DNA from: Piromyces finnis finn
Lineage: Eukaryota > Fungi > Neocallimastigomycota
Reading direction: 5' to 3'
Assembly: GCA_002104945.1 (NCBI GenBank)
Contig: MCFH01000032.1
Coordinates: forward strand, 541,915 to 605,914
Length of the DNA: 64,000 nucleotides
Positions 1 through 64,000 of the stretch are shown here, piece after piece. The notes under the pieces are model-generated. The model was not told the DNA's origin. It did not search any database and worked only from the letters and a program-made list of their open reading frames with translations. The position numbers and the translations under genes are program-made. Positions within the stretch are counted from its first letter, which is position 1, and every line of letters begins with the position of its first letter.

Positions 1-3000
1 TCCTATTATTATCGACTATGATGAAGAAGAAATGTTGTCTGCAATTACAGATAAGAAAGGTGCTAAGGTGGTAGAGAAAGATAACACAAGTGAATCAACC
101 AAATCTACTTCTAATTCAACTCTAAATAAATTAATGAAAGAGCAAAAGAAAGAAAAACCTGCAGAATCGAAGGTTAAGAAAACTGCTAGAAATATTCAAA
201 TGATAGCAGATACGGAAGAATATAATGTAGTTAAAGATCTTAACGAAACAAAATGCAATATTACTTTTGGTCAATTACTTAACTCGGCTCCAAAGTTACG
301 AACGCAAGTGTCACAAGGTCTTAAACTGGAAAAGAACAACACAAAAATTGTGGGAGCTCTGGAGAATTTTAATGCTACTTCGGTATTAGTAAATAATGTA
401 GATCATTCGTATGTAAGCAAAAGTAAAGAAGTATCAGAAGAAGATATCGCTATGGTAGATGCAACGGTTGATGGGGTACCAGGTAAATTATTAGTTGATT
501 CCTGTAGCAACTTAAGTATTATAACAAAAAAATATTTAGATAAACTTCCCCATCAATATGAATCTATTGGATTGAGTTGTGGAAGAATACGTTTAGCTAC
601 TAAAAATGATGACTATTCGGAAGGCATAATTATTAGAGTACCGGTCCAGATAAATGATCTTACAATCACTGCTGATTTTAGAGTGGTGGATAAAGAAGAC
701 CCCTTTTATGATATGTTAATTAATTTGAAAACCCAAATGGATAACAACTTATTTATCCACCCACTTCGCTATAGTCTTTGCAGATTTAATTCAAATGGAT
801 TTATTGAAGATATTGCTCCAATTAATAACAAATATGATGATGAAGAAAAGATTATGTGTATGATACGTAGAGTCGGTGATGAAGATTTTAAAAGTGATTT
901 GAAAAATATTGAAGGTTTACCACCTTCAGAATATATTCACAATAAAAATTTTACTGAGACTCTTAATGAAAAGTATCGAGAACAAATTGTTCGGATATTG
1001 GAAGAGAATATTGAAATTATTGCTACTTCTTCTGAAGAACTAACACCTTCGAATTTAACTCCCCATAAGATTAATTTAAAGCCAGGAGCAAAGCCAATTA
1101 AACAAAGATCATATAGGTTAGCCAAGTTCAAATCTGATATACTTAAGGAAGAATTGTCTAAATTGATTAATAAAAAGCTAATTGAGCCATCGTACTCGGA
1201 ATGGTCTTCTCCGGTGGTTTTGGTCCCGAAGCATAATGGGAAATGGAGAATGTGCGTGGACTATCGAAGAGTTAATGATTTGTCTGAAAAGGATGCCTAT
1301 TCAATTCCTTTTATAGATGAGATATTTGATAGTTTACATGGTGCAACTATATTCACTACTATGGACTTATATTCCGGCTATCATCAAATCCTTATGGATG
1401 AAGAAAGCGTTGAATTGACAAGTTTTACAACTAAGTTTGGAAATTACCAATTCAAGGTTATGCCTTTTGGTCTCACTGGAGCACCCGCTACATTTCAGAG
1501 GGAGATGAATCGGATTCTGTTTCCGTTAATTGGAAAGTGTGTTTATAACTTCATTGATGATATTCTGATCTATTCAAAGAGTATTGAAGAACATATTGAA
1601 CATATAAATCAAGTTTTAGCAATTTTCCGGGAAAACAAACTAAAAATCAATATTGAAAAATGTCATTTTATGCAAACTGAAGTTGACGTGTTAGGCCATC
1701 GTTTAACTACAGAAGGTCTTAAACCATTAGATAACAAAATCCAAGCTATAAAAAATTGGAAACCTCCTTCGAATATCCATGAATTAAGATCATTCCTAGG
1801 TTCAATTGGATATTATAGAGATTTTATTCCTAATTATGCTAAACTTACTGCTCCCTTGTGTAAGCTGCTTAGAAAAGGTGTTCCTTTCAAATGGTGTAAT
1901 GAACAACAAGAGAGTTTTATTATATTGAAAGAAAAGTTAATTAATGCGCCTATTCTGAAATTCCCTGATTTTGAGAAAGAATTTATAATCCGAACAGATG
2001 CATCGTATGAAGGAATCGGAGGAGTATTATTACAAAAGGAAGGCACAGATATTGAACATCCAATTCATTATATTAGCCGAAGTCTGACGAAAGCAGAAAA
2101 AAATTATGGAATTACTGACTTGGAAGGGACTGCCTTATTTTACTGCATTACTAAATTAAAGCCTTATATAATGGGAAGTCCATTCAAGACTATCGTCTAT
2201 ACTGATCATAAACCATTAATTGGATTATTTAAAAATAAGGAGCCAAACAATGCAAGACAAACAAGATGGTGTTTAACAGCTAGTATGCTAGGAGTTGATA
2301 TTCGTTATGAACAAGGTAAAAAGAATGTTGTAGCAGATGCACTGTCTCGAATGAGAAATGACAAAGATAAGGAAGTGTTAGCTACTAAAATTAATAAAGG
2401 TATAGAAGAAACCATGCTATCTAAGGTAATTAAAGAATTTGTTGAAGAAAAGTTCACCAAAATAGATGGGGTGGATTACTTTATTGATGGAAGGAATTAT
2501 CGAAAACTGATCACGGAAACCAATGAAAAGCTGAAATTGATTTTGGAAGCTCATAACATTGGACATGAAGGATATTATAAAACTTATCAACGTCTGAGAA
2601 AAAGCTATTATTGGAACGACATGGTTAATGATATTCGAAGAGTTGTAGCCAAATGTGAAAAATGCCAACTTAATCGCCCTCAACCATATCCAGAACCTAC
2701 GGAAAATCTTCCAACTGAGGTTGAAGCTCCTTTCACTCATCTGGGTTTAGATATCATTGGTCCATTGGTAAAAACTCGTAACAATAACCAATATATTATA
2801 GTTGCAGTGGATCATTTCACAAAATGGGTCGAAGCAGAACCCACCGAAAATATCACTTCAAAGGATGTCATAAAATTTTTAATCAATGTTTTCTCTCGGC
2901 ATGGAGTACCACAAGTCATTACAACCGATAACGGTGTCCAATTTACCTCAGATATGACCAAAGTTTTCCTGGACTTATATGATGTCTATGTCAAGTTTGT

Positions 3001-3571
3001 CTCAACTTATCATCCTGAAAGTAATGGTTTGACTGAAAATAGAAACAAAGAAATTGGAAAGCTTCTAAGACTGCTTGGAAAAGAAAACAAGGATTGGGAT
3101 GAAATTTTGCCTTCTGCTCTTTGGGCGCTCAGAACTACTAAAAATACTGTCACAAACCATTCTAGTTTTGAATTGGTTTATGGAAGAGAAGATCAGCAAC
3201 CCTTTGATATTGCCGCCAGACCTACTAAGGGTATTAATCAGTCTTCGGATGAAATCTTACTTGAGAAGTTTATTAATCATTACAGGTGGACGTTGGAAGC
3301 TTGTGAAAATATTAAAAATGCGAATAAATACTGGGCTACTAGAAGGGAAGAAAAACAAAGTATGACTAAGGGCAAAAATATCCATATCGGTGATCTAGTA
3401 TTAGTTAGAAATTTTAATCGAACGAAGTTAGAGCCTTATTTCGTTGGACCACTCAAAGTTGTCAAGAAACAATTCAATACTGTTACTTTAGCTGATATAT
3501 CCACTGGAATTCAGATGAACCGAAATGTTCATCTTAAGAATATTGTAAAGTTTAACTCTGCTTTTGCGTAA
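1..3571 (+). CDS. pol: Ty3/Gypsy element A Pol (protease-RT-RNase H-integrase, no chromodomain); frame is open beyond the left edge
   Basis: ORF 32..3571, with no stop in frame back to position 2. Motifs: protease-like LLVDSCSN; RT WRMCVDYR...YNFIDD; RNase H RTDASYEG; integrase HX3H...CX2C, GLDIIG, TDNG, GLTENRN. Clearly homologous to 26707..30225. Confidence 0.95.
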   Translation, partial: PIIIDYDEEEMLSAITDKKGAKVVEKDNTSESTKSTSNSTLNKLMKEQKKEKPAESKVKKTARNIQMIADTEEYNVVKDLNETKCNITFGQLLNSAPKLRTQVSQGLKLEKNNTKIVGALENFNATSVLVNNVDHSYVSKSKEVSEEDIAMVDATVDGVPGKLLVDSCSNLSIITKKYLDKLPHQYESIGLSCGRIRLATKNDDYSEGIIIRVPVQINDLTITADFRVVDKEDPFYDMLINLKTQMDNNLFIHPLRYSLCRFNSNGFIEDIAPINNKYDDEEKIMCMIRRVGDEDFKSDLKNIEGLPPSEYIHNKNFTETLNEKYREQIVRILEENIEIIATSSEELTPSNLTPHKINLKPGAKPIKQRSYRLAKFKSDILKEELSKLINKKLIEPSYSEWSSPVVLVPKHNGKWRMCVDYRRVNDLSEKDAYSIPFIDEIFDSLHGATIFTTMDLYSGYHQILMDEESVELTSFTTKFGNYQFKVMPFGLTGAPATFQREMNRILFPLIGKCVYNFIDDILIYSKSIEEHIEHINQVLAIFRENKLKINIEKCHFMQTEVDVLGHRLTTEGLKPLDNKIQAIKNWKPPSNIHELRSFLGSIGYYRDFIPNYAKLTAPLCKLLRKGVPFKWCNEQQESFIILKEKLINAPILKFPDFEKEFIIRTDASYEGIGGVLLQKEGTDIEHPIHYISRSLTKAEKNYGITDLEGTALFYCITKLKPYIMGSPFKTIVYTDHKPLIGLFKNKEPNNARQTRWCLTASMLGVDIRYEQGKKNVVADALSRMRNDKDKEVLATKINKGIEETMLSKVIKEFVEEKFTKIDGVDYFIDGRNYRKLITETNEKLKLILEAHNIGHEGYYKTYQRLRKSYYWNDMVNDIRRVVAKCEKCQLNRPQPYPEPTENLPTEVEAPFTHLGLDIIGPLVKTRNNNQYIIVAVDHFTKWVEAEPTENITSKDVIKFLINVFSRHGVPQVITTDNGVQFTSDMTKVFLDLYDVYVKFVSTYHPESNGLTENRNKEIGKLLRLLGKENKDWDEILPSALWALRTTKNTVTNHSSFELVYGREDQQPFDIAARPTKGINQSSDEILLEKFINHYRWTLEACENIKNANKYWATRREEKQSMTKGKNIHIGDLVLVRNFNRTKLEPYFVGPLKVVKKQFNTVTLADISTGIQMNRNVHLKNIVKFNSAFA

Positions 3572-3594
3572 GCAAGAGTCTTCGTGGGGGCACT

Positions 3595-4305
3595 TGTTAA
3601 GGAACCAACAAATAATGTTATTCTTGTCATAATTAATGATTATGACCTAATCCATTCATTATTGTTCCTAAATGTATGAAAACTTTACAATATTCTTATT
3701 TGTAAATTAATGTATACACTTAAATTATATTTAAAATTATTAATAATTATTTTTTATTGAACTTAAATTTTATTTTATTAAACTTAAAAATTAATTTAGT
3801 AATAATAATATATTGAAAATTATAGTTTATTGAACTTTTAGTTTAATTTATCAAGTTAATGAATTTTTATTAATTAAAATTATGAATAATATTTCTGTAA
3901 AATAGTAAAATTTTTTAGTTAAATATATTTAAAGTAAACTTTTAATGTATGTTAATCAATTTAATAATATGTATAAATATTCATTATAATAGTAATGTAA
4001 TTTTATTATTCATTTAAAAGTAATTTAAATACTAAAATTAATGTAAATAATTAAAGACTAATTCTTTTAATTAACACTACTTAATTTTTTACAAAAAGTA
4101 TAAAAAGGTGTATATTATAAGAATTAGAAAATATACAGATATTTTTATTTTTATTTTTATTTTATTTTATAATTTTATATTAATATCTTAATAAAACAAT
4201 TTTATTAATAAAACAATTTTTCTTATTTCATTTTAATATTATTTTTGAGTATTAATAAATTTATTAATATTTTATAAATAAAAGTAAATTCCTCGAACCG
4301 TAACA
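3595..4305 (+). mobile_element. 3' LTR of Gypsy A (711 bp)
   Basis: Begins TGTTAAGGAA right after a G-rich PPT (gtggggg, 3584-3590) and ends CGAACCGTAACA. Termini resemble the D/E LTRs. Followed by GATT. Confidence 0.85.
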
Positions 4306-5219
4306 GATTTGTTAAGGAATGAACATAAATAGTTGAATTAGCTAGAATTTTAGGAATTAATGTGAAGATATTAACTGGATTTAAAACAAATTCAGATAAT
4401 ATCTATAATTAATTAAACATAATAATTATAATTAAATAATTTCAATAATTATTTTAAAACACTTTTAAAAGTCACCTTTTAAATTTTGATTCAGTGAAAG
4501 GGTTATGATTTCAAAAATTTAATATCAATATACTATAACCCTTAACCAAAAATAAGCAAGTACGAAATAAGGTGTAACTCGCCAAAAACGATCGCTACGG
4601 CTGTAAGTGCTACGGTGATGAAACTAGGTTTATTGGAAAGCTTAGGAAGAAAGCTACAATTTGGTACAATCGCGGTCCTTCTAACTGATCATTTAAGGAA
4701 GTTATGATCATTTAAAGATTTTATTAGGTAAATTAAAATCAATATGATATCAAGTATGGATCATAAATATTTCTTATGACTTGATGAAATTAAAAATATA
4801 TCAATAGGAATTTTAGTTATATTAATTTAATTAATGATAACGATTGTTACTAAAAATAGAACTAGACCCATTTAGGTGTAACAGTTAATACCTATAAATT
4901 AAATAATCTTAATTATTATAAAATAGGTTAACGGCAAGTTTTATTAGAAATAATTTTGAAAATAATAATTATTTAGTTATAACAAATATGTTATGGTAAT
5001 ATCAATTAATAATGATGAATTATTAATTGAATAGTTTTTATAATTACTAATTAGGATCAACTGTTTAAATGATTAATCATATGTTTATTTTATTTTATGT
5101 CATGACAAACAAACAAACAAACAAACAAACAATCTTATTACTTATTTAATTATATTACTAATATATTATATGTAATACTTTATTCTTATTAATATCAATT
5201 TAATAATCTGAACAAAGAA

Positions 5220-5268
5220 TATAAAAGAGAATGAATTGAATTCGATTTTAATTCTTTGTAAAGATTAT
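5220..5268 (+). promoter_or_regulatory. Putative TATA box and transcript start of element B
   Basis: TATAAAAG at 5220-5227 lies 38 nt before GTAAAGATTAT (5258-5268), which is the perfect complement of the PBS. Confidence 0.65.
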
Positions 5269-5493
5269 AGTTATAATCTTAATTATATAGTTACTTATAA
5301 TATCATTTATATTATTATTAAATAAATAAAAAATTTATAAAAAGTTATTTTAAAGTAAATATAAATTTTTCATTTTTCATTTGGGAGTTTAAGGTGTTAT
5401 TTTATAATTAAATTTAATTTCTTAAAAAACATTTTTACTATATAATTAATAACATTCTGACCTGGCCGCATAACCAAACCCAAAAACTTAACA

Positions 5494-5504
5494 ATAATCT
5501 TTAC
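5494..5504 (+). other. Self-priming primer-binding site of element B (Tf1-type)
   Basis: ATAATCTTTAC directly follows the 5' LTR. It is not a TGG-type tRNA PBS and is exactly complementary to 5258-5268. Confidence 0.8.
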
Positions 5505-5528
5505 CCGCTGTTTAGTGGCTACTTTAGA

Positions 5529-6554
5529 ATGTTCACTCCGGTTCCTAATTTCCCAGACGAGGTAAACCAACTAAGAGAGGATGCTACTCAGACTGCCAAG
5601 GATATCATTGAGGGTATCAATGAAAATTTGGTTTTCCGTGAAGATTTTCAAAATTTTTCCAATGATGTGAATAATCGTTTAAATGAAATCATGAGTGTAT
5701 TAACCAATATGAATAATAATCAAACTGCTCAGAATGAAGATGAACAACCATTGTTACATACCAATTATGATAGGATAGCTACTCCAAGACCTACTGTCTT
5801 TAGAGATGATGAATCTACTTCAACAAGGTTTGATTTGGATCATGATGTTATCATGAGAGGCCGTTTTGCTACTCCAATCACTCAAGTGCCAGATCCAGGT
5901 ATGTTCTCCGGTAAGACTAGTGATACCGATTTGTTTTGTCAATTATGTGAAGATACTTTCAAAACTCTACCAAATCGAACTTTACCAGAAGAAACAAAAA
6001 TTAATTTTGTACAATCCCGTCTTCGTGATGCTGCTAGAAATTGGTATCTTGCCAAGTACAAGGATAATATTTATCCATCTACCATGCAAGAATTGTTGGA
6101 TGGACTAAGAATTGCTTTCTCAAATGTTGCTAGTTACAAGATAGCTAAAATCAAAATAATGCGTTTAAAACAACAATATGGTAAAATAAATGATTATATC
6201 GAGGAATTCCGCTCTCTTTCACAACAATTTAAATGGAATGAAGAAGCATTATCTTTAATTTTTTATAATGGTTTACATCCCAAATATCAGGAAGAAATTG
6301 AAAAGATGGAGGTATTTCCAACCACCATGGAGTCCATTATAACTAGATGTATTTTGATCGAAAGTTCTCTTTCTACAAAGAATAAGATTAACCAGTCTTC
6401 CAACTCTAAATCTAACAAGAAAAGAAATTCACATTTCAACCACCACAGATCATACAACAACAACAACAACAATAACAACAATAACTTCCAAAAATATAAT
6501 AATAATTACAATAACAACAATTATAAAGCTCAAAAAATTAGTTCAAAAAACTAA
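5529..6554 (+). CDS. gag: Element B Gag (retrotransposon gag domain, Asn-rich C-terminus, no CCHC knuckle)
   Basis: 341-aa ORF just after the PBS, with gag-like segments FSGKTSDTDLF...ARNWY and LRIAFSN...LKQQYGKINDYIEEF. Confidence 0.9.
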   Translation: MFTPVPNFPDEVNQLREDATQTAKDIIEGINENLVFREDFQNFSNDVNNRLNEIMSVLTNMNNNQTAQNEDEQPLLHTNYDRIATPRPTVFRDDESTSTRFDLDHDVIMRGRFATPITQVPDPGMFSGKTSDTDLFCQLCEDTFKTLPNRTLPEETKINFVQSRLRDAARNWYLAKYKDNIYPSTMQELLDGLRIAFSNVASYKIAKIKIMRLKQQYGKINDYIEEFRSLSQQFKWNEEALSLIFYNGLHPKYQEEIEKMEVFPTTMESIITRCILIESSLSTKNKINQSSNSKSNKKRNSHFNHHRSYNNNNNNNNNNFQKYNNNYNNNNYKAQKISSKN

Positions 6555-6577
6555 ATAAAGGACTTCCATTGAAGTCC
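6545..6577 (+). other. -1 ribosomal frameshift signal of element B
   Basis: Slippery A AAA AAC (6545-6551) immediately before the gag stop, an 8-nt spacer, then hairpin GGACTTC-CATT-GAAGTCC. The -1 frame is the open pol frame. Confidence 0.8.
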
Positions 6578-9500
6578 CATCACCACTCGAATACAAAAAT
6601 ATTAAACTACACTTTTCCCACTATCAACAAAGATAATACATTACCTTCAACGTTTTTTACTTTTAATACATATGTATTATCCAATAATGGAGGTACAAAT
6701 AATGTACATAATAAAATTGCATGTACATCACTATTAGATAGTGGATCTTATTGTAATTTTATGTCGTACAAACTATTACGTACATTACAATTACATCCTC
6801 ATAAAATTAATAATGTTATCACTGTACAAGGTATCAGTGGTACTTCAATTGAACTTGATGAATATATCAACCTAAACTTTCAGTTAAAACTATTTATCAA
6901 CAATAAATTCCATTTCATCAATTTCAAAGAAAAATTTTTACTAGCGGATTATATTCCGACAGATTTATTATTTGGAAATATATTCATGTCCAAATATGAA
7001 ATTCATTATAATTATAATAAAAATTATTTATATTCAAATTTAAAATATGATTTTAACAGAAAGAAATTCAATATGAAGCATGCTACTAAATTTTTAAAAT
7101 TAGAACAATTCATTTCTTATAATAGAAATGACATAAATGTTACACCTACCACTTCTACAGGTGTAAATAACACAAAAAATAAAAATAAAAATTATTCCAC
7201 CAATTTTTATAATTTAAAAAATAAAATTCATAATTTTTATTTCAGATCTAAAACCTTTAGTAAGAAGAAAAATGGTCGATTTCACAAATTTAACCCTAAA
7301 CGTTCCAAATTTTTTAGAAAAGTTATATTAAATAAAAATAATTATGATAGATATAATTATAATTATTTAATTCATACTTTTTTGTCCGAAAAACCAGAAG
7401 AAGTAAGCAATTTAGAAGAACATACTATTGAGGATATTCCAAAACCCTATCGAGATTTGGCAAAAGTTTTCAGCAAACAAGAAGCTGATAAACTACCATC
7501 ACATAGAATTACAGATTGTAAAATAGTACTAGAAAAAGATGCTACTCTTCACTATGGTCCCATCTATCCCTTATCAGAAGAAGAATCAAAAGTTTTAGAA
7601 GAGTATATCAAGGAAAATTTAGAAAAAGGCTTTATTAGACCATCCGAATCACCTGCAGGATATCCAGTGGTATTTCAGAAAAAGAAAGATGGTACTCTTA
7701 GAGTTTGTATTGATTATAAAAAACTCAATTCTGTAACGATACGTAACTCCTACCCAATACCACTTATTACCGACATTATAGAACGTGTCAAAGGTGCAAA
7801 GTATTTCACCAAGCTCGACTTACGCTCTGCTTATAATTTAGTTAGAATAAGAAATGATGATGAATATAAAACTGCTTTTCGCACAAAGTTTGGTCACTAT
7901 GAATATTTAGTGATGCCATTTGGTTTACGTAACGCTCCTGCTACTTTTCAGGCATTTATAAATTCTGTTCTCAGACCTTTCTTGGAAAAATCTGTTATTC
8001 TCTATTTGGATGATATTCTTATATTTTCAAAAACCTTAGAAGAACACCACCAACATGTACGTGAAGTTCTTTCTAAACTATTAGAAAATAATTTATATGC
8101 TAAACTTCCTAAATGTGAATTTGACAAACCACAAGTTGAATTCTTAGGATATGTTATTTCAGGTTCAGGAATTGCTACCGACCCAAAAAAGATAGAGTCA
8201 ATCAAAAATTGGCCTATTCCTACTACAGTTAAGGATGTACAAAGATTTTTAGGTCTTTGTAACTACTATAGACGCTTTGTAATGAATTTTGCAGACTTGG
8301 CTAAACCCCTCCACAACCTAACAAAAAAGAATGCAAAGTTCAAATGGTCCACAGAATGTGAATCCTCATTTAACATTTTAAAAACGCGTTTAACTTCAGC
8401 ACCTATTTTATCACATCCTGATCCTCAAAAACAATATATTTTAGAATGTGATGCAAGTAATGTTGCTATCGGTTCTATACTTTCTCAATATGATTCAGAA
8501 AATCGTCTACATCCTGTTGCTTACTACTCCAGAAGTCTAAGTAGTTCTGAAGTTAATTATTCTATAACAGATAAAGAACTATTAGCCATTAAGGATTCTT
8601 TCTCTACTTGGAGGCACCTTCTTCTTGGTGCTAAATATAAAATAAAAGTTTACACTGATCATAGAAATTTACTTTATACTCTTGGAGGAAAGGTAGGTAA
8701 TCAAAGACAACATCGTTGGCACCTTTTCTTTCATGAATACGACTTTGAACTTATATACAGACAAGGTCGTAAGAATGGTAAACCTGATTGTCTATCTCGC
8801 AGACCTGACTACATGGATAGGACTTATGAAGAAAAGCCAGAATATATTTTAGACTCAAAAAATGTAAAACTAATACCAAGTTTCATTGGTATTATGAGTA
8901 ACTTCTTGGAACAAGTTATTCAATACTTAAAGGACGACGAAACTGCTAAGGATATTATGCTATATTTCAGCCCACATAATGACCAAAAGGCTTATAGACC
9001 ATTTAGGAAAATGAACAAGTTTGAATTAAAAAATAATCTTATTTTATATAATAACTTAGTTTATATCCCTGAGAAACTACGTTTAGATGTTCTTATGAAA
9101 TATCATGAACAACCCTCTGCTGGACATCTTGGTATAAAAAGGACTTTAGAATTGATAACTCGAAATTTTTGGTGGCCTAAAATTAAGGATGATGTCACTA
9201 AATTTGTTAATTCTTGTGAGACATGCACAAGAAATAAAGTAACTAGACATCGGAAATATGGAAAATTACAACCTTTAGATACTCCAGAACGTCCATGGAA
9301 ATCTATAGAAATTGACTTTCTTTGTGGCCTTCCTGAGTCTAAAGGGTACACCGTAATTATGGTAGTGGTTGACCGCTTTTCTAAAATGATTCACTTAGTG
9401 CCGTTTAAACAAGTTCCAAACGCAGCACAAACTGCAAAAGCTTTTTTGAACAATGTATATCGTTTACATGGTCTCCCTTATGACCTATATACTGATAGAG

Positions 9501-10366
9501 GCTCACAATTTACAAGTGATGTTTGGCTCGAATTTTTGGATTTATTATATATTCATCCAAGAATAGCTACTACTGACCACCATGAAACTGTTGGACAGGT
9601 CGAGAGGTCAAATTCTTTTATTGAACAGTATCTTAGATGTTATTCCAAGTCTTTCTATCATGACGACTGGGTTGATTGGCTTCCACTTGCAGAATTCGCC
9701 TATAACAACGCTGTTAATGAATCAACCAAAGAAACACCATTCTTCATTAATTATGGTTTCCACCCTCCGATGGATGAAATGACCCTATTACCACAATGTA
9801 ATATTAATCATAAACTAGTTCAAAACGTTAATGATGCATTCAACCACATAAAAGAAGTGTTACTACGCTCCAAAGAGTTGTATAAAAGAAGAGTGGATAA
9901 AAGTCGTTTAGAAGCTCCAAAATTTAAAATTGATGATTTAGTTTGGATTCAAGCCCCACCTTCTCTAAATATTGAAAATAGTTCCAAATTAGCTCCTTGT
10001 AAATATGGTCCATATAAAATAACTCAAGTTTTGAGAAATAACAATTATGAAATCGATATCAAAAAATCACCTTTTCCCAAACACTATCCAATATTTCATG
10101 TATCTGAGTTGGAACCTTATAGATCAACTCCAAAAGAATTTTTAAATAGAACTGCGGATCCAGAATCAATAAAAGATATAGTGGAAATATCTGGATTCCG
10201 TACAAATTATAAACAACAACGATATGAATATAAAATTCGATACAAATACCGTTCCGCTTATAATTGGGTACCAGCAAGTGAAGTAGAAGACAATCCACGT
10301 AATCAATACATTTATCAAAAATATTTAAAAAGTGGACGACATTATGCTTCTATAGCATATAATTAA
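6545..10366 (+). CDS. pol: Element B Pol (protease-RT-RNase H-integrase-degenerate chromodomain)
   Basis: ORF 6569..10366 is open back to the slip site. Motifs: LLDSGS, YLDD, ECDAS, integrase HHCC/DDE, GPY motif, and a C-terminal chromodomain-like segment (YEYKIRYK...WVPASEV). Confidence 0.95.
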   Translation, partial: KKLNKGLPLKSHHHSNTKILNYTFPTINKDNTLPSTFFTFNTYVLSNNGGTNNVHNKIACTSLLDSGSYCNFMSYKLLRTLQLHPHKINNVITVQGISGTSIELDEYINLNFQLKLFINNKFHFINFKEKFLLADYIPTDLLFGNIFMSKYEIHYNYNKNYLYSNLKYDFNRKKFNMKHATKFLKLEQFISYNRNDINVTPTTSTGVNNTKNKNKNYSTNFYNLKNKIHNFYFRSKTFSKKKNGRFHKFNPKRSKFFRKVILNKNNYDRYNYNYLIHTFLSEKPEEVSNLEEHTIEDIPKPYRDLAKVFSKQEADKLPSHRITDCKIVLEKDATLHYGPIYPLSEEESKVLEEYIKENLEKGFIRPSESPAGYPVVFQKKKDGTLRVCIDYKKLNSVTIRNSYPIPLITDIIERVKGAKYFTKLDLRSAYNLVRIRNDDEYKTAFRTKFGHYEYLVMPFGLRNAPATFQAFINSVLRPFLEKSVILYLDDILIFSKTLEEHHQHVREVLSKLLENNLYAKLPKCEFDKPQVEFLGYVISGSGIATDPKKIESIKNWPIPTTVKDVQRFLGLCNYYRRFVMNFADLAKPLHNLTKKNAKFKWSTECESSFNILKTRLTSAPILSHPDPQKQYILECDASNVAIGSILSQYDSENRLHPVAYYSRSLSSSEVNYSITDKELLAIKDSFSTWRHLLLGAKYKIKVYTDHRNLLYTLGGKVGNQRQHRWHLFFHEYDFELIYRQGRKNGKPDCLSRRPDYMDRTYEEKPEYILDSKNVKLIPSFIGIMSNFLEQVIQYLKDDETAKDIMLYFSPHNDQKAYRPFRKMNKFELKNNLILYNNLVYIPEKLRLDVLMKYHEQPSAGHLGIKRTLELITRNFWWPKIKDDVTKFVNSCETCTRNKVTRHRKYGKLQPLDTPERPWKSIEIDFLCGLPESKGYTVIMVVVDRFSKMIHLVPFKQVPNAAQTAKAFLNNVYRLHGLPYDLYTDRGSQFTSDVWLEFLDLLYIHPRIATTDHHETVGQVERSNSFIEQYLRCYSKSFYHDDWVDWLPLAEFAYNNAVNESTKETPFFINYGFHPPMDEMTLLPQCNINHKLVQNVNDAFNHIKEVLLRSKELYKRRVDKSRLEAPKFKIDDLVWIQAPPSLNIENSSKLAPCKYGPYKITQVLRNNNYEIDIKKSPFPKHYPIFHVSELEPYRSTPKEFLNRTADPESIKDIVEISGFRTNYKQQRYEYKIRYKYRSAYNWVPASEVEDNPRNQYIYQKYLKSGRHYASIAYN

Positions 10367-12717
10367 TTAAAATAATATTAATAAGTCAATAATTCTCTAA
10401 AAATAACTTTTACACCATTTACAAAATATTTTTATAACAACTAAATTTCGAAATTTAACTCATCACAAAATTTTGAAATTTCAACATTTCAAAAATTTTT
10501 ACACCGAATATTTTTCAATTATCATATTAAAACTTTATTATTTTTTATTTTTATTTTCATATTCAAAATCTGCAGTATCAATTTTATTATTAAAATTTTA
10601 CCTACAAGAAAATTTTTCAAAAAGTGAAATTTCAAAAATCTCACAATGGCCAAGTGACCTTTTGAAATTATTACTTCCTCTCGAAAAAATTTTTTTAAAA
10701 TCAAAAATTTTTACTTTTCGCTCCAGTTCATAGAATTCGTCTGGAATACGAATTCCTAGGGAGGGCGTTGTGAAGATATTAACTGGATTTAAAACAAATT
10801 CAGATAATATCTATAATTAATTAAACATAATAATTATAATTAAATAATTTCAATAATTATTTTAAAACACTTTTAAAAGTCACCTTTTAAATTTTGATTC
10901 AGTGAAAGGGTTATGATTTCAAAAATTTAATATCAATATACTATAACCCTTAACCAAAAATAAGCAAGTACGAAATAAGGTGTAACTCGCCAAAAACGAT
11001 CGCTACGGCTGTAAGTGCTACGGTGATGAAACTAGGTTTATTGGAAAGCTTAGGAAGAAAGCTACAATTTGGTACAATCGCGGTCCTTCTAACTGATCAT
11101 TTAAGGAAGTTATGATCATTTAAAGATTTTATTAGGTAAATTAAAATCAATATGATATCAAGTATGGATCATAAATATTTCTTATGACTTGATGAAATTA
11201 AAAATATATCAATAGGAATTTTAGTTATATTAATTTAATTAATGATAACGATTGTTACTAAAAATAGAACTAGACCCATTTAGGTGTAACAGTTAATACC
11301 TATAAATTAAATAATCTTAATTATTATAAAATAGGTTAACGGCAAGTTTTATTAGAAATAATTTTGAAAATAATAATTATTTAGTTATAACAAATATGTT
11401 ATGGTAATATCAATTAATAATGATGAATTATTAATTGAATAGTTTTTATAATTACTAATTAGGATCAACTGTTTAAATGATTAATCATATGTTTATTTTA
11501 TTTTATGTCATGACAAACAAACAAACAAACAAACAAACAATCTTATTACTTATTTAATTATATTACTAATATATTATATGTAATACTTTATTCTTATTAA
11601 TATCAATTTAATAATCTGAACAAAGAATATAAAAGAGAATGAATTGAATTCGATTTTAATTCTTTGTAAAGATTATAGTTATAATCTTAATTATATAGTT
11701 ACTTATAATATCATTTATATTATTATTAAATAAATAAAAAATTTATAAAAAGTTATTTTAAAGTAAATATAAATTTTTCATTTTTCATTTGGGAGTTTAA
11801 GGTGTTATTTTATAATTAAATTTAATTTCTTAAAAAACATTTTTACTATATAATTAATAACATTCTGACCTGGCCGCATAACCAAACCCAAAAACTTAAC
11901 AATTAACCTTCAACTATTTATATTCCTTACTAGTGTTTAACTCTATTTTTAAAATATAAAAATTATAATATATAATTTTTATACATTTTTCTAGTAATTA
12001 TTAATATTTTTATTATATAGTTATATTATTTGTATATAGTTATTTAAGACCTTTATTATTAGTATTAGTATAATTACTTATAATATTTTATACTTATAAA
12101 TTTTATAAAATTTTATTATTAAAATAGTTATAGGTATTTTATTATTATTTAAGGTTTATTTTATTAATTAACTTTATTGTATAATATTTTATAATTTGAA
12201 ATTATGACATAGAATTTAATTATAATTTTTACTAAAAGAGGCAACTGTTACACACAAAACAGAAGATACCTCGACAGAAAAATTATTATTTATGTCTAAA
12301 AAAGGGCATAATTAATTGAATAATATAATTTTATTATATGTCATAATTAAATATATAATATATGATATGCAAAAATGTTACACATATCATAAATTAAAAT
12401 TTTATTAATTATAAATTAAAAATTTTTCTATTCAAATATTAAGAGATTATTCATAATATATATTAAGGATTTAATTAATATATGTTACAGTGAATGATCC
12501 ATATATTATAAATGAAATCAATTTAAATCCTTAGCTATCCAAAACCATTAAATTTCAAATAATGGATAGTTGGAAAAAGTACGAGGATTTTTGAGAAAAT
12601 TTTTAAAAATTGAAAAATCAAAAATAAATTAAATGAATAAAAATTAAAATTAAATAAATTTTTATTTTTATAACTATTCAAGTGTTTTGTGATATCTTAT
12701 TTGAACCGTAGCAGATT

Positions 12718-13268
12718 TGATACGTTACCTCTATAAAAATAAGAAATTAGCATAAATTCTAGGTAAAAAGTAATTTAGGTTAGAAAATAGTAATAATATA
12801 ATATTGTAGAATAAATTATTAATGTACATTAATGTACATAGTCAATAATAGTAATAATAATTCTAATAATATAGCGGAGTTATAGGAAAAATGATATAAA
12901 AATAGTATAAAAAGAACAAAGAGAAAAAAAAAAAAAGGAATAATTAGTTTGGAAGAATATTTTGGAAGAGAATTATTTAAAGGAGTTAAATAATTCTATT
13001 AGGTTATATTATTTGTTCTTAAATATAAATTATTCTTATTCTTTTAATTGTAAAAAACCTTTCATTCATTAATTATAAATAAAGATTGAAGATATAACAA
13101 AAATATTATATAAATTACATGTTTCTTTCTTTCTATTTTACTTATTAAAAGTATTGAAATTGTTATTATTAATTTCCTTTATTAGAATATATTATTTTAT
13201 AATTCCCTATTTGCTTTGTCCTAAAATAAATAAATTATTTTGTGGTACTTTATGAAAATATTGTATCA
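12718..13268. mobile_element. Solo LTR-like element G1 (551 bp)
   Basis: Begins TGATACGTTA and ends GTATCA. Flanked by GATT (12714-17) and GAT (13269-71). Shares its first 10 nt with G2 at 22148. Confidence 0.7.
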
Positions 13269-13271
13269 GAT

Positions 13272-14026
<755 letters not shown>

Positions 14027-15101
14027 GATTTGATAAAGAATGAAATTTATAAATAATGAATTAATAGAATAGCTGATTTTAAAATTATATAAACTTAATA
14101 TAAATTAAAATAATAGTAAATAATCAAAATAATATAAAATATAAATGTTTAATTAAATTTTAAAAATGTAAAATAGAAACAACTTTTGTTTATAAACAAA
14201 CTTAAATGTAATTATTTATTATAAATAGAAATAGAAAATATTATTTTTAAAGATTGTTACTAATTAGCCAGGAAAATTAGAATATTTTAAAATTATAATA
14301 AATTAATATATTTTTTTTTTATAATACATAGCGAGATGTATTATACATTTATTTTTGTAAAGAAATGTGTCTTTAACAATAAAACAAATTATAATATTTA
14401 CTAAATAACTTAGTAATATTAACACTTTAAAATATTCTGTAAATTATTAATTTATAAAAATATCATTAAAAACACATAGAATTTAACTTAATAAGTTAGT
14501 GTTTAATAATATAATTATTTATTAATAAAATCTCGATTCTTTAAAATATTTGGGAAAATTCACTCGTATTTATACTAAAAATTTTTTAAATTAATTTATA
14601 AAATTTTTTCAACTTAAAATTCTTAACCAATCAATAATCTTCATATAAAATAAAATTTAAAAATAAAATAAAATAAAATAAAATTATAATTTTTTTAAAA
14701 TAGTATCTATGAGGTCTCGAACTAGTGTCATTCAGAACCAAAGTCTTAGCTACTAACCACTAAGACAATTTAGTTATTTCTAGTATTCGTTACATGGTCC
14801 TCCTCCAGGATTCGGATACCAGACGAATCTAGAATTTTAATATTTAAATATATGTTTTTCTTTTTTAATAAACTAAACTAAGGAGTGAATTTTCTTAATT
14901 ATAAAAATACATTTAATATAATAAAATACATTTTTTTTTTAATATTACTAAAGTTAAAAATAAAATATTGATAAATTTGATATTAATAAATTGTTTAATA
15001 ATAAAATTGATATTGATAATGATATTAATAAGTTTTGATAATAATAATAATTGTGATTTTAATATTAATAATAAATATAATTTGAATTTTTTAACTATTT
15101 T

Positions 15102-18100
15102 TTATTTCTTTCTATTAAATTTTTTAAGTAGCCCCTTGCAATTTAGATTTTCTTCAGGCTCCCACGAAGCTTCATTGATTGAATACCCTTTCCATTTAAT
15201 CAGGTATTGTATTTTTCCGTAATGTCTTCTTTTATCCAGAATTTCTTCAACTTCGTATTCTTCTTCATTGTCAACGGTAATAGGTGGCGGTGGTGGTTGA
15301 GATCTTCCAAATTTATCTTCGACATATTTCTCAAGATTGGATACATGAATAACTGGATGAATCTTAATAGATTTTGGGAGACTTAATTTAAATGTAACAT
15401 TTGATATTTTTTCCAAGATTTTGTATGGGCCGAGTTTTCTTGGCTTAAATTTTTTATTTCCTTTGTGGATAATTAAAGAACTATCCAGCCAAACTTTGTC
15501 ACCAACTTTAAAATTCGGAGCTTCTTTTCTACGTTTGTCAGCATGCTTCTTCTGGGTTTCCATGGCAGATTTTAAATTTTCTTTTAAGGTATTAATTAAA
15601 GTTTTAAAATCTCTTGTAAACTCTTCTGCTCTTGGGACTTTAGATAAGTCTGGAATAACTGGTGAATATTTTGGATGAAAGCCGTAATTCAAAAAGAATG
15701 GAGAAAATTTGGATGATTCTTGGACCACGTTGTTATAACTAAATTCTGCAAGACTAAGAAAACTTTTCCAATTTGAACCTTTATAATTTGAGAAACATCT
15801 TAAATATTGTTCTATAACGGAGTTCACCCTCTCCGTCTGACCGTTTGATTGATGATGAAATGGAGTAGACAACTTAAGTTCAATGCCAAGGGAGGAACAG
15901 ATGGATTGGAAGAATTTAGAGGTAAATTGAGAACCTCTATCCGAGACAATAGATTCAGGTAGGCCATGAAGACGGAAAATATTATCAATAAAGGCTGTGG
16001 CTGTTTCGGCGGCGGAAGGAATACTTTTGAACGGAATGAGATGAACCATTTTTGTAAGACGATCAACAACAACAAGAATGCAAGTGAAACCAGAAGATGA
16101 AGGCAAATCTGTAATGAAATCCATTGAAATGGATGACCAAGGACGCTCAGCAATATCAAGAGGATTCAGAAGACCATAAGGTTTATGACGAAAGGTTTTT
16201 GAACGACAACAAACTTCACAAGAACGAACGTAGTCTTTAACATCAGAAGAAATAGAAGGCCACCAGAAGTCTCTAGCAATAAGAGAAGATGTTTTCTTTA
16301 TTCCGAAATGACCAGCTGAAGGAGAGTCGTGACAGAGTTTAAGAATTGAAAGACGACAATTTGGAGGAACATAGATTCTGTCAGTAAAAAGGAGAAAACT
16401 ATTGCTTAAGGAAAATTTGTCAATTTGAGGGTGAGGTATTGGAGGTTTCCTACAATCAAGATATTCACAGATTTTATTGTAAAAGTCATCATTTATATAT
16501 TCGGAAAGAAAAGAATCACTAATGGACGAAACAGAAGTCACAATGGCACAAAAGTTTTCAGGGCGAAGAACATTAAAAGGAACATCAGAAGAGGAATTCG
16601 AATTGATAGCATAATCAGGACGACGAGATAGAGCATCAGGCTTACCGTTAGAAGAACCAGAACGATAAATAATAACAAAGTTAAATTCAGAGAGAAACAA
16701 AGCCCAGCGAACAAGACGTTGAGACATTTTTTCAGGTTTCTTTTGATAGAGTAAATTTCGATGATCCGAGTAAATCTTAAAAGTAGAAGAAGAGCCTTTA
16801 AGTAGATGACGCCATGTTTCAAGAGCAGCAACGATAGCTAAGAGCTCTTTATCATATATTGGATAATTACGTTCAGGACCAGTAAGAGAGCGAGAAAAGA
16901 AAGCAACTGGATGGGTCATATTATCAATTGGAGAGACTTGCGAGAGAATAGCACCAATGGCAAAGTTACTTGAATCAGTTTCGACTATGAATGGAAGTTC
17001 ACGATTAGGAAATATAAGAACAGGAGCAGAAACAAATAAGGACTTGAGTGAATCGAAAGCATCTTGAGCTTCTTTAGACCATACAAATTTAACATTTTTC
17101 TTCAAAAGTTTATGCAAAGGATGAGCGATCTTTGCAAAATTTGGAATAAATCGACGGTAGTAGTTCGCAAGACCAAGAAAAGATTGAACCTCTTTAACAT
17201 TAGATGGAGTAGGCCAGTTTAAAATAGAAGAAACTTTATTTGGGTCCATGTGAATACCATCAGTAGAAATCCTATGACCAAGGAAATCAATAAAAGAAAC
17301 AAAAAACTCGCATTTTTCCAATTTAGCATAGAGCCCAGCATCCCTCAGGAGTTTCAAAACAGTTTTGACATGAGAAATATGAGATTTATAATCCGAGGAA
17401 AAAATAATAATATCATCTATGTAAGAGAAAGCGAATTTACCAAGAACGTCTTCAAGAACATCATTAATGAAATGTTGAAAAACAGCAGGTGCATTTTTCA
17501 ACCCAAAAGGCATCACACAGTATTCAAAATGACCTAACTTGCAAGTAAAAGCGGTTTTATATTCATCACCACTTTTAATCCTGACCAAGTTATAGGCAGA
17601 ACGAAGATCCAATTTTGAGAAAATCTTCCCTTTTCCAAGATGTTCAAGCATATCTTGTATAAGAGGAAGGGGATAAGAATCACGAATAGTTATGGAGTTT
17701 AATTGGCGATAGTCAACACACATACGAAGTTGACCGTTTTTCTTAGGTACAAACAGAATAGGAGCTCCCGCAGGCGATTTTGATTTTCTAATAAATCCTT
17801 TCTTGAGATTTTCTTTTATATATTCTTCTAAAGCAATTGATTCGGTTTCTGTTAGAGGATAAATCGGTCCATAAAACAATTTTGAATTTTCTTTGAGTTT
17901 TATTTCACAATCGTATGGACGGTGTGGAGGAAGTTTTTCAGCATTAGATTCATTGAAGACATCAGCAAAGTCAGAGAGAACATCCGGAAGTATAATAGAA
18001 GAATTGGGTTCTGATTTAGAGTTTGAATCGGATTTGAGAATAGAATTGGAATGAATATTAGAATCAGAAAAAGAAGTCAAAACAGAAGTTGGTTCTTGAT

Positions 18101-19544
18101 TTGAGAGAGACGAAGTAGAAAAGTTAACAGAAGACTTCTTAGAAACAGAATTGTTAATATTTTTTGAAGAACCCGAACAGAGAATAGTACAAGTACGATT
18201 AGTTTCGTTTTGAGATTGGATGTTTTGTTTATCGACAAATATAGGGTAAGCGAATGAATCATGCGGAGGTTCGTAGGAAGGATCTTCCATTGCAGGAAAA
18301 GCAGATCTTTCTTCAGGAAATTCAGAGACATTATTGGAGAGTGTTATACAACGATTATAACAGTAATCGGATACAAATGAAATTTTGTTCTTTGTGAAAT
18401 CGATAGAAGGATTGTGTTCTTTAAGCCAGTCTATTCCAAGAATACAAGGATAATAAGGTAGATCAGTTACATAGAATTGTGTTCGACAGAGATGATCTTT
18501 GTAGCGAAGATTCAAAGGAGATGTAATTCCAAAAAGAGATTGTCGACCACCGATACCAACGATATTTGGGAGGTTACCATCATCATGATAAGGAATGTTA
18601 TTATCGTTACAGTAATCTACATCAATTAAATTAAGTTTGGATCCTGAGTCAATAAGAATATCCGTATTTAGTTCATAAGAAAGTTTAAATTTAGTTGTCA
18701 TTTTATTATGAGTTTTGTTTTCTTCTTTAGGAGCGGATATAAGTGTGGGAATAGATATTAGTGAAGGATTTTCACGATCTTTATTCTTTCTTTTTGGACA
18801 ATTATTAATCTTATGACTTGAAGCACCACAATACACACAAAGATTTTCTTTCTTTCTTCTTTCCTTTTCTTCGTTTGAGATAGGGCCATGGTTATTCCTG
18901 TTTGTAATGGACTTTGTTATTTTTGAAGAGTGATGAAAAGATCTTTTCTTTCGGTTTTGGTCATTGTTTGAACCAGAAGGGAAAAAGGTATGGTGTGTAG
19001 ATAATCTTGAATCGATTCTTGAAGCAATAGTCTGTAATGAAAGAAGATCCCTAGGACCCGGAAACATTTCCAAAATACGAACTGCAACTTGTTGATTAAG
19101 GCCAGCTATAAATGCATCCATTTTGGCTTGTTCATTCCAGTTTGATTCATCAGCATAGCGGTTAAATTCCAAGATATAGCCTCTAATTCCTCCTAATCGG
19201 CGTTGTTTTAAGGTTCTAAGCATTTGATTTGCAACATAGGTAGCATCGTTATAACCATAAAAAGCCTTAAATCTGTCAACAAAAGCTTGGTAGTTATTAA
19301 GACACGGATCATGGTTGTTTATAAGAGTAGCAGCCCAATTCATAGCGTCCCCATAAAGTCTTGATATTATATAGAGAATTTTGGTTGCGTCGTCTTGATA
19401 CCGTTCAGGATATAGCATAAACACTAGCTCCACCTTAGCTAAGAAACCCTTCAGATACCTGCGATCCCCTGCAAAACCATCCTTAAGAGTTGCGTTTTCG
19501 AAAATATTATTATTATCCATGTGGTTGTTTTCGTTCTCTTCCAT
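15102..19544 (-). CDS. gag-pol: Element C Gag-Pol polyprotein with canonical chromodomain (1480 aa)
   Basis: CCHC knuckle [14 protein letters not shown], protease LIDSGS, RT YIDD, RNase H ETDSS, integrase, and chromodomain [10 protein letters not shown]...YLIKWKGY...SWEPEENL. Confidence 0.97.
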
Positions 19545-20426
19545 AGTACTTATGATGTTTTCTTTAATAAGCTTTAATAAATTTGTAAAAATAATAGAAT
19601 AAAGTATTTAATTATATTTATTAATTGAGTAAATCTTTTTATTAAATAATAATATAAACCAGATTATATAGTGTTAAACCATCAAATATATAACCTGTTT
19701 TATTCTTTATAATAAGTCCTTCGTAGCTCTTCACGATAACACGTATAAAGTCGATTGTTAATATTAATTAAATTAATAAAAGAAAGGAACGGTGTAAAAA
19801 TTTTTTTTTAGTGTCTAACTTATTGTTAGCAATAAAAATTATTACAGGTTTTCTTTCCCTATATCAACCTTATCCGAACGTAGAAGTATTATGTATAAGA
19901 GTTTAACTTCTCACGCTAAAGGAGTTATAAAGAATATTATTTTATATTATTACAATTTTAATAAATTGTCTTAACAATTAATAATTATAATTAAAAATTA
20001 GAAATTGTTTTATTAGAAAACTTAATTTTAAAATGTATTAATTAAGAAATATTATTTTATTAAAGTAAGGCATTTCCGGCTATTTTCCGGTCTATAATCA
20101 AACAGCAAAAGATAGTATACAACTATAAATCTCACGCCAGCTTGCTTATTACAGCGTCTTGTACGTGGTGTACCTCGGATTCTCCTACTTCCTTATTCAA
20201 AGTAGAATAGCTCAGAGCCTGCCAACCCAATTATTGTACAGGTTAAACTCGATCCCGTTAATCTTTTACTTTTTATAGTTTGAATTATATACCGCTTCTA
20301 AAGCGTACTAATTCTACTACTTTAAGTAAAAATATTTCTTTAAAGAAAAGCTTCAACAATAAAACTTAAAAGTTTTATCTATAACAATTCCTTAAACACT
20401 AAGGTATTAAGCTTTTATATTATAAG

Positions 20427-20437
20427 GAGATTTTATT
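20427..20437 (-). other. Self-priming PBS of element C
   Basis: Minus-strand AATAAAATCTC is complementary to GAGATTTTATT inside the LTR (20605-20615). TATAAATA lies about 40 nt upstream of that site. Confidence 0.75.
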
Positions 20438-21053
20438 GTAAAGAAATGTGTCTTTAACAATAAAACAAATTATAATATTTACTAAATAACTTAGTAATAT
20501 TAACACTTTAAAATATTCTGTAAATTATTAATTTATAAAAATATCATTAAAAACACATAGAATTTAACTTAATAAGTTAGTGTTTAATAATATAATTATT
20601 TATTAATAAAATCTCGATTCTTTAAAATATTTGGGAAAATTCACTCGTATTTATACTAAAAATTTTTTAAATTAATTTATAAAATTTTTTCAACTTAAAA
20701 TTCTTAACCAATCAATAATCTTCATATAAAATAAAATTTAAAAATAAAATAAAATAAAATAAAATTATAATTTTTTTAAAATAGTATCTATGAGGTCTCG
20801 AACTAGTGTCATTCAGAACCAAAGTCTTAGCTACTAACCACTAAGACAATTTAGTTATTTCTAGTATTCGTTACAATTTTAAATAAATAAACTAATATTA
20901 TAAAACAAGATGTATTTTTAAAACTTTAAATTATATTTAATAATTATATACTTGTAGAATGTTCAAGTAAAAATAAGTCATTCAAATACACACCAAATAT
21001 ACCACTTTCTAAGCTTATTTAGAATTAAGGTATATTTGAACGTGTGTCAGATT

Positions 21054-21108
21054 AATAAATAATGAAATTAATAAATATATAATTATTATTATACCTGATT
21101 TTTAAGTT
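21054..21108 (+). repeat. 55-bp flank duplicated in inverted orientation at 25086..25140
   Basis: 54/55 identity to the reverse complement of 25086..25140. Each copy directly abuts the last 4-bp TSD of an insertion stack. Confidence 0.9.
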
Positions 21109-21649
21109 TTTTTTTTTTTTTTTAACTTCCGAGTGCATTTCTCCCATCGATCAGAGTTAGCTCCAATGGTGGTTCTTAGAGAAACGTTGGCTCATTCCTA
21201 TTGCTAGGTGGTTGTGACCCTCCTGGTCTGTCATACTGTTTCTTCAGCTTCGACGCTCACTTAATCCATGTACATTAGATGCATGTCGTTGTACGATATT
21301 TCACAACTACAATGCTAAGCCTCTTATAGTCAATTTGATCACGTGTCAACCGCCCCCTAATGTTTACACTTAAATTGATTAAGGAATATTATGTGTTTTT
21401 GGCATAGCCTAAGTCACCACTTATTAAGTTCTAATTTGGAATGTACCATGTACACTAGACCCTCTCAGGCCGGCTAGACGAGTGTTATTATCATAGTAGT
21501 AAATTAGAAAGTTCATTTATACTTACCTGAATATCATAACCCAACCCATGGCAAACCCAGTGGGAAAATCCACAGGCACTGACATCTGCGGGGTCGAACC
21601 AGAAGCCTTATGTATGCTAAGGAAACGCCTTAACAACCAGGATAAAAAC
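21107..21649 (-). mobile_element. tRNA(Ala)-derived SINE-like element with poly(A) tail
   Basis: Minus strand: A-box-like TGGTTGTTAAGG (21628-39), Ala(AGC)-type anticodon loop TTAGCAT (21614-20), B-box GGTTCGACCC (21591-600), a GC-richer non-coding body and an A17 tail (21107-23). No TSD found. Confidence 0.6.
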
Positions 21650-21659
21650 TGGAACGACT

Positions 21660-22092
21660 TTAATTTTCGTCAAGTCATAAGAAATGTCTATGATCCATAC
21701 TTGATATCATATTAATTTTAATTTACTTATTAAAATCTTCAAATGACCATATCTTTCTTAAATGACCAGTTAGAAGGACCGCAATTGTACCAAAATGTAG
21801 CTTTTTCCTTAAGCTTTCTAATAAACCTGGTTTCACAGCCGTAGCACTTACAGCCGTAGCGATCTTTTTGGCGAGTTACGCCTTGTTTCGTGTTTGTTTA
21901 TTTTTGATTAAGGGTTATAGTGTATTGATATTAAATTTTTGAAATCATAACCCTTTCACTGAATCAAAATTTAAAAGGTGACTTTTAAAGGTGTTTTAAA
22001 ATAATCATTGAAATTATTTAATTATAATTATTATGTTTAATTAATTATAGATATTATCTGAATTTGTTTTAAATCCAGTTAATATCTTCACA
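21660..22092 (-). mobile_element. Truncated B-family LTR (first about 430 bp)
   Basis: Reverse complement aligns to 4361..about 4790 with scattered substitutions. Confidence 0.9.
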
Positions 22093-22143
22093 TCGTGTTT
22101 ATTCAGCTAGTTTTTATTATGTTTTTGTGTGAGTAGTATATCA
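22093..22143. mobile_element. Remnant end of an LTR-like element X
   Basis: Ends GTATATCA and is followed by AAAG, the spacer of the third stack. The rest is interrupted by the B-family LTR. Confidence 0.45.
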
Positions 22144-22147
22144 AAAG

Positions 22148-22294
22148 TGATACGTTATAAAATAAAATATCATAATATTATTATTTATTTTGAGGTTGTG
22201 GTAATAAGGAATATTGCTGAAATAATATATTCCAGTTATTAATAATTATGTGATATAGTTATTATGTATTTATTTACTTATTTATTATTATTTA

Positions 22295-22329
<35 letters not shown>

Positions 22330-23743
22330 AACAAAATAAGCCTTTTATTATTATTAAATATTTATCTTTATTAAAATATATTATAATTAGTATTTTTACA
22401 TTTATTTATTATTAATAATACATATTTAAAATAACTATATTTCCTATATAAATATACTACTTATTCACTATTAATATTACTAAACTACTACTAAATTTCT
22501 CATTTTATTATATCTTATTATCTTTGGAACTTAATTACAAAATCAAGAACATCATTTTAATTATTTAATTATTAATTATATTTATATTAGTACATATTAA
22601 ATATTTTTTTTTTTAATTAATTTCATATTAATTAATTTCATTATTAATTAAAGTTATTATTAATTTATTATTATCTTAACCCTTATATGAATTAACTGTT
22701 AAGTTTTTGGATTTGGTTATGCGGCCAGGTCAGAATGTTATCAATTATATAGTAAATATGTTTTTAAGAAATTAAATTTAAATATAAAATAACCCTTTAA
22801 ACTTCCAAATGAAAAATTAATATTTATTCTTTAGAATAACTTTTTTTATAAAATTTTATTTATTTATTAATAATAATATAAATGATAATATATTTAATAA
22901 CTATATAATTAAGATTATAACTATAATCTTTACAAAGAATTAAAATCAAATTCAATTCATTCTATTTTATATTCTTTGTTCAGATTATTAAATTGATAAA
23001 AATAAAGTATTACATGTAATATATTAATAACATAATAAGATTGTTTGTTTGTTTGTTTGTTTGTTTTGTCATGACATAAAATAAAATAAACATATGATTA
23101 ATCATTTAAACACTTGATCCATTAACCTATTTTATAATAATTAAAATTATTTAATTTATAAATGTTAACTGTTACACTTAAATGGTTTAGTTCTATTTTT
23201 AGTAACAGTCATTTTCATTAATTAAATTAATATAATTAAAATTTCTATTGATATCTTTTTAATTTTCGTCAAGTCATAAGAAATGTCTATGATCCATACT
23301 TGATATCATATTAATTTTAATTTACTTATTAAAATCTTCAAATGATCATATCTTCCTTAAATGACCAGTTAGAAGGACCGCGATTATACCAAAATATAGC
23401 TTTTCCCTTAAGCTTTCTAATAAACTTAGTTTCACACCCATAGCACTTACAGCCGTAGCGTTCGTTTTTGGCGAGTTATGCGTAGTTTCGTATTTGTTTA
23501 TTTTTGGCTAAGGGTTATAGTGTATTGATATTAAATTTTTTGAAATCATAACCCTTTCACTGAACCAAAATTTAAAAGGTGACTTTTAAAGGTGTTTTAA
23601 AATAATTATTGGGATTATTTAATTCTAATTATTATGTTTAATTAATTATAGATATTATCTGAATTTGTTTTAAATCCAGTTAATTTCTTCACATTAACCT
23701 GGAATTTCTACCAAAAGTAGTATTTTCTGTTCGTCACGTATCA
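22148..23743. mobile_element. Solo LTR-like element G2, split by a B-family solo LTR
   Basis: TGATACGT...ACGTATCA (8-bp terminal inverted repeat). TSD AAAG at 22144-47 and 23744-47. Confidence 0.75.
22697..23693 (-). mobile_element. B-family solo LTR (997 bp, diverged)
   Basis: Homologous to the B LTR at both termini. TSD TTAAC at 22692-96 and 23694-98. Confidence 0.93.
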
Positions 23744-23748
23744 AAAGG

Positions 23749-23780
23749 TGATAAATAATTAAATTTATAAATTATGAATT

Positions 23781-23829
<49 letters not shown>

Positions 23830-24325
23830 TTAAAACACAGATAGTTGAAAATTAAAATAATTAACATGTATAAAATTATTAAATTAAAAACTATAAATGT
23901 AAACTTTTTGTCTATTTAATTGTTTATTTAGTTTTAAATTAAATAGTTTATATTTGTTTATAATTATACTTTAAAATAATAATTTTGTATAAATAGTGAT
24001 AGAATTATTTTATTTTAAAAGATGTTTCTAATAATCCAGTAAAATTAGATAATAATATTAAATTTTATTAAAATAATAGTTGTGATTATATTTACATACA
24101 TTCAAGATGTATTAAACCATAACATATATATATTTAATAATACAAGAGTTATTAAATATTAAAACTTTATAATTAAATAAAATAATTTTATATTTTAAAC
24201 TAACAAAGACTTGCAAATGAACAAGTATAAAAATCATTTATTTTATTTTATTTTTTTTTTAGATACAAATATTATCACTTTCTATATTCATTTATAGAAT
24301 TAAGATAATATTCCTCTTCGTATCA
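23749..24325. mobile_element. Solo LTR-like element F2 (577 bp)
   Basis: Near-identical to F1 but with about 15 AAT units. Flanks are AAGG and AATG (one mismatch). Confidence 0.85.
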
Positions 24326-25144
24326 AATGATGATATAATTTGATAATAATCTTAATTTTGAATTTTACTTCAAAAAGTGATTATTATATTATATCTTTTG
24401 TTATAACTATATAAGTTATATTGATTAAGATTTAAAATCGTTTTTATAAAAATTAATAAAATTGTTTTGTTAAAACACTAAATTGTTTTATTAGAAACAC
24501 TTGTTTTTCTAATATTTAAATATTTAAAATTTTATTTATTTAAGTATAAAAGTGATTATTAAAATTATAAAATATTAATCTAACTATATAATATTTCTTT
24601 ATTAATAATAATAATAATGATTAAAATAAGAATATTTACATGTATTTATATTTTCTTTTAAATTTAAACTATTTACATTAAAACAATAAAATTAATAACT
24701 ATTTACAATAAAAATAATAAAAGTAATTAGAAATAACAATAAAAGAAATAATTGAAAGTTAAAGAATATAAAAAGTTGTTTATTTTACAATTAATTAAAG
24801 TAATAATTATTTTTAATGTTTTAATAAAGGTGTTTAATTATATTATTTTATAACATGAATTATTATATTTGTTTACTTTTAAAGTGTAATTTACTAACGA
24901 AGTTATTAAATATTTAATTTAACAATTAATTTAACAAAAGTTATATATTTTGATCTCGATTAGTTAAAGTTTATTATTTTCTTTCAATAATCAAAATATA
25001 TGCAGTGTTTAGGATTAATTTTATTTAAGAATTTTGGTAAAGTACTTAATTAAACTATAACTTGTTTTAAGTTACTTTTATGGTTAACTTAAAAATCAGG
25101 TATAATAATAATTTTATATTTATTAATTTCATTATTTATTAATG

Positions 25145-25819
25145 TGATAAATAATAATTATAAATATATTATAAATTTGATATTAGTAGAAAATTTTATT
25201 ATAAAATAATTATTAAATAATTTTATATAGTTTATTATAAAAATATAATTTACATAAAATCAAATATTTTATAAATTTATATATTTGATTGGGTTAAATT
25301 ATAAAAATAATTTTTAATATAAAGAATAATAATAATTTTTAGTAGAAAATAAGAAGACTTAGATTATTAATAATAAGTTAAATTTTAATAATAGTTAATA
25401 TAATTAATTAGTGAATACATAATAATATTTAAAAGACAAAAATAAGTTTTTATATAATAAAAATTATTGTTAAAAAGAGCGTAAGAACAATAAATAAAAG
25501 AAAATATAAAAACGAAATTAAACTTGTCTAATTTGTAATTATTGTGTATTCACTAATTAATTATATTAACTATTATTAAAATTTAACTTATTATTAATAA
25601 TCTAAGTCTTCTTATTTTCTACTAAAAATTATTATTATTCTTTATATTAAAAATTATTTTTATAATTTAACCCAATCAAATATATAAATTTATAAAATAT
25701 TTGATTTTATGTAAATTATATTTTTATAATAAACTATATAAAATTATTTAATAATTATTTTATAATAAAATTTTCTACTAATATCAAATTTATAATATAT
25801 TTATAATTATTATTTATCA
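25145..25819. mobile_element. Non-coding foldback/MITE-like element H with perfect 275-bp TIRs
   Basis: Arms 25145..25419 and 25545..25819 checked base by base as exact reverse complements, around a 125-bp spacer. TG...CA ends. AATG at 25141-44 and 25820-23. Confidence 0.92.
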
Positions 25820-26706
25820 AATGTGCTACGGTTCAAATAAGATATCACAAAACACTTGAATAGTTATAAAAATAAAAATTTATTTAATTTTAATTTTTAT
25901 TCATTTAATTTATTTTTTGATTTTTCAGTTTTTAAAAATTTTCTCAAAAATCCTCGTACTTTTTCCAACTATCCATTATTTGAAATTTAATGGTTTTGGA
26001 TAGCTAAGGATTTAAATTGATTTCATTCATAATATATGGATCATTCACTATAACATATATTAATTAAATCCTTAATATATATTATGAATAATCTCTTAAT
26101 ATTTGAATAGAAAATTTTTTAATTTATAATTAATAAAATTTTAATTTATGATATGTGTAACATTTTTGCATATCATATATTATATATTTAATTATGACAT
26201 ATAATAAAATTATATTATTCAATTAATTATGCCCTTTTTTAGACATAAATAATAATTTTTCTGTCGAGGTATCTTCTGTTTTGTGTGTAACAGTTGCCTC
26301 TTTTAGTAAAAATTATAATTAAATTCTATGTCATAATTTCAAATTATAAAATATTATACAATAAAGTTAATTAATAAAATAAACCTTAAATAATAATAAA
26401 ATTCCTATAACTATTTTAATAATAAAATTTTGTAAAATTTATAAGTATAAAATATTATAAGTAATTATACTAATACTAATAATAAAGGTCTTAAATAACT
26501 ATATACAAATAATATAACTATATAATAAAAATATGAATAATTACTAGAAAAATGTATAAAAATTATATATTATAATTTTTATATTTTAAAAATAGAGTTA
26601 AACACTAGTAAGGAATATAAATAGTTGAAGGTTAATTCCTAAAATTCTAGCTAATTCAACTATTTATGTTCATTCCTTAACAGAATGCCCTTCGTTAAAA
26701 CTCAAG

Positions 26707-29700
26707 CTACTCCGTTGCTGAGTTATATTTAACGACATTTTTGAAATGTACATTTCTGTTCATTAGTACTCCAGTTTCTGGGTCTGCTAAGACTACTGTA
26801 TTGAACTGTTTCTGGACCACTTTGAGAGGTCCTACAAAGTAAGGTTCCAATTTTGTTCTACTGAAGTTTCTTACCAAAACTAGGTCACCTACTTTTATTT
26901 TCTTAGCTTGGTTCATACTTAATTTTTCTTCTCTTCTCATAGACCAATATTTATTAGCCGTCTTTACATTTTCAGCAGCTTCTAGGGTCCATCGGTAGTG
27001 ATTTATAAACTTTTCCAAAAGAATTTCATCGGAACTCTTGTTTTGATCTTTAGTGGGTCGGGCAGCTATATCAAAAGGTTGTTGGTCTTCCCTACCATAA
27101 ACTAGCTCAAAACTTGAATGTTTCGTAGCCGTATTCTTTGTAGTTCTTAAGGCCCAAAGCGCGGAAGGTAGAACTTCATCCCAGTCTTTACTTTCTTTCC
27201 CTAAAAGTCTTAAAAGTTTCCCAATTTCCTTATTTCGGTTTTCTGTTAATCCATTACTTTCAGGGTGGTAGGGAACTGTGAACTTCACATATACGTCATA
27301 TAGGTCTAGAAATATCTTTGTCATATCTGAGGTAAATTGAGTTCCATTATCTGTAGTAATAACTTGTGGTACCCCATGTCTTGCAAACACATTTATTAAA
27401 AACTTTATCACGTCCAGAGAAGTAACAGTTTCCACCGCTTCGGCTTCTACCCATTTAGTAAAATAGTCAACTATGACTATTATATATTGTTTACTATTTC
27501 TTGTCTTAGGTAATGGCCCAATAATATCCAAACCTAGATGTACAAATGGTCCTTCCACTTTAGTAGCTTTGTCCTCAGTTGGTTCTGGATAAGGTTGTGG
27601 TCTATTTACTTGACACTTCTCACACTTGCTAATAATTCTTTTAATATCCGCTATCATATCATTCCAATAATAATTTTTCTTTAACCTTTGATAAGTCTTA
27701 TAATAACCTTCATGACCTACGTTATGTGCTTGAAATATTAACTTTACTTTTTCTTCTACAGTAGATATTAGCTGACGTAAGTTATTACCATCTACGAAAT
27801 AGTCCTTCCCATCTATGGTAGTAAATTTTTCAGCTATAAACTCCTTAATAACTTTGGTTAATAACTCTTCATTATTAGTTTTATTAATTTTTGTTACCAG
27901 TATCTTTTTCTCCTCTTTATTCTTCATTCTTGATAATGCATCAGCTATAACATTATTCTTTCCTTTATCATATTGAATATCAATATCCAACTGACTTACT
28001 GTAAGACACCATCTGTTGTGACGTGCACTATTTGGTTCCTTATTTTTAAATAAACCCAAAAGTGGTTTATGGTCCGTATAAACCATAGTAGTGTACGGGT
28101 TTCCTAAAATATAAGGTTTTAACTTACTCACGCAAAAGAATAACGCAGCACCTTCTAACTCTGTTATTCCATAGTTCTTCTCCGCTTTACTAAGACTTCG
28201 ACTAATATAATGTACCGGGTGTTCTATTTTGTTAGTTTCATCTTCTTGTAATAAAACACCACCCACTCCTTCATACGACGCGTCCGTACGTATGATAAAA
28301 GGCTTATCAAATTCAGGAAACTTTAAAATGGGAGCGTTTATCAGTTTTTCTTTTAATACTTTAAATGCTTTTTCATGTTTTTCTTCCCATTTATATCGTA
28401 CATTTTTCTTTAATAACTCACATAAGGGCGCGGTTACTTGAGAATAATTAGGAATAAAATTTCGATAATATCCTACTGCACCCAAAAACGAACGTAACTC
28501 ATGAATATTTCCTGGAGCTTCCCACTTCCTTATGGCTTCTATTTTACTTTCCAAAGGACTCAAACCTTTAGTAGATAACCTGTGACCTAATACATTTACT
28601 TCTTCCTTCATAAAACTACATTTCTCAAGATTTATTTTTAATTCATTTTCTTTCAATATTTCAAATACTCTCTTAATATGTTCCATGTGTTCTTCCACAC
28701 TCTTGGAATATATGAGTACATCATCAATAAAATTATATACACAATTTCCTATTAAAGGAAATAATATCTTATTCATTTCCCTCTGAAAAGTTGCTGGTGC
28801 ATTAGTTAACCCAAACGGCATGACCTTAAACTGATAGTTACCAAACTTGGTAGTAAAACTAGTAACCTCAGTGCTTTCCTCATGCATAGAAATTTGATGA
28901 TAACCTGAATATAAGTCCATAGTAGTGAATATTTTGGCTCCGTTCAGACTATCAAATATTTCATCAATATAGGGGAGTGAATAAGAGTCCTTTTCCGTGA
29001 GGTCGTTCACTCTCCTATAGTCCACACACATTCTCCACTTACCATTATGTTTTGGAACCAGAACTACAGGGGAGGACCATTCTGAATAGGACGGCTCTAT
29101 TAACTTTTTTTCTATTAGCTTAGTTAACTCTTCTTTTAGTATATCTGATTTAAATTTAGTTAACCTATAAGCTCTTTGTTTAACTGGTTTTACACCAGCC
29201 TTTAGATTTATTTTATGTGGTGATAATTTAGAAGGCGTTAATTCCTCAGAAGACGTCGCAATAATCTCTAAGTTTTCTTCCAAAAGTCGGAGTATTTCTT
29301 TCCGTTTATCTTTTGGTAAGGTGTTCAAGAATATCTCATTGTGTATATACTCCTGAGGTGGTAAACCTTCAATAGACTTCAAGCTTTTAGTATCTCCATC
29401 TGGTATCTTCTTAATAGTACATACCAATTTTCCTTCATTATAATATTGGTTATTGATAGGTACTATTTCTTCTACTACACCTCTTTCTTTCACTTGACAT
29501 AAGCTCTTGGTTACTGGATTTATATATAATAAATTATCTACTTGAGTTTTATAATTTATTAACATATCATAGAACGGTTCTTCTTTTTCAAGTATTCTGA
29601 AGTCAACCACTAGTTCTACCTCTCCTATTCTAACTGGTATACGCACCACAGTACCCTCAGAGTATTCTTCATCAGTAGTAGCTAGTCGAATACGTCCTTT

Positions 29701-30684
29701 GCTTATTCCTACCACTTCATATTCCTTTGGTAGTCTTTTGTAAAAAGAAGATGTAATAACATTTAAGTTACTACACGTATCCACCAGTAGTTTTCCTGGT
29801 ATCCCATCCACAGTCGCATCCACCATTGCTATATCCTCTTCTGAAGCTTCATTATTCTTACTTATATAGTCATGGTTGATATTATTTAATAAGGTTGTAG
29901 TAGCTACTATGTTATTTAATGCACCTGATACCTTGCTTTGTACTTTCTCTAACTTTAGTCCTTGGGAAAGTTGTGTTCTTATTTTTGGGCATACATTAAA
30001 TAACTGTCCATAAGTAATATCACATTTAGCTGTGTTTAAATCTTCAAAAATATCATAATCACTGGTATCACCTCTCATTTGGATATTACGTGTGACTTTC
30101 TCCTCTTTAGTTTTATCTTTTTCTTTATCTTTAGTCATTTTCAATAACGTCGGTAGAATATCTGTATTTTTCTTTTTAGCTTTTTCTACTTCTACTTTAT
30201 CTTCCGTATCAATACTGACCTCCATATCTTCGTTTTCTTCTCTTTCGTCTTTATTTATGGGGGTTGGTGGTTTACTTCTTTGTTTTTCTCTGAGTCTTTT
30301 ACTTTTTTCTTTTTCCTTGTTAATATTAGGTTGACTCAGAACAGACGTGTCAAGTTGGTTCTTGGGTTGTGATGGTGAACCTGATTCTAAACTCTCATTA
30401 CTGAGTTCACGTTCTTGTTGCTTCCTAGTAGCAGGGGTAACTATTGGTCTTGGGTCTTCTTTTAATGATTTTTGTACTCTTTTCTTGGAAGAGTCTTCTT
30501 CATCATTAGCTTTTCTTTTAGCTGCAGCAATAATTTTATCTTCAATAGAAGATATTTCTTCATTATCTGATAAGTCAGAATACTCAGAATATTCAGAGTA
30601 CTCATTATTATCAACTGAACTGTTATTAAGTGAAGCTATTTTTGGATTACTGGGAGTGCTTCTTCTCCCACTATCTAATTTAAA
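26707..30684 (-). CDS. pol: Element E Pol (charged N-terminal extension, protease, RT, RNase H, integrase)
   Basis: ORF 26707..30225 is open upstream to the slip site at 30678-84. Motifs LLVDTCSN, YNFIDD, RTDASYEG and integrase HHCC/DDE. Confidence 0.95.
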   Translation of the reverse strand, partial: FKLDSGRRSTPSNPKIASLNNSSVDNNEYSEYSEYSDLSDNEEISSIEDKIIAAAKRKANDEEDSSKKRVQKSLKEDPRPIVTPATRKQQERELSNESLESGSPSQPKNQLDTSVLSQPNINKEKEKSKRLREKQRSKPPTPINKDEREENEDMEVSIDTEDKVEVEKAKKKNTDILPTLLKMTKDKEKDKTKEEKVTRNIQMRGDTSDYDIFEDLNTAKCDITYGQLFNVCPKIRTQLSQGLKLEKVQSKVSGALNNIVATTTLLNNINHDYISKNNEASEEDIAMVDATVDGIPGKLLVDTCSNLNVITSSFYKRLPKEYEVVGISKGRIRLATTDEEYSEGTVVRIPVRIGEVELVVDFRILEKEEPFYDMLINYKTQVDNLLYINPVTKSLCQVKERGVVEEIVPINNQYYNEGKLVCTIKKIPDGDTKSLKSIEGLPPQEYIHNEIFLNTLPKDKRKEILRLLEENLEIIATSSEELTPSKLSPHKINLKAGVKPVKQRAYRLTKFKSDILKEELTKLIEKKLIEPSYSEWSSPVVLVPKHNGKWRMCVDYRRVNDLTEKDSYSLPYIDEIFDSLNGAKIFTTMDLYSGYHQISMHEESTEVTSFTTKFGNYQFKVMPFGLTNAPATFQREMNKILFPLIGNCVYNFIDDVLIYSKSVEEHMEHIKRVFEILKENELKINLEKCSFMKEEVNVLGHRLSTKGLSPLESKIEAIRKWEAPGNIHELRSFLGAVGYYRNFIPNYSQVTAPLCELLKKNVRYKWEEKHEKAFKVLKEKLINAPILKFPEFDKPFIIRTDASYEGVGGVLLQEDETNKIEHPVHYISRSLSKAEKNYGITELEGAALFFCVSKLKPYILGNPYTTMVYTDHKPLLGLFKNKEPNSARHNRWCLTVSQLDIDIQYDKGKNNVIADALSRMKNKEEKKILVTKINKTNNEELLTKVIKEFIAEKFTTIDGKDYFVDGNNLRQLISTVEEKVKLIFQAHNVGHEGYYKTYQRLKKNYYWNDMIADIKRIISKCEKCQVNRPQPYPEPTEDKATKVEGPFVHLGLDIIGPLPKTRNSKQYIIVIVDYFTKWVEAEAVETVTSLDVIKFLINVFARHGVPQVITTDNGTQFTSDMTKIFLDLYDVYVKFTVPYHPESNGLTENRNKEIGKLLRLLGKESKDWDEVLPSALWALRTTKNTATKHSSFELVYGREDQQPFDIAARPTKDQNKSSDEILLEKFINHYRWTLEAAENVKTANKYWSMRREEKLSMNQAKKIKVGDLVLVRNFSRTKLEPYFVGPLKVVQKQFNTVVLADPETGVLMNRNVHFKNVVKYNSATE
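30656..30684 (-). other. -1 frameshift signal of element E
   Basis: Slippery T TTA AAT immediately before the gag TAG, a 7-nt spacer, then stem TGGGAG-(8)-CTCCCA. The -1 frame is the pol frame. Confidence 0.7.
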
Positions 30685-31595
30685 TGACCTTTTCTGGCCT
30701 TTTGTTTGTTTTCTTCTACTATGGCACTCAGCTTAGGACAATGATATTGAAAGTGTCCCTTCTCGTTGCAAAAGTAGCAAGTTTTGATAGTTAAGTTTCT
30801 CATTTTCTCCGTCAACTCATTCATAGGATCTTTCTTATCATTACCATAATTCGCTATTGTTGGCTTCTTGTTCCTCTCATAGCTATCTTCTTTTCTTTCA
30901 TATTTATTTTTATATCTTTTATCAGAGTTAGAAGAGGTGGATACATCATAATTGTTAGCTTTATGACGATTTCTTAAATTTAGTCTGTCCCCATCTTCGG
31001 CAAGCTTGTAGGCTTCTGCTAAGGTAACTTCTTTTTCCCTACGCACATTTTCCCAGGCTTTATAGTTAGGCTCAATGGAATCTAAGTAATCTTCAACATC
31101 TACTTTCCTTCTACGCTTCTTGTCTAGTTTGACATACAAGGAACGGTACCTTATGTTGAAGTCTTTTACTTTTTCATTCTTTTTGATTCGCATATCCCTA
31201 AGCTCCTTGAGAAGTTCTATTTGATCTTCCTTTACTCCATAAAATTCTTCTAACATAGTGACTATCTTTTTAAGGGAAGGGTAGTGAGCTCTTCTCTTTC
31301 CTCTACCTTCATCTTCTTCATCACTATCTTCACTGTCTTCATCACTTTCGAAGTCCTTATTAGGATTCAACTCTTGAATAAGTTCATTTGGTGTTCCTGT
31401 AGTAGTAAACAAACAAGCTAGAAACACCATTTTTGGACTTTTAACATCTTGAAGCATAGTCCAATACTTTAATTGACTATACCAAGTCTTAATGTCCAAA
31501 TTATCTTCGGTTAATCTAGTGACATGCTTTAATTCCTTCATTAATTTAGCAAAGTCAATAGATTTATCAGCTCCCGTACTCATTTTTATATACAA
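30675..31595 (-). CDS. gag: Element E Gag with CCHC zinc knuckle
   Basis: 306 aa, with CYFCNEKGHFQYHC and a gag-like segment KVKDFNIRYRSL. Confidence 0.9.
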   Translation of the reverse strand: MYIKMSTGADKSIDFAKLMKELKHVTRLTEDNLDIKTWYSQLKYWTMLQDVKSPKMVFLACLFTTTGTPNELIQELNPNKDFESDEDSEDSDEEDEGRGKRRAHYPSLKKIVTMLEEFYGVKEDQIELLKELRDMRIKKNEKVKDFNIRYRSLYVKLDKKRRRKVDVEDYLDSIEPNYKAWENVRREKEVTLAEAYKLAEDGDRLNLRNRHKANNYDVSTSSNSDKRYKNKYERKEDSYERNKKPTIANYGNDKKDPMNELTEKMRNLTIKTCYFCNEKGHFQYHCPKLSAIVEENKQKARKGHLN

Positions 31596-32872
31596 GTTTT
31601 AAATAAAGATAAAAATACAATTTTACAATAATATTAAAGAATGAAAAAGTTTAAAAAAAAATAATTTTCTTTTATAAGAATTTAAAAGAATGAATTACAA
31701 CAATATTTGAAATATATTTAATTAACAACACTAATAATTATTCTCTTTAGTTAAACTAGTAATACCAATATAAAATACTTCCTTAACTGCACCAATTAAC
31801 AATATTAATTTCTCTCTATTAACTATTTTAATTTGTGCCTTGAAGTATATAACTTTTTATTATACTAGTATAACCCTCTTTTGAATTATTAACTATTTTA
31901 ATTAAATAATAATACAAAAACAATTATAAAAGTAACTATAAAAATGTAGTGTGATATCAATATGTTATTATTATCCCCGATATCTCTACCATTAATTATG
32001 CTACGGTTCAAATAAGATATCACAAAACACTTGAATAGTTATAAAAATAAAAATTTATTTAATTTTAATTTTTATTCATTTAATTTATTTTTTGATTTTT
32101 CAGTTTTTAAAAATTTTCTCAAAAATCCTCGTACTTTTTCCAACTATCCATTATTTGAAATTTAATGGTTTTGGATAGCTAAGGATTTAAATTGATTTCA
32201 TTCATAATATATGGATCATTCACTATAACATATATTAATTAAATCCTTAATATATATTATGAATAATCTCTTAATATTTGAATAGAAAATTTTTTAATTT
32301 ATAATTAATAAAATTTTAATTTATGATATGTGTAACATTTTTGCATATCATATATTATATATTTAATTATGACATATAATAAAATTATATTATTCAATTA
32401 ATTATGCCCTTTTTTAGACATAAATAATAATTTTTCTGTCGAGGTATCTTCTGTTTTGTGTGTAACAGTTGCCTCTTTTAGTAAAAATTATAATTAAATT
32501 CTATGTCATAATTTCAAATTATAAAATATTATACAATAAAGTTAATTAATAAAATAAACCTTAAATAATAATAAAATTCCTATAACTATTTTAATAATAA
32601 AATTTTGTAAAATTTATAAGTATAAAATATTATAAGTAATTATACTAATACTAATAATAAAGGTCTTAAATAACTATATACAAATAATATAACTATATAA
32701 TAAAAATATGAATAATTACTAGAAAAATGTATAAAAATTATATATTATAATTTTTATATTTTAAAAATAGAGTTAAACACTAGTAAGGAATATAAATAGT
32801 TGAAGGTTAATTCCTAAAATTCTAGCTAATTCAACTATTTATGTTCATTCCTTAACAAATGAGTAAATGAAA

Positions 32873-32944
32873 TCCGCATTGGTCCAGTGGCTAGGATTCC
32901 ACGCTCTCACCGTGGCGGCAGGGGTTCGATTCCCCTATGCGGAG
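32873..32944 (+). tRNA. tRNA-Glu-CTC: tRNA-Glu (anticodon CTC)
   Basis: Acceptor stem TCCGCAT/ATGCGGA; anticodon arm CCACG-CT CTC AC-CGTGG; T-arm with GGTTCGATTCC; A-box TGGTCCAGTGG; no intron. Confidence 0.97.
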
Positions 32945-33512
32945 AAATATAAGAGAAAATTATAAAACTTTTTAATAATCATATAAATTATAATTTTAAT
33001 AATTTTGAAATAACCTTTTTTTTTATATATATATTTGATAGAAATAAGAATAAAAAAAATAATCAATAATAGTATTAGTAGAATTAAAAAAAGTAAAAGA
33101 TTAATATAGTATTTAATAATTTTCATTTAGTATATTACAATTCAAATTATAAAACTTATTGAATTATTATTATACAACACTTAAATAATTTTAGTATTTT
33201 ATTTTATATTAATATATATATTAATTATTCAATTAATATTATTGTGAACATTTATGGACACATAATTTTATTTATCTATATCATATATTTAATACACACG
33301 TGACTATTTTATAAAAACATAAACATGTATTAAAAGTGTTGTAAACGTAATGTCTACGTGTTGTAGAGAAAGTTATTTTTTATTTATTTTATTTTATTTT
33401 TTATGGTCACATGACCTTACATCTCATTATATAACTGTAATATTTACAATGTAACTTTTTCTCTTTGTTAACCTTATTAATAAAATTATTTATTAATTAA
33501 ATTTATTTCACA

Positions 33513-33526
33513 GATTAAGAGTCTCA
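33513..33526 (+). other. PBS complementary to the anticodon arm (about nt 27-40) of tRNA-Lys(CUU), i.e. half-tRNA priming
   Basis: GATTAAGAGTCTCA is the reverse complement of TGAGACTCTTAATC, a eukaryotic tRNA-Lys(CUU) anticodon-arm sequence. Confidence 0.75.
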
Positions 33527-33596
33527 AACTCTAATCAATAATAAAAATTTCTTAAGAAAAATTTAAAATAAAATTTTGTGTATTAAAAATTTTAAT

Positions 33597-36500
33597 ATGT
33601 CCCAACAATTCATTTTAGCCAATGACCAACGTCTTCATGGAAAGTCCAACTTTGATACTTGGAGTCTTTTAATCAAGGCAGCCGCCACTAGACAGGGTCT
33701 AACTAGCTACCTTGAACAAGACATAGTTGGAACCATTAAAGACAACAACTTTGAGATAAACCTTAATCTCAAAGATGAATATAATATGGCTATTATGAGA
33801 ATTATTGCTGAAGCCGCGGACTACCGTCCTAACAGCAATCTTGCGTCTGTTTATAAAACCCTCATTAAGACTACGGGGGAGGACGCCAATACAAGCAGCA
33901 ACATTAATAACAATGTTGTAGCCGCCAATAAATTGGCAAACTTGTCAATTTATAAGGCCGAGATTATATCAGCGGCTGAAAAGCTAAATGCTGATACTTA
34001 CCTTATGATCATTCAAAATGTGGATGAGAAGATCCTCAGAGAGATTGGTCATAGTTCCAATAGTTACCAAGTATTCAAAAAGTTGAATACAAAATACGGT
34101 AACGCCAATGCAGACATTGAATACTGGCTAAAGAAGTTAAGAAAATTACATACAGAAGATGTAAGCAAAGTCAGTAAAACAATCGATAAAATCAAGGAAA
34201 TCTTCCTTGAGATGTCTGAATTAAAAATGTCCTTAAGTGAAAGGGAAAAACTAAAATATATGTACAATTCCCTTCCAAGAAGTGTCAAGAACCAAGTAAG
34301 TGTAACCTTAGATGAAACTTATGATCAGCTCTATGAGAAGGTCAAAAGTTATATCAACGCCAAATCCTACTTCGAAGATTGGACCAACAACGACCAAGAT
34401 GAAGATGACGAAGTTGATGATCCAATGGATGTTGATTTTGTTAGTAGAGAAAACAAATCAACAAAGAATAAAAGCTACGGTAATAGAAGAAATATAAACA
34501 GAAGCCACCGTACCTACTGCCATATCTGTTGTGAACATGGACACTCTACCGAAATGTGTGAATACAACCAAAAGGCCAAAATGGAAAGGGACCAAAGAAA
34601 AAACAACAACAGGGCCTTTAACCAAAGTAAACAAAAGAGAAATTCACAACAAGGGAGGCAAGTTCACAAGAAAAAACAACAAAAGAAATTCGAACAAGAA
34701 GTAGATTTCGTCGAAGACTATGACGATAATGAAAATTATGGAATTAACGTAGAATTCGAAGATATCAGACCTCTGACAGAAAGAAATATCTACCTAATTG
34801 AAAAGGATGAAGTTACAGAGGAAGACACTCCTAACACAAAGGATATAGATTATGTGTATGGAGAAAATAAATACGACGAATGGTTCTATGATACTGGTGC
34901 CGCCGAACATATCGTTAATAATAAGGACATTCTAGAGAACTTCACAGAAGAGCACATTCAACTTAGATGTGCAAATGGAACTACATGTGAATTTAGTGGT
35001 TATGGTTCATATGAGTTTAAGGTAAAAGACAAAACTTACAAGTTAGAAAAAGTTTTGTACTCAGACAAAGTTAGCAAGAATTTAATTAGTGGTGTAGGAC
35101 TTGCTAAAGTTGGTTTAAGAAGCATTATAGATATTACTGATGATGGAAAAGTCAGGCTTATTTTCAAGGACTCTGAAAATAAAAATATAATGCAAACGTA
35201 TTCAAATGAATTAAACCAATTTAAAATTAAGCTCATAAACATTGATAAAAAGATAAATGAACCATTTATTGCAAATTTTGAAGATGATTTAGGTATATGG
35301 CATAAGAGATTAGGCCATTTCTACCAGAAGGATCTGAAGAAATACCTAAAACAACATAAAATTAAAGTAACTCCTTGCCTAGACTGTAAAATATCTAAAA
35401 TGAAGAAGTCTCCACATAACAAAACTGTACCCAAAGCCGGAAGAGTTCTAGAGACTATTCACTCCGATATTTCAGGCCCGTTTAATTCATCCGTCAATAA
35501 TAAGAAGTATTTTATGACTATGCTGGATGAATACTCAAGAAAACTCTGGATTTATACTCTCAAGTCAAGGTCTGAGGCACCGGACATTATTATTGAATTC
35601 CTAAAGAATGCCAATAATACTTTTGACAAATATAAAGTCAAAACATTCAAGACAGATGGTGCAAAAGAGTATAATAGTAGTAAAGTTATAAAATATTGTA
35701 AGGAAAACGGTATATCTAAGATAAATTCACCTCCTTACATACATGAATTAAATGGTAAAGCAGAAAGAATAAACCAAACAATTCAAAATTCTGCTAAAAC
35801 GCTTTTATATTGGGCTAAATTATCTGAAGACTTTTGGAGTTTTGCTGTTAAATATTCTTGTTATATTTACAACAAAATACCACACCAAGGAAACGATAAC
35901 TTAATTCCTGATGAAGTGTTTACGAACGAGGAAGCCGATCTAAAATACCTAAAGGTATTTGGATGCATATGCTACTTTAAGGACTATTCTCTTAAAAAGT
36001 CAAAATTCGCGCCTAACTCGAAGGAAGGAATATTTCTTGGGTTCAGTGAAGCACATCACTCATATATCGTCATGGAGATATGTGGTGATAAACTTAAAAT
36101 CCACTATTCTAGGGAAATAGAATGCTGTGAAGATAAGCCGGCACATTATAATTATAAAAATAAAAATATAAACGATCCGTATTTCTCTTTCAATGATTCA
36201 TATAATATCAATAATTACGACAGAAAGGACCCCTCAGAATCATCAAAGAACAACAACAATACGGATACAAATTCAATCATAAATAAAGAAAATAATAACA
36301 CAGAAAGGACTACTTCCAAGAAAATGGTGAATATCCACTCCAATAATAATGATGAAGAAGAAATAGAAAAAGAAGAAATAGAAAAAGAAGAAGTAGAAGA
36401 AGAAATGGTTGAAGAAGGTAATAACAACAATATGGACGAGGACCCAGCTTATGAAAATACCAAATATAAAGACGAAGAGATAACTACCAAAGAAAAAGAA

Positions 36501-38876
36501 GAAACTAATATAAGGACTAATATTAATTCCAAAATTGAAGAAAATTCAAAAAACAATTTAAACAGTAATTTAAAAAGCGACACTCAAACCAATAACAAAA
36601 ATAATAATTCAAATTCGAAATTTAATAAAAATAAATTTACAAATGACATTTTAAAAGTTTTAGAAGAAATTGCAAATGACAATTGCAATTTCGAAAAGAA
36701 AAATTACAAAATTTCTAATAATATTGACGAAAATAATAAATACCAATATCCTGTAACTCCTGGTCCTGATTACGTTTGTTATGGTAATACTCTTGCCGAC
36801 AAAAACAAAAATGAAATCATTAAAAATCCTGAATATTATAAAAATTCTCCTACTGAATATTCTACCACCGAAAATATTTCCTATACCAAAAATACTGGTG
36901 AAAATACTACTGAATATCCTAATACTGATCATAGTGAAAAAAATTTTATTAATAAAAATTTTTCAAAAATTCAAATTAAAAATGAAGACATTCTATTGGA
37001 TGATAAACCAAATAATCCACGTCATAATTCTAGCAAAAATTCTAACGTTACACAGGATAATTCTATCTACTCTGATAATATTCACATTAATGATACTAAA
37101 AATTTAAATTCAAAAATTTCTGATTCTCCTGATATGACACGTGATTCCCATTCTTATATTTCAGATGACAATAAATCTATGGATGATCCTGATCCAAACT
37201 TGGAAGATGAAAATGATATCATGGATGATATCATGGCCGATAAATCTGATGATTCCTACCATCCTGAAAGAAAAAGGCCTTGCAGTCCTACCTCTCTGAA
37301 TAATTTCAGTACTCCTAAGAAGCACAAAAACAAATTTATAGCTACCGTTTTTACTGATGCTCCCACTACGTACAAAGAAGCTATGTCTTGTACGAATTCT
37401 AAATATTGGAAAGCAGCCATTCAAGATGAATTAAATAATTTATATTCTAACAAAATTATGTCCCTGGTTAAAAATATCCCAAAAAACAAGAATATTATAT
37501 CTACCAAATGGGTTTTTGCTGTTAAAAGGGACAGCAATAATAATATTGTACGTTTTAAAGCTAGACTTGTCGCTAGAGGTTTCCGTCAAAAACAAGGTAT
37601 TGATTTTGACTTAACCTATTCCCCTACATTAAATATTGACAGTCTAAAATTTATTATTGCTATTGCTGCAAAATTTAAGTGGGATATATATCAGCTTGAT
37701 ATAAAAGCTGCCTACCTCAATGCTCCATTGGATACAGATATTTATACCACAATTCCGCTTGGAGATAGCAACTTTGGGGGAGGATACTGGAAGCTGAATA
37801 AAGCTCTCTATGGTTTAAAACAATCAGGAAGACAATGGAATAAAACAATAGATAAATTCCTGAAAAATAATAACTTTAAACCATTAAAATCCGAACCATG
37901 TATTTATACGTTAAAAGAAAATAAATACGTAAAATGTATAATTGGTCTATATGTAGACGACATGGTTATAATTGGAAAAACAAATACAATAGAGAGAGTA
38001 ATAAGCAAAATTAAAAGTAGATTTAAAATATCAAATAGCGGCCCTATTAGTTACATTCTAGGAATAAAGATTGAAAAGAAAGGATCCAAATACATTATTT
38101 CCCAAGAGAATTACATTAATAATGTATTACAAAGATTTCATATGGAAAACGTACGTAGAAGAAATACGCCATGTACAACAACCGACAAGAACACCTCAAA
38201 TAATAACCAATTTGATAAAACAAAATATAAAAGTGCAATAGGTGCATTAATATATCTGTCAAAATGTACAAGACCGGATATAGCGTTTGCAGTAAACAAA
38301 GCTGCAAGAAAATCTGAAAATCCAACAGTATCTGACTGGAATACAATTGTAAATATTTTCAGATACATATCTACTACCAAACATTACAAAATCGAATACA
38401 GTGGAGAAGGAAAAATACAAGGATACACTGATTCGGACTACGGAGGCGCAGAAGACTTTAAATCTACCTCTGGAGGGATAATCCTAATGGGAAATAGCCC
38501 AATATGCTGGTTATCCAAGAAACAAACTTGTGTGGCAACATCTACCGCTGAGGCTGAGTACATTAGTACGTCCATGAATACGAAGAAAATCTTATGGATC
38601 AAAAACATGGTGGACGAAATTTTTAATTACAACAAAAATATAACTTTATTCACCGACAACAAAGCAAGCAAGAAAATAATAGAAAACGGTGAAATAAACA
38701 CAAAGTTAAAACACATAAATATACACTACCACTTCATTATTGACAACATAGAAAAGAACAATATAAAAATCGAATATGTAAATACTAAAGAAATGTTAGC
38801 TGACCCTCTAACTAAAGATCTACCTGGTCCAAGAATGTTTGATTATACAAATAAGATATTCTTAAAGAAAATCTAA
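33597..38876 (+). CDS. gag-pol: Copia Gag-Pol polyprotein (about 1759 aa; gag-PR-IN-RT-RNase H)
   Basis: First ATG at 33597. Knuckle CHICCEHGHSTEMC, protease WFYDTGA, integrase KTDGAKEY...NGKAER, RT LDIKAAYL/YVDD, RNase H YTDSDY. Long low-complexity linker between IN and RT. Confidence 0.97.
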   Translation: MSQQFILANDQRLHGKSNFDTWSLLIKAAATRQGLTSYLEQDIVGTIKDNNFEINLNLKDEYNMAIMRIIAEAADYRPNSNLASVYKTLIKTTGEDANTSSNINNNVVAANKLANLSIYKAEIISAAEKLNADTYLMIIQNVDEKILREIGHSSNSYQVFKKLNTKYGNANADIEYWLKKLRKLHTEDVSKVSKTIDKIKEIFLEMSELKMSLSEREKLKYMYNSLPRSVKNQVSVTLDETYDQLYEKVKSYINAKSYFEDWTNNDQDEDDEVDDPMDVDFVSRENKSTKNKSYGNRRNINRSHRTYCHICCEHGHSTEMCEYNQKAKMERDQRKNNNRAFNQSKQKRNSQQGRQVHKKKQQKKFEQEVDFVEDYDDNENYGINVEFEDIRPLTERNIYLIEKDEVTEEDTPNTKDIDYVYGENKYDEWFYDTGAAEHIVNNKDILENFTEEHIQLRCANGTTCEFSGYGSYEFKVKDKTYKLEKVLYSDKVSKNLISGVGLAKVGLRSIIDITDDGKVRLIFKDSENKNIMQTYSNELNQFKIKLINIDKKINEPFIANFEDDLGIWHKRLGHFYQKDLKKYLKQHKIKVTPCLDCKISKMKKSPHNKTVPKAGRVLETIHSDISGPFNSSVNNKKYFMTMLDEYSRKLWIYTLKSRSEAPDIIIEFLKNANNTFDKYKVKTFKTDGAKEYNSSKVIKYCKENGISKINSPPYIHELNGKAERINQTIQNSAKTLLYWAKLSEDFWSFAVKYSCYIYNKIPHQGNDNLIPDEVFTNEEADLKYLKVFGCICYFKDYSLKKSKFAPNSKEGIFLGFSEAHHSYIVMEICGDKLKIHYSREIECCEDKPAHYNYKNKNINDPYFSFNDSYNINNYDRKDPSESSKNNNNTDTNSIINKENNNTERTTSKKMVNIHSNNNDEEEIEKEEIEKEEVEEEMVEEGNNNNMDEDPAYENTKYKDEEITTKEKEETNIRTNINSKIEENSKNNLNSNLKSDTQTNNKNNNSNSKFNKNKFTNDILKVLEEIANDNCNFEKKNYKISNNIDENNKYQYPVTPGPDYVCYGNTLADKNKNEIIKNPEYYKNSPTEYSTTENISYTKNTGENTTEYPNTDHSEKNFINKNFSKIQIKNEDILLDDKPNNPRHNSSKNSNVTQDNSIYSDNIHINDTKNLNSKISDSPDMTRDSHSYISDDNKSMDDPDPNLEDENDIMDDIMADKSDDSYHPERKRPCSPTSLNNFSTPKKHKNKFIATVFTDAPTTYKEAMSCTNSKYWKAAIQDELNNLYSNKIMSLVKNIPKNKNIISTKWVFAVKRDSNNNIVRFKARLVARGFRQKQGIDFDLTYSPTLNIDSLKFIIAIAAKFKWDIYQLDIKAAYLNAPLDTDIYTTIPLGDSNFGGGYWKLNKALYGLKQSGRQWNKTIDKFLKNNNFKPLKSEPCIYTLKENKYVKCIIGLYVDDMVIIGKTNTIERVISKIKSRFKISNSGPISYILGIKIEKKGSKYIISQENYINNVLQRFHMENVRRRNTPCTTTDKNTSNNNQFDKTKYKSAIGALIYLSKCTRPDIAFAVNKAARKSENPTVSDWNTIVNIFRYISTTKHYKIEYSGEGKIQGYTDSDYGGAEDFKSTSGGIILMGNSPICWLSKKQTCVATSTAEAEYISTSMNTKKILWIKNMVDEIFNYNKNITLFTDNKASKKIIENGEINTKLKHINIHYHFIIDNIEKNNIKIEYVNTKEMLADPLTKDLPGPRMFDYTNKIFLKKI

Positions 38877-39046
38877 TTTGAGGGGGAGTGTGAACATTTA
38901 TGGACACATAATTTTATTTATCTATATCATATATTTATTACACACGTGACTATTTTATAAAAACATAAACATGTATTAAAAGTGTTGTAAACGTAATGTC
39001 TACGTGTTGTAGAGAAAGTTATTTTTTATTTATTTTATTTTATTTT

Positions 39047-39616
39047 TGATATGAAATTAATATGTCTAGCTACATATTAGCCAATATTTAAAATAATTTT
39101 TATTATTTAAAATATTCAATTTCATCTTTAGAAATTTATATATAATATTTCATAATAATAATATAATAATTGATATATATTATAATACATTATTTATATA
39201 TTAGTTATAGAATTCATGTACATATTTCATTATATTCTTAAATATTAATATTATATATTAGTATTAATTTTATTGTAATACTTATTTGTATTACATTACC
39301 TTTCCTTATATAGTAATATTTCATATAAAATGTAAAATATATAATATTATATCCTATTTAATTATTATTCATATATTATGAATACATTACATTATATAAT
39401 TGATATTCAATTATAGGAATTTTATAATATAAAAATATTCATGTAAAAATAATTAATAATTAGAAAGGGAAGAGCTTTAATAATTAATAAGAAAATATTA
39501 TAAGTGAAATTATTAATAAGAGAGAAGTTAATAGTAATAAAATATTTTTCACCTAATATAATAAATTATAAATAAACTAATATTAAATTACTACAACATA
39601 AAAGAAACTTATATCA
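39047..39616. mobile_element. 570-bp insert J (TGATAT...ATATCA) in the Copia 3' LTR
   Basis: Absent from the 5' LTR. 6-bp terminal inverted repeat. Sits in a T-run, so the TSD length is ambiguous. Confidence 0.8.
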
Positions 39617-40685
39617 TTTTTATGGTCACATGACCTTACATCTCATTATATAACTGTAATATTTACAATGTAACTTTTTCTCTTTGTTAACCTTATTAAT
39701 AAAATTATTTATTAATTAAATTTATTTCACAATTATGAATTAATAATATGAATATTAATTATGACTTAATTTTTAACTTTTTTATTTAATATTATTTTCT
39801 TTATTTTCTAATCCTTGACATTCATTTACCTAACCCTTATACTAATTATCAAAGGTATTTTATTATATTTATATTATATTAACCAATAATTAGATCTTGT
39901 TTTAATTTATTATTAATAATATATTAAATAAATAAATAGATTTTAATATATGGATGATATATAGTTTAATTTTTGTACAACAGAAAAAATAAACTTTATT
40001 AAATATTATTCTGATTTTGTTGAAATTGAAATTTAATTAATTATTTAAATATCCATTTATACATTTAAATTTACTAATATATTTATTTATATTATATGAT
40101 ATTCATCCATTGACATAATTAAAAAAAATTAAGGAAACGAAGAAAAGCCTTTATTTTATTATTGTAAAGCTTTCACTTTTTGCTCTCTTTTATATTTTAT
40201 ATTTTATATTTTATTTTATAAAAGTTTTTTTAATTTTAATTTTGTAAAAGTCTTTTTTATTTTCTTAACATTTTTTTTTATTACAAGAATGTCTTTTTTT
40301 TTTTTTTTAGGTCACAAAAAAAAAATTATTTTTAATTAATTTAAATTTTAATATAAAAATAATCAAAAAAAAAAAACTTTACCTTTAAATAATATTAAAA
40401 AAGAAAAAAACAAAACAAAACAAAAATAAAAGAAAAGGAAACAAAAGGAAAAAGAGAAGATAATAATAATAACAATAATAAATAATAATAATAATAATAA
40501 TAAAAGAAATTAAATTAAATATTTTCATTAAAATATTAAAAAAAAAAAAAAAATCGATATTTTCATCGAAAAATGAGAAATTTATATTTAAAAAAAAATA
40601 ATAATAATAAAAAAATAATTAATAATACTAACAACAACAACAACAACAATATTTAATAAACATAAACATAAACATAAACATAAAC

Positions 40686-40747
<62 letters not shown>

Positions 40748-40815
40748 TGTTGAAGACAATATAAATATATAACAATCAATAAAACTTTTAGCAAATAAAT
40801 TTATTTCAATTAAAG

Positions 40816-41581
40816 ATGGAAAAAAGTGAAATTATAAATAAAAAATCAATTGTTTTCAACACCATTATTATGATGGTAAGACAAAAAATAACAATACGTT
40901 AAATAATATTAATTAATAATAAAATTATATTATAAAAATACTATTTATATTAATATGGGAATTAACTATTAATACATTTTTAAATTATATTTTGAATTAT
41001 AGTTGACAATATGGTTTCAAGCTATTGCAAAATTATTTATATTTCCTAATAATATTGAATTTATGATATTTAGATTTATATCATTATATTTAATAGTAGT
41101 AATATCTGTTTATTTATATAGTATTTGTAAAGTAAGTAGTAATACATTATAATAATAAAATATTTTAAATGAAAAAAAAAAAAAACATTAATTATATTTT
41201 ATTAAATTAATTAATTAATGACATATAATAATATTTTGTTATAGGAAATATTTTTTATATTAGAAACTTTTAAGAGCTTTTATCGGATTCAAATAATATA
41301 TTTAGGAATTTACTTGATATTATTTTGCATATTATTCCATGGAACTGATAATCTCACCAATTTCGTTATTAATGTGGATAAAAAGTGTTTAAATATGTTT
41401 GAAGATATGTCTCAAGAAGATGCCGGTAAAAAAGCTAATATCATTCTTTATATAATTGAAGTATTTCAAATACTCTATTTGATTTATTCAGTAAGTATTG
41501 TTTTTTAATTATATAATATATATAAAATAAAATAAAATAGTTTAAAAATTTAAATGTTAATAATAATAATAATATATTATG

Positions 41582-41612
<31 letters not shown>

Positions 41613-41933
41613 TATATTATCTTTTATTATTTTTTTTTATAATTTTAAAAGATTTATTACTATATTGGTATTCAAGGATTCATTAAATACGTAAAAAATA
41701 ATGAAATGAAACAACTTGAAGAAGCTAGATCAAGAGAAGAAAGTGCATTTGCTGCTCGTCTTGAAGAGGATGAAAATCTTACAGTTATTAATACAGATGT
41801 TAATATTCAAAGAATGACTGGTTTAGATGATGCTACTGTTATTAATGATGGTGATAGTATAAAAGTAGAAATTGAAGATATTGAACAGGAAAATGTACAA
41901 TCAGAAAATATTGAAATTTCTAGAATGGAATAA
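40816..41933 (+). CDS. Host 4-exon gene; predicted 238-aa multi-pass (about 4 TM) membrane protein with acidic C-terminal tail
   Basis: Exons 40816-40875, 41003-41131, 41245-41490 and 41652-41933. All introns are GT-AG and phase 0, and the spliced frame is open. Paralog at 43605. Confidence 0.8.
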
Positions 41934-43604
41934 TAAGAAAAATTAATTTCTATAATATACATTGCACAATACAAATTCAAAAAATTAGTAAATATAATGT
42001 TAATTGTTATAAAAAAAATAAAATTATAAAAAAGCAAAACAAAATAATGATAAAAAGGAAAAACAACAACAGTGTTATATAAAAATATCAAATCAAAACA
42101 AGTAACAAAATAAATATAAAAAAATTATTAAAAAAATAAACAATAATTTAAAGTTTTTCATAAAAAAAAAAAAAAAAAAACTCAATAATAAAACATAATT
42201 ATTTCTAAAATAAAGTAACAATGAAATAATTAATTAAAGATAACTAACAACAATTAAAAATAATTATTTTTTTTTTATTAAAAGAAACTAATTATTTATA
42301 TATTGTATAAAATTTTATTTTATAAATGATATGAAAGTATCATAGCATTTTTATAAAAATAAAATAATTAATTTCTTTTATTTATAGTTTTATTAAATCT
42401 ATAAATAAACTCTAGCATGAGCAATTGATAATCAATAATCACACATACACACATATATAAAGGATACTCAATAATCTATAATTCAAAAGAAAAGTTAATA
42501 TAATATTATACAACAATATGTATTATCTTTTATTAAACTTTATACTTCATTTTTTTTTTTGTAAATATAATCTCAATATAAATTAGAATTTTAAGAGAAT
42601 AAAATGTATAACTTTATTAAAATAATAATAAAAAAATGCTTTATAAATTTTGTTATATATATAAATATTTACCTTTTTTTTTTTTTTTTTTTTTTCTTTA
42701 CAATTTTGGAAATTAAACAAAAACAAAACAAACAAAAAATAAAAGACAAATTATTAATGCTTAAAATAAAGTAAAAATAATTTTTATAAATTTTATATTC
42801 TTCTGTAATGCAATGCATTTAAAATATAAAAAGTTTGATATATTAATAGGAATAAATGAAATTAATTAATTAAATAAATAAATAAATAAATAAATAAGTA
42901 AATAAATAAATAAATAAATAAATAAAAATAAAAAAAACTTTTATCTTTTTTGTATGAAAAATTAAAATTTAAAGTATGCCTGTTTGTTATATGAGAGTAA
43001 TATTTCTGTTTTAATATTATATTTTTATATTTTTATTTAAAACATATTTAAAAATTATATAATCATTCCATACTAAAAATATAATTATTTTTTATTTTTT
43101 ATATTCATTTATTAAGAAAAAAATATTAAAAGGTCAATTATACAATGGAATTTCTCTTTCTTTTTTCTTTTATTTATTCTTCTTTATTTTTATTCTTTAT
43201 TTTTTTTTTTTTTTTAGAAAAGATCCAAAAAAAAAAAAGCTACAACAAAAAATTCTTTGTTTTGATTTATTTATTTATTTATTATTTTTTTGTGTAACAA
43301 ATAATCTAAAAAGTTTTTTTTTATATATAAAAACTTGAACTTAAAAAAAAGTAAAATAATAAACATAATAAACATAATAATAATTAGAGTAATAATAATA
43401 ATAATAAAAATAAAAAAATAGAGTTTTAAATGATAATAGAAAACAAAAACAGAAAAAACTATTAAATATAGATTGTATATTAGCACTTTATTTTTTAATT
43501 AATGAAAACTTAAATTTAAATGAATCCTAAATCACTTTTTTAAAAAGAAAAATAAAATAAAATTCTTTTTTTTCTTTTTCTTTTTTTTTTTAAATAAATA
43601 TAAT

Positions 43605-44772
43605 ATGAAGAAATTATTATTCTTTTTCAAATTATCAGAAAAGAATTTGTCTAAAAGTACCTTTATACTACTGGTAAATATAAATAGGATATTATTAAAA
43701 AAAATGAAAACTTATTGAAATTTAAATCGGAAAATTGAATTTCTAATGAATAATTATTATATTTATATCCAATAAATAATATATTAAAAGGTGACAGTAG
43801 TTTTTCAATATTTTATGAAAAAAGGTTTACTAGATGATACTGGAATTCGTATTTATAAACTAATATCCTATTATATTATGATTATGGTATATACTTACTA
43901 CATTGCATTTAAATTTGTAAGCTTACCAAAATACTTTCTTTTTGAATAAACATTATTTTTAATATTAAATAATGATAACAATATAAATAAATTAAATTTA
44001 TAAATTAAATTAAATTTACTTTTCTTTTTCTTTTCCTTTTCTTCTTATTTACAATAGCATATTTTAAAATTATTGAAATCGTTTAAAGTCATATTCTTAA
44101 TTCATTTATTATATTTATTTGGTTATCTCTCAATTTTTTCTTTCAATGTTTTTACCACGTCTAAATATCAAAAATTCATTTTTAGCTATTTTAAATATTA
44201 TTATGAAAAAAACCAAACAAAAAACCTTTTCTCTGAAGACCAACTTTATAAAAAAGCAAATTTAATTTTATATTCTTTATTATTATTCCAACTTTTATAT
44301 TTATTGATGTTGGTAAGTCAAATGGTGATAATATAAATAAATTATATAAAAAAATGTTTGAAATTTAAAATGTTTATAATTATTCTTAGAATAAATGTAA
44401 ATTCAAATTTCAAATTTCAAAAACATATATTAATGAAATATATATATTACTAAATTGAATTTATTTATTATTATTATTTTTAATATATTTGTCTTTTCTC
44501 ATATATATATTTTCTAAAAAAATAAAAAATTATAACAATATTTTTCTATCCTATAGATACATTATTATTATGCATGCATCACAAAAATAACCAGTATAGT
44601 AAATAAGGAAGCAAGAGAAGAAGAAGAATTAGATAATCTTACATTAATTAATGAAAGTTTATTAAGTAGTAACGAAATAACAGAAGATGTTACTATTATT
44701 AATATGAATGATGATGAATTTGAAAATGAAAAAGAAGAATATGAGGATGACGACCAATTCATGGATTTATAA
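43605..44772 (+). CDS. Host 4-exon paralog; predicted 221-aa multi-pass membrane protein with acidic tail
   Basis: Exons 43605-43673, 43791-43916, 44058-44312 and 44557-44772, with phase-0 introns at equivalent positions. KKANLILY...FQLLYL matches KKANIILY...FQILYL in the first gene. Confidence 0.8.
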
Positions 44773-46130
44773 TAGTCGTATAAATATCATTTAGAAAATC
44801 AATTTATTATATTTAGAAGAAAAAGATATACATAAAAAGAAATAATATTAAACTATTCGAATAATTCAATAGCAAAGAAGGAAACAGAAAAAGTAAAAAA
44901 AAATAAAGGAAATAAAATTTGTAATATCAAATACTCATTTAATTTATTGAGAATGAAATAATAACATATATTGTTTGATTCAAATAAATAATTAATCAAA
45001 TAAAATAACTCTAAATAAAATTGTAATTATATAGTATATATTTTTTATTTATTATATTTTTATCATTAATAAAAATATTATTTAATTTTATAGTTTAAAT
45101 AATATTATTAAACAAGTACGTTTTACAGTTCACAAACAAGCAAATAAGCACAATTAAACTCTAACAATTTATTATATATGCATATATACATTAAACATCA
45201 TTTAAAACTAAAAATAAAATTACTACTACTACTACTACTACTAATAATAATAATAATAAAAAGGGAATAATTATAACAATAATGTATTAATTCTAAAAAT
45301 AAAAACAAAACAAAAAAAACGTATTTATACCTTTTTTTTGCAACAAGAAACTAGAACAATAATAACTACAACACAAACAGATAATAAGCATATAATCATA
45401 TTTTTTTTAAAAAAAATAATGACTTTTTTTTATTCATGTAAATATAAATATCTAAAATAAAGTTAATAATAATAAAAAAAGAAATAATGATAAAAATATA
45501 AATAGTTATACAAGTAATAATGATAATACTGATTTAATAAAAATATTACTATTCAATATTATTTCATTAAAAGTTTTGTTTATTATTTGATTTAATTATT
45601 ATATATATAATGCTTAGAATAATATTCAAAATTGGAATTTAATTTATATATATTATGTTGTTTATTTATATATCGATATATATTTTGAGTGTGGTATATA
45701 AAGTCAATAGTTTAAATATAAAAGAGGTATCCTATTATATTATTAGAAAAAGTAGTTACATTGAAAGAAACATTTTATTGAAATATCAAATGTAATTGTA
45801 AATTTATTTGTTACTATTTGAATAAAATTTAATTTCCAAAAAAAAATATTTTAAAATAATAAAAAAATAAAAAATAATCAGTTCAATGTAATATTATTGT
45901 TTATTATTATTTGTAAAACGTTTTATATTATAATAGATAGTTTATTAATTTTTCAAAATTTAAGAAAGATTTGTTCTTATTTATATTAAATGTAGCTGAT
46001 TGCTGTATACAATAAAATAATTTATACAATAAAAATATAATGCATTTGAAACATATAAAGATATAATACAAAGAGCTAAAAACATCTTTCAACTTAGTTT
46101 ATTTTTTATATTTTTTTATATTTTAATATT

Positions 46131-48927
46131 CCTCTTCAGACCAGGATGTTTGCTTTTTCAAATATTTTGTCTGTAAATATTTTTAATTTTGGTCAGTTAA
46201 AGTCTTTCGTAAGTGGATCAGCTAACATTTTTCTGTCTTGATTACAATTCTCATATTTTTTATATTGTCTTTGTTGAAATGAAATTTAATATCAATGTGT
46301 CTTAGTTTATTACTAAGTTGACCATTTTCAACTGTTGTTTTACTAGCGAGATTGTAAGGTGCATTATTATATAGAAGATATGCATATTTTATTAAGTAGT
46401 TCCAAAATTCAGTGAACATTTTACTCCATTTGAGTAATGTTTTTGCACAACTAATTAATGTATAGTTGAAGCATTCAGCTATCCCATTATTTTCAAGATT
46501 TTAAGGTGGTGAAAAAGTTTTTTACTATTCCATTACTATTGCAGAAGTTGATTACATTTTTATTGTTATATTCTGAACCTTGATCAGAACGAAATATTTT
46601 ATTTTTATGGAAAAATCTTGTATTTAGATACATATATAATTGTTCTTGGAATTTCGAACTTACTTTCAAAAAAAAATAAAGATCCGACAGCGCTTTTATA
46701 TGCGGTTTTGTCATAATTTACTTCTTCATATTTTATTGAGTAATCATCAGTACACGGAGTTTTTGATTTTCAAATATTTTTCACTTTGAATTTTTCTAAT
46801 ATATCTTTTAATGAATGAATTTGATTAATAGAATAATTAAAATTATTACGTTCAATACTTATTCCTAAAATATATTCAGCAGGACTGCATTTTGAAATTT
46901 TAAATGTTTTCTTTATTTTACTTATTATTTTATTGTTTCAAGAACATTTTTATTCATTCCTGCTATTAATAGGTTGTCTACATAAACACCTATAATGCAA
47001 ACTAATTTATCCTCCACCATTTTCTTAAAAATACACGGATCAGAAATTAATTGATTGAATTAATTATTTTAAGGAAATTACTAAATAAAAGATTCTATTG
47101 ATGACCAGATTGTTTTAGACCATAGGGAGCTCTATTGAGAAGCCAATATCCACGTTCATAGTTAACGTCTCCTGAAGGGATAGATAATATATTTCTTTGT
47201 AAAGCGGTGCATTAAGATAGGCAGTTTTAATATCAAGTTGCATAATAATCCAATTAAATTTTGCAGCAATACCTATAAAAAATCTTAAACTATCAATATT
47301 TAAAGAAGGAGAAAATGTAAGTTTAAAATCTATACCTTTTCTTTGTGTGAAAGCCCTTGCAATAAGTCGAGCTTTGTACTTATTTACATTACCATATTGA
47401 TCCTTTTTAATGGTAAAATGTTAAAGGTGTATTAATTGTAAAGTTTTGATTAGATAGTTCAATATAGTCTAATGAAATTTTATTTTTCTTGCTGTCATTA
47501 AAAAACGAAGGACTACCTGGTCTTTTAGATGGTTCATTAAAAGGTGGTTTTAATTTTTTATTAAAATTAGAAGATAAAATATTTCCATGTCGTTTAGCTG
47601 AATCATTATATGAAGGTTTTAGGTTTTTATTATTGAAAGAATTTGTATTATTTAAATTATGTTCTAAAGGATTAATATTTGAATTATTGATTACTAAATC
47701 ATTTATTTTATTAATATTATCATTCTTATCAATTAAATACGTTCTTTTAGTGGTATTATCTGAATTATAAATATTTAATATATCTGATGATTAAATATAG
47801 TCGTCATCACTAGAATCACTAAGAGATTTAAAACTTGAAGCAATTTCATTAATAATATTATCAGTATCTTTTTCTAAAAAAATATCATCTTTATTATTGA
47901 TAGGAATGGGTTATGAATATTTTTGTCTTTTGAGTCATTTGCTTTATTGTATATAATGTCAAATTTTTATTTATTATTTGAATCTTCATTTGTATTAATT
48001 ATTGAGGATTTAAATATTTAATTGTCATTATTAAAAATGTTGGTTGGAAATTTGTTTTAATTTTATACTTAAACTGATTTGTTAAATATGTGAAAAAAAT
48101 TAACAATTGTCCTAGGAATTTCGGTTTTTCCTTCTAGTAGAAAAATCAACTTTTTTAGTAAATTTATATATAAAGATTAATACATAAATTTTACCCGAAA
48201 ATGATTTTTGGATTGGATCAATTACATCTGAATGTATTACCTCTAAAATTTCGGTAACCTTTGGAGTTTCAGAATTGTGCTATTTTGCAGTCAATGCATT
48301 CAACTTCTTTAATATTATAAAATTTTAAGTACTTATTTAAATTATCATAGTAGAAGTGTCCGAACCTTTTATGCCATAATAGTCCTGAATGTTCGTCAAG
48401 CTTTAATTTATTTTCATAAAATATTGTGTCAATGTAACTATCGGACTTGTCTTTATATATAGGTATGATTTTTATCAGCTATAAATGTTCCTATATTAAT
48501 GGTTTTATTCTTTTCATTTAAGTTTTTCTTGGATTTGAGAATGTTGTTGATAAGGAATTTCTATTCTTCAAAATTATTTTTGTTAAGATGCTCTTTCAGG
48601 TTGGAGTTTTAATTCTTGGGACATGTCATAATATAAGAGGAAATTAGATTCTTAATCTTTTAATAGTTAAAATGGTTTATTATTAAAGTATAATTTAGTT
48701 TATTAATATTAATAGGTTATGGTAATTACAAAGAATTAATGAGAAATTGAATAAATTTATACTATAAAATGTTGATAGTTATAAAACTAAAAACTATTAT
48801 TCACAAATGTTCTTAGAACGTATGAATTACTAATAAACTACTAATTATTATTAATACATTAAATTATTTTAAACAGAAAATAAAATTATTTTAACATATA
48901 TTTAATTTATTCTAAAATATTCTAACA
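46131..48927 (-). pseudogene. Degenerate, rearranged Copia K1
   Basis: Remnants of gag (MSQELKLQPE), integrase, RT and RNase H with stops and frameshifts. PBS-like sequence at 48644-57. Putative 5' LTR about 48658..48927. No matching 3' LTR recognised. Confidence 0.8.
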
Positions 48928-48932
48928 ATTAT

Positions 48933-51900
48933 TATTGGTTTTTATAAAATAAAGTTTATTTATATTTATTAATAATAAGTAATTACTGATTATATATTAC
49001 AAAATTATTTGAAAATTTACTCTTATTTATACTAAAAGTGGCTTATGCCTTTAACAATGAATAATTTAATACAATGTTTAAACGAACAACTAAGTCATTC
49101 AAATAATCTAAAATATCTTTCAATTATACGTTGACACTTATTTAATCTTTAATTTAATTCATTCTTTGTATTCTAACATTCCCCTTCAGATCGGAATGTT
49201 TTGCCTGTCAAAAATTTGGTCTGTGAACATCTTCATCTTTGGTCCGTTAAAATCCTTAGTAAGAGGATCAGCCAACATTTTATCTGTTTTAATATATTTT
49301 AAAATTACCTTTTTATTTTTTATATTATCTTTGTTGAAATAGAACTTTATGTCAATGTGTCTTAATCTGTTATTTAGTTGTCCATTTTCAATAGTAGTTT
49401 TACTGGCCAAATTGTCCGTATAAATTTTTATAGGTTTGTTGTGGTTGAATAATTCCTTTAAAATATTTTTGATGTTTAGTACTTTCTTAATGCATTCAGA
49501 CATAGCAATATATTCAGCTTCAGCGGTTGATGTTGCAACCACTGATTGTTTCTTTGTTTGCCAACACTATTGTATTTTTAAATTTTAAAATTTCTTTTAA
49601 TCTTTTAATATTGCCTATGATATTTTTGATGTATTTATTTTCACCTGTTATTAAAAGATCATCAACGTATATACACCTATTAAACATACTAATCTTCCAT
49701 CCGCCATTTTCTTAAAAAACAAGAATCAGAAATTAATTGATGGAAATTGTTATTTTTAAGAAAATCCGTAAAAAGTAAATTTCATGGGCGACCAGATTGT
49801 TTTAATCCATATAACACTTTGTTAAGACGCCAATAACCACGCCCAAAATTAACATCAAGGAATGGCAATAAATATTTCTTTATCTAGAGGGGCATTTAAA
49901 TATGCAGTCTTTATATCGAGTTGCATAATATTCCATTTTAATTTTGCTGTAATGGCAATTATTAATTTAAGGCTATCAATATTTAACGTAGAGGAGAACG
50001 TTAATTCAAAATCAACACCTCTCGTTTGAGTGAACCCACGGGCTACGAGGCGAGCTTTATGTTTAATTATATTCCCATTATTATCTCGTTTCAAAGTAAA
50101 AATCCACTTTGTAGAAATGGTTGTTTTACCAGGAGGGAGCATTTTGGTGATGGTCATAATATTATTGTCATAGAGATTTTTGATTTCGGATTTAATAGCT
50201 TTTATCCATGATTTTTTATCTTTACAATTAATAGCTTGTTTATAGGTGAATGGTATTTTAGTTGGGATGTTATTATTTATTTCTATATTATTGATAGATT
50301 TTTTAAATTTCTTAATTTTTTCAGAAGAAATTGGATTTCCTGATCTTTTAGAAGGTTCATTAAAAGAATATTTTTGTTTTTTATTTATTGAAATTTTGGG
50401 TTTATTAAGTTTATGTTTTAATGGGATTGATTTCTGAATGTGGTTCTTTACATCAACACGTTTTGAAATAATATCACTATTACTTTCAGATAATTTTCTC
50501 TTTGTAGCTGAATTTAAATTTAATTGATTCATATCGATAAATGATTTAGATTGATTATCTGGATTATTACTGTTTGAATCAGTACTAGATTAAAAATCAG
50601 TGGTGAAGTCATCATAAGATTTTTGATAATAATTGATTCTTTTTTTTGCTGGGAGTAATTGCTAGTTTTCCTTTAGGCTTAGTTGAATCTGTGTTAAAAT
50701 TAAAATTTTCTTGTTTAGGTTGTTTACCATGAACAACATATGTAGGAGTAGAAGTTTCATCAGCCTGTTTATTGATTTTTAATTCTGAAGCAGGCACTTC
50801 ATCATAAATAGTATTATTTGTATCAAATTCAATTGTTTCATCTAAATTTATAATAGGATTTTCAAAAATATAATTATCATTATTAAATATATTTGTCGGT
50901 AACTTATTATTATGTTTCTTAGCTAATAGACATGAAGGCGTTTCTTCATCGAAAATTACTTCTCTGACTAGATGTACTAAAATTCTTTTTATTCATAATC
51001 ATGTAGCAATTTGATTCTATACTAAATCCTACAAATACACCTTCTTTTGAATTTGATTCAAATTTCATTATATTTTGCTCAAAATCTTTGTAGTGTGCTA
51101 CGCAACCAAATACTTTTATATATTTTAACTCAACTTTTCTTCTATAAAATATTTCATTTGGAATTTTATTATGTATGCCTTTGTGTGGAGTAATAATATA
51201 TAACATATTGGAATGCTTAACAGCGTAATCCCAGAAGTCAGTAGACATTTTGCTCCATTTAAGTAACGTTTTTTCACAGCTTACAAGTGTGTAATTAAAA
51301 CGTTCTGCAACACCGTTGTTTTGTGGATTGTGAGGGTGGTGAAAATGTTTTTACTATACTATGGCTCTTGCAGTAGTTAAGTACTTTCTTATTGTTGTAT
51401 TCAGTACCTTGATCTGATCTGAATATTTTCACATTGTTATGAAATTGATTATTCAGATAAGTTAAAAAATTTATGATTATTCTTGGTACTTCTGATTTTC
51501 TTTCTAAGAGAAATATTCAGCTTTTTCTTGAGAATTCATCAATAAAAGTTAAAATATATGTCTTTCCAGTGTATTATTTTACTATAGGACCTATCACATC
51601 AGAATGTATTACTTCTAATGGGAATTTAGCTTTGGGTGTTTTCTTGTTGTGTGTTTTTCTATTTAGCTTAGTAATTTTACACTCCAAACATTTTATGGGT
51701 TTTTCATTATGTAACCTTAAGTACTCGTTTAAATTTTCTTGAAAAAAATGACCAAGTCATCTATGCCATAACAACTTTGACTGATCATTGATATCTATAA
51801 AATCTTCATCGGAAATAGCATCAATAAATGTTTCTGATTTTATTTTATTTTCAGATATGATTCTGATTATATTATTTTTATTTGCTTTGAAAGTTCCTAT

Positions 51901-53134
51901 GTTAACAGTTCTTTTATTATTTTTTGTTACTTTTAAGGAGAGAAATACTTTATCCTTTCTAGATTTTAAACTGCATTCCATGCCATTTTTAACAAGTTTA
52001 ATACCACTTAATAGGTTTTTGTTAACGTCTTTAGAGTAAAGTACATTTTCTAATTTTATATCATACCCATTGATGCTACCTTCATAAGTTCCAAAACCAT
52101 CAAACTCACAGGTAGATCCGTTTGCACATTTTAAAATGACTTTTTCTTCTTCGAAATTGGTTAATATATCTTTATTATTCGTAATGTGCTCTGAAGCACC
52201 AGTATCAAAAGTCCATATTGTCTTATTATCTGGTGAATCTATAACTAATGATATAGTTGATTCATCCGATTTTTCTTCACCCGATTCATTTCCGTTTGGA
52301 TGGATTTTTTCTCTAAGATTTTTAGGAAAGGACAAGTATAAAACTCTGATCTTTTCCCATGTTCCAAGTTGGATATTATTTCTGTTCATCACATAAAATA
52401 TTTCATTGATCTGGTTAATAATATCCTTGCAATCAGTGAGATTCTTAGCTTTTAAAGAATATAATTTTTTCAACCAGTAGTTGGGATCAGCAATTTTCTT
52501 TTTTCTATACAGGACCTTCAATTTTTGCATAATATCGTAAGCGGTTTTAAGATATCTAAAGTAACTTAATGCCTCTTGACTAACATTGTTACTGATGATA
52601 GTTCATGCTAATGCATCTTCAGTTTCGCCTTTTCAATATCTTTTTCCAAGTCCTTAATTGTCTTGAGTGTTTTTTCAGAAGGTGATTTTTTCTTCTCTTG
52701 TTCAAGATTTTTCTTTAAATTTCCAATAACATCTTCATTTGCGTACTTCATGATTTTTGTAGCTCTCAGGATGTTATTGATAAGGAATTTCCAGTTCTCG
52801 AAGTTGTTCTTGTTAAGAATTTCTTCGGTTCTTAATTTGGTTTCAGCAGACATGTCGCAGGTAATATTAGAGCTGAGACTCTTAATCTATTGGTTTTTAT
52901 AAAATAAAGTTTATTTATATTTATTAATAATAAGTAATTATTGATTATATATTACAAAATATTTGAAAATTTACTCTTATTTATACTAAAAGTGGCTTAT
53001 GTATTTAACAATGAATAATTTAATACAATGTTTAAAAGAACAACTAAGTCATTCAAATAATCTAAAATATCTTTCAATTATATTTAATTTCGTTGACACT
53101 TATTTAATCTTTAATTCATTCTTTGTATTCTAAC

Positions 53135-53135
<1 letters not shown>
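48933..53135 (-). mobile_element. Degenerate Copia K2 with both LTRs
   Basis: LTRs 48933..49178 and 52888..53135. TSD ATTAT at 48928-32 and 53136-40. PBS at 52868-87. Frameshifted gag/PR/IN/RT/RH fragments in 49186..52853, with a deletion between RT and RNase H. Confidence 0.92.

Positions 53136-53200
<65 letters not shown>
53136..53200. repeat. (ATTT)n microsatellite
   Basis: Direct reading of the sequence. Confidence 0.9.
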
Positions 53201-53205
<5 letters not shown>

Positions 53206-53495
53206 TTGATAAAAATGAATAGATATGAGTGATAATATTTTATTTTTTTTAAAAAAGAGAATGTTTTTATACGCCTATTATTTTAAAATTTCAATTAATT
53301 ATTAATTAGTAATTTTATATTAATTTCTTTTTTTTTAAATTAAAGAAAATTAAAGAATTCATTGTAACAATTATAATAGTAAATGTAATAATAAATATAA
53401 TAACAGCAATAGCAGAAACAACAATAATAATAATACATAAATAAAAATAGTGTTTATTCTCTTTCAAGTCTTAAAAAAGAATAAATAAATAGTTA

Positions 53496-55928
53496 ATGGA
53501 AAGCGAAAAGAATTTAAACCTATCCCAATTAATTCTAAATTTGAATAAATATGATAGAAAAAAAATTGTTACCAACTGGAAAAAGTTCAAAAATATTCCT
53601 GTGGAAGAACTCTCCTTTTCCAATTTAAAAGAATTAACAATTATATATAAGCAAACCAAAAATGCAAATTTAGAAAATAATCTTGCACTATTATTAAGAA
53701 AAGCAACATCATTACAGGTACTAGAAATGAAACAAATACAATTAACAGAATTAATAAAAGAAATAAGAAATTTAATTAATTTAGTAGAATTAAATCTTTG
53801 TCAAAACCAATTATATGAATTACCAAAAGAACTATGTAAATTGATTCGTTTAACAAAACTAAATCTTGAAAAGAATAAAATATCGGAATTACCAATAGAA
53901 ATTGGAAATTTGACTAGTTTAACAGAATTAAACCTAAATAAGAATAGATTAAGTAATTTGCCTGTAGAAATAGGAAAATTGACTAATTTAAAAAAATTAA
54001 GTATTTGTTACAATTATCTAAAGGGATTGCCAAAAGAAATAAATAATTTAAAATATTTAATCGAATTAAAACTTCAAAATAATCTTTTAAATGATTTACC
54101 AAAAGATATAGGAAGTCTAATAAATTTAAAAATACTAAATCTAGCCAATAATAACTTAATTGAATTGCCAAAAGAAATAGGTAATTTAGTTCATCTAACT
54201 GAATTTTATCTTTTAAAAAATGAATTGACAGAATTACCAAAAGAAATTGGTTATTTAGTTCAATTAGTTAAATTAAATATAAAACAAAACAAACTTTTAA
54301 CACTTCCAAAAGAAATAGGTAATTTAACTCATTTAACTGAATTAATATTAGAAAAAAATCATATATCAAAATTACCAAAAGAAATTGGAAATTTACATCA
54401 ACTCATTATGTTGAGTCTTGAAAGTAATTTTTTAGAGAGCTTACCAAAAGAAATAGGACAAATAATAAATTTAAAAACTTTAGATGTTAGTAATAATGAA
54501 ATAGTAGAAATTCCGAAAGAAATAGGAAATTTAGTTCAATTAACAAAGTTATACTTACAAATGAATAAATTAACTTTATTACCAAAAGAATTAGGAAATT
54601 TAATCAATTTAACTAAAATAAATATTAATTTCAATGTGATAGAGAAAATACCAAAAGAAATAGGCCAACTAAAAAAGTTGGTTGAATTAAATTTAAATAG
54701 CAATAGGCTGATAGAGTTACCAAATGAAATTGGTAATTTGATAAATTTAAAAGTGCTTATGTGTGATTATAATCAATTAAATAGACTTCCCCTAGAAATA
54801 GGGAACTTAATCCATTTAAAAAAATTGTTCCTTTATCAAAATAGGCTATCAGAATTACCAGCTGAAATAGGAAATCTAAGTAAATTAATAGAATTAACCT
54901 TATTCATTAATTATATAAACGAACTTCCGAAGGAAATTAGATCATTGACCTCATTAACGATCTTAAATATGAGCTATATTCATTTAAAAAAATTACCTAA
55001 GGAAATAGGTTGTTTAATAAATTTAAAAGAGCTAGACATTTCTTATAATCAATTAACAGAATTACCGAATGACGTTGGTAATTTAACAAATTTAAATACA
55101 CTTCTAATAAATAACAATGGGTTAACTAAATTACCAAGTGAAATTGGTAATTTAACAAATTTAAAAAAACTTGACATCACCTATAACGAATTGATTGAAT
55201 TGCCAAGAGAGATTGGTAATATGATAAATCTAAATGAAATTTACCTTCATAATAATGCTTTATCCAAATTACCAAAAGAAATGGGAAATTTAACCAATTT
55301 AAAAAGGCTATCACTTCGAGTGAATATAAAATTAACTGAACTTCCAAAAGAAATGGGAAATTTAATGAAATTAAGATATATTTCTCTTGATGAATTATTA
55401 TCTATTCAACATTATATTCATAAGGGAGATATGACAACTGGTATGTATTATCATTTTAAATATGAAGAGGAAGAAAAAAAATTAGGAAATTATCTTTATA
55501 ATGTTGTTTGGTTAAACTTGAAAAATAAGAATTTAACGTTACTCCCGCTTGACATCATCAATTATAGATCACTACGAAGCTTGAATTTAAGTGAGAATCA
55601 ATTACTAGAAATTCCTCCAAATATTTTCATACTCCAATACTTGCAACTATTAGATTTGCGAAAAAATAAATTTTTACATGCACTTCCCAACAGTTTATGG
55701 CATATGCCAAGATTGAGATGTGTCTATTTAGATCATTCTTTATTGTTCAAATTACCAAGAGAAATTTTATTGTCTCCTTCTTTGAAAATAATACCCATCC
55801 TTGAAAAAGATAATACCTTGATACCTCTCATTTTAAATCTTGTTATTCTTTCTAAACAAAGATATCCACAAAATGATAAAAATTTTCATGAATTATTTGA
55901 ATTTTATCAAATTCATTTAATTAAGTAA
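53496..55928 (+). CDS. Intronless leucine-rich-repeat protein (810 aa; about 24 + 4 LRRs of 23 aa)
   Basis: Repeated LxxLxLxxNxLxxLPxEIGxLxx units. No catalytic domain, signal peptide or TM segment evident. Confidence 0.93.
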   Translation: MESEKNLNLSQLILNLNKYDRKKIVTNWKKFKNIPVEELSFSNLKELTIIYKQTKNANLENNLALLLRKATSLQVLEMKQIQLTELIKEIRNLINLVELNLCQNQLYELPKELCKLIRLTKLNLEKNKISELPIEIGNLTSLTELNLNKNRLSNLPVEIGKLTNLKKLSICYNYLKGLPKEINNLKYLIELKLQNNLLNDLPKDIGSLINLKILNLANNNLIELPKEIGNLVHLTEFYLLKNELTELPKEIGYLVQLVKLNIKQNKLLTLPKEIGNLTHLTELILEKNHISKLPKEIGNLHQLIMLSLESNFLESLPKEIGQIINLKTLDVSNNEIVEIPKEIGNLVQLTKLYLQMNKLTLLPKELGNLINLTKININFNVIEKIPKEIGQLKKLVELNLNSNRLIELPNEIGNLINLKVLMCDYNQLNRLPLEIGNLIHLKKLFLYQNRLSELPAEIGNLSKLIELTLFINYINELPKEIRSLTSLTILNMSYIHLKKLPKEIGCLINLKELDISYNQLTELPNDVGNLTNLNTLLINNNGLTKLPSEIGNLTNLKKLDITYNELIELPREIGNMINLNEIYLHNNALSKLPKEMGNLTNLKRLSLRVNIKLTELPKEMGNLMKLRYISLDELLSIQHYIHKGDMTTGMYYHFKYEEEEKKLGNYLYNVVWLNLKNKNLTLLPLDIINYRSLRSLNLSENQLLEIPPNIFILQYLQLLDLRKNKFLHALPNSLWHMPRLRCVYLDHSLLFKLPREILLSPSLKIIPILEKDNTLIPLILNLVILSKQRYPQNDKNFHELFEFYQIHLIK

Positions 55929-56276
55929 ATAATATAAATAATATACATAAATAAAATAATACACTTTTTATTATTATTATTATTATTATATTATTATTAT
56001 TATATTATATATCAAAAGTAACAATAAGGAAAGAAATTAAAATTATAAATTTTATTGATATAAAAATAATTTTGTTATTATTTTATTAAATAAGAAAAAG
56101 ATAAATGTAAAAAAGATATTTTTTTTTCTTCATATACAACTATTATAATTTTTACTTCTTATAAAGTAAATAATTCACTTCAATTATTATTTCTTTTAAT
56201 ACTCAAAATGTTATGATATAACTATTTAAAAATATTTTTGAAAAATAATTTTTTTTTTACCTTTCTTTGTACTATA

Positions 56277-56933
56277 TTAAATTGTAAATGCATAATATTA
56301 TAAATTGAGAATACTAATTGTTGATACTAATTATATATTCTCATGATTAATTAATTAATAATTATTACTAATCTAAGGTTTTTTTATCAAAAGGTTATTT
56401 GGTTTGATTATGATTGAGGTTATTAATCAAAATTATTTGAAAAATTATTAGTTTTTATTAGGTTTGAAATCAAGATTATTTATTATCTAACCTTATTTAA
56501 TAATAATGGAGAATTTTTAAATTAAATTATTTATAGAAAGTTGGATGACTTGAATAATGACTTTAATTATATAAATTAATATTAACAATATCTTTAAAAC
56601 TAGTGATCTAAAATAGCTGAAAATTTGTGAGGATATAGATCCCAACCCTTGCTCTCCAATAAAACCAATTTGACTGTCCCTAGAAAACGGATATAGGACG
56701 TGAGATTCAAAAGCTATCGCTAGTTTTGTATAATGCATTCTTTACTCAAAATTAATGTATTGAAAAAATTGAAAAATAAATTTTTGTAATCTTTAACCCT
56801 TTTCAATATTAAATTTTTTCAAAGTACTCTTAATTATTTTTAAAATATTTTATAATTTTTGAGATATAAAATTGATTTTTAAATTATTATTTAAATATTT
56901 AATTTATTTATTAATCGTCTTCTATTCTTGATA
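56277..56933 (-). mobile_element. Partial solo LTR of B-related family B2
   Basis: Aligns to about 58342..59055. End reads TGATA (versus TGACA) and is followed by TTAAC. Confidence 0.85.
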
Positions 56934-57589
56934 TTAACTAAGAAATATTAATTATACATTAAATAGTTATTATTTCTTACATATATTGTAATGATTATAA
57001 TAATAACTTTGGATTCTTTAGTGAACTCCAAAAGTCCTCTTATTTATAATTTTATCAAAATTTAAAATTTAATAATTAATTTCTAATTTTAACAAATATC
57101 TTTTTAGGAAAAGATTAGAGGAAAAACCTAAAAAGAAATTTGATTGATATTTTATACATATTAATTATCGTAATATTAAGTAAAACTTAATAAAGAAAAA
57201 ACCTTAATATCCGATATTTCTAATATATTAAACAAAATAAAATAAAATGTTTTAATATATGAAAATTTTGTATAATAATTTTACCAATAAATGAATGAAT
57301 GAATCACAAATCTCTAAATAAATATTATTAATTAATCTAAATGTACGTAAAACTAATATATTGAATAAATTTGCTATATTATTTAAATAAATAAATAAAT
57401 ATATTTTAAATAAACATTTTATAATGTAATTAGTGTATGAATAATTAATGTACTAAATAAACTTACTATATTATATTAATGAATAAATAAATATATACTA
57501 AATAAATTCATTAAATTTCTATTTAATGTTTAATTATATAAGAATAAATATTAATTTAATATTAATTCTTACAAATTATAATGTAAAGC

Positions 57590-57744
<155 letters not shown>

Positions 57745-57897
57745 GCATTAATATAATATTTCATATATTGTAAAAATAATGAAATATTATTTAATGAAAG
57801 CATTGTATAATATATTTATGATTTATAATCTTTTATATATATAAATATATTTCAATTTTAAATAAATGATATTTATAATATTTTTTTAAAATATCGA

Positions 57898-60800
57898 TGT
57901 TTTAATAATAAGTTTTAATATACTTTTTATATGATATTTCATTGAATATTTTTATTATTTCAATTATAATATTTTTTTGTATACCTGATATTTTAAATAT
58001 TAATTTTTACTTTGTATACAATTAATAAGTTATTATATTTTTTTATTATTAATTAATTATTTATTAAGATAATATTTATTAAGTTATATTATAGTTAATA
58101 ATTAATAATTAATAATCTTACAAAGAATTTCAAAATTGATTTCAATTCTTTGTTTAAATATTTTTTTCTTACATATAATAAAATTACATTGATATTAATA
58201 TTGATATTAATATTGATAATAAAAATAAAATAATTAAAGTATTAATAATTGATATTGATATTAATAATATGAATTCATATGATAGATCTTAAGATTAATC
58301 TTTTAAATTACTTTTAAAATAAAAGTATTGTTTTAACCATTTTAAATTGTAAATATTTAATATTATAAATTGAGAATAACAATTACTGATACTAATTATA
58401 TATTCTCATGATTAATTAATTAATAATTATAACTAATGATTTTTGATCCAAAGGCTTTTTGGTTTGATTATGATTGAGGTTATTAATCAAAATTATTTGA
58501 AAATTTATTAATTAATTTTTATAATTGATTAGGTTTGTAATCAAGAATATTTATTATCTAACCTTATTTAATAATAATGGAGAATTTTTAAATTAAATTA
58601 TTTATAGAAAGTTGGATGACTTGAATAATGACTTTAATTATATAAATTAATATTAATCATTTTAATATATATTATTATATATTAATTGGAACTAATTAAT
58701 TCTTTAAATAGCTATATCTCAAGAACTAGTGGTCTAAATTAGCTGATAATTTGTGAGAATATAGATCTCAACTAGTACTTTCTAATAAAATTGGTTTGAA
58801 GTCTCTAGAAAAGGAAAATAGGACACGAGATTCAGAAGTTATCACTAGGTTTCGTATAATAACATTTTCTTCTCAAGGGTTAATTTATTGAAAATTAAAT
58901 TTTTGTGATCCTTAACCCTTTTCAATATTAAATTTTTTCAAGTGATCTTTTAATTATTTTTAAAAGTGTTTTATAATTTTTGAAATATAAATTTGATTTT
59001 TAAATTGTTTATTTGAATATTTAATTTATTTTTTAATCGTCTTCTATTCTTGACAACGCCCTCCTTTAAAATTCGCATTCCAGGCGAATTACAAAGTATT
59101 AAATATTAAAATTTAAGGTTTTTAAGGTTTGAAAAAATTTTTGGAAAATTTTTGATTTTTCTCGAGAAGAAGTAATTACTTCGAAAGGGCACTTGAATCC
59201 TTTTAGATTCAATTGGCCATGTGCACTTTGCGAAAAAATTTTTTGTTGAATTTTTTGATGAAATTAAAATTTTGTTATGGAAATCGATATCGCTGATTAA
59301 GAATATATAAAAATTAATATAAATTTCGTTGTAAAATTTTTTGATTTATATTGAAATGTTGAAATTTTGAAAATTTCAAAAATTAAAAAATTGCTTATTT
59401 TTGATGAAAAAATGTTTTATATTGCTTATTTTGTGTATAAATATTATAAATTTATTAATAAAAATTAAAAATAAAATTTTTGAAAATTTTGAAAATTGGG
59501 AAATGTTAACTATTATTATTTAAAATTATATCGCAATAAGAAAAATTATTATTTTAAATTAATTATATTATTTATAAATTTTTTGTTATACGCAATAGAA
59601 ACCGGTTTTCTTTTATTTTCTAAATATAATAAATAAATCTTTTGATTTCTGGGATTGTCTTCGACTTCGCTAGAAGGAACCCAGTGGTATTTAGAACTAT
59701 ATTTATATCTGATTTTATATTCATATTGTTTTAATTTATAATTAGTTCTAAATCCTGAAATTTCAATTATATCTTTAATAGATTATTGATGTGAATTTCT
59801 TTTTATAAAATTTTTTGGAGTTGGAATAAATGGTTCTAGTTCTGATATATGAAATACTGAATGATACTTTGGGAATGGTGAATTTTTTATATTTATTTTA
59901 TAATTGTTAAATTTCAAAACTTCTTGAATTTTGTAAGGTCCATATTTACATGGAGCAAGTTTTGTTCTTTCTTCAGTATTAAAGGATGGAGGAGCTTGTA
60001 TCCATACAAGATCACCTACTTTGAAAATAGGTGCAACCATTCTTTTCTTATCGGCAGCACGTTTATATAATTCAATTGATCTGGTTAAAACATCTTTAAT
60101 ATGATTGAAATTATCACTAATATTTCTAGCTATTTTTAAATTGGTATCTGCATCAGAAAGAAGAAAATTATCATCCATTGCTGGGTGAAAACCATAATTT
60201 ATGAAAAATGGTGATTCTTTTGTTGATTCATTAATTGCATTATTATAAGAAAATTCTGCTAAATATAACCAGTCTACCCAATCATTGTGGTAGTAGGCTT
60301 TTGAATAACACCTCAAGTATTGAGTAATGAAAGCATTGCATCTTTCAACCTGACCGACTGTTTCATGATGGTCAGTTGTGGCTAAAATAGATTTAATATT
60401 AAGCATTTCCATTAATTCTTGCCATAATGCGCTTGTGAATTGAGTACCGCGATCAGAATAAATATTCTTCGGCAAGCCGTGTAATTTAAATATGTTTTCC
60501 ATGAATGCTTTGGCTGTTTCTTTGGCATCAGGTATTTGTTTAAAAGGTATTAAATGTATCATTTTTGAGAACCTGTCTACAACCACCATTATTATCGTGT
60601 AACCTTTAGATTCAGGCAGACCGCATAGGAAGTCAATTTCGATAGATTCCCAGGGTTTATCTGGAACTTCAAGTGGTTGTAATAATCCATATTTTCTATG
60701 TCTATTTATTTTATTCCTGGCACAAACTTCGCATGATTTAACAAAATTTGTAACATCCTTTTCAACTTTAGGCCACCAGAAATTTCTTGTAATTAATTCT

Positions 60801-60995
60801 AATGTTCTTTTTACACCTAAATGTCCTGCAGCTGGATTTTCATGGTACTTAGTTAAGAATTCTAATCTTAATTTTTCTGGAATATAAATTAAATCGTTAT
60901 AAGTAATTAAATTGTTTTTTATTTTAAATTTATTCATTTTGCGAAATGGTCGAAAATCGCTTTCAAAATTTCTTGGTTGAAAATAAAGTCTAATA
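57898..60995 (-). mobile_element. 3' remnant of chromovirus B2 (integrase, chromodomain, 3' UTR, 3' LTR); left LTR boundary approximate
   Basis: PPT ggagggcgt, then LTR start TGTCAAG at 59055 (minus strand). Integrase ORF 59783..60937 is closely similar to B, with a premature stop before the chromodomain. Confidence 0.85.
59783..60937 (-). pseudogene. B2 integrase fragment
   Basis: HENPAAGHLG...CEVC, EIDFLCG, YSDRG and GPY motifs. 5'-truncated, with a stop (HQ*SIKD) before the chromodomain. Confidence 0.9.
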
Positions 60996-61846
60996 TTGTA
61001 AAGATATAAGATATATCTTTAGATTATTTAATAATTAATTATTAATTATTAAATAATAAATTAATATTTAGCAAAACTGATTATAAAATTTTTGAGTAAA
61101 TTTTATGGAATAATTTAATAATAAATTATTTTATAATAATTCCGTTAAATTTAAATTAAGATAAATATTTAAGTTTAAGGAATAAAAGAATTTTAATTAA
61201 ATTTAAATATTTCAAATATTTAAAATAATTAAAATATTTTTTAAATACTTTTTATTTAATTTTAGAATAGATTATACTTTTTTATTTAAATTTAGAATAG
61301 TTTAATAATTTTAACTTAGTTTTAAAAATAGATTTATTTATATTTCAATAGGAAATATATTAAGAATAGTATTGATAATATTAAATTAATTTATAGAAAA
61401 TACATGGGCTTTATTCAATTTTGAGTTTACTCAAATTGAATTAAAAGTATAATGAATTAGTTTAGTTTAGTTCTGTTATTTTATTATTTAATTAAATTAG
61501 TTTTGTTTATTTTATATTAAATATATGTTTATTTAAATAGAATAATATATTAGAATATAATTATGAAAAATATTATTAATTACAAAACGTTTTATAATAT
61601 GTTTTTAATAATAAACTTTATTTAATAATAAAATATATTTTATATTTTGGTAATTACAAAGTATTACAAAAATGGAAAATTACAATCATATTTATACTAA
61701 TTGTGGCTTGTTAATAATACATGTCAAAATAATACAATGAGATGTAAAAATATACTTTAATATATTTTAACAACGATCTTAATTTAATTTAAATTCATTA
61801 TATATATTCAAAAAGAAATATTTCTTTGTTTTTTAATATTTCTAAC

Positions 61847-64000
61847 ATTCCCCTGTCAAACTTAATTTTCTGCATGTTGAAAATTATGTTTGAGAATTTC
61901 TTCATTTTTGGTCCATTAACATTTTTAGTTAGAACATCAGCCAACATGTCTTCTGTATTGATGTATTCTAAAATTATTCTTTTATTTTTAATGTGGTCTT
62001 GATTGAAATAAAATTTTATATTTATATGTTTTAATTTTGAGTTTAATTGTCCATTTTCAATAGAAGTTTTACTTGATAAATTGTCTGTAAAGATTTTTAT
62101 TGGTTTTTTAAAATTGAATAGTTCTTGTAATATGCTTCTTATCCATAATACCTTTTTTGAGCATTCCGTTGTGCTTATATATTCAGCCTCCATTGATGAA
62201 GTAGCTACTGTAGATTGTTTTCTTGAGGACCAACATATTGGATCATTTCCCATCAAAATTATGTGACCTGATGTTGATTTTTTATCTTTTGGGTCACCTC
62301 CTAAGTCTGAGTCTGAATAAGCTAAAATTTCCCCTGTTCCTGAATATTCGATTTTATAATTTTAGTATAATTTAAATATTTAAGATATTCATTACCTTAT
62401 ACCAATCAGATATTGTTGGATTTTCCGCATTTCTGGCTGCTTTATTTACTGCATAGGCAATATCTGGGCGGCTACATTTTGATAAATAAATCAAAGAACC
62501 TAAAACACTTTTGTATGTGGTTTTTTCGAATGGTGTTTTATTTTCGTTTATATTATCTCCTGTGCATGGTGTTTTTGCTTTACGAGTATTTTTAATATTA
62601 TATTTAGATAAAATGTTTTCAATATAATTTGTTTGTGATATTGAATATTTAAAACCATTATTTTCTATTTTTATTCCAAGTAAATAATTTATTTTTTCAC
62701 AATTTGATATTTTAAAATTGTTTTTTATCAGTTTAATAGTTTTTTCAATTTCAAACGTTTTCCCAGTGATGATCATATCATCAACATATATACCTATAAT
62801 GCATGTTGTAATACCATTCGTTCTCTTTTGAAAATGCATTGTTCAGAAATCAGTTGTTTGAAACCATTATTTTTAAGAAATAAAGTAATTGTTTCGTTCC
62901 ATTGACGTCCAGACTGTTTTAAGCCATATAAAGCTTTGTTTAATTTCCAGTATCCTCTTCCATAATTTTTGTCTCCTTGTGGGATTGTAACATATATGTC
63001 TTATCTAATTTTGCATTAAGGTAAGCAGCTTTAATATCAAGTTGAAATATTTTCCAATGAAAATTTTGCTGATAATGAAATAATAAGTTTAATACTATCG
63101 ATGCTAAGAGTAGGAGAAAATGTTAATTCATAGTCAATTCCTCTTATTTGACTATATCCTTTTGCTACTAATCTTGCTTTGAATTTACAATATCATTATT
63201 ACTGTCACGTTTATTGTGAAAACCCATTTTGTTTTAATTGGATTTTTATTTTCAGGTAATTTTGAAACTAAATTCATAATATTGTTATCGTATAAATTTT
63301 TTAATTCATTTTTAATTGCTTCTATCCATTTATTTTATATTTGCTTGTTATAGCATCATTAAATGTTAGTGGAGAATCCATGTTTATATTTGCAATTTCC
63401 CTATCATAATTAATGTTTGTAGCACGTTTAACATTATTATTATCTATTTTACATCCAGGTCTTTTAACAGGTAAATTGTTAATTATTTCATTAATTTTAT
63501 ATTTCTTATTACTTATTTATAGTCGTTGTCATTTAATTTTCTTTTTACTATTGAATTAAAATATTCTTGATATATTTTTCTTCTTTTTTGTTGTAAGATA
63601 TATCATTAAAACTGTGTCTTCTTTTTTAATTTTGTTTTATCTATATTAGCATTTTTTGGATTAAAAGAAAATCATTTTCTGGTGAAATTTTGAAATTATC
63701 TAAAAGTTCTATGACATCTTCCATTGTATAACTTTGTTTGGAACAAGTGTTTGTATTGTTGATTCTATTATTGTTTTCAATAGCAACTTCATTAATAGTT
63801 GTATTATTGCTATTATCTTGTATATTATTATCAGTTGTTATACTAATAATTTCTGAGTCTTCATCGAAAGAGTGTGTACTATCATTTATCTCATCATTAG
63901 TATTATTGTCATTTTTATGAGTTGATATAATATCATTATTATCTAAATTTTCATAAGTATTTTGAAAATTGATATCTGTAAAATTAATATGATTATTGTT
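61847..64000 (-). pseudogene. Degenerate Copia K3 (linker, RT, RNase H, PPT; LTR starts at 61847 and runs leftward)
   Basis: RT IYVDD (62372..62839), RNase H CWSSRKQSTVATSS (61798..62256), frameshifts, and PPT gacagggg followed by TGTTAGAA. Confidence 0.88.

Follow-up and report, generated by a model that had tools for sequence, protein, structure and literature searches.

Probable stacking of Ty3/Gypsy insertions at a tRNA-Gly gene in Piromyces finnis

The window analysed here, a 64,000-nt stretch of the Piromyces finnis genome (assembly GCA_002104945.1, contig MCFH01000032.1, positions 541,915 to 605,914 of the forward strand), contains an array of LTRs that is very probably a pile of Ty3/Gypsy insertions anchored on a tRNA-Gly(GCC) gene and directed to the RNA polymerase III (Pol III) start site. 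We are confident that the elements involved are a clade consisting of families A, E, G and H together with the LTR-only families F1, F3 and P, which inserts with a 4-bp stagger about 11–16 nt before the 5′ end of the mature tRNA. By comparison with other organisms, this position approximates the expected Pol III start. Among the ways in which retroelements reach safe genome sites, position-specific integration at the Pol III start is a textbook case. To our knowledge, detailed dissection has been confined to Ty3, with DGLT-A and Tj1 dissected in part. Ty3 is present in yeast in a handful of copies, and the vestigial chromodomain of its integrase contacts Brf1.

Organization of the array at tRNA-Gly

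The anchor gene lies to the left of the window, in the stretch L031, where tRNA-Gly(GCC) (L031 6293–6363, minus strand) is 12 nt from the first GATT (L031 6376–6379). From this gene outward the order of units is A (intact), E′, G1, F1, F3 and H. The initial annotation had described five stacked elements; the stacking holds, but its units "D" and "F3" are each composite, and what it had taken for flank is a sixth LTR, of family H.

Element A is full-length (about 7.9 kb), with its 5′ LTR outside the window directly behind the first GATT (L031 6380–7090) and its 711-bp 3′ LTR inside it (3595–4305, plus strand; TGTTAAGG...CCGTAACA), the two being 100% identical (711/711). The 1179-aa pol ORF of A (32–3571, plus strand) matches the Pfam families RVT_1, RNase H, Integrase_H2C2 and rve, with chromodomain absent, and the polypurine tract GTGGGGGCAC stands ahead of the 3′ LTR.

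Unit D (4310–12713) is a solo LTR of family E, here called E′, split by a nested full-length element of another Gypsy clade, N. The first 51 bp of E′ (4310–4360, plus strand) match the start of the E LTR, the remaining 807 bp (11907–12713, plus strand) end in CCGTAGCA, and the whole is 99.1% identical to the E LTR (E copies at 25824 and 31999). Element N (4361–11901, plus strand) carries identical 1133-bp LTRs (4361–5493 and 10769–11901), gag (5529–6554) and pol (6569–10366), and its insertion produced a 5-bp duplication, ATTAA (4356–4360 and 11902–11906). The next two units are the 551-bp solo LTR G1 (12718–13268, plus strand; TGATACG...TTGTATCA), which has full-length relatives of about 8.1 kb elsewhere in the same genome, and the 755-bp solo LTR F1 (13272–14026, plus strand; TGATAAATAATT...CGTATCA), which includes an (AAT)n run and of which a second copy, F1′ (23749–24325), is 97.5% identical.

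Unit F3 (14031–21049) is a solo LTR of about 494 bp whose first 325 bp (14031–14355, plus strand; TGATAAAGAATG...) and last 169 bp (20881–21049, plus strand; ...GTGTGTCA) are separated by a nested full-length chromovirus of another Gypsy clade, M (14356–20875, minus strand). The LTRs of M are identical (439 bp; 14356–14794 and 20437–20875), its gag-pol ORF lies at 15102–19544 on the minus strand, and it is bounded by a 5-bp duplication, ATTTT (14351–14355 and 20876–20880). Outermost is an H-family LTR of which the first 58 bp are left (21053–21110, plus strand); it starts with TA rather than TG and is broken off at a T-run, and this fragment would be the oldest unit still recognisable in the stack. 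The segments 21054–21110 and 25087–25140 were considered as duplicated tRNA flank and rejected, as both are the start of H-family LTRs.

The word at the junctions

The host genome of the stack is very AT-rich, and the junctions were read letter by letter. They are CCGTAACA-GATT-TGTTAAGG between the A LTR and E′ (4306–4309), CCGTAGCA-GATT-TGATACG between E′ and G1 (12714–12717), TTGTATCA-GAT-TGATAAAT between G1 and F1 (13269–13271; 3 nt, one base shorter than the other copies), CGTATCA-GATT-TGATAAAG between F1 and F3 (14027–14030) and GTGTGTCA-GATT-AATAAAT between F3 and H (21050–21053). This reading confirms all five spacer positions first annotated (4306, 12714, 13269, 14027 and 21050), with GATT at 4306, 12714 and 14027 and GAT at 13269 as described; the spacer at 21050 is GAT (21050–21052), since its fourth base, the T at 21053, is base 1 of the H LTR. 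Counting the one left of the window, GATT or GAT is present in six of six junctions. With the composition of the window (p(GATT) = 0.0066, p(GAT) = 0.017), the chance of three further GATT and two GAT agreeing with the reference copy is about 1e-10.

A constant word would be uninformative on site reuse if GATT were part of the LTR termini or a motif recognised by the integrase, and all five units in the window do bear it, while H and F1 have their first T in common with the spacer. However, the genome holds 31 junctions in which an A or E LTR end is followed by N4-TG, and their 4-mers are locus-specific: the words next to other copies of the LTR families in the stack include TTGT, AAAA, TCAT, TTTA, ATTC, ATTG and CATT, the E element of this window lies between two copies of AATG, and AATG, not GATT, follows the second F1 copy. 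Inside single loci the word is constant (TCAT three times, TTTT four times, ATTG twice), and the same 4-mer stands on both sides in 13 of 13 testable solo LTRs. Because the 4-mers vary among loci and are constant inside a locus, GATT is no part of the LTR termini; the genome-wide junction lists rule it out as an element-borne sequence, and we give that explanation practically no weight. GATT is instead a target-site duplication lying outside the LTRs.

Mis-assembly of repeats, or unequal crossing-over or conversion between LTRs copying one junction, might also be thought to yield such an array, as the P. finnis genome is a low-coverage PacBio assembly (PMC5622200) and one spacer lacks a base, which is what a homopolymer error would give. 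Yet the LTRs flanking each junction belong to different families with similarity confined to their termini (the A and E LTRs gave no BLAST match to each other), so that neither repeat collapse nor homologous exchange could create the junctions, and the same anatomy recurs at dozens of loci, each with different words. An artefact or recombination product is accordingly very improbable. The evidence supports the earlier proposal of repeated integration at one position, each event re-duplicating the same 4 bp, with which the GATT left of A, the junctions across the genome and the full-length relatives agree; full-length relatives of G1 and H have unchanged TG...CA boundaries and 4-bp duplications.

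A second stack at tRNA-Glu and the register of family H

The window contains a second stack, which reads outward as tRNA-Glu, 11 nt, AATG, E, AATG, P, ATG, H, AATGA, F1′. AATG is found at four of its junctions, two of them one base shorter or longer around H. The anchor is tRNA-Glu(CTC) (32873–32944, plus strand). Next to it is the full-length element E (25824–32857, minus strand), with identical 859-bp LTRs, a pol of 1172 aa (26707–30225), a presumed gag ORF of 306 aa (30675–31595) in which a Pfam match is absent, and a 4-bp duplication, AATG (25820–25823 and 32858–32861). Unit P (25145–25819; 675 bp, with perfect 275-bp terminal inverted repeats) has AATG on its tRNA side and ATG on its far side, before H. 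The complete H solo LTR (24331–25141, minus strand) is set off by 3 nt towards the tRNA and by 5 nt on its other side, and F1′, which faces the opposite way, has AATG after it. Between the two tRNA genes, which are divergent, lie 36.5 kb that appear almost wholly retroelement-derived, except for about 1 kb (21111–22098).

The H LTR is about 810 bp long and is present in at least 42 copies at 97–99% identity. In every one of 14 cases it lies 3 nt after an A or E end, and the next older LTR usually follows after a gap of 5 nt, which is what a fixed offset of one base predicts. From these spacings, H appears to insert one base nearer the tRNA than the other families, and the 3-nt spacer before H would follow from this register. 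The 3-nt spacer between G1 and F1 is reproduced by no combination of registers without a one-base loss.

Insertion upstream of tRNA genes and at a predicted Pol III promoter

At many different tRNA genes the insertions cluster in a narrow interval just upstream. Of 31 independent upstream regions in a tRNA gene sample, at least 24 have an LTR terminus 11–16 nt from the tRNA; at the two anchors described above the distance is 16 nt (tRNA-Gly) and 15 nt (tRNA-Glu). Precision across the genome is not absolute: besides the spread from 11 to 16 nt there is a single case of 22, and gaps of 1, 2, 6 or 7 nt occur between some neighbouring LTRs. LTR orientation is biased rather than fixed, F1′ and two sampled F1 copies being reversed.

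The same elements insert at an A-box/B-box pair in the M LTRs, recognised by motif matches and spacing only (44 nt apart), where the 4-bp site is followed by 11 nt and then the predicted position +1. A search of the M LTR against Rfam at a permissive threshold gave no tRNA. From each targeted locus to the next, both the 4-mers and the flanks change. As the geometry at this pair is the same, the pattern would point to a predicted Pol III promoter, rather than the tRNA flank, as the thing recognised.

Could new elements instead home to resident LTR ends, at the junction of terminus and duplication, with the tRNA having drawn only the first insertion? Among 100 A/E LTR ends listed, whose spacing was classified by eye, about 70 adjoin another LTR start within 1–6 nt (about 42 at exactly 4 nt), and at most of the 30 junction loci the stretch examined stops short of the stack head. 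Even so, a tRNA gene was found 9–12 nt from the first 4-mer at 8 of the 30 loci, as it is in both stacks of the window. Further points against homing to LTR ends are that the first-in-line insertions in the tRNA gene sample needed no older LTR, that the geometry is repeated at the A/B-box pair of the M LTRs, that the units nearest the tRNA are the intact ones with identical LTRs (A and E), and that the 3-nt and 5-nt spacers around H suit a site at constant distance from the tRNA rather than one recognised by its LTR end. We consider this alternative improbable and retain direct targeting of the Pol III start site.

Alleles lacking A were sought by scanning metagenome contigs for the exact pattern of tRNA-Gly flank plus GATT, with no match, and the sequencing runs that contain the junction came only from the same organism and sample, a second strain not being found. 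Relatives of the elements occur in rumen or gut metagenome contigs (L057–L060), from which tRNA genes are absent.

Structure and relationships of the stacking elements

Full-length copies of A, E, G1 and H have direct TG...CA LTRs in pairs that are 99–100% identical, purine tracts, and TGG... primer sites 1–7 nt past the 5′ LTR, and 4 bp are duplicated in every copy tested. The Pfam order is protease, RT, RNase H and integrase, also in N and M. On these features A, E, G and H are assigned to the Ty3/Gypsy (Metaviridae) LTR retrotransposons. Two ORFs are present, of 253 aa and 1454 aa in G and of 306 aa and 1172 aa in E. Pol identity is 45–72% among A, E, G and H and only 31–34% to N and M, whose duplications are of 5 bp and whose insertions lie elsewhere; no Pfam match to a Chromo domain was found in A, E, G or H. 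The stacking families, described at first as unrelated, form on their pol proteins one clade that lacks a chromodomain. The named pol relatives among the 120 matches listed are only from Orpinomyces, a gut fungus, and none of the 120 bears the name DGLT-A.

The A integrase is built as NED-NTD-CCD-long linker-CTD. In the model of a 380-residue segment (mean pLDDT 80), the strands of the CTD reach within a few residues of the C-terminus, and a fold search matched the Ty3 integrase 7q5b over about 400 columns. The integrase is predicted to end right after the SH3-like CTD, with no vestigial chromodomain.

Proposed origin of the stacks

The site would most likely be determined by the TFIIIB/TFIIIC/Pol III machinery, with the integration complex docking onto it. 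Each insertion would leave one 4-bp copy beside the tRNA at an unchanged distance, so that the next element can cut and re-duplicate the same four bases. Older units would be pushed outward and mostly reduced to solo LTRs, some of which may later take in unrelated nested elements. Since the integrase lacks a chromodomain, the details of docking probably differ from those of Ty3. The order of units suggests the chronological order of insertion. Private substitutions (0–2 per unit over five units) show no monotonic rise outward, and with so few changes, dating by private substitutions or terminal branch lengths is powerless.

We also entertain, tentatively and without favouring it, a further-reaching possibility: that a multi-family, chromodomain-less clade of the Neocallimastigomycota, an early-diverging lineage of fungi, came to target tRNA start sites on a path separate from that of Ty3 and DGLT-A, with family-specific registers and single-base precision in docking to the Pol III machinery. 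H would then lie one base nearer the tRNA, with an offset of possibly up to three bases in other families, the stacks would be ordered records of invasion, and a Pol III promoter in the LTR of the unrelated chromovirus M would draw the same insertions.

Comparison with known elements and significance

Ty3 of Saccharomyces cerevisiae integrates about 15 nt before the 5′ end of the mature tRNA, within a span of a few bases (PMC5911963, PMC8632968), with a target-site duplication of 5 bp (PMC8632968). The elements described here share with it the tRNA-upstream insertion and the domain order of the integrase, whereas they duplicate 4 bp, lack the vestigial chromodomain that follows the CTD in Ty3, and comprise many diverged families in dozens of deep stacks. 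Against the Ty3 polyprotein the clade scores 348 and 367 bits and M 522 bits, which places the clade no closer to Ty3 than the non-targeting M.

DGLT-A and its dictyostelid relatives are Gypsy elements without a chromodomain that lie 13–18 nt (at most 33 nt) upstream of tRNA genes; a genome holds several subfamilies of them, and solo LTRs are numerous (PMC5006619, PMC6101501). The likeness is that of chromodomain-less Gypsy elements about 15 nt upstream of tRNA genes, a definition by behaviour (PMC5006619); the differences are an amoebozoan rather than a fungal host, and one gag-pol ORF rather than separate gag and pol. These two papers make no mention of target-site duplications or of stacks punctuated by a single duplication. 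The initial annotation was not aware of stacks like this one; targeting of the Ty3 or DGLT-A type nevertheless already implies stacking at one tRNA gene, and repeated insertion at one gene has been noted for dictyostelids (PMC5006619, Table 1 footnote). Tj1 of Schizosaccharomyces japonicus, Tca8/beta of Candida albicans and Tyl3, Ylt1 and Tyl6 of Yarrowia lipolytica insert 1–10 bp upstream of the tRNA transcription start (PMC5911963, Table 1), the same behaviour as here, but all in Ascomycota. A full-text literature search found no tRNA-targeting elements in Neocallimastigomycota.

The best reading is that behaviour already known from Ty3, Tj1 and DGLT-A is displayed by elements that are new, in Neocallimastigomycota, and that the tRNA-Gly stack is an unusually clear case of it. 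The behaviour is extended past Ascomycota and Amoebozoa, and dozens of natural stacks indicate that several diverged families used the same phosphodiester bonds. The 3-, 4- and 5-nt spacers display family-specific offsets directly and would provide a base-resolution ruler for integrase docking on TFIIIB/TFIIIC, one that covers integrases without the chromodomain that sets the register of Ty3. For genome annotation, the sequence between the two tRNA genes is to be read as almost wholly retroelement-derived outside 21111–22098. If the proximal unit is indeed the youngest, each stack would be a relative chronology of transposon activity.

A stack of six LTR units anchored at tRNA-Gly(GCC)

The initial annotation described five TG...CA units (A, D, G1, F1 and F3) separated by GATT words and read them as repeated insertion at one position. 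All five junctions were re-read in the sequence, and the spacer words and positions are confirmed. The A LTR ends ...CCGTAACA and is followed by GATT (4306-4309) and a unit, here E', that starts TGTTAAGG. E' ends ...CCGTAGCA before GATT (12714-12717) and the TGATACG of G1, and G1 ends ...TTGTATCA before the 3-nt spacer GAT (13269-13271) and the F1 start TGATAAAT. F1 ends ...CGTATCA, with GATT (14027-14030) between it and the F3 start TGATAAAG. At the last junction F3 ends ...GTGTGTCA, followed by GATT (21050-21053) and AATAAAT.

The 5' LTR of A was found in the 10 kb directly left of the window (locus L031, 6380-7090), identical to the 3' LTR at 711 of 711 positions. As the repeated-insertion reading had predicted, GATT lies directly before it (L031 6376-6379), and 12 nt farther out lies a tRNA-Gly(GCC) gene (L031 6293-6363, minus strand), so that this copy of the word spans -16 to -13, counted from the mature 5' end of the tRNA. 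The chance probability that five further junctions agree with this word is about 1e-10, with p(GATT) = 0.0066 and p(GAT) = 0.017 from the base composition of the window. All six stack units have the U3 start toward the tRNA-Gly gene. Repeated integration at one position is supported as the interpretation.

The make-up of the units, derived from self-comparison of the window, ORF listing and Pfam, differs in part from the initial annotation. The A 3' LTR (3595-4305) belongs to a full-length Ty3/Gypsy element with a pol ORF at 32-3571. The unit called D is a composite: an 858-bp solo LTR, E' (4310-4360 and 11907-12713), shares 99.1% identity with the LTRs of element E (25824-32857), and nested inside it sits the full-length Gypsy element N (4361-11901), whose two 1133-bp LTRs are identical and which is flanked by the 5-bp duplication ATTAA. 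G1 (12718-13268) and F1 (13272-14026) are solo LTRs, and full-length relatives of G1, about 8.1 kb long, carry both gag and pol ORFs between identical LTRs. F3 is likewise composite: its solo LTR, about 494 bp in all (14031-14355 and 20881-21049), is split by the chromovirus M (14356-20875, minus strand; identical 439-bp LTRs; 5-bp duplication ATTTT). What had been taken as flank past the last GATT is a sixth LTR, of which the initial 58 bp are present. It belongs to family H, whose LTR of about 810 bp has at least 42 copies (97-99% identity) and is part of elements of about 8.4 kb.

No autonomous full-length copy of F1 or F3 was found among the at least 40 copies of each. Same-strand pairs 1.8-2.3 kb apart are common in the F3 match list, and one locus (L055, G000:C190:74200-77400) holds a 942-bp exact repeat with a spacing of 2259 bp. 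Such pairs may represent a short non-autonomous LTR element relying on the targeting machinery of others. The LTR pairs of all four full-length elements are 100% identical (A, 711 bp; E, 859 bp; N, 1133 bp; M, 439 bp), which suggests either that at least two Gypsy clades were active very recently or that the pairs have been homogenised.

The spacer word is a target-site duplication

GATT might have been a part of the LTR termini rather than a duplicated target. The whole assembly was searched for the A/E LTR end, any four bases and then TG, and the 31 junctions found carry many different 4-mers. In the 3-kb loci around these junctions the same 4-mer stands on both sides of all 13 testable solo LTRs, at several loci the local word occurs three or four times (TCAT three times, TTTT four times), and a tRNA gene lies 9-12 nt from the first 4-mer at eight loci. 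As the 4-mers differ between loci and are constant around each solo LTR, GATT as part of the elements was rejected. Full-length copies of G1 and H keep the same TG...CA boundaries and 4-bp duplications; other boundaries or 5-bp duplications, which would also have spoken against the repeated-insertion reading, were thus not found, and all three refutation tests named for it are negative.

An unbiased list of A/E LTR ends (100 listed of 128 matches) was classified by eye. About 42 of the listed ends reach another LTR start after exactly 4 nt, 19 after 3 nt, and a few after 1, 2 or 6 nt; 12-16 adjoin an M-type LTR end, and about 10 run into unrecognised sequence.

A second stack at tRNA-Glu(CTC)

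The same anatomy is repeated at a tRNA-Glu(CTC) gene (32873-32944), with AATG as the word instead of GATT. The gene lies 11 nt from AATG (32858-32861), which is followed by the full-length element E (25824-32857, minus strand), whose 859-bp LTRs are identical, a further AATG (25820-25823) and unit P (25145-25819). Beyond P lie a complete H LTR (24331-25141, minus strand), with ATG on its P side and AATGA on its F1 side, and a second F1 copy (23749-24325) in the opposite orientation. The tRNA-Gly and tRNA-Glu genes point away from each other across 36.5 kb, and retroelement sequence appears to fill nearly all of the space between them.

Unit P is a non-coding 675-bp sequence with perfect 275-bp terminal inverted repeats. 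It behaves as an ordinary stack slot, with AATG toward the tRNA and ATG toward H, and its terminus was found again at other tRNA genes (L007, L017, L076 and L093). Farther from tRNA-Glu, the region 22099-23748 carries a third repeated word, AAAG, at 22166-22169 and 23744-23747 around an inverted G-type solo LTR (22170-23743), which contains a nested N-type solo LTR (about 22693-23697); the left AAAG adjoins a fragment of another G-type LTR. The register here differs, and the region probably dates from the earliest insertions of the tRNA-Glu stack. At the meeting point of the two stacks (21111-22098), a 16-nt T-run and about 530 bp of GC-richer sequence end the H LTR prematurely and are followed by a partial N-like LTR (21659-22093, minus strand). 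The segment may be a variant LTR related to N, or else a poly(A)-tailed retrocopy.

A probable register offset of family H

H follows an A/E end after a 3-nt gap in all 14 cases among the 100 listed of 128 A/E ends, and its distance to the next older LTR is 5 nt in most cases. Inside stacks, as read at 24326-25144 and at loci L033-L051, the 3-nt and 5-nt spacers flank H almost always. The spacing points to a cut by H that lies one base nearer the tRNA than the cuts of A, E, G, J and P. An element that later used the standard site would then have the first T of H as its fourth target base. The one-base offset would account for the last GATT-stack junction, which is GAT plus the first T of H, and for the two spacers, ATG and AATGA, on either side of H in the tRNA-Glu stack. 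Alternatively, H might lack a terminal T; two loci whose distal neighbour has no initial T (L048 and L051) favour the offset. The register model leaves the 3-nt G1-F1 spacer unaccounted for; here one base must have been lost, or a T-run of the long-read assembly contains an error.

A further family, K (start TGTAAGAAAT), seems to insert about 3 nt closer to the tRNA still, at 11-12 nt. Five of about 25 H copies examined start with TA instead of the canonical TG, namely both copies in the window (21053-21054 and 25140-25141) and those at L037, L040 and L074. The TA start could be a subfamily or a recurrent terminus change.

That the tRNA-proximal units are the youngest is supported only indirectly: those of both stacks are the two intact elements with identical LTRs, and by the register logic H inserted before its proximal neighbour. 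Direct dating of the units has no power to order insertions in the tRNA-Gly stack.

Stacking at tRNA genes by one clade

Forty high-scoring tRNA genes were sampled, and 31 upstream regions were left after downstream dicistronic members and exact duplicates had been dropped. A recognisable LTR terminus lies 11-16 nt from the tRNA 5' end in at least 24 of the 31, and in one more at 22 nt. Where polarity is known, the start faces the tRNA in 10 units and the end in 3. The close pairs tRNA-Glu(TTC)-tRNA-Arg(TCT) and tRNA-Gly(TCC)-tRNA-Thr(TGT) are repeated on many contigs, and at these loci (L063-L097) LTR insertions occur only at the upstream member.

The stacked families had been called unrelated. 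The A and E LTRs indeed give no BLAST match to each other, yet the pol proteins of A, E, G and H form one group, with 45-72% identity among themselves and 31-34% to N and M; N and M share 48-49%. The A/E/G/H group makes 4-bp duplications and has no SH3_Tf2-1 or Chromo match in Pfam. N and M make 5-bp duplications and are found at other sites, some of them within solo LTRs of the stack. The stacked families are thus related, and it is one clade that stacks.

A candidate Pol III promoter in the M LTR

On the minus strand of the M LTR, TGTCTTAGTGG matches the A-box consensus at 10 of 11 positions and AGTTCGAGACC matches the B box at 10 of 11. The pair lies at 20794-20848 and 14713-14767, with 44 nt from one box start to the other, as in tRNAs. 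No tRNA was scored in this stretch by Rfam, even at E = 10. In other M LTR copies, A/E elements are inserted at 4 bases 11 nt upstream of the position matching tRNA +1, with their start toward the box pair (L028; 12-16 of the 100 listed ends). This is the geometry of real tRNA genes, recurring at a predicted box pair, and it suggests that A/E elements recognise promoter-bound factors and not flanking sequence.

Comparison with known targeting systems

Ty3 integrates 1-4 bp before the transcription start of tRNA genes and duplicates 5 bp, and its integrase CTD and vestigial chromodomain contact TBP and Brf1 (PMC8632968). DGLT-A, which has no chromodomain, inserts 13-18 nt upstream of Dictyostelium tRNA genes, and its RNase H and an integrase N-terminal extension bind the TFIIIC subunit Tfc4 (PMC6101501). 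Similar behaviour is reported for Tj1, Tca8, Tyl3, Ylt1 and Tyl6 in ascomycetes (PMC5911963), and multiple insertions at one tRNA gene already appear in a footnote of PMC5006619.

In an AlphaFold model of the A integrase (mean pLDDT 80), an NED, a zinc-binding NTD and the catalytic core are followed by a helical linker of 43 residues and an SH3-like CTD, after which the chain ends. The match of the model to the integrases of prototype foamy virus and Ty3 extends over about 400 columns. Unlike Ty3, the modelled A integrase would have no room for a chromodomain after the CTD. Against the Ty3 polyprotein, the targeting clade scores 348 and 367 bits and the non-targeting chromovirus M 522 bits. 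Because the targeting clade is not closer to Ty3 than M is, an independent origin of its tRNA targeting is weakly favoured.

Among the 120 listed pol matches, the closest relatives have at most 84% identity and stand in ENA and JGI records (the four examined are metagenome contigs), the few named ones come from Orpinomyces, and none carries the name Ty3 or DGLT-A. We found no paper on tRNA-targeting elements of Neocallimastigomycota in a literature search of incomplete coverage. The mechanism belongs to a known type, Gypsy integration directed to Pol III start sites; what is new here are the element families and the host phylum.
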